Source: a virus | Taxonomy: Duplodnaviria; Heunggongvirae; Uroviricota; Caudoviricetes | Reading direction: 5' to 3' (one strand) | Length of the DNA stretch: 25,633 nucleotides | IMG/VR virus record: IMGVR_UViG_2778261217_000004 | Span: 1-25,633 of that record | Shown here: one piece after another, positions 1-25,633 of the stretch | Layout of the letters: the number at the start of each line of letters is the position of its first letter | Numbering within the stretch: the first letter of the stretch is position 1 | Translations under genes and position numbers: made by a program | The notes under the pieces: generated by a model | What the model was told of the DNA's origin: nothing | The model's input: the letters and a program-made list of their open reading frames with translations, nothing else | The model's database searches: none

Positions 1-1143
1 CTATGCTGTTTTGATATCTACGATAATCCAGTCTTTACCACGATCATCATTGTATCGGTCGGTCATTTTTCTGGATTTATGGCCTAACAACTTTTGCGTA
101 TCCAGACCCTGTTCCCGATATAACCGTTCTGAGAGAGATCGCTGCTCATGAAATGTGGGCGCAGTTCCTTGCTCCCATTTTATGCCACATTTTTCCCGGG
201 CCTTTTTAAAAGCCGTTGTCAGAGTATTTGCAGAAACCTGGTCTCCTCTGTTTGCTTGAGAGGTAGTGTGACGGTAATGGACCAGATATTTACTAACAAC
301 AGCATCCCTGCACTGAGATATAACTTCACGAAGGGTAATATTCAGAGCATCGCATTTCAGGTTAAGCGGAATAGCAAGTCTTGAACCGGTTTTTTCCTGA
401 GTAATGTGCAACATGTCGTCCCATATATCAGAGAATTTCAAATTGCAGATATCGCCTAAACGTTGTCCAGTAACAAGAGCAAGTAGCATCCCGCATTTTA
501 AATAGGGCTGCCGTCTGCTTACGCTGTCAAATATTGCCTGCCATTCGGGCAGTGATAATCTTTGGCGGTTTACTCGATTTCGCGGTTGTTTTGTTGCCTG
601 CGCTGGGTTAAATCCTGGCGGAACATGTCCTGCGTGTTGTGCTTCTTTGAAGACGTCGATCAACACCATTCTCACGACTTGCGCCATCCTGTTATGACCT
701 TCAGCCTTTACAGCATCAATTATTTCGGCAATATCAAGTGCGGTAATATCCTTGAGGTGTTGCATTCCACAATGCTCACGGAAAAGACGAATGGGTTTGC
801 CTTTTTGCCGATAGGAGTTGGGTCTTAGTTCATTATGTTGCAGCCTGTCCTCCTGGATAGAAATATATTTATCAAGCCATTCTGTCACCGTAATGTCTGA
901 GCGCCTGCCTTTCATTCTTTCCAGACGCTCATTGACGCTTAATATTTGTCTGGTACGTTGTTCAGCAATAATGGTATTTGCTTCAGTAGCAACTTGTTTT
1001 GCTTCATTCTCATCAGTTCCTAAGCTATGAAAACGACCGGATAGTGGATGTTTGTATTGCCAATATACCTTTCCGGTTCGCTTATCTAATTTGCAATATA
1101 AATTGGGTATAGAGATTTTGTGAGATCGGGGTCTAGCAGCCAT
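1..1143 (-). CDS. int: Phage integrase, tyrosine recombinase (lambda Int family)
   Basis: 380-aa ORF alignable along its length to lambda Int; C-terminal catalytic block PTFHEQRSLSERLY...LLGHKS...RY; ATG at 1141-1143 overlaps xis stop; stop codon at 1-3. Confidence 0.93.
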   Translation of the reverse strand: MAARPRSHKISIPNLYCKLDKRTGKVYWQYKHPLSGRFHSLGTDENEAKQVATEANTIIAEQRTRQILSVNERLERMKGRRSDITVTEWLDKYISIQEDRLQHNELRPNSYRQKGKPIRLFREHCGMQHLKDITALDIAEIIDAVKAEGHNRMAQVVRMVLIDVFKEAQHAGHVPPGFNPAQATKQPRNRVNRQRLSLPEWQAIFDSVSRRQPYLKCGMLLALVTGQRLGDICNLKFSDIWDDMLHITQEKTGSRLAIPLNLKCDALNITLREVISQCRDAVVSKYLVHYRHTTSQANRGDQVSANTLTTAFKKAREKCGIKWEQGTAPTFHEQRSLSERLYREQGLDTQKLLGHKSRKMTDRYNDDRGKDWIIVDIKTA

Positions 1144-1369
1144 CAGCGATTATCCGTTGGAGTTTTGGGTTTGCGTTTATTGGGAGTTGCGGTTCTGCAA
1201 GCGTTCCTACAAAACGGGAATTTCGGTCAATCATCCAGTAGCGACCAACTTTTATAGCGGGTGGGGCCATCATTTTCCCTTGCGCGTATTTTTTCAGAAC
1301 TCGCTCACTTGGTGCTAAGTCCCCAAATTCTTCTTTAGCCCAGTCCTGTAAAGTGATTAGTCGAGACAT
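1133..1369 (-). CDS. xis: Excisionase
   Basis: 78-aa ORF directly upstream of and overlapping int; LTLQDWA... resembles lambda Xis N-terminus; GGAGGA RBS upstream. Confidence 0.8.
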   Translation of the reverse strand: MSRLITLQDWAKEEFGDLAPSERVLKKYAQGKMMAPPAIKVGRYWMIDRNSRFVGTLAEPQLPINANPKLQRIIADGC

Positions 1370-1508
1370 TTGTCCTCCTCTTAGCTGCTGAGGGAGTTTG
1401 TGACCGATATATCTGACATGATATTAAGCTCATGGCAGGTACATCTCTTGACTGGTCATAGAGATAAATTTAATGCTGAGAAATGCAGTATTGAATTTAT
1501 CAATTTTT

Positions 1509-1748
1509 CTATTTCCTGCGTATGGCACGTAACTTCTTAATGTGTTCTGCCGTTTCGATCTCTTCTGCTATCCGATCTGCATCAGCTTTATTCACAGGTT
1601 CAAAGTCATGATTAAAGCGGAACATGCTGGCGATACATGTTCTGCCTTTTCGGATGTAGTGAACTTTGTTGTGGGTAGAACGCAGGATTTTGCAGGGAGT
1701 GCCGTGGTGGTCGACGTACCAGGTGTTAGGAAAAATGATTCTGAACAT
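1509..1748 (-). CDS. Hypothetical phage accessory protein (79 aa)
   Basis: ORF in the xis-proximal accessory region, same orientation as the pL operon; no family recognised. Confidence 0.45.
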   Translation of the reverse strand: MFRIIFPNTWYVDHHGTPCKILRSTHNKVHYIRKGRTCIASMFRFNHDFEPVNKADADRIAEEIETAEHIKKLRAIRRK

Positions 1749-1795
1749 TTTTACACCTCAGTTGGACGATGTTGAAATTTGCTGCTTTGAGGCCA

Positions 1796-2014
1796 TCACA
1801 ATCCCCATTGTTTGTTCTTAAGTTCGATCTCCTCCTGGCAACTTGCACAAGTCCGACAACCCTGAACGACCAGGCGTCTTCGCTCATCTATCGGATCGCC
1901 ACACTCACAACAATGAGTGGCAGATACAGTCTGGTAGTTCAGACGACGCATTTTTATTGCTATATTGCGCTGTAATTCTTCGATTTCTGATGCTGAATCA
2001 ATGATGTCTGCCAT
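1796..2014 (-). CDS. TraR/DksA-family C4 zinc-finger protein
   Basis: 72-aa ORF with CxxC-17-CxxC (CCECGDPIDERRRLVVQGCRTCASC), typical of phage TraR-like proteins. Confidence 0.7.
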   Translation of the reverse strand: MADIIDSASEIEELQRNIAIKMRRLNYQTVSATHCCECGDPIDERRRLVVQGCRTCASCQEEIELKNKQWGL

Positions 2015-2064
2015 CTTCCATTAATCCCTGAATTGTTGGTTAATACGCTTGAGGGTGAATGCGA

Positions 2065-2090
2065 ATAATAAAAAAGGAGCCTGTAGCTCC
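2065..2090 (-). terminator. Intrinsic terminator between DGQHR gene and TraR-like gene (tL-like)
   Basis: Minus-strand hairpin GGAGCTACAGGCTCC followed by TTTTTTATTATTC. Confidence 0.55.
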
Positions 2091-2167
2091 CTGATGATTT
2101 TGCTTTTCATGTTCACCGTTCCTTAAAGACGCCGTACAGCATGCTGATATGAGACAATGTTGATTCA

Positions 2168-3232
2168 TTAAGTTGATTCCAGACTTCCTTTGGTAAATGC
2201 TTGTATCAGTCTGTTTGCTGCTGCTTTCTGCGCTGCCACATTGGCAATAACAGATAGTTTTTCCTGGCTGGCTTTCGTGCAGATCCCCGCCCAGTTATCC
2301 ATCAGAAAAAAATCCTCTCTTTCTGCAGAGCTGGTAGTTGCACATAGTTTTTCGATCATAGAAGTTATTTCTGCGATGGAATGATTAACCATCATCTGTT
2401 GAACCGCAAAACCGAAAGCGTTAATCATTACTCCATGGAACTGAATATAATCGCGCTTGTACGTAGCGTGGTGTACACCATGTCGGATTGAGTCAATCTG
2501 AGTTAGTGTAATCCATGCCTCCCAGACAGATTCTATATATCCCATTTCAAGTTGTTGATTGCCGTTCCTGGCGAACTTTGACGTTGCATCAGTGAGTGCC
2601 TTGAAACTCACCCACATATTACTTTTTAATGGCACTACGTTGTGTTCAAAATCGGTTATATCGGCAAATACAGTATGTTGGGTCAGGAAGGATATCATTC
2701 CCTGAGCAATATCATCCCGGCCGTTATACGCCATATTGATGGTCGCTGATGGCTTAGAAACGTTGTTATTTATGTCCGAAAAGAACTGCTGCCGGGTTTT
2801 TAGCGGCAGATTCATTGTAAGCATCATGGGAACCATGAGCGTTGATGGGGAACTTCGGCAAAATATCTCAATGCCAGCTGCACGATGTTGACCATCAAAA
2901 AGTTTTATTTCGGCGTCGAGGGGAATTCTGGCTATACCAACATTTGTGTTGCCAAACGGTACAAATTCTATATTCGAATCACAGTTACCTACGAGAGGGG
3001 GAATGATAAAAGGCTCATTTCTTGAGTCTGCGTTAGTGAGATAATTTAAAAATTTTCGTACTCGATTTGGATTAATTTCTCGCTGAGAGCGTTCCAGTGT
3101 ATGGCCGTAATTATCTGAAGCGAGGAAACGAGCCAGCGATCTTCCTGGTATGGTAAGGAAGAGTGTAACAGTACCACCCTGTACACCTTGCGATGCCGGA
3201 AATTCGAATGAATGATTACCAACCTGACTCAT
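2168..3232 (-). CDS. DGQHR-domain protein (DndB-like, ParB/Srx-fold)
   Basis: 354-aa ORF with the signature KLFDGQHRAAG; strong RBS AGGAGGATATAT before the ATG; lies downstream of exo in the leftward early operon. Confidence 0.8.
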   Translation of the reverse strand: MSQVGNHSFEFPASQGVQGGTVTLFLTIPGRSLARFLASDNYGHTLERSQREINPNRVRKFLNYLTNADSRNEPFIIPPLVGNCDSNIEFVPFGNTNVGIARIPLDAEIKLFDGQHRAAGIEIFCRSSPSTLMVPMMLTMNLPLKTRQQFFSDINNNVSKPSATINMAYNGRDDIAQGMISFLTQHTVFADITDFEHNVVPLKSNMWVSFKALTDATSKFARNGNQQLEMGYIESVWEAWITLTQIDSIRHGVHHATYKRDYIQFHGVMINAFGFAVQQMMVNHSIAEITSMIEKLCATTSSAEREDFFLMDNWAGICTKASQEKLSVIANVAAQKAAANRLIQAFTKGSLEST

Positions 3233-3383
3233 ATATCCTCCTGTTTATTATTTATCTTCTCAGCCAGCCGCTGTGCTTTCAGTGGATTTCTGATAACAGA
3301 AAGGCCGGGAAATACCCAGCCTCGCTTTGTAATGGAGTAGACGAAAGTGATCGCGCCTACCCGGATATTATCGTGAGGATGCG

Positions 3384-4064
3384 TCATCGCCATTGCTCCC
3401 CAAATACAAAACCAATTTCAGCCAGTGCCTCGTCCATTTTTTCGATGAACTCCGGCACCATCTCGTCAAAACTCGCCATGTACTTTTCATTCCGCTCAAT
3501 CACGACATAATGCAGGCCTTCACGCTTCATGCGCGGGTCATAGTTGGCAAAGTACCAGGCATCTTTTCGCGTCACCCACATGCTGTACTGCACCTGGGCC
3601 ATGTAAGCCGATTTTATTGCCTCGAAACCACCGAGCCGGAATTTCATGAAATCCCGGGAGGTAAACGGGCATTTCAGTTCAAGGCCGTTGCCGTCACTGC
3701 ATAAACCATCGGGAGAGCAGGCGGTGCGCATACTTTCGTCGCGATAGATGATCGGGGATTCAGTAATATTCACGCCGGAAGTGAATTCAAACAGGGTTCT
3801 GGCGTCGTTCTCGTACTGTTTTCCCCAGGCCAGCGCCTTAGCATTAACTTCCGGAGCCACACCGGTGCAAACCTCAGCCAGCAGGGTGTGGAAGTAGGAC
3901 ATTTTCATGTCAGGCCACTTCTTTCCTGAGCGGGGCTTTGCTATCACGTTGTGAACTTCTGAAGCGGTGATGACGCCGAGCCGTAATTTGTGCCATGCAT
4001 CATCCCCCTGTTCGACAGCTCTCACGTCGATCCCGGTACGCTGCAGGATAATGTCCGGTATCAT
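3384..4064 (-). CDS. exo: Lambda exonuclease (Red-alpha)
   Basis: 226 aa, near-identical to lambda Exo ([54 protein letters not shown]...); ATGA overlap with bet stop. Confidence 0.97.
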
Positions 4065-4846
4065 GCTGCCACCTTCTGCTCAGTGGCTTTCTGTTTCAGG
4101 AATCCAAGAGCTTTCACTGCTTCGGCCTGTGTCAGTTCTGACGATGCGCGAATGTCGCGGCGAAATATCTGGGAACAGAGCGGCAATAAGTCGTCATCCC
4201 ATGTTTTATCCAGGGCGATCAGCAGAGTGTTAATCTCCTGCATGGTTTCATCGTTAACCGGAGTGATGTCGCGTTCTGGCTGACGTTCTGCAGTGTATGC
4301 AGTATTTTCGACAATGCGCTCGGCTTCATCCTTGTCATAGATACCAGCAAATCCGAAGGCCAGACGGGCACACTGAATCATGGCTTTATGCCGTAACATC
4401 CGTTTGGGATGCGACTGCCACGGCCCCGTGATTTCTCTGCCTTCGCGGGTTTTGAATGGTTCGCGGCGGCATTCATCCATCCATTCGGTAACGCAGATCG
4501 GATGATTACGGTCCTTGCGGTAAATCCGGCATGTACAGGATTCATTGTCCTGCTCAAAGTCCATGCCATCAAACTGCTGGTTTTCATTGATGATGCGGGA
4601 CCAGCCATCAACGCCCACCACCGGAACAATGCCGTTCTGCTTATCAGGGAAGGCGTAAATTTCTTTCGTCCACGGATTAAGGCCGTACTGGTTGGCGACG
4701 ATCAACAATGCGATGAACTGCGCATCGCTGGCATCACCTTTAAATGCCGTCTGGCGAAGAGTGGTGATCAGTTCCTGTGGGTCGACAGAATCCATGCCGA
4801 CACGTTCAGCCAGCTTCCCTGCCAGCGTTGCGAGTGCTGTACTCAT
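4061..4846 (-). CDS. bet: Recombinase Bet (Red-beta, ssDNA annealing protein)
   Basis: 261 aa, near-identical to lambda Bet; GAGGT RBS. Confidence 0.97.
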
Positions 4847-4851
4847 CCGTT

Positions 4852-5148
4852 TTATACCTCTGAATCAATATCAACCTGGTGGTGAGCAATGGTTTCAACC
4901 ATGTACCGGATGTGTTCTGCCATGCGCTCCTGAAACTCAACATCGTCATCAAACGCACGGGTAATGGCTTTTTTGCTGGCCCCGCAGCGTTGCAAATGAT
5001 CGATGCAGAGTGATTCAAACAGGTGCTGTGGAAGACCTTTTTCCATGTCGTCTGCCAGTTCTGACTCTTTCTCTTCACGGGCGATCTGCTGGTAGTGACG
5101 TGCCCAGCTCAGACCCTCAAGACGATCCTGAATGTAATAAGCGTTCAT
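4852..5148 (-). CDS. gam: Gam, RecBCD inhibitor (98-aa short form)
   Basis: [11 protein letters not shown]...[10 protein letters not shown] matches lambda GamS; AGGAG RBS 7 nt upstream. Confidence 0.93.
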
Positions 5149-5223
5149 GGCTGAACTCCTGAAAATGGCTGTGAAAATATCGCCCGCGAAATGCCAGGCT
5201 GATTAGGAAAACAGGAAAGGGGA

Positions 5224-5634
5224 TTAGTGATTCAGGCCATTACCGCGTCCGTCGAAAAAAACTTCCACGAGCAAATCACGGGTATAAGTGCGCTCGATGC
5301 CGCGATGCAGATATAGCCGTCCGCGTAAATTAGCTGATGCAGTCCAGGTACCATCTTTGTGTTTGACCAGCATTCCTGGCATGACCGCACCTCGATTAAC
5401 GGTCTGCGTTCCGTAATGTTGATGAACCATAAAAACTCCTGCCCGTAAGCTGGGCTGCTGAACATATAGAGACTTCTGCGCGTATTCAGGCGGTGGATGG
5501 CCGCCGGTTGTCATAACTAAGCCGCCTCGTTGAAGCGACTGAGGTATGAGGTGTTGAGTTGATTTCAGCTGGTCACACCGACGTTCACGCGTCCGTTTCA
5601 CCCCTCGCACTCCCCGGAGCCTGCCGAAATTCAA
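5224..5634 (-). CDS. Hypothetical protein, first ORF downstream of candidate pL; start uncertain (TTG at 5634, internal ATG with AGGAG RBS at 5430)
   Basis: 136-codon open frame; N-terminal arginine-rich stretch [15 protein letters not shown]; internal start MVHQHYG preceded by AGGAG. Confidence 0.4.
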
Positions 5635-5699
5635 GCTGCGGATCTAAGCGGTCATCGCAACGGTGAATCAGGTGGTTGCCGTATCGTTGTGTTGTTGCG

Positions 5700-5790
5700 A
5701 CATGGTGATAATAGCTATTGCTATTGGTGGTATCAATACTTATTGCTATTGATTGATGTGTTTTGATATTAACTGTTTGATAGCAAAAAG
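5700..5790 (-). promoter_or_regulatory. Candidate OL/pL: leftward sigma70 promoter with operator repeats
   Basis: Minus strand TTGATA (5731-5736) - 17 nt - TATTAT (5708-5713); ATAGCAAT/ATTGCTAT motif repeated, same motif as in the cI-cro intergenic region. Confidence 0.5.
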
Positions 5791-5874
5791 AATTAATTTT
5801 GTGACTTGCATCGCATAGCGATAACTGAAGGGAGGTTGTGGTGGTTTTTCGAACGGTTTGTGTGATGAGGGGAG

Positions 5875-5906
5875 GGGACAAAAGAAAACCCGGCACGGTG
5901 GCCGGG
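5875..5906 (-). terminator. Intrinsic terminator ending the cI / ImmA-like / PIN-like transcription unit
   Basis: Minus-strand hairpin CCCGGCCACCGTGCCGGG followed by TTTTCTTTTG, 6 nt after the stop of the 5912-6424 gene. Confidence 0.65.
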
Positions 5907-5911
5907 ACGTT

Positions 5912-6424
5912 TTATTTCAAAGAAAAATTATGACTAGCGTATCTTGGAAGAAATTCATATAGTGTTAATGTCTTAACGCCGTGAGAAGCAGCAGCATCCG
6001 GGATCATTATTCTTTTTTTAGGTTTGCCACCGGATGGTTTCTCATGGGTAATAATAGTATATCCATGTGTCATCGCATGGGCTATTAAAAAAGCATCTGC
6101 TTTTTCATGGCTTGCAAAATCAAACTTTGCCTTTTCGGTAACATCTAATTTAGTTGACCAATTTATTAACTTTGCATAATTTTCTATTGAACTATGCTCA
6201 TCTTCGAAGAATGATGATGGTAACTCTTCTTTAATCCATTTACACAATGGATCATCTTTTGCACATAGTTCTTTTTTTACAGCATTAATGCTATAAATCA
6301 GACCATTCATGTGTAAAGCGAGAAGAAAATCCCAAAATATTTTGCAATAATTGAAGTTATATGCAAAGTTTTTTGCCTCTATGAAGACATTACTATCAAT
6401 TAAGAATTTTCCATTATGAATCAT
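5912..6424 (-). CDS. PIN-like (DUF4411-type) predicted nuclease
   Basis: 170 aa; N-terminal FLIDSNVFIEA resembles the first strand and Asp of PIN domains; ATGA start-stop overlap with upstream metallopeptidase gene. Confidence 0.7.
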   Translation of the reverse strand: MIHNGKFLIDSNVFIEAKNFAYNFNYCKIFWDFLLALHMNGLIYSINAVKKELCAKDDPLCKWIKEELPSSFFEDEHSSIENYAKLINWSTKLDVTEKAKFDFASHEKADAFLIAHAMTHGYTIITHEKPSGGKPKKRIMIPDAAASHGVKTLTLYEFLPRYASHNFSLK

Positions 6425-7560
6425 AGAGATTCTCGTTTTTTATAAAATTCAACAACTGTATCTGCTTTTACATTTAGCAGTACGCCTGCTTCCCTTAATG
6501 GTAATTGTTGAGACATTGCTTTGGAAATTATTATATTCGTAAGTTTTGGACTGTTACGAACAGGTAATGTGTTAAAGAAAGAACCACCATTAGATTCTTT
6601 TTTGGGCTTATTGTAAGCTTGATCTTTAATTATCTCCAAAGTGTTTCTTTCTATCAAATCTAATTGTAACGCTTTGATTGCACAAGCGAAATCACTAACC
6701 TTAAATAACTTAGAAACCTCTTTTACCCGATAATAATTATTATCGCTGGATGCATTAAGCCAGAAAGATTTGAAGAGATTATCAGGCATTAAGATTTCAG
6801 CAGCAACTTTATTACAAAAAGATTCTATGTTTTTTTCTGTGTCCCACCCAGAGACTCCATCGACTCCAAGCCAAAGATGAGCCACCTCATGAAATAATGT
6901 AAATACCTGCGCAGATAACGCGTCCGAGCTATTTACAAAAATGATCGGAGCAACGCTATCAGATATACAGAAACCACGAAACTCTCGCGTGTCAAGTTTT
7001 CTTTTATTATTATTACCCACAACACCATTCTTGAAAACTAATACGCCAGTGTCTTCTATTAGTTTTGCCACTTTAGAAAAATAGCTCTCAAAAGTGACAT
7101 TTTTTATCTCTTTTTGTATATCAAAATGTATTGTGTTTGCTATGTCTGTAGCAACAACCTTATAATTTAATTTTCTATTAAATTTAAATTTACCAATAAA
7201 ATCGAGTGGATCATCATTACCATTTTCTCTTAAATAGTCTTTGTACCACTCAAGTTTATATTCTATATCATAGTAAACATCAAAAAAATCTTTTCCTAAC
7301 TCACGGCTATTTATAGCTTGCCTTAAGTCAGGGATCTTGGGTTTGGCTGGAGTTGGTGGCGTTTCAAGAAATAAAAAACCGAAAGGGATTCCTCCAATTT
7401 TTGCCAGTTTTTCTGCTGCGGATTTACTTACCACTCCGTTAAGAAATTTATTAATCTTTTTGGGCATGACTTGGTCAGCAAGAGTTTCGATAGAAACTCC
7501 TTGAGAATTTGCTATCCAATCAATCATCTTCCTAGACAATTGAAATTCAACCGCTGCCAT
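6421..7560 (-). CDS. HTH-containing ImmA/IrrE-family zinc metallopeptidase (COG2856/DUF955-like)
   Basis: 379 aa; N-terminal HTH-like segment; HExxH motif HEVAHLWLG; AGGTGA RBS. Confidence 0.75.
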   Translation of the reverse strand: MAAVEFQLSRKMIDWIANSQGVSIETLADQVMPKKINKFLNGVVSKSAAEKLAKIGGIPFGFLFLETPPTPAKPKIPDLRQAINSRELGKDFFDVYYDIEYKLEWYKDYLRENGNDDPLDFIGKFKFNRKLNYKVVATDIANTIHFDIQKEIKNVTFESYFSKVAKLIEDTGVLVFKNGVVGNNNKRKLDTREFRGFCISDSVAPIIFVNSSDALSAQVFTLFHEVAHLWLGVDGVSGWDTEKNIESFCNKVAAEILMPDNLFKSFWLNASSDNNYYRVKEVSKLFKVSDFACAIKALQLDLIERNTLEIIKDQAYNKPKKESNGGSFFNTLPVRNSPKLTNIIISKAMSQQLPLREAGVLLNVKADTVVEFYKKRESL

Positions 7561-7689
7561 GTTATCACCTAGTTAAAAAAAACTATTATTCAACAATTAT
7601 TGTTGTGCACCTGATAGCTAACGTCAAGCCTAATTTATTGCCTTACTACAGTAAGCTGAAAAGCGAAGTGCATAATTTTGTTCTGATTT

Positions 7690-8382
7690 CTACCCATGCT
7701 TTCTATATGTCTGCGGCATGCTCCCGATGACTTTCCCGAAGATGAACACGCGGTTCATCTCGTCTTTCTCGATCGGGTCCCACGGTGAGTAGCTCTTGTT
7801 ATCAGAGATAACCAGCAGCTTATCCTTCATCATTTGCAGGCGCTTTACATGGGCGGTGTCGTCATACAGAAACGCATAGATACCATCACCGTCGAAAGAT
7901 TTAACAGTGATATCAACGAACAGAAGATCACCTGGTTCGATCGTTCCTGACATGCTGTCACCGCGTACGTTAATGATGCGGATATTTTCTGCCTTCCTGC
8001 CATCGAACATGTGACGAGCATCGTCAAACGAGTACTCAACCGAGCGTAGAACTTCTACAAACTCACGGTTGATGACTCCCGGCCCGGCACTCACTTCTAT
8101 ATCAAGAACGTCAATCTTGAAGTATTTGGGATGGTTGGCAGTAGGCTTCCCTAATTGTTGACCGTCATTTCTCATCGGGCCTATGCCTGATGAGAGCCAC
8201 TCTGTTCGAACACCCAATGCATTAGCTATTTCAACAATTTTTGTTGAGCCGCGCGCGTTGCCGCTTGTCAGTCTCCAGATTGTGGGTTGAGCTACGCCAG
8301 ACGCCTTTGCAAGAGCGCCTTGAGACATTCCAGATTGTTCCATCGCTAGGTTTAAGCGATCAGCAAGAGTTTCTTTTTTCAT
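7690..8382 (-). CDS. cI: CI-type prophage repressor (HTH plus LexA-like S24 peptidase domain)
   Basis: N-terminal HTH (MSQGALAKASGVAQPTIWRL), C-terminal S24 motifs GDSM and VKRL; start taken as ATG 8380-8382, the open frame extends to TTG at 8418. Confidence 0.9.
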   Translation of the reverse strand: MKKETLADRLNLAMEQSGMSQGALAKASGVAQPTIWRLTSGNARGSTKIVEIANALGVRTEWLSSGIGPMRNDGQQLGKPTANHPKYFKIDVLDIEVSAGPGVINREFVEVLRSVEYSFDDARHMFDGRKAENIRIINVRGDSMSGTIEPGDLLFVDITVKSFDGDGIYAFLYDDTAHVKRLQMMKDKLLVISDNKSYSPWDPIEKDEMNRVFIFGKVIGSMPQTYRKHG

Positions 8383-8492
8383 AAGTTTTAATTTATACGC
8401 TTGCGTATTGATGGTCAAAACACGTTTTGCTATTGTTATGATTAATACGCATTGCTATTATTTATTCATTGCAATACCAATAGGAATTGATA
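8383..8492. promoter_or_regulatory. OR / PRM / PR divergent regulatory region
   Basis: Perfect palindrome ATACGCTTGCGTAT (8395-8408); ATTGCTAT repeats; rightward TTGTTA (8433-8438) - 17 nt - TATTAT (8456-8461). Confidence 0.6.
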
Positions 8493-8720
8493 ATGACAAA
8501 TCAAACCATTCAACTCGCAATCAGTATTACAGGTAGTCAAAAACGACTGGCAGATCTATGCGGTGTAGCCCAACCCACTGTTTGGCGTTGGCTACACGGT
8601 GGCGGAATTGATGCCCGCTATGTAATGAAAATTGTCTCAGCCACTGGTGGAAAGATTAAACCAGCAGATATTCGTCCCGACCTCGCACCATTGTTTAACG
8701 CGAGTAATTCTGCCGCCTAA
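8493..8720 (+). CDS. cro: Cro-like HTH regulator
   Basis: Small ORF divergent from cI; HTH QKRLADLCGVAQPTVWRW; AGGA RBS 7 nt before ATG 8493; track ORF begins at TTG 8487. Confidence 0.8.
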   Translation: MTNQTIQLAISITGSQKRLADLCGVAQPTVWRWLHGGGIDARYVMKIVSATGGKIKPADIRPDLAPLFNASNSAA

Positions 8721-8744
8721 ACTGCGGCGTTAACTGATAAGGCA

Positions 8745-9290
8745 ATGACTATGCAACCACTTACATACCAACAGACTAGCGGATTTAGCCCGACTGCGGT
8801 GATAAATCGTTCTCAAACAAAACAAGCTCCAGGCCACGAAAAAATCCGTGATGCCGTCCGCGCCTGGTCGGCTGCAGATAATCAGGATGTTGTTGCCGCA
8901 CTCATTGTGAATGAGTATCGGGAGCAGGGCGGCGGCACCATCGATTTCCCTGATGATGTCAGCCGTGCACGCCAGAAGCTGTTCCGCTTCCTCGATAACA
9001 AATTCGATTCTGAAAAATACCGAAATAACGTGCGTGAACTGACCCCGGCAATTCTGGCGGTACTACCGCTGGAATATCGCGGTTACCTGGTTGAGCAGGA
9101 TAGCTTTATGGCTAGGTTGGCTGAAATGGAAAAGGAACTCAGTGAGGCAAAACAGGCTGTCATTCTCAACGCACCACGCCACCAGAAACTGAAGGAGATG
9201 AGTGAAGGCATTGTGTCGATGTTTCGAGTGGACCCGGATCTGGCTGGTCCATTGATGGCGATGGTCACCACCATGCTGGGGGCAATATGA
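8745..9290 (+). CDS. YdaT-family protein in the cII position
   Basis: 181 aa; NEYREQGGG and LTPAILAVLPLEYR resemble Rac YdaT; directly after cro. Confidence 0.7.
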   Translation: MTMQPLTYQQTSGFSPTAVINRSQTKQAPGHEKIRDAVRAWSAADNQDVVAALIVNEYREQGGGTIDFPDDVSRARQKLFRFLDNKFDSEKYRNNVRELTPAILAVLPLEYRGYLVEQDSFMARLAEMEKELSEAKQAVILNAPRHQKLKEMSEGIVSMFRVDPDLAGPLMAMVTTMLGAI

Positions 9291-9376
9291 CAGGTTCAAA
9301 AATGGCGAAAGTCGGTCTGCGGGAACAGAACCGACTTTCAGGTGCAAATCGTAACACACTCATTGCGGGAGGAATT

Positions 9377-10306
9377 ATGGCAAACACTGCTGAGATATTC
9401 AATTTTCCAGTGCCGGATGCGGCACAAAAGGAGCCGCGCGTGGCAGATCTCGATGATGGTTATACGCGCATTGCAAATGAGTTGCTGGAAGCTGTGATGC
9501 TGGCCGGATTAACACAGCACCAGCTTCTGGTCTTCCTGGCTGTCATGCGCAAAACATATGGCTTTAATAAAAAACTGGATTGGGTGAGCAACGAGCAACT
9601 TTCCGAGTTGACCGGGATATTGCCGCACAAGTGTTCTGCTGCAAAAAGTGTTCTGGTAAAGCGTGGGATTTTTATTCAGAGCGGGCGGAATATCGGCATC
9701 AATAATGTGGTCAGTGAATGGTCAACATTACCCGAATCGGGTAAGAAAAATAAAGTTTACCTGAAAGAGGTAAATTTACCTGAATCAGGTAAGAAAAGTT
9801 TACCTAAATCAGGTAAAGGCGTTTACCCGAATCAGGTAAACACAAAAGACAAACTAACAAAAGACAATATAAAACCTTTATCGTCCGAGAATTCTGGCGA
9901 ATCCTCTGACCAGCCAGAAAACGATCTTCCTGTGGTGAAACCGGATGCTGCAATTCAGAGCGGCAGCAAGTGGGGGACAGCAGAAGACCTGACCGCCGCA
10001 GAGTGGATGTTTGACATGGTGAAGACCATCGCGCCATCAGCCAGAAAACCGAATTTTGCAGGGTGGGCTAACGATATCCGCCTGATGCGTGAACGTGATG
10101 GACGTAACCACCGCGACATGTGCGTGCTGTTCCGCTGGGCATGCCAGGACAACTTCTGGTCCGGTAACGTGCTGAGTCCGGCTAAACTCCGCGACAAGTG
10201 GACCCAGCTCGAAATCAACCGTAACAAGCAACAGGCTGGCGTGACAGCCAGAAAACCAAAACTCGACCTGACAAACACTGACTGGATTTACGGGGTGGAT
10301 TTATGA
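9377..10306 (+). CDS. O: Replication initiator O
   Basis: Homologous to lambda O (VADLDDGY..., LRKTYGWNK-like, EQVNTKDKLTKDNI); GGAGG RBS before ATG 9377; iterons inside the gene; open frame extends to 9287. Confidence 0.9.
   Translation: MANTAEIFNFPVPDAAQKEPRVADLDDGYTRIANELLEAVMLAGLTQHQLLVFLAVMRKTYGFNKKLDWVSNEQLSELTGILPHKCSAAKSVLVKRGIFIQSGRNIGINNVVSEWSTLPESGKKNKVYLKEVNLPESGKKSLPKSGKGVYPNQVNTKDKLTKDNIKPLSSENSGESSDQPENDLPVVKPDAAIQSGSKWGTAEDLTAAEWMFDMVKTIAPSARKPNFAGWANDIRLMRERDGRNHRDMCVLFRWACQDNFWSGNVLSPAKLRDKWTQLEINRNKQQAGVTARKPKLDLTNTDWIYGVDL
9729..9840. repeat. Replication origin iterons (five copies) within O
   Basis: Five ~18-19 bp repeats of TTACCTGAATCAGGTAA-type sequence at 9729-9746, 9756-9774, 9776-9794, 9800-9818, 9822-9840, followed by an A-rich stretch 9841-9875. 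Confidence 0.85.
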
Positions 10307-11004
10307 AAAACATCGCCGCACAGATGGTTAACTTTGACCGTGAGCAGATGCGTCGGATCGCCAACAACATGCCGGAACAGTACGACGAAAAGCCGCAGGT
10401 ACAGCAGGTAGCGCAGATCATCAACGGTGTGTTCAGCCAGTTACTGGCAACTTTCCCGGCGAGCCTGGCTAACCGTGACCAGAATGAACTGAACGAAATC
10501 CGCCGCCAGTGGGTTCTGGCTTTCCGGGAAAACGGGATCACCACAATGGAACAGGTTAACGCAGGAATGCGCGTAGCCCGTCGGCAGAATCGACCATTCC
10601 TGCCATCACCCGGGCAGTTTGTCGCCTGGTGCCGGGAAGAAGCATCCGTTAACGCCGGGCTGCCAAACGTCAGCGAGCTGGTTGATATGGTTTACGAGTA
10701 TTGCCGGAAGCGCGGGCTGTATCCGGATGCAGAGTCTTATCCGTGGAAATCAAACGCGCACTACTGGCTGGTTACCAACCTGTATCAGAACATGCGGGCC
10801 AATGCGCTGACTGACGCGGAATTACGGCGCAAGGCTGCCGATGAACTGACCTGTATGACAGCGCGAATTAACCGTGGTGAGACGATACCTGAACCAGTAA
10901 AACAACTTCCTGTTATGGGCGGTAGACCTCTAAATCGTGCACAGGCTCTGGCGAAGATCGCAGAAATTAAAGCTAAGTTCGGACTGAAAGGAGCAAGTGT
11001 ATGA
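10303..11004 (+). CDS. P: Replication protein P (helicase loader)
   Basis: 233 aa, near-identical to lambda P; ATGA overlap with O stop. Confidence 0.97.
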   Translation: MKNIAAQMVNFDREQMRRIANNMPEQYDEKPQVQQVAQIINGVFSQLLATFPASLANRDQNELNEIRRQWVLAFRENGITTMEQVNAGMRVARRQNRPFLPSPGQFVAWCREEASVNAGLPNVSELVDMVYEYCRKRGLYPDAESYPWKSNAHYWLVTNLYQNMRANALTDAELRRKAADELTCMTARINRGETIPEPVKQLPVMGGRPLNRAQALAKIAEIKAKFGLKGASV

Positions 11005-11303
11005 CGGGCAAAGAGGCAATTATTCATTACCTGGGGACTCATAAGAAATTCTGTGCGCAGGACGTTGCCGCGGTAACAGGCGCAACGGTAACCAGCATAA
11101 ATCAGGCTGCGGCTAAAATGGCGCGGGCAGGAATCCTGGTCGTTGATGGTAAGGTCTGGCGAACGGTGTATTATCGGTTCGCTACCAGAGAAGAACGGGA
11201 AGGAAAGGTGAGCACGAATTTGATTTTTAAGGAGTGTCGCCAGAGTGCCGCGATGAAACGGGTATTGAGGGTATATAAAAGAACATCAATGGGTACACAA
11301 TGA
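11001..11303 (+). CDS. ren: Ren protein
   Basis: MTGKEAIIHYLGTH...VTSINQAAAKMARAG... matches lambda Ren; overlaps P stop. Confidence 0.9.
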   Translation: MTGKEAIIHYLGTHKKFCAQDVAAVTGATVTSINQAAAKMARAGILVVDGKVWRTVYYRFATREEREGKVSTNLIFKECRQSAAMKRVLRVYKRTSMGTQ

Positions 11304-11370
11304 TGAAACAGGTGAGTTGAGTTCAAACTGTAGTACAATTCTCTCCAGTTTGAACAGGAAAGAATATGCT

Positions 11371-11703
11371 ATGAACCCTTATATTTATCTTGGTGGTGCA
11401 ATACTTGCAGAGGTCATTGGTACAACCTTAATGAAGTTTTCAGAAGGTTTTACACGATTATGGCCATCTGTTGGTACAATTATTTGTTATTGTGCATCAT
11501 TCTGGTTATTAGCTCAGACGCTGGCTTATATTCCTACAGGGATTGCTTATGCTATCTGGTCAGGAGTCGGTATTGTCCTGATTAGTTTACTGTCATGGGG
11601 ATTTTTCGGCCAACGGCTGGACCTGCCAGCCATTATAGGCATGATGTTGATTTGTGCCGGTGTGTTGGTTATTAATTTATTGTCACGAAGCACACCACAT
11701 TAA
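11371..11703 (+). CDS. emrE: SMR-family multidrug efflux transporter EmrE
   Basis: 110 aa from MNPYIYLGGAILAEVIGTTLMKFSEGF..., matching E. coli EmrE; track ORF starts further upstream at 11317. Confidence 0.93.
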   Translation: MNPYIYLGGAILAEVIGTTLMKFSEGFTRLWPSVGTIICYCASFWLLAQTLAYIPTGIAYAIWSGVGIVLISLLSWGFFGQRLDLPAIIGMMLICAGVLVINLLSRSTPH

Positions 11704-11733
11704 AATAATTTGTTTCTAAACGACTAAAATATG

Positions 11734-11770
11734 GAGGCTCTTATATTTATATGAGCCTCGTTTTATGCTT
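11734..11770 (+). terminator. Intrinsic terminator after emrE
   Basis: Hairpin GAGGCTC-(12 nt loop)-GAGCCTC followed by GTTTTATGCTTTTTG. Confidence 0.6.
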
Positions 11771-11957
11771 TTTGTTAATGTCTTTATTTTTTATGTATTC
11801 TTTTGTGCTTTCAAGATTATGGCGTAAGAAAATTGCAATACGATTATTGTTGTATATTCAAGATAATGTGACCTTAATTGTCTTTTTAAATAAAAATTAA
11901 ACAAAAATTATATCCCACCACTAAGGTTTATAAAAGCATACGTTAGCAGGTGTCACC

Positions 11958-13484
11958 ATGAAAAAAGCCATAGCATATATGCGATTTTCATCACCAGGTC
12001 AGATGTCTGGTGACTCATTAAACCGACAGAGAAGACTTATTGCTGAATGGTTAAAGGTAAATAGTGATTATTATCTTGATACCATAACATATGAAGATTT
12101 AGGATTAAGTGCATTCAAAGGAAAGCATGCACAATCAGGAGCTTTTTCGGAATTTTTAGATGCTATAGAGCATGGTTATATATTGCCAGGAACTACATTG
12201 TTAGTTGAAAGTCTGGACAGACTTTCAAGAGAAAAAGTCGGTGAAGCGATTGAACGTCTGAAATTGATTTTGAATCACGGTATTGATGTTATAACTCTTT
12301 GCGACAATACAGTCTATAATATTGACTCTTTGAATGAGCCATATTCATTAATAAAAGCCATACTTATAGCACAAAGGGCAAATGAAGAAAGCGAGATAAA
12401 GTCAAGTCGGGTTAAATTATCATGGAAGAAAAAACGGCAGGATGCACTGGAATCAGGTACGATTATGACGGCGTCTTGTCCGAGATGGCTCTCCTTAGAT
12501 GACAAAAGAACGGCTTTTGTTCCAGACCCCGACAGGGTGAAAACTATTGAGCTAATTTTTAAACTCAGGATGGAAAGGCGCTCATTGAATGCAATAGCCA
12601 AGTATTTAAATGATCATGCTGTAAAGAATTTCTCAGGAAAAGAAAGTGCATGGGGACCTTCTGTAATTGAAAAATTATTAGCGAATAAAGCTCTGATAGG
12701 TATATGCGTACCTTCATATCGTGCAAGAGGGAAAGGGATAAGTGAAATCGCTGGCTATTATCCCAGAGTCATATCAGATGATTTGTTTTACGCTGTACAG
12801 GAAATTCGGTTGGCACCTTTTGGTATTAGCAATAGTAGCAAGAATCCTATGCTAATAAATCTACTTCGAACAGTTATGAAGTGTGAGGCTTGTGGTAATA
12901 CCATGATTGTTCATGCGGTATCTGGAAGTTTGCATGGCTATTATGTTTGTCCAATGAGAAGATTACATCGATGTGACAGGCCATCAATAAAAAGAGATTT
13001 GGTTGATTATAATATCATTAATGAATTGCTTTTTAATTGTAGCAAAATTCAACCAGTTGAAAACAAGAAAGATGCTAATGAAACTTTAGAGTTAAAAATT
13101 ATTGAGCTTCAGATGAAAATTAATAATTTAATCGTTGCATTGTCTGTCGCGCCTGAAGTTACCGCTATAGCAGAGAAAATAAGACTATTAGATAAGGAAT
13201 TACGAAGGGCTTCGGTATCATTGAAAACTTTGAAGAGTAAAGGTGTAAATTCATTCAGTGATTTTTATGCTATTGACTTAACCAGTAAAAATGGACGAGA
13301 GTTATGCCGTACACTTGCCTATAAAACATTCGAAAAAATCATAATTAATACGGATAATAAAACCTGTGATATCTATTTTATGAATGGCATTGTTTTTAAA
13401 CACTATCCTTTAATGAAAGTAATATCCGCCCAGCAGGCGATAAGTGCTCTCAAATATATGGTTGATGGTGAGGTTTATTTTTGA
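11958..13484 (+). CDS. ybcK: Serine recombinase (resolvase/invertase-type catalytic domain, large C-terminal extension)
   Basis: 508 aa; N-terminal AIAYMRFSSPGQ catalytic-serine region; AT-rich gene; AGGTG RBS. Confidence 0.8.
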   Translation: MKKAIAYMRFSSPGQMSGDSLNRQRRLIAEWLKVNSDYYLDTITYEDLGLSAFKGKHAQSGAFSEFLDAIEHGYILPGTTLLVESLDRLSREKVGEAIERLKLILNHGIDVITLCDNTVYNIDSLNEPYSLIKAILIAQRANEESEIKSSRVKLSWKKKRQDALESGTIMTASCPRWLSLDDKRTAFVPDPDRVKTIELIFKLRMERRSLNAIAKYLNDHAVKNFSGKESAWGPSVIEKLLANKALIGICVPSYRARGKGISEIAGYYPRVISDDLFYAVQEIRLAPFGISNSSKNPMLINLLRTVMKCEACGNTMIVHAVSGSLHGYYVCPMRRLHRCDRPSIKRDLVDYNIINELLFNCSKIQPVENKKDANETLELKIIELQMKINNLIVALSVAPEVTAIAEKIRLLDKELRRASVSLKTLKSKGVNSFSDFYAIDLTSKNGRELCRTLAYKTFEKIIINTDNKTCDIYFMNGIVFKHYPLMKVISAQQAISALKYMVDGEVYF

Positions 13485-14005
13485 GTAATAATCACTTTTT
13501 CAACCGTGCTATGGTATGAAAGTAAAGTAACTACTATGATATTAACTATCTTGAACGAAGCGCCCTGAGCTATGGTTTTGCTATAGGGACTGCCAATGGG
13601 GGCTGGCATTCTCGCTCCAGTAGTTCAATAATACTCAATCACAAAACAATTCACTGATAACAAACTTTGCACACTTGCTTGGTTATGGCGAGCAAGTGAT
13701 GTGATGTTAACCGTCTGCCAGAACATTACTTCACTTCTTCAAGTGGCGGAACATTGCGAATCCGGTAACTTTGCTTCCATCGAGCAAGAATATCCCTAGG
13801 TACTCAACAGGGTGCAGGTCAACGTGAATCGGTCATGACACGACACCGATTTTGCGGAATGTTTCGAAGGTAAACTATTGGATGCCTCTATCAGCAACAA
13901 CACAGCAAGATCAGAAGTGATGGACGACACGTTCAGAGCAATGATTCAGCGCGTCGAGGATGCGAAAGGAAAACTGTAACCACAGAGAAAGAGCTTGTTT
14001 CATGT

Positions 14006-14278
14006 GTGAAGGAGCGCAGTAACAGGACATTTGAAGCCCGTTACTACGTTCAAAACAGCAATCTACAAACTGTGCTCGAACAGGGAATGGTGATAAGCAG
14101 AGACGCGTTAGAAAACTATGAAGCTGGAAATCTGATATCCGACATCCTGCCACAGCAATCACCTGAAGATGCGGTACTAAAAATGGTTGACTGTCTCAAG
14201 CGCCTTGGAGCTGCTACCGAAGCTAATTTTAAAAACAATAAGGATGAAAATGTGGATCCCGAAAACTACGTTGTGTAA
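14006..14278 (+). CDS. Hypothetical small protein (possibly a gene remnant)
   Basis: 90-codon frame with a GTG start and no convincing RBS; overlaps an antisense ORF. Confidence 0.25.
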   Translation: MKERSNRTFEARYYVQNSNLQTVLEQGMVISRDALENYEAGNLISDILPQQSPEDAVLKMVDCLKRLGAATEANFKNNKDENVDPENYVV

Positions 14279-14422
14279 CGTAAGGTTAAATGAGGCTATT
14301 AAATGTTGTGATATCAATAGATATATATAGAGTAATTTTCGTTATAATTAACTGTTCTGGGATATCGGACTATGATGGTCTCCAGAATTGAGAATATTTA
14401 TCAACTTAATGATAGAGGGACT

Positions 14423-14689
14423 ATGAAAATTTACAGCCTTGGTGAAGAGACAATCAATAGCATTATTGAAGAAGATAAAAAATTGTCTGAGCAGGTGCAG
14501 ATTATTGAAGATTATATCGTTATCAATGTTGCTTATGAATACAACATCCCGCTTAGTACATGTTCAACACATCAGCAAATTTTGAACTGGGTGTGGCACT
14601 TAACTGAAAAAACATGGATGACACAAAATGTTACTCGTCGCTTCATTGAAGTAGCTTGTGGATATCACAAGCTAGACTATCGCCAATGA
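14423..14689 (+). CDS. Hypothetical protein (88 aa)
   Basis: ATG at 14423 preceded by GAGGG RBS; track ORF starts at 14372; no family recognised. Confidence 0.45.
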   Translation: MKIYSLGEETINSIIEEDKKLSEQVQIIEDYIVINVAYEYNIPLSTCSTHQQILNWVWHLTEKTWMTQNVTRRFIEVACGYHKLDYRQ

Positions 14690-14879
14690 TATTCAATTTT
14701 TGATTTTTTAGTATCAACCTTCCATAATAATGTCACCGGAGCTTGAACAACTCCGGTGACTTCTGCGCATTTAAGGGGACTTAAATGCGACCACAATCTG
14801 AACTCCTTACCTTGTCACAGATGCAGAAATGCACCTGCGATGTCTTGCATCCAGCGTTTGATCTCTGCGGAGGTGAAGC

Positions 14880-15335
14880 GTGAACCTCCCACAAGATGGC
14901 ATCAAATTACATCGCGGTAACTTCACCGCTGTCGGTCAGCAGATCCAGACTTATCTGGAAGACGGCAAATGCTTTCGCATGGTGCTTAAACCGTGGCGCG
15001 AGAGACGCAGTCTTTCCCAGAATGCACTCAGCCACATGTGGTACAGCGAAATCAGCGAGTACCTCATCAGCAGGGGGAAAACGTTCGCTACTGCAGTATG
15101 GGTAAAAGATGCACTCAAACACACATACCTCGGTTATGAAACCAAGGACTTGGTTGATGTCGTAACCGGCGAAATCACTACTATCCAGTCGTTACGCCAT
15201 ACCTCCGATCTTGATACCGGAGAGATGTATGTCTTCCTGTGTAAGGTTGAAGCCTGGGCGATGAATATTGGCTGCCACCTGACTATTCCGCAGAGCTGCG
15301 AGTTCCAGCTGCTGCGCGACAAGCAGGAGGCGTAA
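14880..15335 (+). CDS. ybcN: NinB-family recombination protein
   Basis: 151 aa; [12 protein letters not shown] resembles the NinB core; GGAGG RBS before GTG start; position in nin region. Confidence 0.8.
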
Positions 15336-15505
15336 TGGCTACACCGCTTATTCGTGTCATGAACGGGCACATTTACAGAGTACCAAATCGTCGTAAGCGT
15401 AAACCTGAGCTGAAGCCTTCCGAAATACCAACACTGCTCGGATATACCGCCAGCCTGGTTGATAAAAAATGGTTGCGACTGGCAGCAAGGAGGAATCATG
15501 GCTGA
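15335..15505 (+). CDS. ninE: NinE-family small protein
   Basis: 56-aa ORF (not in ORF track) [56 protein letters not shown]; TAATG overlap with ninB stop. Confidence 0.65.
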   Translation: MATPLIRVMNGHIYRVPNRRKRKPELKPSEIPTLLGYTASLVDKKWLRLAARRNHG

Positions 15506-15788
15506 TTTGAGAAAAGCAGCGCGTGGTCGGGAATGCCAGGTAAGAATCATTGGCGTATGTAATGGCAACCCTGAAACGTCTGTACTGGCACATATCCGGC
15601 TGGCTGGATTGTGCGGCACCGGTATTAAACCGCCAGACCTTATTGCCACCATTGCCTGTTCTGCCTGTCACGACGAAATCGACCGCCGCACGCATTTTGT
15701 CGATGCTGAGTACGCAAAAGAATGCGCGCTGGAAGGTATGGCGAGAACGCAGGTTATCTGGCTGAAAGAGGGGGTAATCAAGGCGTGA
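15498..15788 (+). CDS. ybcO: YbcO-family phage nuclease (DUF1364-like)
   Basis: 96 aa from [17 protein letters not shown]...; AGGAGG RBS; overlaps ninE stop. Confidence 0.85.
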
Positions 15789-16147
15789 ATACTTACCACA
15801 TCACACTACCCTGGCCGCCGAGCAATAACCGCTACTACCGGCATAATCGCGGGCGCACGCACATCAGCGCAGAAGGGCAGGCATACCGTGATAACGTCGC
15901 CCGAATCATTAAAGGCTCAATGCTGGATATCGGCCTGGCTATTCCTGTGAAAATCCGCATAGAGTGCCACATGCCGGATCGCCGTCGCCGTGACCTGGAT
16001 AATCTGCAAAAAGCCGCTTTTGACGCACTCACTAAAGCAGGTTTCTGGCTTGATGATGAGCTGGTCGTTGATTACCGCGTTGTGAAGATGCCTGTTACCA
16101 AAGGTGGGAAGCTGGAACTGACCATCACTGAACTGGGAGATGAATGA
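15785..16147 (+). CDS. rusA: Holliday junction resolvase RusA
   Basis: 120 aa from GTG ([26 protein letters not shown]...), matching RusA; GTGA overlap with ybcO stop. Confidence 0.93.
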
Positions 16148-16284
16148 TGTTTGAGTCTTATATGGCAGAACGTCTTCGCCGCCGCTGGGTGCGCCTGCGC
16201 TTATATCGTTTCCCCGGTTCTGTTTTGACCGATTACCGAATACTGAAGAATTACGCCAAAACCCTGACAGGAGCAGGAGTATGA
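16144..16284 (+). CDS. ylcG: YlcG-family small protein
   Basis: 46-aa ORF (not in track) [46 protein letters not shown]; ATGA overlap with rusA stop. Confidence 0.7.
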
Positions 16285-16369
16285 AGTCAGAGATAACAAT
16301 CAACTAATACTGTTTTGTTGATTTTTGCTTGTAATTGGCGTTCTGGTCTGATTTTTGTGGAGTAAGTTG

Positions 16370-16753
16370 ATGCGTGATATTCAGATGGTTCTTGAGCGTT
16401 GGGGAGCGTGGGCGGCTAATAATCATGAAGATGTGACCTGGTCGTCCATTGCCGCCGGTTTTAAGGGATTAATTCCTTCAAAAGTAAAATCTCGCCCGCA
16501 ATGTTGTGACGATGACGCGATGATCATTTGCGGGTGCATGGCCCGTCTGAAAAAGAACAACAGCGATTTGCACGATTTATTAGTAGATTATTATGTAGTC
16601 GGTATGACATTCATGTCACTGGCAGGTAAGCATTGCTGCTCTGATGGTTATATCGGGAAAAGGTTACAGAAGGCTGAGGGTATAATTGAAGGGATGTTAA
16701 TGGCATTAGATATCCGGTTAGAGATGGATGTCGTTGTTAATAACTCTAATTAA
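16370..16753 (+). CDS. quuD: Late-gene antiterminator Q (phage 82 type)
   Basis: 127 aa from [21 protein letters not shown]...; GGAG RBS 7 nt upstream; position after the nin region. Confidence 0.9.
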
Positions 16754-16942
16754 TATGCCAATTGTTTACTAAAAGTTATTAAAAACGGGGCGTTGCAACG
16801 CCCCCAAAAATAAAGGGTAATATATAACAGAAGGTTTATATAGTTAGAAGCAAGGTTGTGCTCCTAAAGGAAGTGGCTTGAGGGAGCCACTTATATGTTG
16901 GGGAGGCAAAGCCTCCCGCAACATATCTTTTTCGTAATCAGA
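16754..16942. promoter_or_regulatory. Late promoter / terminator region between Q and the convergent porin gene
   Basis: Three hairpins: GGGGCGTTGCAACGCCCC (16787-16804, T-rich on minus strand), GTGGCTTGAGGGAGCCAC (16872-16889), GGGAGGCAAAGCCTCCC (16901-16917). Confidence 0.5.
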
Positions 16943-18040
16943 TTAGAACTGGTAAACCAGACCTACAGCAACGATGTCATCAGTGCTTACACCGAGTGCT
17001 TTAGTGAAGTCATTTTTGTCAAGCAGGTTGATTTTGTAATCAACGAAAGTAGACATATTTTTGTTGAAGTAATAGGTTGCACCTACATCAACATATTTGA
17101 CTAAGTCCTGATCGCCCCATACTCCAAGATCCTTACCTTTAGATTGCAGGTAAGCAACGGACGGACGCAGACCGAAATCGAACTGATATTGTGCAACAGC
17201 TTCGAAGTTTTGAGCTTTATTAGCAACGAAGTGATCAGCAAATACAGTCATATTCTGGGTTTCAGAATAGGTAGTGGCCAGGTAAATGTTGTTAGCGTCA
17301 TATTTCAGACCTGCGGCCCAAACTTCTGCATTTTTACCGGAAGCAAATACTTCAGGAAGAACTTTCCCTGCATTAACTTGAGTGTCGGTACGATCAGATT
17401 TCGCATAAGTTGCACCGATACCGAATCCTTCGTATTCATAGGTAGCAGAGAAACCGAAGCCATCACCGTTACCTTCAGTGTAGTTATCGAAATCGCTACG
17501 ATCGTTTTTGCCTTGGTACTGAGCAGCAAAGTTCAGACCATCAACCAGACCAAAGAAGTCGTTGTTACGATAGGTTGCAACACCAGTGGTGCGACCAGTC
17601 ATGAACACATCTGTTTGAGTCCAGGTATCGCCACCGAATTCTGGCAGAACGTCAGTCCACGCACCGATGTCGTATGCTACACCGTAGTTACGGCCGTAAT
17701 CGATTGAGCCGTAGTCACCGAATTTCAGGCCTGCAAATGCAAGACGGGTTTTGTCTTTGGAGGAACCTTGAGATTCAGCGCGGTTGCCTTTGAATTCATA
17801 TTCCCACTGACCGAAACCAGTCAGCTGATCGTTGATTTGGGTTTCGCCTTTGAAGCCCAGACGAACATAAGTAGTATCACCATCATCTGCATCGTTAGAG
17901 GAAAAGTAGTGCTTGGCATTAACTTTCCCGTACAGATCCAGCTTGTTACTGTCTTTATTATAAATTTCAGCTGCCTGAGCAGACATCGCCATCAGTACTG
18001 ATGCAGCTACAGCAGAAATTGCCACTGTTAATTTTTTCAT
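16943..18040 (-). CDS. nmpC: Outer-membrane porin (OmpC/NmpC family), intact
   Basis: 365 aa with signal peptide [23 protein letters not shown] and C-terminal VGLVYQF; uninterrupted reading frame. Confidence 0.93.
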
Positions 18041-18628
18041 CGTGAGCCCTTTTTTTTGAACTATTATTAAAAAATGATGTCACTGCGAGATAAATATTCA
18101 TCTAATCAATGTGATTATTTCAAGATGTAAGTTTTAGTTTCTCATTTAATTTGTGAAGTAGATCTCTATTTTTATCTTAACTTTTTCTATCAAAACCTAT
18201 TTATGGCTCTTATTTGAACAAAAATAAACCTATTAGCTAATTTATATTAATGGCTGTTATTTATGTGGGTTCTATAATTTGACGGTTTAATTTAAACCAA
18301 CTAAAAATAACGCAGGAAATTATTTATTGGTTATTTGTTGAGGTTTTCTTATGTATTTGTGGTGGTGTTTTGAACACTCGGTAGCATTCTCATAAATATC
18401 ATTCAGTGGTTTACGTACGTAAAAAATTGGTTATGCTGTTAAGAGTGGTTACTTCGTCACACAGCTTAAACCCGCCGTCGAGCTGGTTTTTCCATTTTTT
18501 GAGTCTCGATATTAGCTGATAACTCAATACCTAAGTTATTCACTGACTCCGAGTCTGTTACGTTTCTGCTTTTTTGCGATACGTTGTATTCCCTCAATTT
18601 ACACCCGCTTTGTCTGCGAGGTGGGGTT

Positions 18629-18844
18629 ATGAAATCCATGGATAAGTTAACAACGGGTGTCGCCTATGGCACCTCAGCAGGTAGTGCCGGTTACTGGTTT
18701 TTACAGCTGCTCGATAAAGTCACGCCCTCACAGTGGGCAGCAATAGGTGTGCTGGGTAGCCTGGTATTTGGCCTGCTGACGTACCTGACAAACCTTTATT
18801 TCAAGATTAAAGAAGATAAGCGCAAGGCTGCGAGAGGTGAATAA
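18629..18844 (+). CDS. essD: Class II holin (phage 21 S-like), dual start MKSMDK
   Basis: 71 aa [26 protein letters not shown]...; GAGGTGGGG RBS. Confidence 0.9.
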
Positions 18845-19224
18845 TGCCTCCATCATTACGAAAAGCCGTTGCTGCTGCTATTGGTGGCGGAGCAATTGCT
18901 ATAGCATCAGTGTTAATCACTGGCCCAAGTGGTAACGATGGTCTGGAAGGTGTCAGCTACATACCATACAAAGATATTGTTGGTGTATGGACTGTATGTC
19001 ACGGGCATACAGGAAAAGACATCATGCTCGGTAAAACGTATACCCACTCACTGTCCGGCACTGCTGCAAGCGCAGGTGCACACGCACATACTGTCGGTAT
19101 TGGTGCTCATACGCACTCGGTTGCGATTGGCTCACATGGACACACCATCACCGTTAACGCTGCTGGTAACGCGGAAAACACCGTCAAAAACATCGCATTT
19201 AACTATATTGTGAGGCTTGCATAA
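18844..19224 (+). pseudogene. rrrD: In-frame fusion: 5' 67 codons of SAR-endolysin joined to the 3' end of a tail-fibre gene
   Basis: Residues 1-67 match the phage 21/DLP12 SAR endolysin N-terminus up to GKTYT; residues 68-126 ([37 protein letters not shown]...[11 protein letters not shown]) are a tail-fibre C-terminus; junction near 19044/19045. Confidence 0.8.
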
Positions 19225-19808
19225 TGGCATTCAGAATGAGTGAACAACCACGGACCATAAAAATTTATAATCTGCTGGCCGGAACTAATGAATTTATTGG
19301 TGAAGGTGACGCATATATTCCGCCTCATACAGGTCTGCCAGCAAACAGTACCGATATTGCACCACCAGATATTCCGGCTGGCTTTGTGGCTGTTTTCAAC
19401 AGTGATGAGGCATCGTGGCATCTCGTTGAAGACCATCGGGGTAAAACCGTCTATGACGTGGCTTCCGGCGACGCGTTATTTATTTCTGAACTCGGCTCAT
19501 TACCGGAAAATGTCACCTGGTTATCCCCGGAAGGGGAGTTTCAGAAGTGGAACGGCACAACCTGGGTGAAAGATGCAGAAGCAGAAAAACTGTTCCGGAT
19601 CCGGGAGGCGGAAGAAACAAAAAACAGCCTGATGCGTGTAGCCAGTGAGCATATTGCGCCACTTCAGGATGCTGCAGATCTGGAAATCGCAACGGAGGAA
19701 GAAACCTCGTTGCTTGAAGCCTGGAAGAAGTATCGGGTGTTGCTGAATCGTGTTGATACATCAACTGCACCTGATATTGAGTGGCCTGCAATCCCTGTTA
19801 TGGAATAA
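19224..19808 (+). CDS. tfa: Tail fibre assembly protein (Tfa family)
   Basis: 194 aa [31 protein letters not shown]..., typical lambdoid Tfa; TAATG overlap with upstream stop. Confidence 0.9.
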
Positions 19809-20165
19809 TAGTTTTGTGATATGCCGCAGAAACGTTATATGCAATAACGTGCTGCGGTTGGCTGATGTACTTTCGAGAGTGTATTGAATAATTTCCAACC
19901 GTCATTAATTTTATTTATTTTTTGTATGAGAGGATTTGAACCTCCGAGCCTCGACACCTTATGACAACGCGATATTGCCTTGATGATCGCCATGTGCCAA
20001 AATAACCAATTGATAAATAAGTTTATTTTAATTGGTTGGAAGCAAGTCAGGTCAAATTCAGCATTCCGCTCTCTGTATCGGATAGTTAAATTTTTCTATA
20101 ACTGATAGTAATATGTTAAAACTCACACAGATAAATTATCATTGCTCAACAAGTATAATGGAGTT

Positions 20166-22124
20166 CCCGTGGATACAGCAGAACATGATGGCAAGTTTGC
20201 TTGGGCTAGTTTTTATGAGGCTTTTGCCAACGCGTTACTGACTTGGCGAAATCGTAGAGATGAATTAGTCAAAGGTATTCATCTAATTGCCTCGGGTGTG
20301 GAAGGAATGTCCCATCTGCAGGACAAATCTATTATGGGAGAGATCTTTCCCTTAAAAGACATTTGTCCGTTTACTACTATGGGCTTGTTCAATCGTAACT
20401 TGACCGACAGCAATCGCAAAATTATTGCTGCCAAGCTAGCGAATTTGTTGGGCGTGAACGAACCGATTCCAGACTCCTTTGCCGGAATCCCTCTGTTGAA
20501 TAACCAAAAATCTTGGTTCTTTGGTTATGAAAAGTCACGCGACCCTAATGACATTGAATGCTTGTGGGAAATGTTCTCACAGGCAATGACCTTTGCGGAT
20601 AACCAGAATACTAACTCTGCAGACTTCACTGCCGCATATGACATCGCTTCTACAGTAATGAATGTCGGTTGGAATCTCACCATGGGGTTGTACTGGACCC
20701 GTCCTTGGTTCTACCCCACTTTAGATAGCCAGTCGCAGTATTACATTCAGACAGTGTTAAACATTAAGATCATTAAAAACGGGGCAAAAGGTCGCTGTAG
20801 TGGACAAAGTTACCTGAGTCTTATGCGGGCGCTGAACGAGGTCTTTACCCAACCAAACTATCCGGTTCATTCTTTCCCAGAACTTTCCTTATCAGCGTGG
20901 AATACAGATCTTAGCCAGTCTAAAGATGAAGTGGCAAATAGAACGTGGAAAGCCTCTTTACTGAATAAAATTAAGGCGTTATGCCTGAAAAAAAATGGCC
21001 CTTATTTCACTGCTTCGGAGTTGGAAGAAAACTACTTGGACGTATTCAAGGTAGAGCATCCTGAGAGCAAAACTGTTACAAGCTCAATCTACTTTTATCT
21101 ACAGAAACTATGCAATGATGATGAGTTAAAGTCCCTCGAGTCCGGAAATTATGAATACCTGAATTTTGAGAAAAACGAATCCCAGACGATAACTGAGGAA
21201 ACTGTCGAAGAGAGTGCGCTGTTGCCAAAACTCACCCACGTTCCTTATGACATCAGTCATCTGGTGCAGGATGGCTGTTTCTTGGAAGAGGCTAAGATCC
21301 AACTCACACTTCAGCGCCTGATCGACAAGAAAAACCTGATATTACAAGGACCACCAGGAACTGGAAAAACTTGGTTAGCGCGACGTCTGGCGTACTGCTT
21401 GATGGGAGAAAAAGCACCTGAGCGTATTAGCGCGGTGCAATTTCACCCGAACCTCTCTTACGAAGACTTTATTCGCGGCTGGCGTCCAGGTAAAGAAGGG
21501 CAATTGACGCTAATTGATGGACCTTTTGTAAATGCAATCAAAACTGCAGTCAATAATCCTACCTCGAAATATGTGGTGATAATTGAAGAGATTAATCGTG
21601 GCAATCCGGCGCAAATCTTCGGTGAAACACTCACATTGATGGAAGCAGATAAACGCACGCCGACTGAGGCATTATCTCTTTCCTATCCTAAAAATGCTGA
21701 TGAAAAAATATACATTCCTGAGAATCTATATATCATCGGTACGATGAATATTGCAGACCGCTCACTCGCACTACTTGACCTAGCGCTGCGCCGTCGTTTC
21801 GCGTTTATCGATCTAAAGCCAGCTTTTAATGACGCGTGGAGAAACTGGGTAAATTATAATTACGCAATTGATTTTGACATGTTAGCATTCATCAAATCTC
21901 GACTGACGGTATTAAACGATATGCTGGCAAAAGATGTTACCTTAGGACCACAGTTTTGTATCGGTCACAGCTATGTCACCCCAGCTATCGGCCAAAAAAT
22001 CAACGATGCCCAGGCTTGGTATGAACAAGTCGTTGATACAGAGATCTGCCCTTTGCTCGCCGAATATTGGTTCGATGCTCCAAATAAAGTCGATGAAGCC
22101 AGAAAAGTGTTATTAGCAAAATGA
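20166..22124 (+). CDS. mcrB: McrB-like AAA+ GTPase with a long uncharacterised N-terminal domain
   Basis: C-terminal Walker A GPPGTGKT, Walker B VVIIEEINRGN, McrB signature MNIADRS and RRRF; first ~390 residues not recognisable; start taken as GTG 20166 (GGAG RBS), open frame begins at TTG 20142. Confidence 0.8.
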   Translation, partial: PVDTAEHDGKFAWASFYEAFANALLTWRNRRDELVKGIHLIASGVEGMSHLQDKSIMGEIFPLKDICPFTTMGLFNRNLTDSNRKIIAAKLANLLGVNEPIPDSFAGIPLLNNQKSWFFGYEKSRDPNDIECLWEMFSQAMTFADNQNTNSADFTAAYDIASTVMNVGWNLTMGLYWTRPWFYPTLDSQSQYYIQTVLNIKIIKNGAKGRCSGQSYLSLMRALNEVFTQPNYPVHSFPELSLSAWNTDLSQSKDEVANRTWKASLLNKIKALCLKKNGPYFTASELEENYLDVFKVEHPESKTVTSSIYFYLQKLCNDDELKSLESGNYEYLNFEKNESQTITEETVEESALLPKLTHVPYDISHLVQDGCFLEEAKIQLTLQRLIDKKNLILQGPPGTGKTWLARRLAYCLMGEKAPERISAVQFHPNLSYEDFIRGWRPGKEGQLTLIDGPFVNAIKTAVNNPTSKYVVIIEEINRGNPAQIFGETLTLMEADKRTPTEALSLSYPKNADEKIYIPENLYIIGTMNIADRSLALLDLALRRRFAFIDLKPAFNDAWRNWVNYNYAIDFDMLAFIKSRLTVLNDMLAKDVTLGPQFCIGHSYVTPAIGQKINDAQAWYEQVVDTEICPLLAEYWFDAPNKVDEARKVLLAK

Positions 22125-23242
22125 CGACAATAACCGGGAGTGAGCAACATACAGCATCACGTATTCCCATGCGAAATATCTGGATGCTGATGCTGTACGC
22201 TTCAGATCTGTTTCGCCAGTTAGGGCGCAATCAGATCGCAGTAGAAGATAACCCAGCAGAAATCCCCGACCTGGTGGCGACAATCCTCCTTCATGAGATT
22301 ACGCTGCGCCGACGTCGCAATTTAAATATGGGATACCAAACTTGTCATGCGGCCCTGAACCGGGTGAGAGGGCGCATTGACATACTGTATACTGCCAGTC
22401 ATCAACTGCTGGAACGGGGACAGGTTGCCTGCCATTTTCAAGACATAACCCTCAACACCCCCCGAAATCGCTATGTTCGCTGTGCGTTAGAACGTCTGGC
22501 CTCAATCATAGTGAAACCGTCTTTGGCGGCAGATTGCCATTTTATGGCAATATCACTTCGCCGTGAGGGGATAAATGGAGGATATCCTGCCCCCCACGAA
22601 TTACCCTCAGTGTGGCGTTTTGGACGCCATGATGCCGCAGATAAACCGATGGTCGATGCCGCACGATTAGCTTTTGAACTGCTGATGCCGACCGAAGATC
22701 AAGGCCAATATCTTTTACCTGCGCCCTCAAATAACCTTTACTGGATGAGAAGACTATTTGAAAAAGGTATCGCTGGCTTATATCGTGTACACCTTGCCAA
22801 AACAACTTGGCAGGTCTCTGCAGGGAAAGAGCTGAAATGGGCGTTGAGCGATCAAAGTGCAGGTAGTGCAGAGATTTTCCCGACAATGAAGTCAGACATT
22901 ATTCTGGAACACAAGACTGCCCAGCGGCGTATTATTATCGATACCAAATTTAATTCGATTCTGACAAAGGGTTGGCATCGGGAGCAATCACTACGTAATG
23001 GCTATATTTATCAGCTATATACCTACCTTAGAACACAGGAGAACAAGACGGATCCGCTTTCGCTCAATGCCGCTGGTCTTCTACTTCATCCAGCTGTTGG
23101 CTATATGCTTAATGAGTATGTTGTCACTCAGGGACATAAGATCCATTTTGCTACAGTAGATATGACGGTAGATGCTAAAGCAATTAAAAAACAATTGCTG
23201 GCAATAGCCCATGATTGTGCAGGAGTCGCGGTTGATGACTAA
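22121..23242 (+). CDS. mcrC: McrC-like endonuclease subunit (PD-(D/E)xK)
   Basis: 373 aa; ATGA overlap with the McrB-like gene; nuclease-like block DIILEHK...IIIDTKF. Confidence 0.8.
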   Translation: MTTITGSEQHTASRIPMRNIWMLMLYASDLFRQLGRNQIAVEDNPAEIPDLVATILLHEITLRRRRNLNMGYQTCHAALNRVRGRIDILYTASHQLLERGQVACHFQDITLNTPRNRYVRCALERLASIIVKPSLAADCHFMAISLRREGINGGYPAPHELPSVWRFGRHDAADKPMVDAARLAFELLMPTEDQGQYLLPAPSNNLYWMRRLFEKGIAGLYRVHLAKTTWQVSAGKELKWALSDQSAGSAEIFPTMKSDIILEHKTAQRRIIIDTKFNSILTKGWHREQSLRNGYIYQLYTYLRTQENKTDPLSLNAAGLLLHPAVGYMLNEYVVTQGHKIHFATVDMTVDAKAIKKQLLAIAHDCAGVAVDD

Positions 23243-23954
23243 CCATCCTATAAGGCACTGGCTGTAATATAATCAATAGTTTCAATTAAGTAGCTGTTAT
23301 CCGTGCTTAGTCATCATATGACGCACCACGGTCTAATTTTCCTGCTCATACATTGATATATCCTTGTCGTGCCCGGAAAGTCGCAGTCCACTATGAGGTA
23401 TACCGATTGCCAGCACCAAAAGCTTCTTTGTGATTATTATATCGGGGAATGCCTATTTTTTTAGTGACAATATCAGATAGCAATTAATAAGCGGTGCCGG
23501 TAATGGATGTTATGTTTAATGTATAGACACAGCCATCATAAACTAAACGTCTGTTGTTCGCTCATAACCGACATTTATCTCAGTTATGGAAGATAATTAT
23601 GTATGCAGATAATGGGGCAGACAGTCGTGGAGTAAACAAGGTTTTGCACTGCTTGGCGGCATCGTTATCTTATTTTTAATTATGTGCCTCTTAACATAAG
23701 TTGGGACAAAACAGAGACACATAAGGTCTCACAAAGGTCTGCAAGGCCTCATATGTATTGAGATGTTAATAAAATGTAGGCTTGTAATTTGGATATAAAT
23801 GGTAGAGAAAACCTTTCCCCAAAATAAAAACGAACGTCAATGAAATCAAACGGTTGAATAAAGTTTATTTTGGCTAATAAAAAGACAATAAAATAATTTT
23901 TATCATTAAATATCAATGGCTTGAATTCATGGTTTTTATATACTGTTACGCCAT

Positions 23955-24107
23955 ATGGGCTGGACTGAAGCCGCAGACCTGATTGTTAAAGGTATGGAAG
24001 GCGCAATCAACGCCAAGACTGTAACCTATGACTTCGAACGTCTGATGGAAGGCGCTAAACTGCTGAAATGTTCAGAATTTGGTGATGCGATCATCAAGAA
24101 CATGTAA
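23955..24107 (+). pseudogene. icd: 3' fragment of isocitrate dehydrogenase gene (icd remnant at the prophage junction)
   Basis: Frame encodes ...[49 protein letters not shown], the Icd C-terminus; upstream frame is closed at 23922-23924. Confidence 0.88.
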
Positions 24108-24130
24108 TCACTACATGTGTTTAATATTGC

Positions 24131-24165
24131 AACGGGCGTATAACACGCCCGTTGTTTTATTTATG
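24131..24165 (+). terminator. icd intrinsic terminator
   Basis: Hairpin AACGGGCGT-(5 nt)-ACGCCCGTT followed by GTTTTATTTAT. Confidence 0.75.
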
Positions 24166-24209
24166 TAGGTATTATTAATAGCATATCGAGCATATTTATA
24201 TAAAACCCT

Positions 24210-24533
24210 TTACTTGAGCCCATATGGGCATATTTTTATAATGCAACTATTATGCAAACATTTATTTGTTATTTTGCTTTCTCCTGGAGGACACTCTTGA
24301 CTGCTTTTGAGTAGACTCCATAAATCCTTGTTGAATGGTGCGATGTTATAAATAGTAATAGGATATTCTTTATCTTTAAGGATAATTCCAGATTTAACCG
24401 GTGTAAATATACTGCCAGGAGGGAGAAATATAGTAGATTGATACCAGATGATCATTTTCATATTACCCCATATGGCTGAAAAAGATATGCCGCATGAAGG
24501 TTGAATTATCGTGTCAATTACTATCCACTTCAT
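24210..24533 (-). CDS. iraM: Anti-adaptor protein IraM
   Basis: 107 aa [36 protein letters not shown]..., matching E. coli IraM; AT-rich. Confidence 0.9.
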
Positions 24534-25228
24534 TTGTTATGTCTTATCCCACGGTATTTAATATAGTTCATTTGGATGTTCATTTCTTTATTTTGCATAT
24601 GAGTATATTACCCCTTCAAAAAATAAATTAATTAAAACGATTACTTATATAAAACAAAATTTAAAGCAAGGAATCTCAATGGATGTTAAACAAAATGAGA
24701 TTTAGTGAAAACAATAAATTATTCACTTCGTTTTAGATTTGTTTAGCTATAATGTTATACATTCAAATGACTGAACATCCTGTAATTAAAACATAGCCTT
24801 TATGCTACTTTGTGCCAATTTGCTAAACATTATGGTTGCCTTTTTATATAACGATAATAATGAATATAAGCATGACATGAGAATAAGGTTTCAATTTTTG
24901 AGTTATATAGGAAAGGTTTAACCTGTTCCTGGCTAAAATACATATAACTGGATGATGACTAAACCAAAACACATGTGCGTTAAGTATTGAAACGGGCGTA
25001 TGGCACACCCGTTGTTTTTATAAATATATTAACCGTTATAAAATAACGTATAGAAAGTCAAGTGATCACATTTCAAATATCAATTTGATAGTATTGGCAT
25101 GGTGATTATTTATGGGTAGCAATAAAAGGACAGTATTTATCATCCATAGGGATAGTCTCTGTACTTTTATTCCCATTATGCTAATGCCTTACTGAATTAT
25201 GAAGCATTTCTTAAGCATCCAACTTTAG

Positions 25229-25633
25229 CTAGATTAATGGTTTATTATTTTCTACATCTTCAATATATAAAAGCGTATTATCAATGGCGTAGTAACTGCG
25301 TTTGTTATGATTAACATCAGTAACCCACCGGAAAACGCCCGCGCCTGCTAGTGTTGAACAGTATTCCCGAAATGTAGATTTTCCGCAAATATGAAGCAAT
25401 GCGGCCTCTTTTATTTTAGCAGGGTTCTTGGTCGTACTAACTTTTAACAGGTTCCTGGTTCCTCTTAATAACAAAACCGTGTCATCGTGAGTAATAATTC
25501 TGATGTTATCCGTAGCCAGATAATAAATGTAATGTGCAATACGGTGATGTTTTAATTCTGAATAAAACCAGGAGAAGTTTTGCTCTTTTCTCACTTGCTC
25601 AAACATCTTTTGAAAAACAACGACCTGATCCAT
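25229..25633 (-). CDS. ycgX: YcgX-family protein (DUF1398)
   Basis: 134-aa ORF whose ATG is the last three bases of the window (25631-25633). Confidence 0.8.
   Translation of the reverse strand: MDQVVVFQKMFEQVRKEQNFSWFYSELKHHRIAHYIYYLATDNIRIITHDDTVLLLRGTRNLLKVSTTKNPAKIKEAALLHICGKSTFREYCSTLAGAGVFRWVTDVNHNKRSYYAIDNTLLYIEDVENNKPLI

Follow-up and report, generated by a model that had tools for sequence, protein, structure and literature searches.

The window analyzed here, a 25,633-nucleotide stretch of viral DNA, covered the left arm of a lambda-like prophage and part of its right arm. A prophage copy identical to the window was integrated beside icd in E. coli SCU-152. On the minus strand, the gene order was int (1–1143), xis, DUF4222, a DksA/TraR zinc finger gene, the DGQHR gene, DUF1317, exo, bet, and gam. 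The ORF list and profile matches placed a stand-alone DGQHR-domain (DndB-superfamily) ORF of 354 aa with an ATG start at 2168..3232 on this strand. The original prediction had described this ORF, its KLFDGQHRAAG signature, and a strong ribosome-binding site. The ORF and its signature were intact (DGQHR at 2882–2896), and the ribosome-binding site was an AGGAGG located 4 nt before the ATG (3237..3242, minus strand). A candidate defense gene was also present in the window at 5912–7560.

The gene directly upstream encoded a 54 aa DUF1317 protein (3229..3393, minus strand; Pfam PF07026, 106.9 bits). Its TGA stop shares bases with the ATG of the DGQHR gene (ATGA), which implies translational coupling, and its own start overlaps the end of exo. 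The Red module of exo, bet, and gam lay upstream in the same transcription unit (3384..5148, minus strand) and was identified by Pfam (YqaJ 102.9 bits, RecT 115.6 bits, Gam 207.5 bits) and by the RefSeq annotation of the identical SCU-152 prophage. In a consensus scan, the closest upstream minus-strand promoter-like site was found at 5736..5708, just past a terminator-like hairpin, and no such site was detected on the minus strand between it and the DGQHR gene. Gene order, the ATGA overlap, and the lack of an intervening promoter-like site thus bear out, at the sequence level, the proposed placement of the gene in the leftward early operon with the Red genes, and this position, the coupling, and the absence of an own promoter fit early expression. 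A second terminator-like hairpin, followed by a T-run, occurred just downstream of the gene at 2074..2092 (minus strand); it has 8 pairs, 4 of them GC, and the tail TTTTATTATT, and represents a candidate terminator from the same type of scan. Rfam and tRNA scans returned nothing near the DGQHR gene.

Profile searches supported the domain assignment. The protein matched TIGR03187 (NCBIfam DGQHR domain) at 188.8 bits against a cut-off of 58.85 and PF14072 (Pfam DndB) at 158.2 bits against a cut-off of 29.1, the latter over residues 11–286. It also matched the uncharacterized PHROG 7901 at 716 bits. The protein is a genuine member of the DGQHR-domain family by these profiles, and the possibility that the motif had arisen by coincidence fails. 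The DndB equivalog TIGR03233, with a cut-off of 328, was missed at 106.9 bits, and the prophage carries no dnd, ssp, or dpd genes; the protein is therefore classed by sequence within the DGQHR superfamily but not as DndB proper. PADLOC matched its DndB model alone and reported no stand-alone system.

The QR pair, DGQHR, and FxxxN are the defining motifs of the DGQHR domain (PMC4619093), and all three were present and invariant among relatives down to 27% identity. The QR pair (Q50-R51 within RSQRE; 3080..3085, minus strand) was invariant in both alignments. The DGQHR pentapeptide (D113-R117; 2882..2896, minus strand) is a predicted NTP-binding motif, and its D, Q, and R were invariant across 20 relatives of 27–73% identity. 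In the third signature, FxxxN (F151-N155 within RQQFFSDIN; 2768..2782, minus strand), the R, Q, F, D, and N were invariant. Alignment numbering for these motifs corresponds to the full-length numbering minus 1. The DGQHR motif has been described as the counterpart of the GxxR of ParB and the DGQQR of SspE and DpdB (PMC4619093, PMC10164549). Conservation reached at least 95% at 127 of the 354 positions among 120 clusters formed at 90% identity.

The AlphaFold2 model of the protein (pLDDT 90.8, pTM 0.84) predicts a ParB/sulfiredoxin fold for the N-terminal domain and a helical C-terminal domain. No solved structure matched the protein or the family profile by sequence, Foldseek returned nothing from the PDB at E ≤ 0.001, and matches in BFVD were restricted to weak ones to DndB, DUF262, and ParB-like proteins. 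Pfam found the DndB domain only, with no nuclease or helix-turn-helix domain. The hexapeptide EHNVVP (residues 196–201) was considered as an SspE-type EHxxP nuclease motif and rejected; its spacing differs (E196-H197-x3-P201), and relatives carry H, R, or K at the His position. The suggestion of a superinfection-exclusion nuclease consequently finds no support, as a nuclease domain is lacking and relatives do not conserve the EH-like motif. A DndB-type operator was likewise not found at the locus: TACGN10CGTA, the DndB operator, had 0 matches in the window (0.15 expected by chance), and the single inverted repeat of at least 14 nt within 1–6000 was a palindrome inside exo and not informative.

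Comparison with sister E. coli phages, defined as those sharing the exo-DUF1317 flank, demonstrated that the gene occupies a precise cassette slot. The flanks (window 4900..3229 and 2148..1519) were 97–99% identical among these phages, while the DNA between them differed. Blastn against six sister loci placed the breakpoints at 3229/3228 and 2149/2148, so that the swapped DNA (2149..3228, minus strand) comprises 19 nt in addition to the part of the DGQHR ORF that follows its ATGA. The candidate terminator at 2074..2092 belongs to the shared right flank. The alignment of that flank begins inside the ...IGMLNGVFKER* end of the T1/phrog_303 gene of the sister phages. The DGQHR allele has displaced most of phrog_303 and left a 3' remnant of the last 11 codons and the stop (2113..2148, minus strand), which makes the 42-aa ORF called at 2040..2168 spurious.

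The alleles of this slot were counted in 5,426 complete E. coli genomes at a query cover of 80% or more. The default allele consisted of two small genes, DUF1382 and phrog_303 (2,888 genomes), and the single-gene DGQHR allele was present in 282. A Dam methylase allele (PF05869) occurred in 244 genomes. A further 95 carried a DpdA-like allele, which encodes a 250-aa phrog_887 protein (334.8 bits) annotated as queuine tRNA-ribosyltransferase; we take this protein to be a DpdA-like transglycosylase of the phage DpdA family. The fifth allele, in 29 genomes, placed a class I SAM methyltransferase behind a PAPS-reductase-domain protein (414 aa; PF01507, 75.5 bits; phrog_424). The first gene of every allele uses the same ATG and the same ribosome-binding site and overlaps the DUF1317 stop. 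The DGQHR ORF is thus a cassette of one gene, coupled in translation to its upstream neighbor, and three kinds of DNA-modifying enzyme are allelic with it. The DGQHR protein DndB has DndC, of the PAPS-reductase family, as its cellular partner, and the related DGQQR protein DpdB has DpdA, of the TGT family. The sister phages carry the DndC-like and DpdA-like genes in place of the DGQHR gene, not beside it.

The original prediction had reported no dnd, ssp, or dpd partner genes, and this held for the window and the matching SCU-152 prophage, in which no dnd, ssp, dpd, methyltransferase, or PAPS-reductase gene was annotated from int to the tail fiber. Linkage to dndCDE or dndFGH was absent in the window, in the whole matching prophage, and in 80 related phage loci. 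Partner modification genes in related prophages, which had been raised as a sign of a conventional modification cluster, were apparent at first sight: a methyltransferase of one of four families (MT-A70, Dam, N6_N4, or C5) lay no more than 500 bp downstream of the DGQHR stop in 38 of 51 related phage loci. This was undone by a lineage-matched control. Among SPN1S-like phages sharing RecT, all 58 loci contained the methyltransferase, 54 of them without a DGQHR gene. The E. coli DGQHR allele had a methyltransferase in 0 of 29 cases, and E. coli lambda-like phages with at least 98% exo identity and no DGQHR gene had one after exo in 2 of 62 loci. A methyltransferase partnership was rejected on these counts. 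Adjacency does not prove partnership because the methyltransferase tracks the phage backbone, upstream of which the DGQHR gene may or may not be inserted ahead of the methyltransferase; the control thereby marks the DGQHR gene as a stand-alone accessory cassette.

The DGQHR gene was found at 99% identity or higher in 284 of the 5,426 complete E. coli genomes (~5%), under the RefSeq label DGQHR domain-containing protein, and it adjoined DUF1317 in all matches listed. Salmonella phages (SPN1S and its kin) carried relatives with 62–73% identity, as did prophages of Klebsiella and other enterobacteria. When 1.84 billion cluster representatives were searched exhaustively, only 586 matched at E ≤ 0.001, about a dozen of them over the full length, and a single-protein scan of genome contigs returned one locus only, labeled as a Bacillota MAG. 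Full-length relatives with 37–45% identity were carried by conjugative plasmids, and in PLSDB a homolog was present on 1,071 plasmids, 885 of them conjugative and IncL/M carbapenemase plasmids included. The window protein belongs to a subfamily that occurs on mobile elements and not in dnd clusters. One plasmid relative was flanked by a KlcA-type antirestriction gene and psiA; another had a DnaJ-domain gene on one side and ardA on the other, and farther downstream came a KlcA-type antirestriction gene and hha. The IncL/M plasmid copy shared a block with RadC/JAB, Hha, KlcA, and SSB genes, and a relative on a Xenorhabdus ICE adjoined ssb. Genes of the ArdA, KlcA, PsiA, and SSB kinds are markers of the leading regions of plasmids, where anti-defense genes abound (PMC11541004, PMC7736820). 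One plasmid relative formed a conserved pair with a 669-aa PAPS-reductase protein, and one such plasmid was typed MPF_F. A Vibrio temperate phage had a DGQHR gene followed by a C5 methylase, and Pseudoalteromonas phage KB12-38 had one amid PAPS reductases and methylases. On pOXA-48-size plasmids, the homolog was split by IS1, indicating that it is dispensable there.

The window protein resembles several known systems without coinciding with any of them. It shares the domain family, the QR/DGQHR/FxxxN motifs, and a similar length of ~350 aa with DndB of the DNA phosphorothioation system of Salmonella enterica Cerro 87, whereas its C-terminal ~70 residues fall outside the Pfam match. The gene lies in a phage early operon and lacks dndCDE, dndFGH, iscS-linked genes, and the TACGN10CGTA operator, whereas dndB heads a modification operon. 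DpdB, SspE, DndI, and GmrS are comparable in having a ParB/Srx-fold N-terminal domain with a DGQxR motif and a link to modification, although they carry DGQQR in place of DGQHR. The type IV restriction enzymes SspE, DndI, and GmrSD also carry a DUF1524 HNH nuclease, while the window protein has no Pfam match to DUF262 or DUF1524. DpdB, of the 7-deazaguanine Dpd system, works with DpdA, and dpdA and dpdC are linked to it, in contrast to the prophage, which has neither gene and for which a DpdA-like gene is an alternative allele. Unlike the ParB-family NTP switches of mobile elements (ParB, KorB, and the plasmid leading-region homologs), the protein showed no ParBc or HTH_ParB match in Pfam, and the gene has neither a ParA partner nor a parS site. 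The phage anti-restriction genes (orphan Dam and other methyltransferases, phage DpdA, and PAPS-reductase) share slot, ribosome-binding site, ATG, and operon with the DGQHR gene, but Dam, DpdA, and PAPS-reductase are enzymes with known chemistry, and the DGQHR protein has no recognizable DNA-modification catalytic domain. Two known anti-Dnd factors were rejected as counterparts: the vibriophage factor with demonstrated anti-Dnd activity (10.1101/2021.05.05.442762) is a PAPS-reductase-Dam fusion and not a DGQHR protein, and JSS1_004 is an unrelated kinase.

The DGQHR protein may act as an early-expressed, NTP-gated DNA-binding counter-defense factor against modification-reading restriction, a reading to which we assign a probability of roughly 0.4. 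It would be made early alongside Gam, Bet, and Exo at infection or induction, and probably not in a repressed lysogen. The pocket formed by QR, DGQHR, and FxxxN could bind ATP or GTP, both of which have been reported to bind a different DndB-like protein, and the NTP-bound form might then close on DNA as other ParB-fold NTPases do. Phage DNA would thereby be helped past host restriction that reads modification status, so that the protein would serve the purpose that Dam, DpdA-like, and PAPS-reductase cassettes serve in sister phages. Since no catalytic partner comes with it, its mode of action would presumably be binding, occlusion, or mis-regulation and not chemistry. The anti-defense role suggested earlier thus gained circumstantial support from the allelic Dam, DpdA-like, and PAPS-reductase cassettes and from the ArdA, KlcA, PsiA, and SSB neighbors on plasmids; in both settings, the gene shares a variable slot or island with known anti-restriction genes. 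The functional case is, in its entirety, one of guilt by position, and a literature search returned no experiment on any member of the stand-alone DGQHR subfamily.

Several observations count against a counter-defense role. DndB acts as a transcriptional repressor and not as a protective factor (PMC4507180). The commonest allele, in 2,888 genomes, consists of two small uncharacterized genes, so the slot is not for DNA modification alone. The protein has a pI of 6.55 and is not basic, which does not favor strong non-specific DNA binding. The reading is also weakened by the dispensability of the plasmid homolog, as seen in the IS1 split, and by the alternative cassettes at the SPN1S-like slot (S3, S10, and S17), which had no informative annotation and are mostly uncharacterized. 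It is possible, although on balance doubtful, that the stand-alone DGQHR proteins of phages, plasmids, and ICEs form a new counter-defense class as a whole. As NTP-gated mimics of DndB or as DNA clamps, its members would leave DNA unmodified yet disarm or mislead Dnd, Ssp, Dpd, or classical R-M, and at a precise hot spot of recombination they would be interchangeable with cassettes for Dam, DpdA, and PAPS-reductase.

Other functions were weighed against the counter-defense reading. The protein could be a DndB-like transcription factor, an ATP-modulated, sequence-specific DNA binder that tunes phage or host genes, for example, in the lysis-lysogeny decision. DndB, the closest characterized relative, is an autoregulating repressor acting on TACGN10CGTA palindromes (PMC4507180), genes of the lambdoid exo-xis region influence lysogenization and induction (PMC3824215), and helix-turn-helix-like genes often adjoin DGQHR relatives (clusters C11, C36, and phrog_323). 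We nevertheless consider a regulator unlikely, given that neither the operator nor a helix-turn-helix domain was found, that the one inverted repeat of sufficient length in 1–6000 is inside exo, and that the gene keeps company with enzymes as alternative slot alleles and with anti-restriction genes as plasmid neighbors. The association of DGQHR relatives with modification enzymes would instead suit a cofactor of an enzyme encoded elsewhere, in the host or in another prophage, which the protein would steer onto phage DNA as DndB does with DndCDE or DpdB with DpdA. ParB-fold NTPases with DGQ[HQ]R motifs do accompany modification enzymes, the DpdB ATPase is needed for DpdA activity without forming a stable complex, and the plasmid pair with the 669-aa PAPS-reductase, the Vibrio phage C5 methylase, and the arrangement in KB12-38 all point the same way. 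Such a role is nonetheless distinctly unlikely, since the prophage itself has no such enzyme, the DndC-like and DpdA-like genes replace the DGQHR gene in sister phages, and the methyltransferase adjacency is explained by the phage backbone.

The fold also permits a defense or exclusion factor, in which a ParB/Srx-fold NTPase or DNase would act against competing phages or plasmids in the manner of Osa from plasmid pSa. Osa is named as a ParB-like superfamily member and is a ParB/Srx-fold ATPase and DNase. The DUF262-type ParB-fold relatives SspE, DndI, GmrSD, and BrxU are defense nucleases, and prophages often carry defense genes, the candidate at 5912–7560 being one case in the window. The Pfam result of a DndB domain only, the displaced spacing and variable His of the EH-like motif, and the PADLOC result all argue against this function. 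Expression in the lysogen is also unlikely because the gene has no promoter of its own and is coupled to the repressed early operon, and we regard the exclusion factor as quite improbable. A recombination or replication accessory, acting with Red on DNA ends or intermediates, would fit the position directly downstream of exo-DUF1317 and, in Salmonella and Klebsiella relatives, downstream of RecT/exonuclease modules. Of 65 phages whose exo is at least 98% identical, however, just 3 carry the gene, and relatives on plasmids and ICEs occur without Red or RecET genes, so that an accessory function of this type appears highly unlikely.

If the counter-defense reading is correct, this common gene would represent a new anti-restriction family whose action requires no chemical modification, with a bearing on the host range of therapeutic phages and on plasmid spread. 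If it is wrong, the gene would be one more annotated but uncharacterized accessory gene of the lambdoid exo-xis region. The slot after DUF1317 is useful regardless as a natural allelic series (default, DGQHR, Dam, DpdA-like, and PAPS-reductase), and its identical flanks make isogenic phages easy to build and the alleles directly comparable. The gene is already annotated and common, and its domain family is known; what goes beyond annotation is the precise cassette slot with its allelic series, the plasmid and ICE neighborhoods, and the stand-alone mobile-element subfamily. A P. aeruginosa plasmid protein annotated as DndB, which had been chosen as a positive control, was found to be stand-alone as well.

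The position after the DUF1317 gene, occupied in this prophage by the DGQHR gene, is a cassette hot spot with precise bounds. Sister phages of E. coli carry other alleles there, namely Dam, a DpdA-like protein (phrog_887), or a PAPS-reductase together with a SAM-methyltransferase, and one RBS and ATG are common to the Dam, DpdA-like, and PAPS-reductase alleles. In the sister phage loci, these cassettes were located at 6837–9502 (L177 and L180), 6837–7646 (L197 and L238), and 850–1781 (L245). The most frequent of the three was the Dam allele, which was identified in 244 of the 5,426 complete E. coli genomes, followed by the DpdA-like allele in 95 and the PAPS-reductase allele in 29. In RefSeq, the DpdA-like gene is labelled simply as hypothetical.

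The DGQHR gene recurred with 100% identity on contig JAEWTL010000063.1 (L007; 5.5 kb). The contig bears the label "MAG: Bacillota bacterium", and mis-binning of prophage DNA from E. coli is the most likely explanation. Among relatives of the Salmonella and Klebsiella type (L002–L091), many encoded a 154–179-aa HTH-repeat protein (neighbour clusters C11 and C36) between the DGQHR gene and a methyltransferase gene. This protein matched phrog_323, "transcriptional regulator, D5-like", along with weak matches to GcrA and sigma-70 region 4.

DGQHR homologues were also found on plasmids. The IncL/M homologue (42% identity) was unbroken in pCTXM360 and split by IS1B in the ~63.5-kb, pOXA-48-size IncL plasmids (matches H68–H80), which indicates that it is dispensable in the latter. 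A Citrobacter plasmid typed MPF_F and a near-syntenic Salmonella contig kept a module in which a small ORF accompanies the genes of a DGQHR protein and of a PAPS-reductase-family protein of 669 aa (L092, 6001–9538; L099, 6983–10505). The module pairs DndB-like and DndC-like genes with no surrounding dnd cluster. A KorB-domain gene lies upstream of the module in the Citrobacter plasmid, and downstream of it both sources have genes for JAB/RadC and for an N6 methylase. The P. aeruginosa plasmid pF065 encoded a 549-aa protein labelled "DNA sulfur modification protein DndB" (L331, 6509–8158), with no dnd genes among its neighbours, which included SprT-like, HU, RdgC, and cytosine methyltransferase genes. 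Plasmids seem to often carry stand-alone DGQHR proteins under the name DndB.

Putative signals for early-left transcription were also present on the minus strand. A GC-rich, terminator-like hairpin (5906..5889) precedes a promoter-like site (5736..5708), and the hairpins further downstream, which early-left transcription would need to pass, include one at 2092..2074. No N-like antiterminator gene was annotated from cI to gam (window 5224–5906, minus strand).

Between cI and the early-left operon, at the place where lambda has rexAB, two genes of low GC (32–36%) overlap by 4 nt (5912–7560, minus strand). Pfam and PADLOC searches matched one to DUF4411 (PF14367, 129.7 bits) and the other to an ImmA/IrrE M78 peptidase (PF06114; capP, 52.7 bits; RmrA, ~30 bits). 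The pair is a candidate lysogen-expressed moron with a putative role in defence or as a toxin–antitoxin.

Within the replication/nin region, an island of emrE and the serine recombinase gene ybcK (11317–13484, plus strand) was likewise low in GC (35–38%), and is similarly located in DLP12. Close to the lysis genes, the Rfam RNA family IS009 matched positions 19567–19765 (plus strand) with 217.7 bits against a gathering score of 117 bits.

Follow-up and report, generated by a model that had tools for sequence, protein, structure and literature searches.

Toxin-antitoxin (TA) systems that combine an HTH-DUF955 protein with a DUF4411 protein were predicted in 2017 (PMC5499597). The closest described relative of the locus presented here is VapBC52 of Mycobacterium tuberculosis with its antitoxin VapB52 (Rv2515c) and its toxin VapC52 (Rv2514c), for which structures are available (PDB 9VZY and 9VZZ; Singh et al., NAR 2026, June 2026; PMC13273310). 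The two proteins form a 1:2 complex, and single-stranded DNA (ssDNA) triggers the self-cleavage of VapB52, which is thought to release the tRNA-cleaving toxin. In this system, it is the antitoxin that cuts itself rather than the toxin that is cut (PMC13273310). Protection from phage D29 was provided by over-expressed VapC52 alone, whereas the co-expressed VapBC52 pair gave none (PMC13273310).

Zn-peptidase antitoxins are also found in the RosmerTA (RmrT/RmrA) systems, validated phage defences of which some are phage-encoded (Millman et al. 2022; Ernits et al. 2023). In the NetFlax network, ImmA antitoxins have PIN-like toxins as partners. Exclusion genes that are expressed in the lysogen can be located beside cI, as is the case for rexA-rexB of phage lambda and stk of phage 933W. 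The location of RexA has been noted (PMC12315714). Here, we describe an HTH-M78 antitoxin gene and a DUF4411 toxin gene in this position of a lambdoid prophage of Escherichia coli. The analysed stretch of viral DNA, the window, comprises 25,633 nucleotides.

Results

A two-gene cassette occupies the slot between cI and OL/pL

The cI repressor gene of the window is encoded on the minus strand (7690 to 8418), and its product combines HTH_3 with a Peptidase_S24 domain for self-cleavage; the open reading frame extends up to 8418, and the start annotated in RefSeq is at 8382. Directly downstream on the same strand, between the cI stop codon and a terminator, are the antitoxin gene (6421 to 7560, 379 amino acids) and the toxin gene (5912 to 6424, 170 amino acids), which encodes a predicted DUF4411 PIN-like nuclease. 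The stop codon of the former and the start codon of the latter overlap by four nucleotides (ATGA, 6421-6424). The two overlapping genes had already been noticed in a sequence-only reading of this DNA, and both open reading frames were confirmed. That reading had also assigned to them a strong terminator that closes the genes. An intrinsic terminator is indeed present on the minus strand at 5906-5879, with a stem (5906-5889) and a T-run (5888-5879), i. e. CCCGGCCACCGTGCCGGG followed by TTTTCTTTTG, but it is not part of the cassette: The backbone homology to PhiR5_1, PhiR47_2 and PhiR70_1 ends at 5906, 5907 and 5920, respectively, and starts again at 7690 or 7691. As judged by these alignments, the terminator is a shared feature of the phage backbone that is common to phages with other cargo, and the right-hand border of the cargo slot is the cI stop codon. 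The GC content of the cassette (0.28-0.39 vs about 0.5 for the backbone) counts as a sign of foreign origin. We regard it as reasonably likely that positions 5907 to 7689 are a self-contained mobile cassette in which a promoter is followed by two genes, antitoxin and toxin, of the HTH-ImmA/IrrE (M78) plus DUF4411 TA family, and which fills the cargo slot of this lambdoid prophage.

Beyond the terminator, the candidate OL/pL region (5708-5750, minus strand) contains a promoter-like site, TTGATA-17-TATTAT (5736-5708), and copies of the operator motif AATAGCAAT. In the window, exact copies of this motif occur only at 5717-5725, 5742-5750 and 8451-8459, and these copies together with the promoter-like site fit the earlier placement of OL/pL as well as the assignment of OR. 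We considered whether the N-less leader (5431-5705) contains a put-like RNA or another RNA structure and rejected this since folding was no better than for shuffled sequences (z = -0.01); Rfam gave no match in the leader region either.

The gene order cro-OR-cI-[cargo]-terminator-OL/pL-kil-gam-bet-exo bears out by synteny the analogy to the rexAB slot that had been drawn from the sequence. As with lambda rexAB, the cassette lies downstream of cI in the same orientation and in front of a terminator that precedes OL/pL and is analogous to the one after rexB. The flanks of the slot are present in 2217 of 5426 complete E. coli genomes. A survey of the region from cI to OL, as had been suggested, revealed HipA-like kinases, a Ser/Thr kinase, ASCH or Panacea-domain proteins or no genes at all between the same flanks; the slot is often empty, and the Ser/Thr kinase is reminiscent of stk in 933W. 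Moreover, there are phages with a 96-98% identical immunity region, including a cI gene of about 97% nucleotide identity, that lack the cassette. Thus, the slot is a cargo hotspot, a swap site for TA- or defence-type cargo in this lambdoid lineage. The kinship to lambda does not extend to the proteins: Pfam, NCBIfam, PHROGs and PADLOC gave no RexA or RexB match for the cassette proteins, which share neither sequence nor fold with RexAB, the predicted effector would be an RNase and not a membrane channel, and a promoter-like site belongs to the cassette itself.

The cassette carries a promoter-like site of its own

A consensus scan predicted a sigma-70-like promoter on the minus strand upstream of the antitoxin gene (7599-7627), with TTGACG at 7627-7622, a spacer of 17 nucleotides and AACAAT at 7604-7599; it is followed by the Shine-Dalgarno sequence AGGTGA at 7570-7565. 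Among the cassettes of E. coli, Enterobacter, Trabulsiella and Klebsiella, TTGACG-17-CAACAAT and the Shine-Dalgarno sequence are the only upstream blocks that are kept, and the homology between the cassettes starts right at the -35 region. The conservation suggests that a promoter-like site travels with the cassette and is retained wherever the cassette sits. Expression from the repressor promoter in the lysogen, as envisaged in the sequence-only reading, is conceivable insofar as nothing blocks read-through from cI into the cassette, but the expression need not depend on it given the conserved site of the cassette itself. A perfect dyad, CAACAATAATTGTTG (7591-7605), overlaps the -10 region and the predicted transcription start and could be an operator at which the HTH domain of the antitoxin exerts autoregulation. 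Since it is only partly conserved across the cassettes, with a shorter version (ACAAT-N3-ATTGT) in Trabulsiella and degenerate versions in Enterobacter and Klebsiella, we do not go beyond calling it a candidate.

The antitoxin is an HTH-M78 protein

The antitoxin is composed of an N-terminal domain (about residues 1-65), a linker, an M78/IrrE zinc-peptidase domain and a C-terminal domain (about residues 328-378). Pfam Peptidase_M78 (PF06114) matches residues 169-291 (E = 1.2e-13, 51.4 bits, cutoff 22), and phrog_2439 matches over the full length (E = 3e-76). The translation confirmed the HExxH motif that had been noted, HEVAH at residues 224-228 (H224-E225-x-x-H228, nucleotides 6877-6891), and E246 is located further downstream. 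H224, E225, H228 and E246 are invariant in an alignment of 34 sequences, and so are D78 and R80 of the linker motif D78-L79-R80 (nucleotides 7321-7329), in which position 79 is either L or F across the family. Residue S237 is near-invariant, with a serine in at least 90% of the 34 relatives. In the AlphaFold2 model (pLDDT 89.3), five helices (10-64) precede the peptidase core, and four helices (328-378) follow it; the best structural matches of this model are CapP (7t5t) and IrrE (3dti/3dte), with a probability of 1.00 over about 189 columns. The family match, the zinc motif with the downstream Glu, and the modelled IrrE-like fold identify the antitoxin as a member of the Peptidase_M78/ImmA-IrrE (COG2856) family.

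The predicted family matches were thus found for the peptidase and for the toxin (see below), but not for the N-terminal domain, for which no Pfam HTH model scored at E < 0.1. When 434 cI, 434 Cro, P22 C2 and SinR were used as references for hhalign, only 434 cI (E = 6.5e-4) and SinR gave weak, register-consistent matches. The predicted five-helix domain, the profile alignment to the N-terminal domain of VapB52 (9vzy_A) and the weak match to the 434 repressor point to an XRE-like HTH domain. Among the PADLOC models, capP was the best match of the antitoxin (9.8e-15), and RmrA models followed at 6e-8 and weaker, two of them nearly full length. The sole match in NCBIfam, the spr1629 antitoxin family, reached 24.6 bits as compared to a cutoff of 335, and was rejected as an equivalog.

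The toxin is a DUF4411 protein

The toxin matches Pfam DUF4411 (PF14367) over residues 7-161 (E = 1.1e-37, 129.7 bits, cutoff 23.5) as well as phrog_11126 (E = 2e-67). The FLIDSN motif near its start contains, as had been read from the sequence, the Asp residue D10 (nucleotides 6395-6397). Together with E52, D110 and E128, D10 is invariant in an alignment of 32 sequences, and the top 15 PDB fold matches of the AlphaFold2 model (pLDDT 86.5) are all VapC/PIN proteins. The family match, the four acidic residues and the modelled PIN fold thus place the toxin in the DUF4411/PIN-like nuclease family. None of the 5027 PADLOC models matched the toxin at E < 0.1, and this includes every RmrT model. In E. 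coli ATCC 43886 and E2528-C1, the antitoxin gene is split by IS1 and the toxin open reading frame is wild type, indicating that an unneutralised toxin gene is tolerated; IS1 polarity may silence the toxin in these alleles.

The M78-DUF4411 pair is kept intact across unrelated contexts

The M78 gene precedes an overlapping or abutting DUF4411 gene in all ten unrelated contexts that we examined (32-78% identity). Three of these contexts are lambdoid prophages in which the pair is located beside the repressor, each time a different repressor type; the others include the end of a Mu/P2-like prophage, chromosomal islands, and positions beside HicAB, DUF499/DUF1156/HEPN or Abi_alpha genes. The TA family comprises 5,418 clusters at 50% identity. 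Among 50,697 sequenced phage genomes, there is no close homologue of the cassette; the DNA search of sequenced phages gave no close relative, and the protein search yielded one match of 27% identity, in an uncultured phage. Distant homologues of the toxin are encoded on 31 plasmids, 17 of them conjugative, and several are found beside an annotated ImmA/IrrE or XRE gene.

The family, its architecture, its likely mechanism and the role of the slot have been described or predicted before, and RefSeq already gives names to both proteins. Our literature search found no paper on the M78-DUF4411 pair in E. coli, and the pair is not described by Rousset et al. (2022).

Discussion

At the level of profiles, the two cassette proteins are distant homologues of VapB52 and VapC52: The family profile of the antitoxin aligns with VapB52 (9vzy_A) over residues 10-333 (E = 2.5e-22), and that of the toxin with VapC52 (9vzy_D, E = 9e-14; 9vzz_A, E = 5e-13). 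In both systems, the antitoxin gene comes first and the DUF4411 PIN toxin gene second, and in both antitoxins the N-terminal domain is XRE-like, the IrrE/M78 peptidase domain carries HExxH with a Glu further downstream, and the C-terminal domain is helical; the layout with five N-terminal and four C-terminal helices is predicted for the E. coli protein as well. H216, H220 and E245 of VapB52 align with the zinc residues of the E. coli antitoxin, and the catalytic D6 of VapC52 aligns with D10 of the toxin, with all four acidic PIN residues being conserved. The self-cleavage motif FR of VapB52 (D-F75-R76) is aligned with D78-L79-R80, where cleavage would be expected at L79-R80, and many relatives have D-F-R. 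There are also differences: The C-terminal domain of the E. coli antitoxin cannot be aligned to that of VapB52, and the pair resides in a proteobacterial host, on a prophage, in a repressor-adjacent slot and behind a promoter-like site of its own. Moreover, the Zn-ligating "cysteine switch" of VapB52 (C229), which is also a feature of CapP, is replaced by the near-invariant S237; the E. coli antitoxin may therefore be activated in another way than VapB52, and possibly by another trigger.

The cassette resembles RosmerTA in having two genes and an ImmA-like antitoxin with HTH and Zn-peptidase domains that is combined with a swappable toxin, and several RmrA models of PADLOC match. However, these matches score weakly (E about 1e-7), no RmrT model matches the toxin, and the known RmrT toxins include membrane-depolarising proteins rather than DUF4411 nucleases; the locus does not conform to the RosmerTA model. 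With CapH/CapP, IrrE/DdrO and ImmA/ImmR, the antitoxin shares the M78 peptidase fold of signal-activated proteases that cut an HTH domain. In those systems, a separate repressor is cut and genes are de-repressed, whereas here the HTH domain is fused to the protease, the GAF domain and the cysteine switch are absent, and the proposed output is the release of a bound toxin.

Based on the homology to VapBC52, we propose that the lysogen makes both proteins, from the promoter of the cassette and probably also by read-through of the cI transcript. The 379-amino-acid antitoxin would block the activity of a PIN toxin dimer, with the XRE-like domain as an anchor and the C-terminal helical domain covering the active site. 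A signal of infection (ssDNA in the case of VapB52) would then turn on the zinc peptidase, whose self-cleavage at the conserved linker motif D-[L/F]-R would release the nuclease to cut RNA, probably tRNA, resulting in a stop of translation and an aborted infection. For the E. coli pair, lysogen expression, neutralisation, trigger, RNA target and phage exclusion are all inferred. The "protease-gated nuclease" of the sequence-only reading agrees with the distant homologue in its outline, but in VapBC52 the gate is opened by self-cleavage of the antitoxin and not by cleavage of the toxin. The cassette probably acts against other phages.

Other roles have to be weighed against this one. The type II-like operon with its overlapping genes and the candidate autoregulatory operator could also belong to a classical TA module for addiction or stabilisation that makes it costly for the cell to lose the prophage or its immunity region, with any effect on phages being incidental. 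Distant toxin homologues on plasmids and the HipA-type and Panacea-type TA cargo of the same slot fit this idea, which is compatible with a role in defence. We nevertheless consider it rather unlikely: The antitoxin resembles a sensor, being a large and folded protease instead of a labile peptide, its homologue VapB52 is activated by a signal (ssDNA) and not by decay, in other genomes the pair frequently lies next to defence genes, and the IS1-split antitoxin allele is viable.

The position of the cassette inside or beside the cI transcription unit raises the question of a contribution to the prophage itself. A peptidase activated by ssDNA or DNA damage might fire together with CI autocleavage upon SOS induction, and the freed RNase might then help or time the lytic transition; the trigger of the homologue, ssDNA, is the signal that activates RecA, and a comparable role has been proposed for RexAB in lambda, with Rex functions in the lysogenic-to-lytic transition being cited in PMC12315714. 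Yet, the same pair is also found at sites that are neither within a prophage nor near any repressor, the slot frequently contains nothing, and the cassette is absent from phages whose immunity region is 96-98% identical, making such a part in the switch improbable. The order of a repressor gene and an M78 peptidase gene on the same strand also mimics immR-immA of ICEBs1, where ImmA cleaves ImmR (summarised in PMC10440598), and the peptidase might accordingly control induction by cutting CI, its neighbour, or repressors that belong to other phages. Such an anti-repressor is hardly credible, and we rejected an ImmR/ImmA-type pair: CI itself contains an S24 domain for self-cleavage, including an Ala-Gly site (VSAGPG) and a GDSM serine motif, a CI of about 97% nucleotide identity works in phages without the peptidase, three different repressor types are found upstream in the three lambdoid contexts, and the peptidase is always tied to DUF4411 (10/10 contexts) and not to a repressor, which may be lacking altogether.

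If the cassette acts by abortive infection as we propose, a trigger by ssDNA or DNA damage would also fire upon SOS induction of its own prophage and harm the carrier phage. With the zinc-binding cysteine switch replaced by serine, the proteobacterial branch may no longer respond to generic ssDNA. It is tempting to speculate, although we think it doubtful, that this branch may answer an infection-specific cue instead, or may be restrained during the induction of its carrier. If this were true, the cassette would be a tractable E. coli model for the trigger specificity of M78 sensor proteases and for the way in which prophages avoid self-targeting by their own abortive infection cargo. More generally, the slot between repressor and terminator is a practical place for the mining of new exclusion genes, and the cassette would offer a prophage-borne E. 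coli representative of a TA family whose biochemistry has so far come only from M. tuberculosis.

Organization and exchange of the cI-adjacent locus

The window is a lambdoid prophage whose integration site adjoins icd, and the prophage of E. coli PapRG-06-3 is 100% identical to it. Two genes lie downstream of cI on the same strand, one for an antitoxin of 379 amino acids (6421-7560, -) and one for a toxin of 170 amino acids (5912-6424, -); the two reading frames overlap by the four bases ATGA. The cI frame itself (7690-8418, -; RefSeq start at 8382) encodes HTH_3 and Peptidase_S24 domains. No terminator-like site was found in the stretch from the cI stop codon to the first of the two genes, and an intrinsic terminator (-; stem 5906-5889, then TTTTCTTTTG) lies 5 nt past their end. 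Just beyond it there is a promoter-like site, TTGATA-17-TATTAT (5736-5708, -), and a scan of the entire window found exact copies of the 9-mer AATAGCAAT only at 5717-5725, 5742-5750 and 8451-8459. Judged from sequence, this site and the 9-mer copies occupy the positions expected for OL and OR. Since the reading frames, the terminator and the operator motifs could all be located, the anatomy described in the sequence-only reading, two overlapping co-oriented genes that end at a terminator before a candidate OL/pL, is real.

The phages PhiR5_1, PhiR47_2 and PhiR70_1 have a backbone in common with the window up to 5906-5920 and again from 7690-7691. Because the homology breaks there in all three, terminator and cI belong to the backbone, which leaves just 5907-7689 as cargo. 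In these phages the equally flanked slot is filled by HipA/HipD, GevT/GevA, or three hypothetical genes. The flanks were matched in 2217 of 5426 complete E. coli genomes, and a spread sample of these was used to read the contents of the slot: a Ser/Thr kinase, ASCH or DUF6932 or Panacea-domain proteins each with a hypothetical protein, a HipA-family kinase with DUF3037 (which the phage record calls HipA/HipD), a BamE-like or a LAPAL-motif protein, or a set of two or three hypothetical proteins; in some genomes the slot is empty. The cargo is very varied, and many items are uncharacterised. In lambda, rexAB is the corresponding cargo, and the pattern of swapping supports the analogy with rexAB that had been drawn from the sequence. 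Every cargo shares the cI stop codon and the same terminator, from which we infer that slot cargo is transcribed together with cI. The M78-DUF4411 pair was present in 33 E. coli genomes at an identity of at least 99.7%, always on the chromosome. The PLSDB entry CP099174.1, a 1.31-Mb E. coli "plasmid", encodes a 100% identical toxin next to an annotated ImmA/IrrE gene; this record is probably a mis-labelled chromosomal contig, not a plasmid.

Several other features of the prophage were observed. The cro- and cII-position genes (8487-8720, + and 8745-9290, +) match Pfam "YdaS_toxin" and "YdaT_toxin", names that are misleading for genes of a lambdoid immunity region. No N-like reading frame was found in the 275-nt leader (5431-5705, -) that separates the candidate pL from kil (5224-5430; phrog_294 Kil), nor is an N gene annotated in the related PhiR phage records; the leader has no Rfam match, and its folding is not more stable than that of shuffled sequence (z=-0.01). 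The early-left region encodes, between xis and exo, a DndB-like (DGQHR) protein of 354 amino acids (2168-3232, -; Pfam DndB, E=3.8e-46; phrog_7901, of unknown function); it has no other dnd genes in its vicinity, and the gene may be further defence or anti-defence cargo. The nin region (11317-13484, +) holds DLP12-like cargo with emrE, ylcJ and a large serine recombinase (ybcK-like, 508 amino acids). In the late region, Rfam IS009 RNA matches at full length (217.7 bits; 19567-19765, +). A porin gene (16943-18040, -), which RefSeq annotates in the identical prophage, lies upstream of the lysis genes.

An autonomous cassette for a predicted toxin-antitoxin pair

The pair is an autonomous cassette. 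In ten of ten genomic contexts, reached both from the toxin and from the antitoxin side (relatives at 32-78% identity), the M78 gene is directly followed by the DUF4411 gene. These contexts are diverse: Rac-like prophages of Klebsiella and Enterobacter, where the pair is again flanked by the early-left operon and a repressor, here of another type; a prophage end in Trabulsiella, adjoining tail-fibre, invertase and DinI genes; a chromosomal site in Actinobacillus; a phage-like region (Arc/pRha); an integrase island where HicAB is encoded as well; a neighbourhood of DUF499, DUF1156 and HEPN genes; a Herbaspirillum locus with an Abi_alpha gene nearby; and a position between housekeeping genes. 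In the upstream DNA of four enterobacterial cassettes, homology starts exactly at a -35-like TTGACG and takes in a 17-nt spacer, CAACAAT and the Shine-Dalgarno sequence AGGTGA; downstream, it ends with the toxin stop codon. The cassette is AT-rich (GC 0.28-0.39 versus about 0.5 in the backbone). In the window, the perfect dyad CAACAATAATTGTTG (7591-7605) overlaps the -10 and is a plausible candidate for an autoregulatory operator, partly conserved elsewhere. The 62-bp junction from the cI stop codon to the -35 is homologous to neither the backbone nor the other cassettes; it contains the dyad CTTACTGTAGTAAG (7642-7655).

The antitoxin, in RefSeq an "ImmA/IrrE family metallo-endopeptidase", matches Pfam Peptidase_M78 (E=1.2e-13), PHROG 2439 over its full length and, among the PADLOC defence models, capP (E=9.8e-15) and several models of RmrA, the RosmerTA antitoxin, two of them nearly full length. 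The predicted HExxH motif holds: H224, E225 and H228, as well as E246, are invariant in 34 full-length relatives (36-78% identity). The AlphaFold2 model (pLDDT 89.3) places a peptidase core between a five-helix N-terminal and a four-helix C-terminal domain, with CapP and IrrE as the closest solved structures. Of the two domains foreseen for this protein, M78 was thus found, but no Pfam HTH model matched the N-terminus; its assignment as a putative HTH derives from the model, from homology to VapB52 and from a weak hhalign match to the 434 repressor. For the toxin (RefSeq "DUF4411 family protein"), the expected PIN-like family was recovered: it matches DUF4411 (E=1.1e-37) and PHROG 11126 and none of the PADLOC models, D10, E52, D110 and E128 are invariant among 32 relatives, and the model (pLDDT 86.5) is VapC-like, the top 15 PDB matches being VapC/PIN proteins.

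Relation to VapBC52 and possible function

The antitoxin-family profile matches PDB chain 9vzy_A (E=2.5e-22, residues 10-333), and the toxin-family profile matches 9vzy_D (E=9e-14) and 9vzz_A (E=5e-13). These are the M. tuberculosis VapBC52 complex (Rv2515c/Rv2514c; 9VZY) and its free toxin (9VZZ; NAR, June 2026, PMC13273310). VapB52 consists of an XRE-like N-terminal, an IrrE-type peptidase and a helical C-terminal domain and binds a PIN dimer in a 1:2 complex: the toxin, a tRNA-cleaving enzyme, has its active site blocked by the C-terminal domain, and binding requires the N-terminal domain. Single-stranded DNA causes self-cleavage of VapB52, with loss of the N-terminal domain, the proposed site being an "FR" motif in the linker; at rest, Cys229 caps the zinc as a "cysteine switch" (PMC13273310). 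The E. coli antitoxin has the same zinc ligands, and the linker motif is conserved, with D78-L79-R80 aligning to D-F75-R76 of VapB52 (the relatives all have D and R, with either L or F at position 79). In contrast, the cysteine switch is not conserved: S237 takes its place, and at least 90% of relatives in the 34-sequence alignment have serine there; the activation step may thus differ from that of VapB52. The C-terminal domains of the two antitoxins are not alignable by sequence.

By analogy, we regard it as somewhat more probable than the other readings combined that the pair is a toxin-antitoxin module gated by a signal in the fashion of VapBC52, and that it would serve the prophage as abortive-infection cargo. 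HTH-DUF955 with DUF4411 was predicted in 2017 as a three-component toxin-antitoxin system (PMC5499597), and the broader class of zinc peptidase antitoxins with a swappable toxin (RosmerTA) is a validated phage defence with one validated example encoded by a phage; both speak for this reading. Against this explanation, a trigger of single-stranded DNA would also act at the moment when SOS induces the carrier prophage itself. As for phage D29, over-expression of the VapC52 toxin alone was protective, whereas the complete VapBC52 pair was not (PMC13273310). In E. coli ATCC 43886 (NZ_CP024256.1; locus L019, 3042-4958) and E2528-C1, a natural IS1 insertion near codon 176 interrupts the antitoxin gene, while the toxin frame is unchanged and matches the one in strain IAI1 exactly. 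Since these alleles are viable, the toxin gene is tolerated without an intact antitoxin, which could be explained by IS1 polarity and lost translational coupling.

A role in addiction only is distinctly less likely, even if distant toxin homologues occur on 31 plasmids; such a role is compatible with defence. We consider it doubtful that the pair belongs to the prophage's own induction programme, as it is also found away from any phage. Least of all do we expect an ImmA-like anti-repressor: an S24 domain is present in CI itself, the same CI functions in phages that lack the peptidase, and it is the toxin, not a repressor, that the peptidase always accompanies.

The family, its domain architecture and the pairing are already known, as are a mechanism with structural support in a homologue and the use of the position next to cI for cargo. 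To this, our analysis makes three modest additions: a proteobacterial prophage-borne member in the rex slot with its own predicted promoter, the exchange of Cys for Ser at the switch position, and a clear picture of cargo swapping in the slot.

Follow-up and report, generated by a model that had tools for sequence, protein, structure and literature searches.

The 110-bp spacer between the divergent cI and cro genes described here (exactly positions 8383–8492) is very probably a lambda/434-type tripartite right operator, made up of a single family of 14-bp pseudo-palindromic sites. The half-site of this family is ATA followed by C/G and then G/C (ATACGC or ATAGCAA), with a variable centre. The window, by which we mean the whole stretch of 25,633 nucleotides that was analysed, is a lambdoid prophage, and it carries the elements of a lambdoid OR switch: repressor and cro genes that diverge from a short spacer, three related and partly symmetric sites within that spacer, and a second cluster of sites on the predicted leftward early promoter PL. 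We interpret the whole as a genuine operator set in the lambda/434 style, conserved and belonging to a common, uncharacterised immunity type. An earlier note on this DNA had recognised the region as an OR operator/promoter region with a GCTAT-type motif common to OL, and this reading stands; its division of the motifs into two operator families does not, because ATACGC and (T)TGCTAT are fused at OR1, all sites share one 25-bp register, and the left half of OR3 switches from one variant to the other among relatives.

The concept is that of the textbook lambda/434-type switch, and the mechanism is not new. The operator map (14-bp ATA..TAT sites, OR1–3 and OL1–2) is of use for prophage annotation, for predicting homo- and heteroimmunity, and for the design of reporter and induction experiments.

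Architecture of the right operator

With the cI start codon placed from homologues, the spacer contains three 14-bp sites of the form ATA-S-S-N4-S-S-TAT at intervals of exactly 25 bp, OR2 being equally far from OR1 and OR3 (Table 1). OR2 adjoins the −35 hexamer of the predicted PRM, starting 2 bp beyond it, and has one base in common with the −35 hexamer of the predicted PR. The same register was returned by an independent repeat finder, which aligned the OR3 and OR1 copies at 50 bp, the OR2 and OR1 copies at 25 bp, and OL1 and OL2 at 25 bp.

The motifs quoted in the earlier note had to be partly redrawn. ATACGCTTGCGTAT is present at 8395–8408 but is not the perfect 14-bp palindrome that had been claimed, as its TT centre is non-symmetric (the reverse complement is ATACGCAAGCGTAT). 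A repeat does occupy 8427–8434 and 8452–8459, where ATTGCTAT-type copies had been placed, but the 8-mer is TTGCTATT; ATTGCTAT itself occurs only at 8451–8458, and the first copy reads TTTGCTAT. Overlooked altogether was a third ATACGC, at 8445–8450, which is fused directly to the ATTGCTAT half to form OR1. Since this ATACGC abuts ATTGCTAT, both motifs belong to a single 14-bp site, each forming one half of it. The half-sites are combined differently from site to site: OR3 is made of two ATAC halves, OL1 of two ATAG halves, and OR1 and OL2 of one each, while OR2 joins a weak ACACG left half to an ATAG-type right half.

A candidate fourth site in the cro leader lies 29–30 bp from OR1, and its ATAC is invariant in 32/32 haplotypes of the relatives described below. 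Other candidates were set aside. TTGCAA is present at 8469–8474, as the earlier note had it, but we rejected it as an operator element; it is unconserved in relatives, with 0.1–0.45 bits at 8469–8471 and only position 8474 invariant. A second 6-2-6 inverted repeat, CAAAACACGTTTTG (8416–8429), was rejected as a functional palindrome because position 8428 varies freely without compensation. A YdaT-like site at 8487–8504 is probably due to chance.

Table 1. Operator sites, predicted promoters and neighbouring genes in the window (scores are those of the half-site weight matrix; ranks are within the window)
Feature	Position	Strand	Sequence	Score (rank)	Remarks
OR3	8395..8408		ATACGCTTGCGTAT	18.3 (second)	6-bp arms, TT centre; between −35 and −10 of predicted PRM
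OR2	8420..8433		ACACGTTTTGCTAT	12.2	weak site; only right half (GCTAT) conserved
OR1	8445..8458		ATACGCATTGCTAT	18.4 (best)	mixed, ATACGC half and ATAGCAA half; last 3 bp in PR −10
Candidate fourth site	8474..8487		ATACCAATAGGAAT	12.4 (fifth)	uncertain, half-conserved; in cro leader; overlaps Shine-Dalgarno AGGA (8482–8485)
OL1	5711..5724		ATAGCTATTGCTAT	16.0 (third)	3-bp overlap with PL −10, geometry as OR1/PR
OL2	5736..5749		ATACTTATTGCTAT	14.9 (fourth)	25 bp from OL1; 1 bp common with PL −35, as OR2/PR
Candidate OL3	5780..5793		ATAGCAAAAAGAAT	8.5	one good half-site; low confidence
Predicted PR	8433..8461	+		 	TTGTTA, 17-bp spacer, TATTAT; TG upstream of −10; drives cro; consensus scan
Predicted PRM	8390..8418	−		 	TTGACC (8418–8413), 17-bp spacer, TAAATT (8395–8390); consensus scan; both hexamers conserved in relatives
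Predicted PL	5708..5736	−		 	TTGATA, 17-bp spacer, TATTAT; consensus scan; region homologous to BTP1 OL/PL
DUF4411 cargo gene	5912..6424			 	between cI and leftward early promoter, place of lambda rexAB
HTH-Peptidase_M78 (ImmA/IrrE-like) cargo gene	6421..7560			 	between cI and leftward early promoter, place of lambda rexAB
cI repressor	7690..8382	−		 	HTH_3 N-terminal and Peptidase_S24 autocleavage domains; Pfam
cro	8493..8720	+		 	YdaS-family HTH protein; Pfam PF15943, 54.6 bits
YdaT-family protein	8745..9290			 	PF06254, 102.7 bits; in cII position, with O, P and ren after it

Left operator and predicted promoters

The repeat motif of OR recurs at the left operator, as had been proposed, with TTGCTATT at 5718–5725 and 5743–5750; the earlier remark that ATACGC is missing from the candidate OL was also borne out, with no copy in 5700–5800. 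A third left site in the strict 25-bp register (5761–5774) was looked for, and no match was found there. Candidate OL3 lies 44 bp from OL2, and in the Salmonella phage BTP1 a sequence identical at 13/14 positions is found at the same distance.

A consensus scan places the predicted PR, PRM and PL onto the operator sites, although consensus promoter matches in the region overall show no enrichment (13 vs 9.4 expected). The overlap of the sites with a rightward promoter, likewise put forward in the earlier note, is seen at the predicted PR, with OR1 on its −10 and OR2 on its −35 hexamer. Because the −10 and −35 overlaps at OR1 and OR2 are identical to those at OL1 and OL2, PR and PL appear as mirror copies of one promoter–operator cassette. 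This arrangement also explains the repeated 8-mer TTGCTATT: the last base of the promoter-proximal GCTAT half-site is also the first T of a −35 (TTGnnn) or −10 (TATTAT) hexamer. In relatives, the TTG of the PR −35 and the entire TATTAT are conserved. On the other strand, the −10 hexamer of PRM ends 7 bp from the cI ATG (8382), a spacing that would put the transcription start at or beside the ATG and thus predicts a leaderless or nearly leaderless cI mRNA.

Motif counts and matrix search

The earlier note had named motif counts against chance in an AT-rich background as a check on its motifs, and by raw counts the enrichment is weak for both of them. Over the whole window, TTGCTATT occurs 5 times vs 1.6 expected (the copies at 8427–8434, 8452–8459, 5718–5725 and 5743–5750 are among the five), a count reached in 5/100 shuffles, and ATACGC occurs 19 times vs 11 expected. 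The window also has many 6-2-6 inverted repeats (18 vs 7.3 expected), so that a palindrome by itself is unremarkable here, and the G+C content of the region is 28%.

A more discriminating signal came from a symmetric weight matrix of the half-site, for which 21 OR triplets from relatives (none from the window, and no OL sites) served as the training set; position 1 of the half-site is A in 126/126 training half-sites. The six best of about 25,600 positions in the window are, in order, OR1, OR3, OL1, OL2, the candidate at 8474 and OR2 (Table 1), and the next match scores 9.4. In first-order Markov random sequences, matches at the fifth-best score (12.43) numbered 0.5 on average and 3 at most over 200 trials. 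OR3 scored about as high as OR1, and the matrix therefore shows no sign of a weaker OR3. Thus, despite the weak raw-count enrichment, the operator signal is real once position and conservation are considered.

Conservation of the operators among relatives

To place these sites in a wider context, we compared diverged relatives with 61–95% identity in the CI N-terminal domain, drawn from phage records and genomes (a single genome for each species). The set includes the Klebsiella phage ST11-VIM1phi8.2, Salmonella BTP1 and a Yersinia phage, as well as prophages of Kluyvera, Citrobacter, Enterobacter, Proteus, Providencia, Morganella and Serratia. The OR sites are collinear in 31 loci; their spacing is 25/25 bp, with 24/25 bp found in more distant loci. 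As the relatives' OR regions are homologous to that of the window, their conservation is statistically non-independent evidence, and it is in this sense that the following values should be read: across 32 OR haplotypes (from Escherichia, Klebsiella, Salmonella, Yersinia, Kluyvera, Enterobacter, Proteus, Providencia, Morganella and Serratia), no variation is seen in the outer ATA/TAT of OR1 and OR3 (2.0 bits), the ends of OR3 being ATA and GTAT, whereas the spacer outside the promoter hexamers retains 1.0 bit and the stretch past the PR −10 hexamer 0.6 bit. OR1 is nearly invariant as a whole. The same contrast is seen at close range, where among 35 OR haplotypes from 80 loci with 98–100% identical CI we counted 0.5 mismatches to the window per operator position vs 4.1 per spacer position.

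Among relatives, the cI-proximal (left) half of OR3 alternates between ATACG, ATAGC, ATAGT and ATAAG. Other half-sites keep to one variant in every relative: the ATAC type on the right of OR3 and on the left of OR1, the ATAG type on the right of both OR1 and OR2. Perfect palindromes of both variants exist, namely ATACGCATGCGTAT in one relative (L107) and ATAGCAATTGCTAT in phage Fraca. An OL cluster lies downstream of cI in each relative, and these clusters abound in ATACG halves (e.g., ATAGCAATACGTAT and ATAGCAATGCGTAT); one of them (L090) contains the very sequence of the window's OR1, ATACGCATTGCTAT. Among the distinct sites with two strong halves in relatives, 29 are mixed ATAC/ATAG vs 6 ATAC/ATAC and 6 ATAG/ATAG, and the mixed class is the commonest both at OR and at OL. 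Such a predominance of mixed sites is not what two separate homodimeric regulators with private palindromes would produce.

Proteins expected to read the sites

The N-terminal domain of CI is homologous to Cro (BLASTP E 4e-9), and the turn and the start of the recognition helix, GVAQPT(I/V)WR, are common to the two proteins in the window and in all collinear relatives. Beyond QPT(I/V)WR the helices diverge, to LTSG in CI and WLHGGG in Cro. Given the common GVAQPT(I/V)WR, both proteins should read the same sites. A Cro homologue is found beside every collinear OR whose cro side was covered. The CI N-terminal domain can also be aligned with the 434 repressor without gaps over 60 residues (E 2e-6 to 1e-5), with Gln28 of 434 falling on Gln32 of CI. 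In crystal structures of the 434 repressor–operator complex, Gln28 contacts the adenine at operator position 1. The S24 domain of CI is well supported (Peptidase_S24, 67 bits, Pfam), UmuD is among its matches, and self-cleavage is predicted.

Two further proteins encoded nearby had been proposed earlier as a second regulator acting on the palindrome, and both are ruled out, because the palindrome is kept in relatives that lack the one or the other. The HTH-ImmA protein is a cargo protein present in only 1/80 phages with 98–100% identical CI, and the exact palindrome is present in 79/80 of these phages. Relatives without a YdaT homologue (L001, L092, L101 and L105) also have the exact palindrome. 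The only characterised YdaT recognises TTGATT-N6-AATCAA, at the ydaS end (PMC9986795); allowing up to 3 mismatches, we found no match to this different site at 8395–8408. A search for a YdaT operator as an inverted repeat at the cro/ydaT junction returned trivial 6-mers only.

Proposed switch and alternative readings

We envision that dimers of CI (434-like HTH plus LexA-like S24) and dimers of Cro read the same sites. In the lysogen, CI dimers would occupy OR1 and the weak OR2 and so block PR: with OR1 on the −10 hexamer and OR2 beside the −35 hexamer, occupancy would block cro transcription. As OR2 keeps only one conserved half-site, its filling by CI is likely to be cooperative. PL, 2.7 kb away, would be blocked in the same manner through OL1 and OL2, which repeat the OR1/OR2 geometry, and looping between OL and OR may take place. 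As lambda CI does, CI at OR2 could activate PRM from its place immediately before the −35 hexamer. Since OR3 lies between the −35 and −10 hexamers of PRM, its occupancy would shut off cI; OR3 may be filled by CI at high concentration or by Cro early in lytic growth. RecA-stimulated self-cleavage through the S24 domain would lift repression. In lysogens of the homologous BTP1 prophage, one start site serves both cI and the cargo gene downstream of it (PMC7067206), and this co-transcription fits a PRM-driven expression of the ImmA/DUF4411 pair in the window.

The reading of the earlier note, with CI bound only to GCTAT/ATTGCTAT repeats at OR and OL and the ATACGC palindrome private to Cro alone, the YdaT-like protein or HTH-ImmA, is favored by the facts that OR3 is the sole site in the window with two ATACGC halves, that OL is without ATACGC and that OR3 is highly conserved; lambda Cro, too, prefers OR3. 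We nevertheless hold it to be very improbable. OR1, which keeps to the same 25-bp register, joins ATACGC to TTGCTAT, relatives may have ATAGC, ATAGT or ATAAG as the left half of OR3, and at the relatives' OL, where ATACG halves are frequent, mixed sites dominate. For the non-Cro candidates, ImmA occurs in only 1/80 loci, several loci that carry the exact palindrome are without YdaT, and the published YdaT site is unmatched at 8395–8408 (PMC9986795). Moreover, CI and Cro have a common recognition helix. A preference of Cro for OR3 may instead reflect differential affinity within one family. That the repeats are accidental features of AT-rich intergenic DNA with no regulatory role deserves even less credence: marginally enriched raw counts, the 18 inverted repeats in the window and the 28% G+C would allow it, but the six top matrix matches form two clusters on the three predicted promoters, the spacing is exactly 25 bp at OR and at OL, and the operator ends are invariant across genera while the spacers drift. 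We consider this reading effectively refuted by the conservation seen in the sequences.

Within the single-family operator that we favor, the half-site variants might constitute a discrimination code, one protein preferring ATACG(C) and the other ATAGC(AA). Through the number of halves of each kind in a site, CI and Cro would then fill the sites in opposite orders in spite of the common start of their recognition helices. In relatives, several half-sites never change variant (ATAC for OR3 right and OR1 left, ATAG for the right halves of OR1 and OR2), the CI and Cro helices diverge after QPT(I/V)WR, and the variable half-sites of lambda and 434 serve CI/Cro discrimination. The differences next to ATA could reflect a real discrimination between proteins. 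However, the left half of OR3 changes variant freely among relatives, and with both symmetric and all mixed forms found at OL the variants may be near-neutral. We thus treat such a code as a tentative idea, somewhat unlikely at present. The combined proposal that a half-site code sets opposite CI/Cro occupancy and that the fourth site (8474–8487) adds a control of cro absent in lambda is more doubtful still.

Comparison with known switches

The likeness to lambda extends over the whole immunity region. In both, cI and cro are divergent, three pseudo-palindromic sites follow one another at about 2.4 helical turns, OR1 and OR2 coincide with PR (here a predicted promoter), and OR3 is placed within PRM (likewise predicted here), with OR2 beside the PRM −35. 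CI has an S24 autocleavage domain, the cI mRNA is leaderless (as predicted here), a second operator set is found on PL some 2.7 kb off, and accessory genes between cI and OL take the position of rexAB. Unlike in lambda, the sites here measure 14 bp instead of 17 bp and have another sequence, CI and Cro are homologous with a common start of the recognition helix, OR2 has only one conserved half-site, OL has only two clear sites, and a YdaT-family protein takes the cII position.

Phage 434 has 14-bp operators, ACAA-N6-TTGT, and a repressor and Cro with similar recognition helices. The present system resembles it in the 14-bp length, the invariant outer bases (the first an invariant A) and the variable centre, in the gapless alignment of the CI N-terminal domain with the recognition-helix Gln kept, and in the helix 3 start common to repressor and Cro. 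It differs in the operator itself, ATA(C/G)(G/C)...TAT and not ACAA...TTGT, and in its YdaS-family Cro. Helix 3 reads QPTIWR here vs QQSIEQ in 434, which argues for a different, heteroimmune specificity. We therefore rejected membership in the imm434 group: the repressors are homologous, but the operator is not ACAA-N6-TTGT.

CP-933P shares the YdaS-family Cro and the YdaT-family protein at the cII position. There, the footprints of repressor and YdaS overlap on the same intergenic repeats, and the repressor gene is leaderless (PMC8630535, PMC9986795); the repeats are four, equally spaced and alternating between full and half conservation (PMC8630535). A similar alternation runs through the present sites, where OR3 and OR1 are fully conserved, OR2 between them is half conserved, and 8474 may hold a further half-site. 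On the other hand, the repressor here is of the CI type (HTH_3 plus S24) and not PaaR2, the paaA2-parE2 toxin–antitoxin genes are absent, and the repeat consensus of CP-933P, GTTTAGTAA (18-bp repeats), is unrelated; on direct reading, no copy of it was seen in 8383–8492.

Also close are the immunity regions of BTP1/ST104 type in Salmonella P22-like phages (PMC5322425, PMC7067206). The CI N-terminal domain of BTP1 is 88% identical to that of the window, its OR3, OR2 and OR1 are collinear with the same 25-bp spacing, its OL/PL region is homologous, and downstream of cI it has a cargo gene, bstA, that is co-transcribed with cI. BTP1 differs in having a lambda-type cII in place of YdaT and in its cargo. 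Also among the closest described systems is phage epsilon34, for which the operator consensus WTACRAWWTGTAT has been predicted (PMC2629481).

Distribution

In the literature searched, we found none of the five operator 14-mers and no description of the BTP1 or ST104 operators, so that the operators of a very common immunity type are without a description there. At ≥90% identity, the 110-bp spacer is present in 719/5,426 complete E. coli genomes (~13%). Near-identical immunity regions occur in the coliphages 4A7, Lambda_4C10, D2, Perceval and others and in 508 IMG/VR stretches, and related versions are found in Salmonella BTP1/ST104-type phages and in Klebsiella, Enterobacter, Proteus and other genera. 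The operator map also allows a correction of existing records, as the annotated cI start codons of BTP1 and of the Yersinia phage run through the operators.

Additional sequence elements around OR

Beyond the three sites of OR, the cro leader holds a further match to the operator matrix, ATACCAATAGGAAT, which ranks fifth among the matches in the window. Every one of the relatives' 32 haplotypes keeps the ATAC of this match, 29-30 bp away from OR1. The right half of the match and the Shine-Dalgarno sequence of cro overlap. The site may represent a half-conserved fourth operator. A switch with four repeats at equal spacing has been described for the YdaS-type system of CP-933P (PMC8630535), to which this possible fourth site can be compared.

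Two other elements in the same region were considered and set aside. The stretch TTGATAATGACAAATCAA departs at a single position from the YdaT site described in the literature, TTGATT-N6-AATCAA (PMC9986795); near-identical phages carry a G8489A polymorphism within it and the sequence is poorly conserved in the YdaT-bearing relatives, which together suggest a chance resemblance. A second inverted repeat, CAAAACACGTTTTG, overlaps both the -35 hexamer of PRM and the left half of OR2. Since position 8428, inside the repeat, varies freely among relatives, it is apparently not under selection as a palindrome.

Features in and around the immunity region of the window
Feature	Position	Strand	Location
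Operator-matrix match ATACCAATAGGAAT	8474-8487		cro leader
Sequence resembling the YdaT site, TTGATAATGACAAATCAA	8487-8504		covers cro start codon
Second 6-2-6 inverted repeat CAAAACACGTTTTG	8416-8429		
HTH-Peptidase_M78 (ImmA/IrrE-like) and DUF4411 genes	5912-7560	minus	rexAB position, cI to OL
G+C-rich hairpin, T runs on each side	5889-5906		directly downstream of DUF4411 gene
ORF	5224-5634	minus	directly downstream of PL
Small multidrug-resistance (EmrE/QacE-like) membrane protein gene	11317-11703		after ren

Mosaicism and deposited records of relatives

Phage IdasGreatGrand (locus L002, 4001-5144) is a mosaic relative that shares 95-98% identity with the window in the CI C-terminal domain and in the YdaT-like gene, whereas a different module stands in place of the window's OR, cro and N-terminal domain of CI. 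This swap shows where recombination delimits the immunity cassette, and the phage is probably heteroimmune.

In the records of BTP1 (L084, LT714109.2; 3465-3500) and a Yersinia phage (L087, OM046622.1; 3429-3494), the annotated cI start precedes the homologous ATG by 12 to 22 codons, and the reading frames extend through the operator region; these deposited start codons are probably wrong. A 1.6-kb contig of a 'Parachlamydiaceae' MAG (L099, JBKEAL010000003.1) bears a cI/OR region of the Enterobacter type, with exactly the sequence found in Enterobacter prophages, and is probably a binning contaminant.

Cargo and neighbouring genes

The M78 protein matches both the capP and RmrA models of PADLOC, where the DUF4411 protein has no match. 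Of the 80 IMG/VR phages whose CI is 98-100% identical, only 1 carries the gene pair, which may constitute an accessory module (moron) of the defence or toxin-antitoxin kind, expressed from PRM. The hairpin probably terminates transcription of the cI-cargo operon, and perhaps acts bidirectionally.

The protein encoded by the ORF below PL begins with an arginine-rich stretch, reminiscent of the RNA-binding motif in N-type antiterminators. The annotation of phage 4A7 shows the same order as the window, with an EmrE/QacE-like gene following ren.

Follow-up and report, generated by a model that had tools for sequence, protein, structure and literature searches.

Lambdoid phages carry accessory genes, known as morons, in slots where variable cargo of deviant base composition lies between conserved junctions and is exchanged via the flanking homology. 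A promoter and a terminator of its own are part of the classical definition of a moron. Large serine recombinases, such as those of phages A118, SPbeta (SprA/YokA), phiC31 and TP901-1, combine in this order a resolvase domain, a recombinase domain and a zinc ribbon with a coiled coil. In SCCmec (Ccr), Tn4451 (TnpX) and Tn5397 (TndX), a large serine recombinase lies beside resistance-type cargo in a compact AT-rich unit, an arrangement resembling the block described here. The DNA invertases Gin, Pin and Hin, which act as phase-variation switches, share the serine recombinase catalytic domain, and gin in phage Mu sits after the tail-fibre and tail-fibre-assembly genes. In the DLP12-type prophage of Escherichia coli K-12, integrated at argU (PMC6379469), the genes emrE, ylcJ and ybcK follow ren. 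In K-12, a Rho/NusG-dependent terminator located upstream of ybcK keeps the gene from being transcribed (PMC4150792). A sabinene-tolerance phenotype has been reported for ybcK; neither recombination by YbcK nor a recombination-linked substrate or phenotype is reported in the ybcK literature found. Here, the cargo block between ren and the nin region of a related phage sequence was analyzed.

Results

Identity and base composition of the block

The window, that is, the whole 25,633-nucleotide stretch of DNA analyzed, corresponds to a prophage inserted at icd in E. coli PapRG-06-3, with a 100% match over positions 11000-15000 and 99.97% identity over 1-19044. The RefSeq annotation of this prophage gives the order ren, emrE, ylcJ, ybcK, a P22AR fragment, two hypothetical genes and ybcN, and includes a tyrosine integrase and an excisionase of its own. 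Compared with K-12-like loci (L004 and L082), the order of emrE, ylcJ and ybcK after ren is the same, at 99-100% nucleotide identity, and so are the downstream nin genes ybcN, ninE, ybcO, rusA, ylcG and quuD. The differences lie in the integration site, icd rather than argU, and in the DNA following ybcK, which here comprises an antirepressor fragment, a frameshifted HK225_059-like gene and an 88-aa ORF, and in K-12-like loci ybcL-ybcM. The block is already known, ordinary DLP12-type cargo, composed of emrE, ylcJ, ybcK and gene debris. Its exact gene layout occurs in only 6 of 5,426 E. coli genomes.

All genes and gene remnants described below, as well as the right junction, are on the plus strand. 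The block (11304-14697) lies between ren (11001-11303; PHROG 142 Ren-like, 7e-42) and ybcN (14880-15335), with which the conserved nin block begins. Its GC content is 37.1%, versus 50.5% in the left flank (9287-11303) and 50.8% in the right flank (14698-16147), a deviation of the kind seen in lambdoid moron cargo. The AT-rich cargo that a sequence-only reading had placed between the replication and nin genes is thus borne out, and it looks foreign. GC content is uneven inside the block, being 35.2% in 11304-13559, 45.1% in 13560-14278 and 33.7% in 14279-14697. Because further AT-rich accessory patches occur in the window at about 5750-7500, 17750-18500 and 23500-25633, the block is not unique in being AT-rich accessory DNA. 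Consensus scans of the block for promoters and terminators gave matches at chance level, and an Rfam scan of the block returned nothing but one sub-threshold snoRNA match. The gene first named ninB is ybcN, which is NinB-like (NCBIfam PRK09741, 3.5e-82; PHROG 72 NinB/Orf, 3e-51; Pfam NinB, 2.5e-4, below cut-off); a conserved 32-aa ORF (14785-14883; 92% identity over 24 residues to HK225_060; a CDS in RefSeq) overlaps its start.

Common junctions around an exchangeable slot

The left mosaic junction is located at about 11276, within the last ~9 codons of ren. In about 140 phage records without the module, the match to the window ends at 11276, and three cargo types part from one another at this same point in the alignment. 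On the right, homology resumes at 14698-14700 in nearly all phage and prophage loci, so that the earlier placing of this border at about 14700 was accurate; the exceptions are the O157-like loci L033-L038, which have more of the block in common and resume at 14522, and L061, which resumes at 14724. The right mosaic junction (14698-14760), common to phages with any cargo, comprises TTTTGATTT, a promoter-like site at 14700-14728 and a perfect hairpin with a 10-bp stem at 14732-14760. In the phage 82 record (X92588), -35/-10 signals and a possible regulator-binding site are annotated at this junction.

The slot holds an acyltransferase and a lipoprotein gene in PhiR30_1, small ORFs and Rha in PhiR5_1, and the defence gene PD-lambda-1 together with Rha in PhiR26_1, and among 80 viral contigs at least nine distinct arrangements occur between ybcK and position 14698. 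The cargo thus lies between conserved modules, and its borders are junctions common to all lambdoid phages of this type, including relatives with other cargo or none. The phages carrying the module include active ones, namely Turner, Perceval, 4A7, Lambda_4C10, 1W, 3W, D2 and the PhiR phages. Moreover, identity inside the block is a patchwork that reaches into ybcK, where identity to locus L045 falls from 99.8% in the first third of the gene to 93.9% in the last. Given the common junctions and this patchwork identity, homologous recombination between phages, not YbcK, explains the borders and the spread of the block.

The emrE cassette and ylcJ

The gene emrE (11371-11703) encodes a full-length SMR multidrug efflux transporter of 110 aa (Pfam PF00893 SMR, 2e-35; NCBIfam EmrE NF042984, 240.6 bits versus a curated cut-off of 226). 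Its sequence, MNPYIYLGGAILAE..., carries the essential membrane-embedded Glu14 (E14), in agreement with the efflux pump proposed earlier; the start is the ATG at 11371, as in RefSeq, and not the TTG at 11317 as had been proposed. emrE forms the centre of a cassette (about 11294-11709) that can stand apart from the rest of the block. The same cassette, with 92% identity, runs straight into ybcL-ybcM, without ylcJ-ybcK, in about 2,630 E. coli genomes; the single one examined has it beside fliE. Just upstream of the emrE ribosome-binding site is a 35-bp near-palindrome (11321-11355; inverted repeat I10; 13-nt arms, 9-nt spacer), which has hardly changed between the two emrE lineages, despite a 7.5% difference in emrE itself. 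Its predicted RNA fold was no better than those of shuffled sequences (z = -0.25). The following gene, ylcJ (11751-11900; GC 24.7%), encodes a hydrophobic small protein of 49 aa (Pfam PF23688 YlcJ-like, 2.4e-35; annotated as ylcJ in RefSeq).

YbcK is an intact large serine recombinase under purifying selection

The 508-aa product of ybcK (11958-13484) is a genuine large serine recombinase, as had been proposed, with Resolvase (PF00239, 5.5e-19), Recombinase (PF07508, 2.3e-14) and Zn_ribbon_recom (PF13408, 7.9e-8) domains and a match to PHROG 95 'integrase' (4e-120). The resolvase catalytic residues R9, S11, Q15, D87, R88 and R91 are invariant in 26 YbcK homologues, as are the zinc-binding residues C309, C312, C331 and C339. 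YbcK thus has the catalytic Ser/Arg set, the four cysteines and the domain order, zinc ribbon and coiled coil included, of known large serine recombinases. Outside its own family, no phage integrase reaches 30% identity with it. A single-sequence search against PDB sequences gave no match, and a family profile was needed; with this profile, the serine integrases of SPbeta and A118 were matched at 1e-15 to 1e-17, the alignment to their C-terminal regions reaching residue ~471-478. Judged from its sequence, YbcK has everything required of a catalytically competent large serine recombinase.

About one in four complete E. coli genomes, among them that of K-12, carries ybcK, and the ylcJ-ybcK unit is found in one location type, in a median of one place per genome. 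All 82 copies read have an uninterrupted ORF, and dN/dS is 0.06-0.09 at dS up to 0.18, indicating that YbcK is kept by strong purifying selection, which could reflect a role other than recombination. IS1203 insertions were observed in ybcK of some O157 strains. Full-length homologues with 42-61% identity occur in other genera; in Atlantibacter and Pantoea they lie in the slot described here, and emrE is absent. Elsewhere, relatives of YbcK are located at prophage ends, after tail-fibre genes and as the last gene beside host DNA, like integrases, and this position makes an integrase origin of YbcK plausible. One relative adjoins a protein with a faint Shufflon_N match.

Gene debris and a conserved small gene downstream of ybcK

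Homology classes switch in the 75-bp AT-rich tail after ybcK (13485-13559), with breakpoints at 13493, 13523, 13550 and 13559 in different loci; in K-12-like loci, where ybcK has 99.8% identity to that of the window, the tail is not alignable at all. Further downstream, an antirepressor gene of the Rha/P22AR type is represented by an internal fragment only, as pseudogene debris (13608-13817; 73% identity in tblastn, 1e-31; Pfam P22_AR_C, 2e-9). In the Rha protein of phage PhiR26_1 (202 aa), the fragment corresponds to residues ~100-169; the part for the N-terminal domain is missing, as are the final ~33 residues. It is followed by a frameshifted homologue of HK225_059 (13920-14278; 63% identity), which begins with the ATG at 13920 and extends upstream of the annotated GTG start. 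Compared with HK225, one nucleotide near 13970 is deleted, which shifts the frame; locus L018 has the same frameshift. The match to PHROG 1258 covers only profile positions 19-96. HK225_059 is annotated in its own record as similar to Gp43 of phage phiKO2. The stretch 13485-14005, described earlier as fragmentary, does contain no intact gene, but its content is recognizable as the antirepressor fragment and the 5' part of the frameshifted gene. The ORF at 14006-14278, formerly listed as an independent small gene, belongs to this frameshifted gene as well and makes up its 3' part.

The ORF at 14423-14689 is real, intact and conserved, encoding an 88-aa protein that matches PHROG 12459 (1e-36, full length) and PHROG 2559. 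Its homologues form 15 clusters of ~88 aa with 54-97% identity and 21 invariant residues. An AlphaFold model of the protein has a pLDDT of 88, and a search with this model returned no significant fold match. Homologues are located next to a candidate defence gene (PDC-S31) in the P2 A-Q hot spot and in a P4-like element, at its cargo end, showing that this ORF is a conserved accessory gene which other mobile elements also carry in their cargo hot spots. None of the block proteins matched a defence or anti-defence model in PADLOC. The anti-defence or regulatory role suggested from the sequence for the small ORFs upstream of ybcN is conjectural for the 88-aa protein. As to gene content overall, the sequence-only reading was right about emrE, the 508-aa recombinase and 14423-14689, but overlooked ylcJ and took 14006-14278 as separate.

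Search for recombination sites and rearrangements

Inversion of a neighbouring segment, excision, or the remnant of an integrase from a nested element had been suggested from the sequence. The search for flanking repeats in 10500-15500 found no inverted repeats above chance around ybcK (the best is 24 nt at 75%) and no att-like direct repeats above chance flanking the block or ybcK, that is, none beyond what is expected by chance for a 5-kb AT-rich stretch. The att sites of serine integrases, which span about 40-50 bp, form an imperfect dyad centred on a dinucleotide and mostly adjoin the integrase gene, need share only about 2 bp, and a repeat search can miss such sites. A 13-nt direct repeat at 11219 and 14699, with one copy at the right junction, was rejected as a chance match because only TGATTT is common to other phages and there are 14 such families in 5 kb. 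A 15-nt inverted repeat at 12059 and 13486, flanking most of ybcK, was also rejected, as it is not conserved in K-12-like loci. In the flanks of nine YbcK homologues, no common site was seen.

All 83 of the compared E. coli-type loci with YbcK are collinear with the window and show no inverted segment, which speaks against inversion. A synthetic precise-excision junction had no match of ≥95% in the 5,426 E. coli genomes, so excision was not borne out either. The 'empty' emrE|ybcL junctions in these genomes are all in a paralogous island with 80-92% identity, and none reaches ≥95%. The emrE-ylcJ-ybcK-ybcL and emrE-ybcL arrays differ by 2,083 bp; instead of a deletion, this difference may reflect an insertion that YbcK made long ago, and the junction sequences favour neither. 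The attB, attL, attR and attP sites rebuilt from the emrE|ybcL indel had no convincing dyad symmetry, nor was any found beside ybcK.

Discussion

The block is quite probably composite moron cargo spread by phage recombination, with YbcK as a putative auxiliary recombinase. The accessory genes lie between ren and ybcN, in a slot for exchangeable non-essential genes, and form three parts with separate histories, namely the emrE cassette, the ylcJ-ybcK unit, and a decayed stretch with one intact small gene. Given the junctions and the patchwork identity, it is recombination among phages and prophages, homologous or illegitimate, that has put these parts together and spread them, and not YbcK. In comparison with known lambdoid moron slots, nothing essential is different here. 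emrE would serve the lysogen as an ordinary efflux pump. The terminator upstream of ybcK suggests that YbcK is mainly made under phage antitermination, as occurs upon infection or induction. Sequence and selection suggest that it may then act as an auxiliary site-specific recombinase on putative att sites. Its most likely ancestor is a serine integrase module of the kind its relatives carry at prophage ends. The ybcK gene differs from the genes of known serine integrases by its place in the early-right operon of a phage with its own tyrosine integrase.

Other explanations concern whether YbcK itself shapes the locus. That ylcJ-ybcK, or emrE-ylcJ-ybcK, is a small nested integrative element still moved by YbcK, with attL and attR sharing only the central dinucleotide, would account for the clean 2,083-bp presence/absence between otherwise collinear emrE...ybcL-ybcM arrays, for the switch of homology classes directly after the ybcK stop codon, for the position of YbcK relatives as the last prophage gene, and for the distinct composition (GC 25-36%). 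This is unlikely, however, since every empty junction is 8-15% diverged, the unit has a single location type, the rebuilt attP and attB are without convincing symmetry, and the patchwork inside ybcK fits homologous exchange. Unlike the LSR-driven cargo elements SCCmec, Tn4451 and Tn5397, moreover, emrE and ybcK are separable, each being found without the other, and neither excision nor alternative insertion sites were found in the 5,426 genomes. A broader proposal is that YbcK and its enterobacterial relatives form a distinct serine integrase lineage, which in lambdoid phages would be a second, active system beside the tyrosine integrase, expressed only under antitermination and using an att site just after the stop codon (13485-13560). 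It would provide an alternative integration or excision route, or move the 1.8-2.1-kb ylcJ-ybcK unit between prophages as a minimal LSR-only element; this proposal is doubtful.

A role for YbcK as an invertase flipping a neighbouring segment, like Gin, Pin or Hin, was suggested by its superfamily, by relatives located right after tail-fibre and tail-fibre-assembly genes in several other prophages, and by the Shufflon_N neighbour of one relative. It is exceedingly improbable and largely refuted by the missing inverted repeats and the collinear loci, and with its 508 aa and its recombinase and zinc-ribbon domains YbcK is built like an integrase, not like the ~190-aa invertases, which have a C-terminal HTH. 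It is very unlikely, too, that YbcK is a non-functional, not-yet-degraded integrase relic of a once-nested element. The surrounding pseudogene debris, the silencing of ybcK in K-12 (PMC4150792), the tyrosine integrase and excisionase already present, and the IS1203 insertions would fit a relic, but low dN/dS, intact ORFs, invariant catalytic and zinc-ligand residues, full-length homologues in other genera and carriage by phages isolated as viable viruses disfavour it. Finally, part or all of the cargo (YbcK or the 88-aa ORF) might have an anti-phage or anti-defence function, which is common for genes in this slot, as with PD-lambda-1 in PhiR26_1. The association of the 88-aa ORF with defence is by neighbourhood only, at two loci, and neither a PADLOC nor a fold match was obtained, making such a function quite unlikely.

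In summary, the block is one more example of lambdoid phages trading accessory genes, a drug efflux pump included, at fixed junctions. Such cargo is routine, and what modest value the block has lies in YbcK. If active, YbcK would provide the genome-engineering toolbox with a serine integrase that is native to E. coli and has defined att sites, and its activity would explain why phages that have a tyrosine integrase keep a second recombinase.

Structure of the AT-rich block

The GC content of the block between ren and ybcN (11304-14697) is 37.1%, compared with 50.5% for 9287-11303 and 50.8% for 14698-16147, bearing out the AT-richness noticed in the sequence-only reading. Inside the block, the composition is uneven, with 35.2% as far as 13559, 45.1% across 13560-14278, and 33.7% across 14279-14697. 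The presence of emrE is confirmed, with its start moved to the ATG at 11371, and a gene missed earlier, ylcJ, lies at 11751-11900. The proposed 508-aa serine recombinase, YbcK (gene 11958-13484), indeed carries Resolvase, Recombinase and Zn_ribbon_recom domains. The stretch 13485-14005 is fragmentary, as had been described, and contains Rha/antirepressor debris and the 5' part of a frameshifted gene. Positions 13608-13817 align at 73% identity (1e-31) with the 202-aa Rha/antirepressor of phage PhiR26_1, over roughly its residues 100-169, and also match residues 147-216 of a 249-aa protein of phage PhiR5_1; this gene is without both ends and is therefore debris. ORF 14006-14278 is 63% identical to HK225_059, annotated in its record as similar to Gp43 of phage phiKO2, and the similarity runs on upstream of the annotated GTG. 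In the DNA alignment, the gene begins with an ATG at 13920 and has lost 1 nt near 13970, and the ORF is therefore the tail of the frameshifted gene. Thus, of the two small ORFs proposed earlier, only 14423-14689 is intact. RNA-family, promoter and terminator scans of the block added nothing. Everything in the block is annotated in public records, and the cryptic prophage DLP12 of K-12 has the same emrE-ylcJ-ybcK array.

A near-palindrome of 35 bp (11321-11355) lies immediately before the ribosome-binding site of emrE. Two emrE lineages with coding regions 7.5% apart share it in almost unchanged form, which means that the region upstream of emrE is better conserved than the gene. The RNA stability of the near-palindrome is not unusual, and it may be an operator.

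The 88-aa ORF (14423-14689) covers PHROG 12459 end to end and has 15 clusters of homologues of about 88 aa, with 54-97% identity and 21 invariant residues. Its AlphaFold model is confident (pLDDT 88), with no significant match in fold searches of PDB and BFVD. The small ORFs had been suggested as anti-defence candidates, an idea that gained no support from PADLOC, whose models matched none of the block proteins. One homologue, in a P2-like prophage of Serratia ureilytica (locus L105, 2289-3580), occupies the hot spot between replication gene A and the portal gene, directly upstream of a DUF2971 protein matching the PADLOC candidate system PDC-S31 (3.8e-34), and a second homologue belongs to a small integrative element, at its cargo end. 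Sequence context places this family among the accessory genes of mobile elements.

A shared cargo slot between ren and ybcN

In about 140 phage records with ren and without the module, including SfI, Stx1a phages, BP-4795, ev243 and PhiR12, the match to the window ends at 11276, nine codons before the ren stop, which is also where two of the module-less phages part from each other. On the right side, matching restarts at 14698-14700 in nearly all loci and phages, the exceptions being the O157-like loci L033-L038 (14522) and locus L061 (14724). A TTTTGATTT motif marks the restart point; behind it come a promoter-like site and then a hairpin (14732-14760) with a perfect 10-bp stem (GTCACCGGAG...CTCCGGTGAC), which is kept in all phages compared. 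In the phage 82 record, this region is annotated as a possible regulator-binding site. Between these borders, PhiR30_1 carries an acyltransferase and an outer-membrane lipoprotein (L088, 2152-3161), PhiR5_1 small ORFs, an intact Rha and a 168-aa gene, PhiR26_1 a PD-lambda-1 defence gene and Rha (L095, 1-1391), and K-12-like prophages emrE-ylcJ-ybcK-ybcL-ybcM. Among 80 viral contigs with ybcK, at least nine arrangements are found in the interval from ybcK to 14698. Since the same junctions enclose differing cargo, the borders are those of a general cargo slot and not of this particular cargo. With such cargo, the slot behaves as a hot spot for defence and surface-modifying genes.

The slot lies in a prophage whose sequence over 11000-15000 is 100% identical to the one adjoining icd in E. 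coli PapRG-06-3 and SCU-152, and positions 1-19044 are 99.97% identical to the PapRG-06-3 prophage. In the RefSeq gene order, a tyrosine integrase, an excisionase, early-left genes, an XRE repressor, O- and P-like replication proteins and ren are followed by emrE, ylcJ, ybcK, a P22AR C-terminal fragment, two hypothetical genes, a 32-aa ORF and ybcN, and then by ninE, ybcO, rusA, ylcG, quuD, a porin and lysis genes. This gene set is common to DLP12, but the attachment site is different. Identity to the complete PapRG-06-3 prophage ends at 19044, within the lysozyme gene. Further on are a tail-fibre-assembly gene (19224-19808, Caudo_TAP), genes for McrB-like AAA_5 (20142-22124) and McrC-like (22121-23242) proteins, and a 212-bp copy of the icd 3' end (23949-24160, 92.9% identity) marking the right attachment site. 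The window prophage has no head or tail genes and is a defective prophage of ~24 kb.

Two further features were observed in its left part. The early-left operon includes an orphan DndB-like (DGQHR) gene (2168-3232, minus strand; Pfam DndB 3.8e-46, PADLOC DndB 4.3e-37) with no other dnd genes nearby. Adjoining the XRE repressor is a very AT-rich gene pair (5912-7560, minus strand; GC 0.30-0.36) encoding a 379-aa ImmA/IrrE-type metallopeptidase (PADLOC CapP-like 9.8e-15, RmrA-like) and a DUF4411 protein, which may form a regulatory or defence-associated module.

Predicted competence and genomic contexts of YbcK

YbcK matches the PHROG 'integrase' family 95 (4e-120), and 26 homologues, the most distant at 29% identity, all retain residues R9, S11, Q15, D87, R88 and R91 as well as the four zinc-ribbon cysteines. 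Although a single-sequence search of PDB gave no matches and identity to other phage integrases is below 30%, the family profile reveals its likeness to the SPbeta and A118 serine integrases (1e-15 to 1e-17). The gene is intact in all 82 copies read, and comparison of 50 distinct E. coli alleles with that of the window gives a dN/dS of 0.06-0.09 (dS 0.10-0.18). Judged by its sequence, YbcK thus has everything expected of an active large serine recombinase, and purifying selection acts on it. At least 12 phage records carry the module; they represent 11 phages (one was deposited twice), among them Turner, Perceval, 4A7, Lambda_4C10, 1W, 3W and D2.

Relatives of YbcK were examined in eleven genomic contexts. 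In three of them, E. coli, Atlantibacter and Pantoea dispersa, the gene is in the lambdoid post-replication slot. In five others, Erwinia (before lepA), Ewingella, Yersinia enterocolitica, Yersinia rohdei and a Pantoea species, it directly follows genes for tail fibres or their assembly and lies at the distal end, or close to it, of a prophage of siphovirus or myovirus type. In Erwinia (L091, 10207-10772), the Pantoea species (L108, 8325-8890) and Ewingella (L098, 9212-9845), whose prophages are otherwise unrelated, the recombinase is accompanied by a conserved 80-aa gene and a UmuD'-like gene (product beginning MGFPSPA.DY), located downstream of it in Erwinia and upstream in the other two. 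A 50%-identical homologue in Citrobacter koseri (L100, 8145-11530) is divergent to a gene for a 555-aa protein with a faint Shufflon_N match; the region also has TraD and MobA/MobL genes, so this context is plasmid- or ICE-like rather than a prophage. The contexts in the remaining two, Kluyvera and Pantoea coffeiphila, are ambiguous.

About 100 nt downstream of the Kluyvera homologue (L096, about 11670-11700), a stretch ...GGGTTCAACTCCCTCCAGCTCCACCA resembles a tmRNA 3' end (weak Rfam match, E = 0.1), with no intact tmRNA gene nearby. An ssrA-integrated element may have its distal att repeat here.

Recombinase activity versus homologous exchange

Based on the serine recombinase, the sequence-only reading had suggested inversion or excision of a neighbouring segment, or the remnant of an integrase. 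Within 5 kb, a repeat search found 14 families of direct and 14 of inverted repeats, 12-30 nt long, none of which flanks the block or ybcK in a conserved way, and no inversion was seen in the 83 YbcK-bearing E. coli-type loci compared. For excision, a synthetic emrE|ybcL junction was made from K-12-type sequence. Among 5,426 E. coli genomes, full-length matches to it occur only at 80-92% identity and represent a paralogous emrE-ybcL island; genomes matching at 95% or better match one half only, meaning that the site is occupied. Mobilisation of the ylcJ-ybcK unit by YbcK is a less likely alternative, without any supporting polymorphism. As for the remnant, low dN/dS and uniformly intact copies show that ybcK is not decaying, and the end-of-prophage position of relatives, as expected of an integration module, makes integrase ancestry of the family plausible.

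In K-12, a Rho/NusG-dependent terminator in the ybcK leader holds down ybcK transcription (PMC4150792); improved sabinene tolerance upon overexpression is the sole phenotype found in the ybcK literature read (PMC7181518). Because of the upstream Rho-dependent terminator and the place of the gene in the pR operon, YbcK would be made mainly under N-type antitermination, upon infection or induction, and might then act as an auxiliary recombinase on putative sites.

The distribution of the pieces points to homologous exchange. An emrE-like sequence is present in 3,698 of 5,426 complete E. coli genomes, and emrE-ylcJ-ybcK in only 1,399. In about 2,630 genomes, the emrE cassette (window 11294-11709), 92% identical, is joined straight to ybcL-ybcM; emrE-ybcL-ybcM lacking ylcJ-ybcK is thus found in some half of the complete E. 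coli genomes. One of them, E. coli ST131 strain 751 (L102, 6988-9239), was examined: here the three genes are part of a small, degraded lambdoid remnant that has fliE on one side and an IS200/IS605 transposase on the other, and that differs by 8-15% from the DLP12-type copy. Within E. coli, emrE therefore resides in two old locations distinct from each other. The two arrangements differ by a clean 2,083-bp segment, beginning 7 nt past the emrE stop and holding ylcJ, ybcK and about 340 bp downstream. YbcK homologues without emrE occupy the same slot of lambdoid prophages in Atlantibacter (60% identity; adjoining a cytosine methylase) and Pantoea dispersa (42%). Segment-wise identity to other loci is a patchwork: against locus L045, the identity of ybcK falls from 99.8% over the first third to 93.9% over the last, and K-12-like loci are 99.8% identical across the whole gene and unalignable from its stop codon on. 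Such a patchwork is the sequence signature of homologous recombination among lambdoid prophages, in which conserved genes including ybcK would serve as linkers. The block is therefore a mosaic in which at least three pieces assort independently of one another; they occupy a shared accessory slot and are exchanged through recombination in homologous sequence beside and within the block. The slot behaves as in classical lambdoid mosaicism.

Follow-up and report, generated by a model that had tools for sequence, protein, structure and literature searches.

A deletion of 24,367 bp, very probably lost in one event, joins the endolysin gene rrrD to the tail-fibre gene stf in a lambdoid prophage at the Escherichia coli icd site

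The window analysed here is a stretch of 25,633 nucleotides carrying a lambdoid prophage, in which we identified a chimeric ORF of 126 aa (18844..19224, + strand) that joins residues 1-67 of the SAR endolysin RrrD/R21 in frame to the final 59 residues of the tail-fibre protein Stf. As the reference long form we used the prophage at the icd site of E. coli PapRG-06-3 (NZ_CP048604.1, locus L004), and compared with it the window lacks one contiguous segment of 24,367 bp. The best explanation, which we consider very probably correct, is that a phage 21/DLP12-like lambdoid prophage in icd lost these 24,367 bp in one event while it resided in the chromosome. The original prediction, made from the window alone, had proposed a single deletion of 15-20 kb with its ends in the endolysin and tail-fibre genes; the comparison with PapRG-06-3 bore out the single deletion and both end points, while the size proved to be 24.4 kb.

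The 5′ part of the chimera consists of codons 1-67 of rrrD (18844..19044, +), carries the SAR domain and E35/D44/T50, and is collinear with the PapRG-06-3 prophage to position 19044. Residues 1-67 (MPPSL...GKTYT) showed 100% identity to the phage 21 lysozyme (PDB 3HDE) and to RrrD (4ZPU), and the alignment with 3HDE stopped at residue 67-69. The Gly/Ala-rich, weakly hydrophobic N-terminal SAR segment is present, as seen in the translation and from the identity to 3HDE and 4ZPU, and the catalytic E35-x8-D44-x5-T50 could be read off the translation of the ORF; E-x8-D/C-x5-T is the motif used for recognising this lysozyme class (PMC9239132). The complete lysozyme domain of ~165 aa is absent from the chimera: Pfam Phage_lysozyme (PF00959) matched at profile positions 3-38 of 125 only, and the 98 C-terminal residues (68-165) are missing, with tail-fibre sequence in their place.

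The 3′ part is the end of stf with its stop codon (19040..19224, +), encoding the end of the first His box (H-T-H), three more HxH boxes and the C-terminal strand. Residues 68-126, with their HAH, HTH and HGH boxes, matched the C-terminus of the T4 gp37 tip (2XGF residues 173-242, E 1.5e-21), and the C-terminal 264 residues of the PapRG-06-3 Stf matched the same structure with an E-value of 1e-89. At the DNA level, the stretch encoding residues 68-126 and the final 185 bp of the PapRG-06-3 stf are identical. These 185 bp are what is left of a 3,360-bp gene, and the N-terminal tail-attachment domain, the shaft repeats and the receptor-binding head of Stf are all absent; ~200 upstream residues of the gp37-type tip are gone, and the last 59 are kept. 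The switch between rrrD and stf sequence is no chance resemblance. The reading of the ORF behind the holin as the start of a SAR endolysin that switches after GKTYT to a tail-fibre C-terminus was thus upheld by the 3HDE/4ZPU identity and the 2XGF match, and the 2XGF match and the DNA identity to stf ruled out a true variant of an endolysin carrying a His-rich tail.

The chimera keeps its original neighbours on both sides. Upstream lies an intact phage 21-type pinholin gene, essD (18629..18844, +; 71 aa; Pfam Phage_holin_2_1, 2e-35), which is identical to essD of PapRG-06-3. Downstream lies an intact gene for the tail fibre assembly chaperone, tfa (19224..19808, +; 194 aa; Pfam Caudo_TAP, 4e-44), whose ATG overlaps the TAA of the chimera (TAATG) and which differs from its PapRG-06-3 counterpart by two synonymous substitutions; its direct succession to the chimera had been correctly predicted. 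An Rfam match to IS009 was obtained in the 3′ half of tfa (19567-19765, +; 217.7 bits against a gathering score of 117), and the match to this family, a candidate sRNA, seems to overlap tfa coding sequence that is conserved. Further upstream, the late antiterminator gene Q (quuD; 16370..16753, +; Pfam Phage_antitermQ, 1e-53) is intact, and an OmpC/NmpC-like porin gene (16943..18040, −; Pfam Porin_1, 2e-156) is carried as cargo between Q and the lysis cassette. In agreement with the original prediction, the ORFs and the comparison with the intact relative revealed no Rz/Rz1, terminase, portal, capsid or tail protein genes from Q to tfa.

We then aligned the window to the PapRG-06-3 prophage by BLAST. 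Window 1-19044 aligned with 6 mismatches and window 19040-23829 with 2 mismatches, both without gaps, giving 8 mismatches in 23.8 kb and a long form that is 99.97% identical. Among complete E. coli genomes with the long form, window 1-12000 was 100% and 19040-25633 was 99.9% identical, and the window arms lie ~43.4 kb apart in these genomes versus 19 kb in the window; in a second long-form genome, SCU-152, the left arm is 100% identical to that of the window. The PapRG-06-3 prophage is full-length and lambda-like and sits between icd and the iraM/ycgX region. Its genes run from int, xis, the Red functions, repressor/cro, O, P, ren, emrE, ybcK and the nin region, through rusA, quuD, porin, essD, rrrD, rzpD, iss, nohD, the large terminase subunit and W, to the portal, protease, decoration and capsid proteins, FI, FII and the tail genes through J, and end with lom, the 3,360-bp stf, tfa and an AAA ATPase/McrC pair. 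The segment lost from the window, annotated as a full lambda-like set of lysis-end, packaging, head and tail genes, comprises, at its lysis and packaging end, the 3′ part of rrrD, rzpD, iss/bor, nohD, the terminase large subunit and W, and, in its virion part, the portal, protease, decoration, capsid, FI and FII genes, the tail set to J, lom and ~95% of stf.

All 35 retained CDS in the window are without internal stops and together show two amino-acid changes relative to PapRG-06-3. Because all 35 retained genes are intact, the deletion is, on comparison of the two sequences, recent and the sole disabling lesion found relative to the long form. We also observed that the W (head-tail joining) gene of PapRG-06-3 is annotated as frameshifted (L004 24761-24966). 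Its translation diverges from lambda W in the last ~10 residues, and the PapRG-06-3 prophage may itself be defective or its record may contain a sequencing error.

An alignment with intact relatives, which the original prediction had proposed as a check, placed the deletion junction at 19040..19044 (+), where one copy of ATACC is kept. Base-by-base inspection of the PapRG-06-3 long form showed ATACC at both break points, that is, 5 bp of microhomology. The left break point lies at rrrD nucleotide ~201, after codon 67, and the right break point lies 180 bp upstream of the stf stop codon, with the stf reading frame kept across the join (...GGT AAA ACG TAT ACC / CAC TCA CTG...). All isolated phages and intact prophages in the comparison cease to resemble the left arm at 19044 and begin to resemble the right arm at 19040; likewise, isolated phages (Turner, PhiR26_1, 434 and others) share the Q-porin-S-R block with the window, and their similarity ends at 19044. 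In 200,000 junctions simulated between the same two regions, microhomology of at least 5 bp arose in 0.6% (P = 0.006).

Deletion scars at short homologies, with one copy of the repeat left, are established in E. coli. As read from the junction alone, the mechanism would be RecA-independent illegitimate recombination at short homology, and the repair route may have been either template switching or the joining of double-strand break ends through microhomology. Site-specific recombination of the Pin/Gin type was disfavoured, since no Pin/Gin-type invertase gene was found beside tfa within the window; by eye, the junction also does not look like the sequences of invertase crossover sites. The deletion probably arose in a lysogen, with the prophage resident in the chromosome, because a product without cos and without any virion gene would not be deliverable as a phage particle.

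The position of the prophage in the chromosome could be read from both of its ends. The integrase gene (1..1143, −) forms the left end, and its neighbour in the intact relative is icd. The right end (attR) is marked by a duplicate of the icd 3′ end (23949..24160, +; 92.9% match to the icd end of PapRG-06-3), and in strain 730V1 a partial isocitrate dehydrogenase is annotated at the place matching window 23949-24160. The prophage is thus integrated between att-site duplicates and carries its own integrase. A tRNA-like fragment at ~19925-19975 was considered as a secondary att site and rejected: neither ARAGORN nor Rfam, the latter at both its gathering threshold and a permissive one, found anything there. 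The prophage is flanked by host genes, namely the icd′ remnant, iraM, ycgX, bluR, bluF and ymgA/B, and not by relocated structural genes, which speaks for a deletion and not for the rearrangement that had been named as the alternative.

Several likely cargo genes were seen along the prophage. Between tfa and the icd′ remnant at attR, an McrB-like AAA_5 ATPase (651-660 aa) and an McrC-family protein are encoded at 20169-23242; PADLOC gave only weak restriction-enzyme-like matches for the ATPase and none for the McrC-family protein. This defence-type cargo lies beside attR, in the place that mcrA takes in e14. Likely cargo or defence genes also occur in the early region (2168-3232, −, and 5912-7560, −), and include a DGQHR/DndB-like protein (PADLOC DndB, 4e-37) and an ImmA/IrrE-type metallopeptidase (weak CapP/RmrA matches) paired with a DUF4411 protein.

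We further studied whether comparable fusions occur in other E. coli prophages. In TB06053 (L001 6390-6410), rrrD nucleotide 60 is joined to the same stf site as in the window (the ATA of CATACC). In Tig228 (L002 6390-6410), rrrD is broken at nucleotide 60, as in TB06053, and joined 18 bp further into stf, while in PSS-07 essD is joined to stf 60 bp further upstream. The TB06053, Tig228 and window prophages occupy different chromosomal sites (the argU/DLP12 region, the bio/lambda site and icd), and the arms of TB06053 and Tig228 differ from the window by 1-5%. This divergence argues, at the level of sequence, against recent common descent of the TB06053/Tig228 and window fusions. Chance alone is not a comfortable explanation for the stf break point common to TB06053 and the window (rough estimate ~1%). 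On rrrD::stf fusions, our literature search yielded no earlier account; the papers obtained dealt in general terms with cryptic prophages and with SAR endolysins.

Two readings of the shared break point were considered as alternatives to each other: either the first His box of stf (GCA CAT ACC CAC, window 19040) is a preferred break point for illegitimate recombination, or rrrD::stf junctions are unstable and progressively trimmed. We regard this pair of readings as unlikely. If it were true, unrelated E. coli prophages would repeatedly suffer deletions from the lysis cassette to the fibre tip at identical nucleotides. This would represent a directed route of decay by which a single step disarms both lysis and virion production and leaves tfa and the downstream defence cargo untouched.

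The same three prophages bear on the possibility that the window acquired its fusion by homologous recombination from a defective prophage that already carried the rrrD::stf junction, with TB06053-like fusions as later, trimmed descendants. A nested series from the window to TB06053 by a 139-bp TATA-flanked loss, and on to Tig228 by an 18-bp loss, can be drawn, and the different chromosomal sites are what would be expected if modules move by recombination. However, the window shows zero mismatches to PapRG-06-3 for more than 700 bp to the left and more than 300 bp to the right of the junction, TB06053 and Tig228 differ from it by 1-5% in the stretch around the junction, and neither the 5,426 complete E. 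coli genomes nor the protein collection contained a donor with the window junction. We therefore consider such an acquisition very unlikely, and a deletion within the resident prophage remains the preferred reading.

A survey of disrupted RrrD proteins placed the left break point in a wider context. Among the relatives P0002-P0120, the protein search of E. coli assemblies listed ~75 distinct truncated or fused RrrD forms, with gpW, the lom-stf intergenic terminator, stf, J and Lom as fusion partners; by member counts, intact RrrD forms still dominate over disrupted ones. Read-throughs beginning WICPYISRHLL... or GFAPIFPD..., which look like IS2 ends, were found at 10 or more rrrD codons (57, 62, 66, 71, 72, 74, 89, 97, 133 and others). 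Three different fusions break after GKTYT: besides that of the window, P0053/P0057 continue into the lom-stf terminator and P0066 into gpW. A hot spot at rrrD codon 67 was rejected, since ~75 disrupted forms are spread over ~88 codons and a rough Poisson estimate gives ~0.2 for two or more others sharing a codon. We also observed a remnant with NleG effector genes in Logan SRR12769737_166 (L008 1527-3130), which carries two successive scars: one joins rrrD codon 67 to gpW codon 2-3, and the other is an ORF of 402 aa in which a portal, a tail-tip and a GpJ C-terminal domain are brought together.

The junction itself was found in a single draft assembly. The exact 126-aa fusion protein occurred once in the public collections searched, on contig NMDM01000007.1 (182,853 bp) of GCA_002541405.1, and formed a one-member cluster among 5.8 billion protein clusters. 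A 20.4-kb stretch of this contig (L005) is 100% identical to window 18000-20200. The junction was present in 0 of the 5,426 complete E. coli genomes. When a single genome of each species was scanned for an exact 36-mer, no match was obtained, and in fifty other genomes the right arm is continuous with a tail-fibre gene. Since the sole source is a draft, the contig might wrongly join two parts of a full-length prophage at the junction CTCGGTAAAACGTATACCCACTCACTGTCC. However, the sequence shared at the join is 5 bp, far shorter than the k-mer of any assembler, each arm is unique, the two are collinear with a single prophage, and comparable real deletions occur in finished genomes, which makes an assembly artefact highly improbable, slightly more so than acquisition from a donor.

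Even less credit can be given to the chimera as a selected functional protein rather than a neutral scar, such as a membrane-tethered SAR peptide that shows a fibre-tip fragment and works with Tfa, since the in-frame join, the retained ribosome-coupled place behind the holin and the intact downstream tfa are set against a one-in-three prior for an in-frame join, a singleton protein without spread, the absence of two thirds of the lysozyme fold and of the head domain and outgoing strand of the gp37-type needle, and a related fusion in TB06053 that is out of frame. The chimera, which has a third of the lysozyme fold and, of the fibre needle, the returning strand only, is most likely an inert by-product of the deletion and should not form an active muramidase fold. 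We suggest that the 126-aa ORF be annotated as an rrrD/stf fusion pseudogene, neither as a lysozyme nor as a hypothetical protein.

Genes that are essential for virion formation and present in close relatives are absent from the window prophage within the 24,367 bp from terminase to stf. The prophage would keep the functions of int/xis, Red recombination, repressor/cro, O/P replication, Q, the pinholin and the cargo genes, and would make no endolysin, spanin, heads or tails. After induction, excision, replication, Q-dependent expression and pinholin firing are predicted to be still possible, and the cell would be killed by pinholin depolarisation, without lysis and without progeny. We suggest that the window prophage be annotated as defective. 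With one lesion, a defined microhomology and the long form in sister strains, it captures the first step of prophage domestication with unusual clarity, and the deleted and long-form prophages constitute a natural pair for measuring the effects of losing lysis and morphogenesis genes on host fitness and induction lethality.

Deletion-driven decay of prophages is treated as standard in reviews (PMC6379469), and the window deletion is an ordinary, well-known kind of prophage decay and no new kind of system. At the level of mechanism, it resembles short-homology illegitimate recombination or alternative end joining in E. coli, in which a large deletion has ends that share a few bases and one copy is left; the difference is that here the pathway is read from the scar only. 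At the level of protein, residues 1-67 are identical to phage 21 R21/RrrD (PDB 3HDE, 3HDF, 4ZPU), whereas residues 68-165 are replaced in the chimera. In alignment, the final 59 residues are almost identical to the end of the T4 gp37 tip and the lambdoid Stf C-terminus (2XGF), HxH boxes included, whereas the chimera has the C-terminal strand only and has lost the collar, the outgoing needle strand and the receptor-binding head.

At the level of the whole element, the window prophage resembles the cryptic prophages DLP12, Qin, Rac and e14 of E. coli K-12, which are likewise integrated lambdoid genomes that lost their morphogenesis genes by internal deletion and kept int, regulatory, nin-region, Q, lysis-cassette and tail-fibre-end/tfa genes together with cargo. 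The DLP12 gene set emrE-ybcK-ybcN-ninE-ybcO-rusA-ylcG-quuD-porin-essD-rrrD is also found in the left arm of the window, and the icd integration site is common to e14, phage 21 and the window prophage. Strain 730V1 (E. coli O19:H7, L009 5550-7007) has a prophage at the same icd site with a different deletion, from the 5′ part of nohD to the last 699 bp of stf; its essD-rrrD-rzpD-bor genes are intact, DLP12-type ybcV/ybcW/ylcI are present, and it represents this prophage family in another state of decay, reached independently. Unlike in the K-12 cryptic prophages, the break points joining rrrD codon 67 to stf are specific to the window strain, and in contrast to the many lesions accumulated by the K-12 elements, the window prophage carries a single, very recent lesion and has a long form that is 99.97% identical to it.

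Follow-up and report, generated by a model that had tools for sequence, protein, structure and literature searches.

The locus at the end of icd raises the question of why the icd terminator occurs twice, once at the border of a prophage and again beyond iraM. Elements such as e14 and phage 21, which integrate at icd, bring a substitute icd 3' end with its terminator and displace the resident end to attR. A first-pass annotation of the window (the whole 25,633-nucleotide stretch of DNA that was analysed) had proposed that the second terminator is the scar of an older integration at the same site, with iraM as surviving cargo of a decayed element. The features on which the argument turns are the following.

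1–1143, minus strand: integrase of the current icd-integrated prophage, with Pfam lambda-integrase arm-binding and catalytic domains
23944–24107, plus strand: displaced icd 3' end forming attR of the current prophage, from translation and alignment with prophage-free genomes
24113–24158, plus strand: repeat copy 1 (T1), the icd terminator with an 18-nt leader; hairpin at 24129–24155, then a T-run
24159–24970, minus strand: unique part of the iraM insert, 29% G+C, delimited by presence and absence among genomes
24210–24533, minus strand: iraM, between T1 and T2; named from RefSeq records
24786–24830: ymgK, a small ORF in the 437-nt AT-rich region upstream of iraM; RefSeq name
24971–25018, plus strand: repeat copy 2 (T2), a degenerate and probably older copy of the icd terminator, 41/48 identical to T1
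25019–25065, plus strand: right flank common to filled and empty sites, with weak likeness to a P' arm
25066–25176, minus strand: ymgL, Pfam YmgL; AT-rich
25229–25633, minus strand: ycgX, AT-rich; RefSeq name

The window starts just inside attL of the current prophage. Its integrase is 99% identical to integrases found directly after icd and its terminator in O157:H7 and in another contig, and, apart from the last 1.7 kb, the window consists of a lambdoid-type prophage of ~24 kb. At the far end, positions 23955–24107 translate into 50 residues identical to the Icd C-terminus (the last 50 codons plus stop), and RefSeq records of matching genomes list this remnant as a pseudogene for a truncated isocitrate dehydrogenase. 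Alignment of the window with genomes that have no icd prophage starts at 23944–23949, which places the attR junction there. The annotated order of the last ~50 Icd codons followed by a terminator at attR was thereby borne out, as was the location of iraM (107 codons) between the two terminator copies on the opposite strand. With the displaced segment 23944–24158, the current prophage does exactly what e14 and phage 21 do.

Two observations concern this prophage itself. Adjoining attR, positions 20142–23242 of the window encode an McrB-like AAA_5 GTPase (660 aa) and an McrC-family partner (373 aa); the pair lies at the same position as mcrA in the e14 element of K-12, placing restriction cargo at the same end of two icd elements. 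At two O157:H7-type loci (L004 and L020), a prophage with the window's integrase occupies icd, with a single icd end, no iraM and no ycgX. The entire attR–iraM–ycgX side appears to have been deleted in such genomes.

Local alignment of T1 with T2 gave 41 identical positions out of 48, with two 1-nt gaps. The score of 57, compared with 18.9 ± 2.5 for shuffled sequences (z ~15), was far above chance, and a repeat search of the window returned the same pair, 860 nt apart and 84% identical. Similarity starts at ACATGTG, 5 nt past the icd stop, and ends at the T-run GTTGTTTT, spanning the leader and T-run besides the stem. No icd codons were found in T2 of the window even with permissive alignment, which extended the match slightly and to the right only. 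T2 therefore consists of the terminator and the 18-nt leader, without icd coding sequence, and the same holds in all genomes carrying the main, window-type version of the locus. The earlier description of a second icd-end/terminator copy ~860 bp further on is thus correct for the terminator, and similarity does extend beyond the hairpin into the leader, whereas icd codons were recovered solely through an allelic version of the locus described below. Being 48 nt long and 85% identical, with lineage-wide indels, the repeat is not a short identical target-site duplication. As for hallmarks of a transposon or IS, no terminal inverted repeats were found at the ends of the insert and no transposase ORF was present.

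Evolution of T2 is relaxed. In a survey of 75 metagenomic loci, fetched through the right flank, the T1 hairpin and T-run were invariant in 45 of 45 T1 copies and in 24 of 24 single terminators. T2 occurred as at least six alleles with stems broken at different positions. The two common alleles (GGGCGT/ACACCC in the window, GGACGT/ACGGCC in K-12) have different breaks, and the rarest, AACGGGCGTATGGCACGCCCGTT, forms a perfect stem. The perfect rare stem, together with the differing breaks among lineages, indicates that T2 was once an intact hairpin and is now decaying independently. All T2 alleles differ from T1 by an inserted CG, an inserted G (TTAAGTATTG) and a GG loop, so T1 and T2 were already distinct before E. 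coli diversified.

The right boundary of the repeat coincides with that of phage-borne icd ends. Behind icd, the sequence ACGGGCGTATAACACGCCCGTTGTTT occurs in Citrobacter species, E. albertii and one cryptic-clade Escherichia, and it is present in every phage-borne replacement icd end seen. In phage-borne ends from E. coli, Shigella, E. albertii and Citrobacter (attL), homology stops at the same base, at GTTGTTTT, and element-specific DNA lies beyond the T-run; GTTGTTTT is also the right boundary of both T1 and T2. Positions 25019–25065, immediately right of T2, align locally with the arms of icd elements (S. flexneri, Citrobacter and the arm after the allelic T1) with z ~5 and at the same offset from the T-run. 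This weak likeness is a hint for the speculative idea that T2–ymgL–ycgX might itself be a still older attL.

Genome surveys showed strict linkage between T2 and iraM. Among 5,426 complete E. coli genomes, a collection without cryptic-clade genomes, a probe for the insert (24165–24965) detected it in 3,944, with or without a prophage at icd. In 1,037–1,039 of the 5,426, iraM was absent and one terminator directly abutted the T2 right flank; these include CFT073, 536, Nissle 1917, LF82, ATCC 25922 and the type strain. A diverged, larger version occupied the same site in 19 (19/5,426). At every locus read, the duplicated terminator occurred together with iraM, and iraM-less genomes had a single terminator; likewise, every filled site among the 75 metagenomic loci had T2 and every empty site a single T1-type terminator. 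A duplicated terminator in strains without any insertion, a possibility the first-pass annotation had raised, was not seen at these loci. Divergence of icd across the att core, compared for iraM-positive and iraM-negative strains, was 1.9% versus 3.1%, with no clear mosaic break. A third contig of the iraM type (P0006) is interrupted by an IS and stops short of any T2.

Empty sites show variation of their own. Those from metagenomes have near-identical right flanks and at least three stop-to-hairpin leaders (TCTCTACATGTG, TTACCACATGTG and TCACTACATGTG), one of which matches the E. albertii phage-borne type. The differing leaders may be traces of icd ends that prophages had brought in and that stayed behind when homologous recombination removed the prophages. 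In one metagenome contig (L098), IS200C (152-aa TnpA) is inserted exactly after the icd T-run of an otherwise empty site, with the junction CCCGTTGTTTT / IS200 / TATAAATATG; annotation alone places IS200C at the same locus in three further genomes (H19–H21).

An artificial 'empty' junction, assembled from the flanks of the window itself, served as a query for iraM-less genomes. Two genomes with window-type flanks (98–99% identity) lacked iraM. In Z1323CEC0015 the T2 flank adjoins a terminator of the T1 type, and in HH45 the icd stop and ACATGTG lead into a complete terminator of the T2 type (CGTTAAGTATTGAAACGGGCGTATGGCACACCC); the two crossovers lie at opposite ends of the repeat. On clustering of 620 nt of right flank, both genomes nest inside a filled cluster, which demonstrates loss of iraM by T1/T2 recombination. 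All other empty sites form one clade (B2 type), 2–4% from the filled clades, which are themselves 1.8–3% apart, and the E. coli data fit both an ancestral empty state and an old loss for this clade. In strains S42 and S40 (H190 and H191), the distance from the icd end to the T2 flank is ~170–190 bp shorter than in the window, suggesting that the iraM insert is partly deleted there.

The icd codons absent from the window's T2 were found in the diverged version of the locus. An IraM homologue with 74% amino acid identity (iraM') led to a contig carrying this alternative version, whose order in R32_14_1F is given below.

Start: icd, T1, the arm TTGTTAGCCTGCTAACGGTTATCAAAATTTTATCAAAAC, a 455-aa ORF without Pfam match, an IS5 fragment
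Middle: trkG, an unrelated hairpin, iraM', a YmgB/AriR-family gene, a region homologous to that upstream of iraM
End: ~220 nt, GCTATCAAGAATATGTTAA with a terminator hairpin (T2'), ymgL', ycgX', bluR

T2' is preceded by 'ATCAAGAATATGTTAA', in which the last five icd codons, for AIKNM, are kept. The icd end with T1 matches T2' over 66–84 nt at 77–80% identity (E ~6e-10 to 6e-13), with clear icd coding similarity over 15 nt, perhaps ~30. The AIKNM codons indicate that the T2 lineage comes from an icd end and not from an unrelated terminator; the derived leader TTAAGTATTG is common to T2 and T2'. For the 79 nt upstream of T2', the best alignment was to the att-core region of icd (icd 1079–1142, with the prophage junction at 1088), at a score that 1.6% of shuffles and 1% of the controls from real sequence also attained (p ~0.01–0.016). 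This weak but suggestive match may mark a collapsed core-to-stop remnant, and the allelic locus thus gives a faint indication that the old element may have used the canonical att core.

The arm after the allelic T1 is almost identical to the arm after icd in an S. flexneri locus, where an integrase lies 3.8 kb further on, and in two Citrobacter loci. Between T1 and T2, no integrase was found in either the main or the allelic version, and no structural phage gene in the window. In the window, the stretch that aligns with the allelic version opens exactly behind the T1 T-run, and its allelic counterpart opens behind the T-run of the unrelated hairpin; the direct contact of iraM with T1 in the window could stem from a deletion that joined two T-runs. 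The repeat boundaries differ between the versions, which indicates that the left boundary of the window's repeat is secondary. Identity between main and allelic versions is 70–79% from iraM to mid-ycgX (insert 70–78%), with ~70% at T2 and ymgL, rising to 90–95% in the 5' half of ycgX and ≥98% from bluR on, and ymgL–ycgX, right of T2, lies partly inside the differing block. A divergence of 22–30% implies that the arrangement either long predates E. coli or moved as a block, and the continuation of this divergence into ycgX is unexplained by a simple scar.

The 19 genomes with this version (among them L026, NZ_CP074749.1) have trkG beside the diverged iraM and the YmgB/AriR-family gene, between icd and ycgX. 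In K-12, trkG is part of the Rac prophage. The second ymgB-like gene of L026 lies a few kb from the resident ycgZ–ymgA–ariR cluster.

Relatives of iraM are at home in phages. Homologues with 63–71% identity are antisense genes in lambdoid late regions, immediately after stx2B in Stx2 phages and between Q and holin in another phage, and a further homologue sits on an integrase-bearing island; in the literature, iraL is placed on the potB island of CFT073. YcgX homologues of E. albertii (70% identity) are located between Rz and nu1 of lambdoid prophages. bluR, by contrast, is widespread in Enterobacterales. The G+C content is 29% for the iraM insert and 34% for ymgL–ycgX, against a window average of 43%. 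Small size, deviant composition, a position between terminators and phage-inserted homologues are features that iraM shares with phage accessory ('moron') genes.

No less-decayed prophage or free phage with the T1–iraM–T2 arrangement was found in phage records or viral contigs. Matches in Stx2 phage records were limited to the iraM coding region (72% at the nucleotide level), and the phage match examined had no flanking similarity to the iraM insert. A viral-contig scan for the T2 leader and hairpin returned matches that fit prophage calls at the same chromosomal locus, and the two that were checked were that locus. Most public viral-contig calls containing T2 (L118–L145) end 628 nt past it, at the start of ycgX, like the window; prediction programs seem to carry icd prophages too far, across iraM, ymgL and ycgX. 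No similarity was found between the P arm of the current prophage and the region upstream of iraM. Within iraM, the att-core motif CCATATGG(G) is matched twice, at 24217–24228 and 24463–24475 (GCCCATATGGGC and TTACCCCATATGG); both matches were treated as chance because they fall on PYG and AIW codons conserved in the Stx-phage homologue and occur at chance level.

Outgroups were also sought. A terminator-pattern scan of the genome collection gave matches in E. albertii, cryptic-clade Escherichia and Citrobacter, but those with readable downstream genes were element-occupied attL junctions and supplied no usable outgroup junction. The bluR–bluF pair of C. freundii lies away from icd. The E. albertii YcgX homologues were rejected as an outgroup locus, being prophage paralogues.

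We conclude that T2 is probably the displaced icd end of an older, iraM-bearing, phage-derived element, the decay of which left iraM between T1 and T2. Such an element would have integrated at icd and supplied its own replacement icd end, now T1, pushing the resident icd 3' end and terminator downstream to become T2. Deletions would have removed nearly the whole element and, in the main lineage, also the coding part of the icd remnant. What was left over would be iraM and its promoter region (the gene is known to have its own promoter) between T1, still functional, and T2, redundant and in decay. The 24-kb prophage seen today would have come afterwards, integrating at the icd att core and shifting the icd end and T1 to its attR; the window would then hold at least two generations of icd-targeted insertion. 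Use of this same att core by the old element is our inference, and so are the succession of deletion events and the choice of 'native' copy. The original proposal of an older scar with iraM as cargo accordingly survives on linkage, location outside attR, phage family and allelic icd codons, and not on icd codons in the window's own T2. Counting against it, the full ~165-nt icd remnant of an e14/phage-21-type attR is found in neither T2 nor T2'.

The AT-rich composition of iraM and its position adjoining the prophage end could be read as membership of iraM and T2 in the prophage now at icd, or in e14, and Hryckowian et al. 2014 (PMC4045071) state that 'iraM is found on the e14 prophage'. We regard this as highly improbable. 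The gene lies beyond the icd remnant that marks attR, and membership is refuted by the identical icd–T1–iraM–T2 arrangement in genomes without an icd prophage, which continues through ymgL and ycgX at 100% identity in, for example, SC492 and WP3-S18-ESBL-09. The same arrangement also occurs beside unrelated prophages, namely the McrBC-carrying element in the window and e14 in K-12, where it lies just outside the element, after mcrA and the icd remnant. Because the insert is present with or without an icd prophage, iraM is outside the e14-type prophage; since it lies beyond attR independently of the icd occupant, the published statement is imprecise. A role for T2 as a working terminator or insulator, for example against read-through from ycgX–ymgL into the iraM promoter, with its likeness to T1 due to selection or chance, is also improbable, if less so. 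RNA from T1 folds at −20.9 kcal/mol (z −6.4) and has the properties of an intrinsic (Rho-independent) terminator; plus-strand T2 folds at −9.9 kcal/mol (z −0.95) and lacks them. A 10-bp stem using G–U pairs does form in minus-strand T2 RNA (−13.4 kcal/mol, z −3.4), in favor of such a role, but on reading the sequence neither T1 nor T2 has a U-tract after the hairpin on that strand, and a terminator scan near the repeats scored T1 as the sole site, leaving T2 unscored. Stems broken differently by lineage, and a likeness that covers the leader and T-run too at z ~15, also speak against it.

The chief rival, weakened by the allelic locus, is that the iraM segment was inserted directly at the icd terminator and not at the att core, duplicating just ~50–85 nt. 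This could have proceeded through a Campbell-type single crossover of a terminator-bearing circle or a site-specific crossover at the icd stop/terminator. We consider it unlikely, though it deserves more weight than either of the preceding readings. It would account for a window repeat unit of terminator and leader alone, for allelic clear coding similarity of just ~15 nt, and for repeat boundaries that are both natural ends of the terminator unit; T1 and T2 are, moreover, proven recombination substrates. The short repeat loses force, however, where the boundaries differ between allelic versions and the window's left boundary is secondary. In addition, the allelic T1 is directly followed by a mobile-element arm, a layout shared with elements whose target is the icd core, a core-like stretch lies upstream of T2', and T2-specific indels in all lineages show that the copies were non-identical when E. 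coli diversified.

Taken as an older displaced icd end, T2 can be compared with known systems. It resembles the attR scars of e14 and phage 21 in including the terminator, in ending at the T-run and in having mobile-element DNA between the copies (the 29% G+C insert with a gene of a phage-cargo family and, in the allelic version, the arm, IS5 fragment and trkG). It differs from them in the absence of the att-core-to-stop copy of icd, a coding remnant of ~165 nt, and no integrase (int) or excisionase (xis) genes or arm-type sites survive with iraM. Stacked islands at tRNA genes also form rows of direct repeats of the target 3' end, with older ones decaying and precise loss possible; here, by contrast, the target is the end of a protein gene with its terminator, and the inner 'island' is one 107-codon regulator gene. 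The lambdoid moron genes of the iraM/iraL family in Stx2 phages are likewise small, AT-rich and antisense between terminators, whereas iraM of the window is chromosomal, present in most E. coli, host-regulated and without phage genes around it.

A broader and more tentative possibility, which we would not yet favor, is that the icd end is a stacking site that preserves successive layers: every newcomer would leave its own icd end and terminator and push the older ones to the right, with iraM, ymgL and ycgX as domesticated cargo from at least three elements that arrived in succession and B2-type lineages having shed iraM. The layers would be today's prophage, then the remnant with iraM between T1 and T2, and an older one that would begin at the P'-arm-like flank right of T2. 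If true, the terminator repeats would make iraM, a host regulator of RpoS stability, precisely deletable, and it would have been shed by, for example, phylogroup B2.

The displaced-end reading makes the iraM scar a nested scar of the ordinary kind at a prophage integration hot spot, with no new mechanism. No description of terminator repeats around iraM was found in the literature searched, and to our knowledge the icd-terminator scar is undescribed for iraM in the searchable literature. iraM is not part of e14; it is a remnant in its own right, apparently older and located just beyond attR. Boundaries called for icd prophages, that of the window among them, tend to take in such older non-prophage material. 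The direct repeats, shown to recombine, give a structural reason for the presence or absence of iraM among E. coli lineages, and this polymorphism bears on lineage differences in RpoS stabilisation under Mg2+ starvation.
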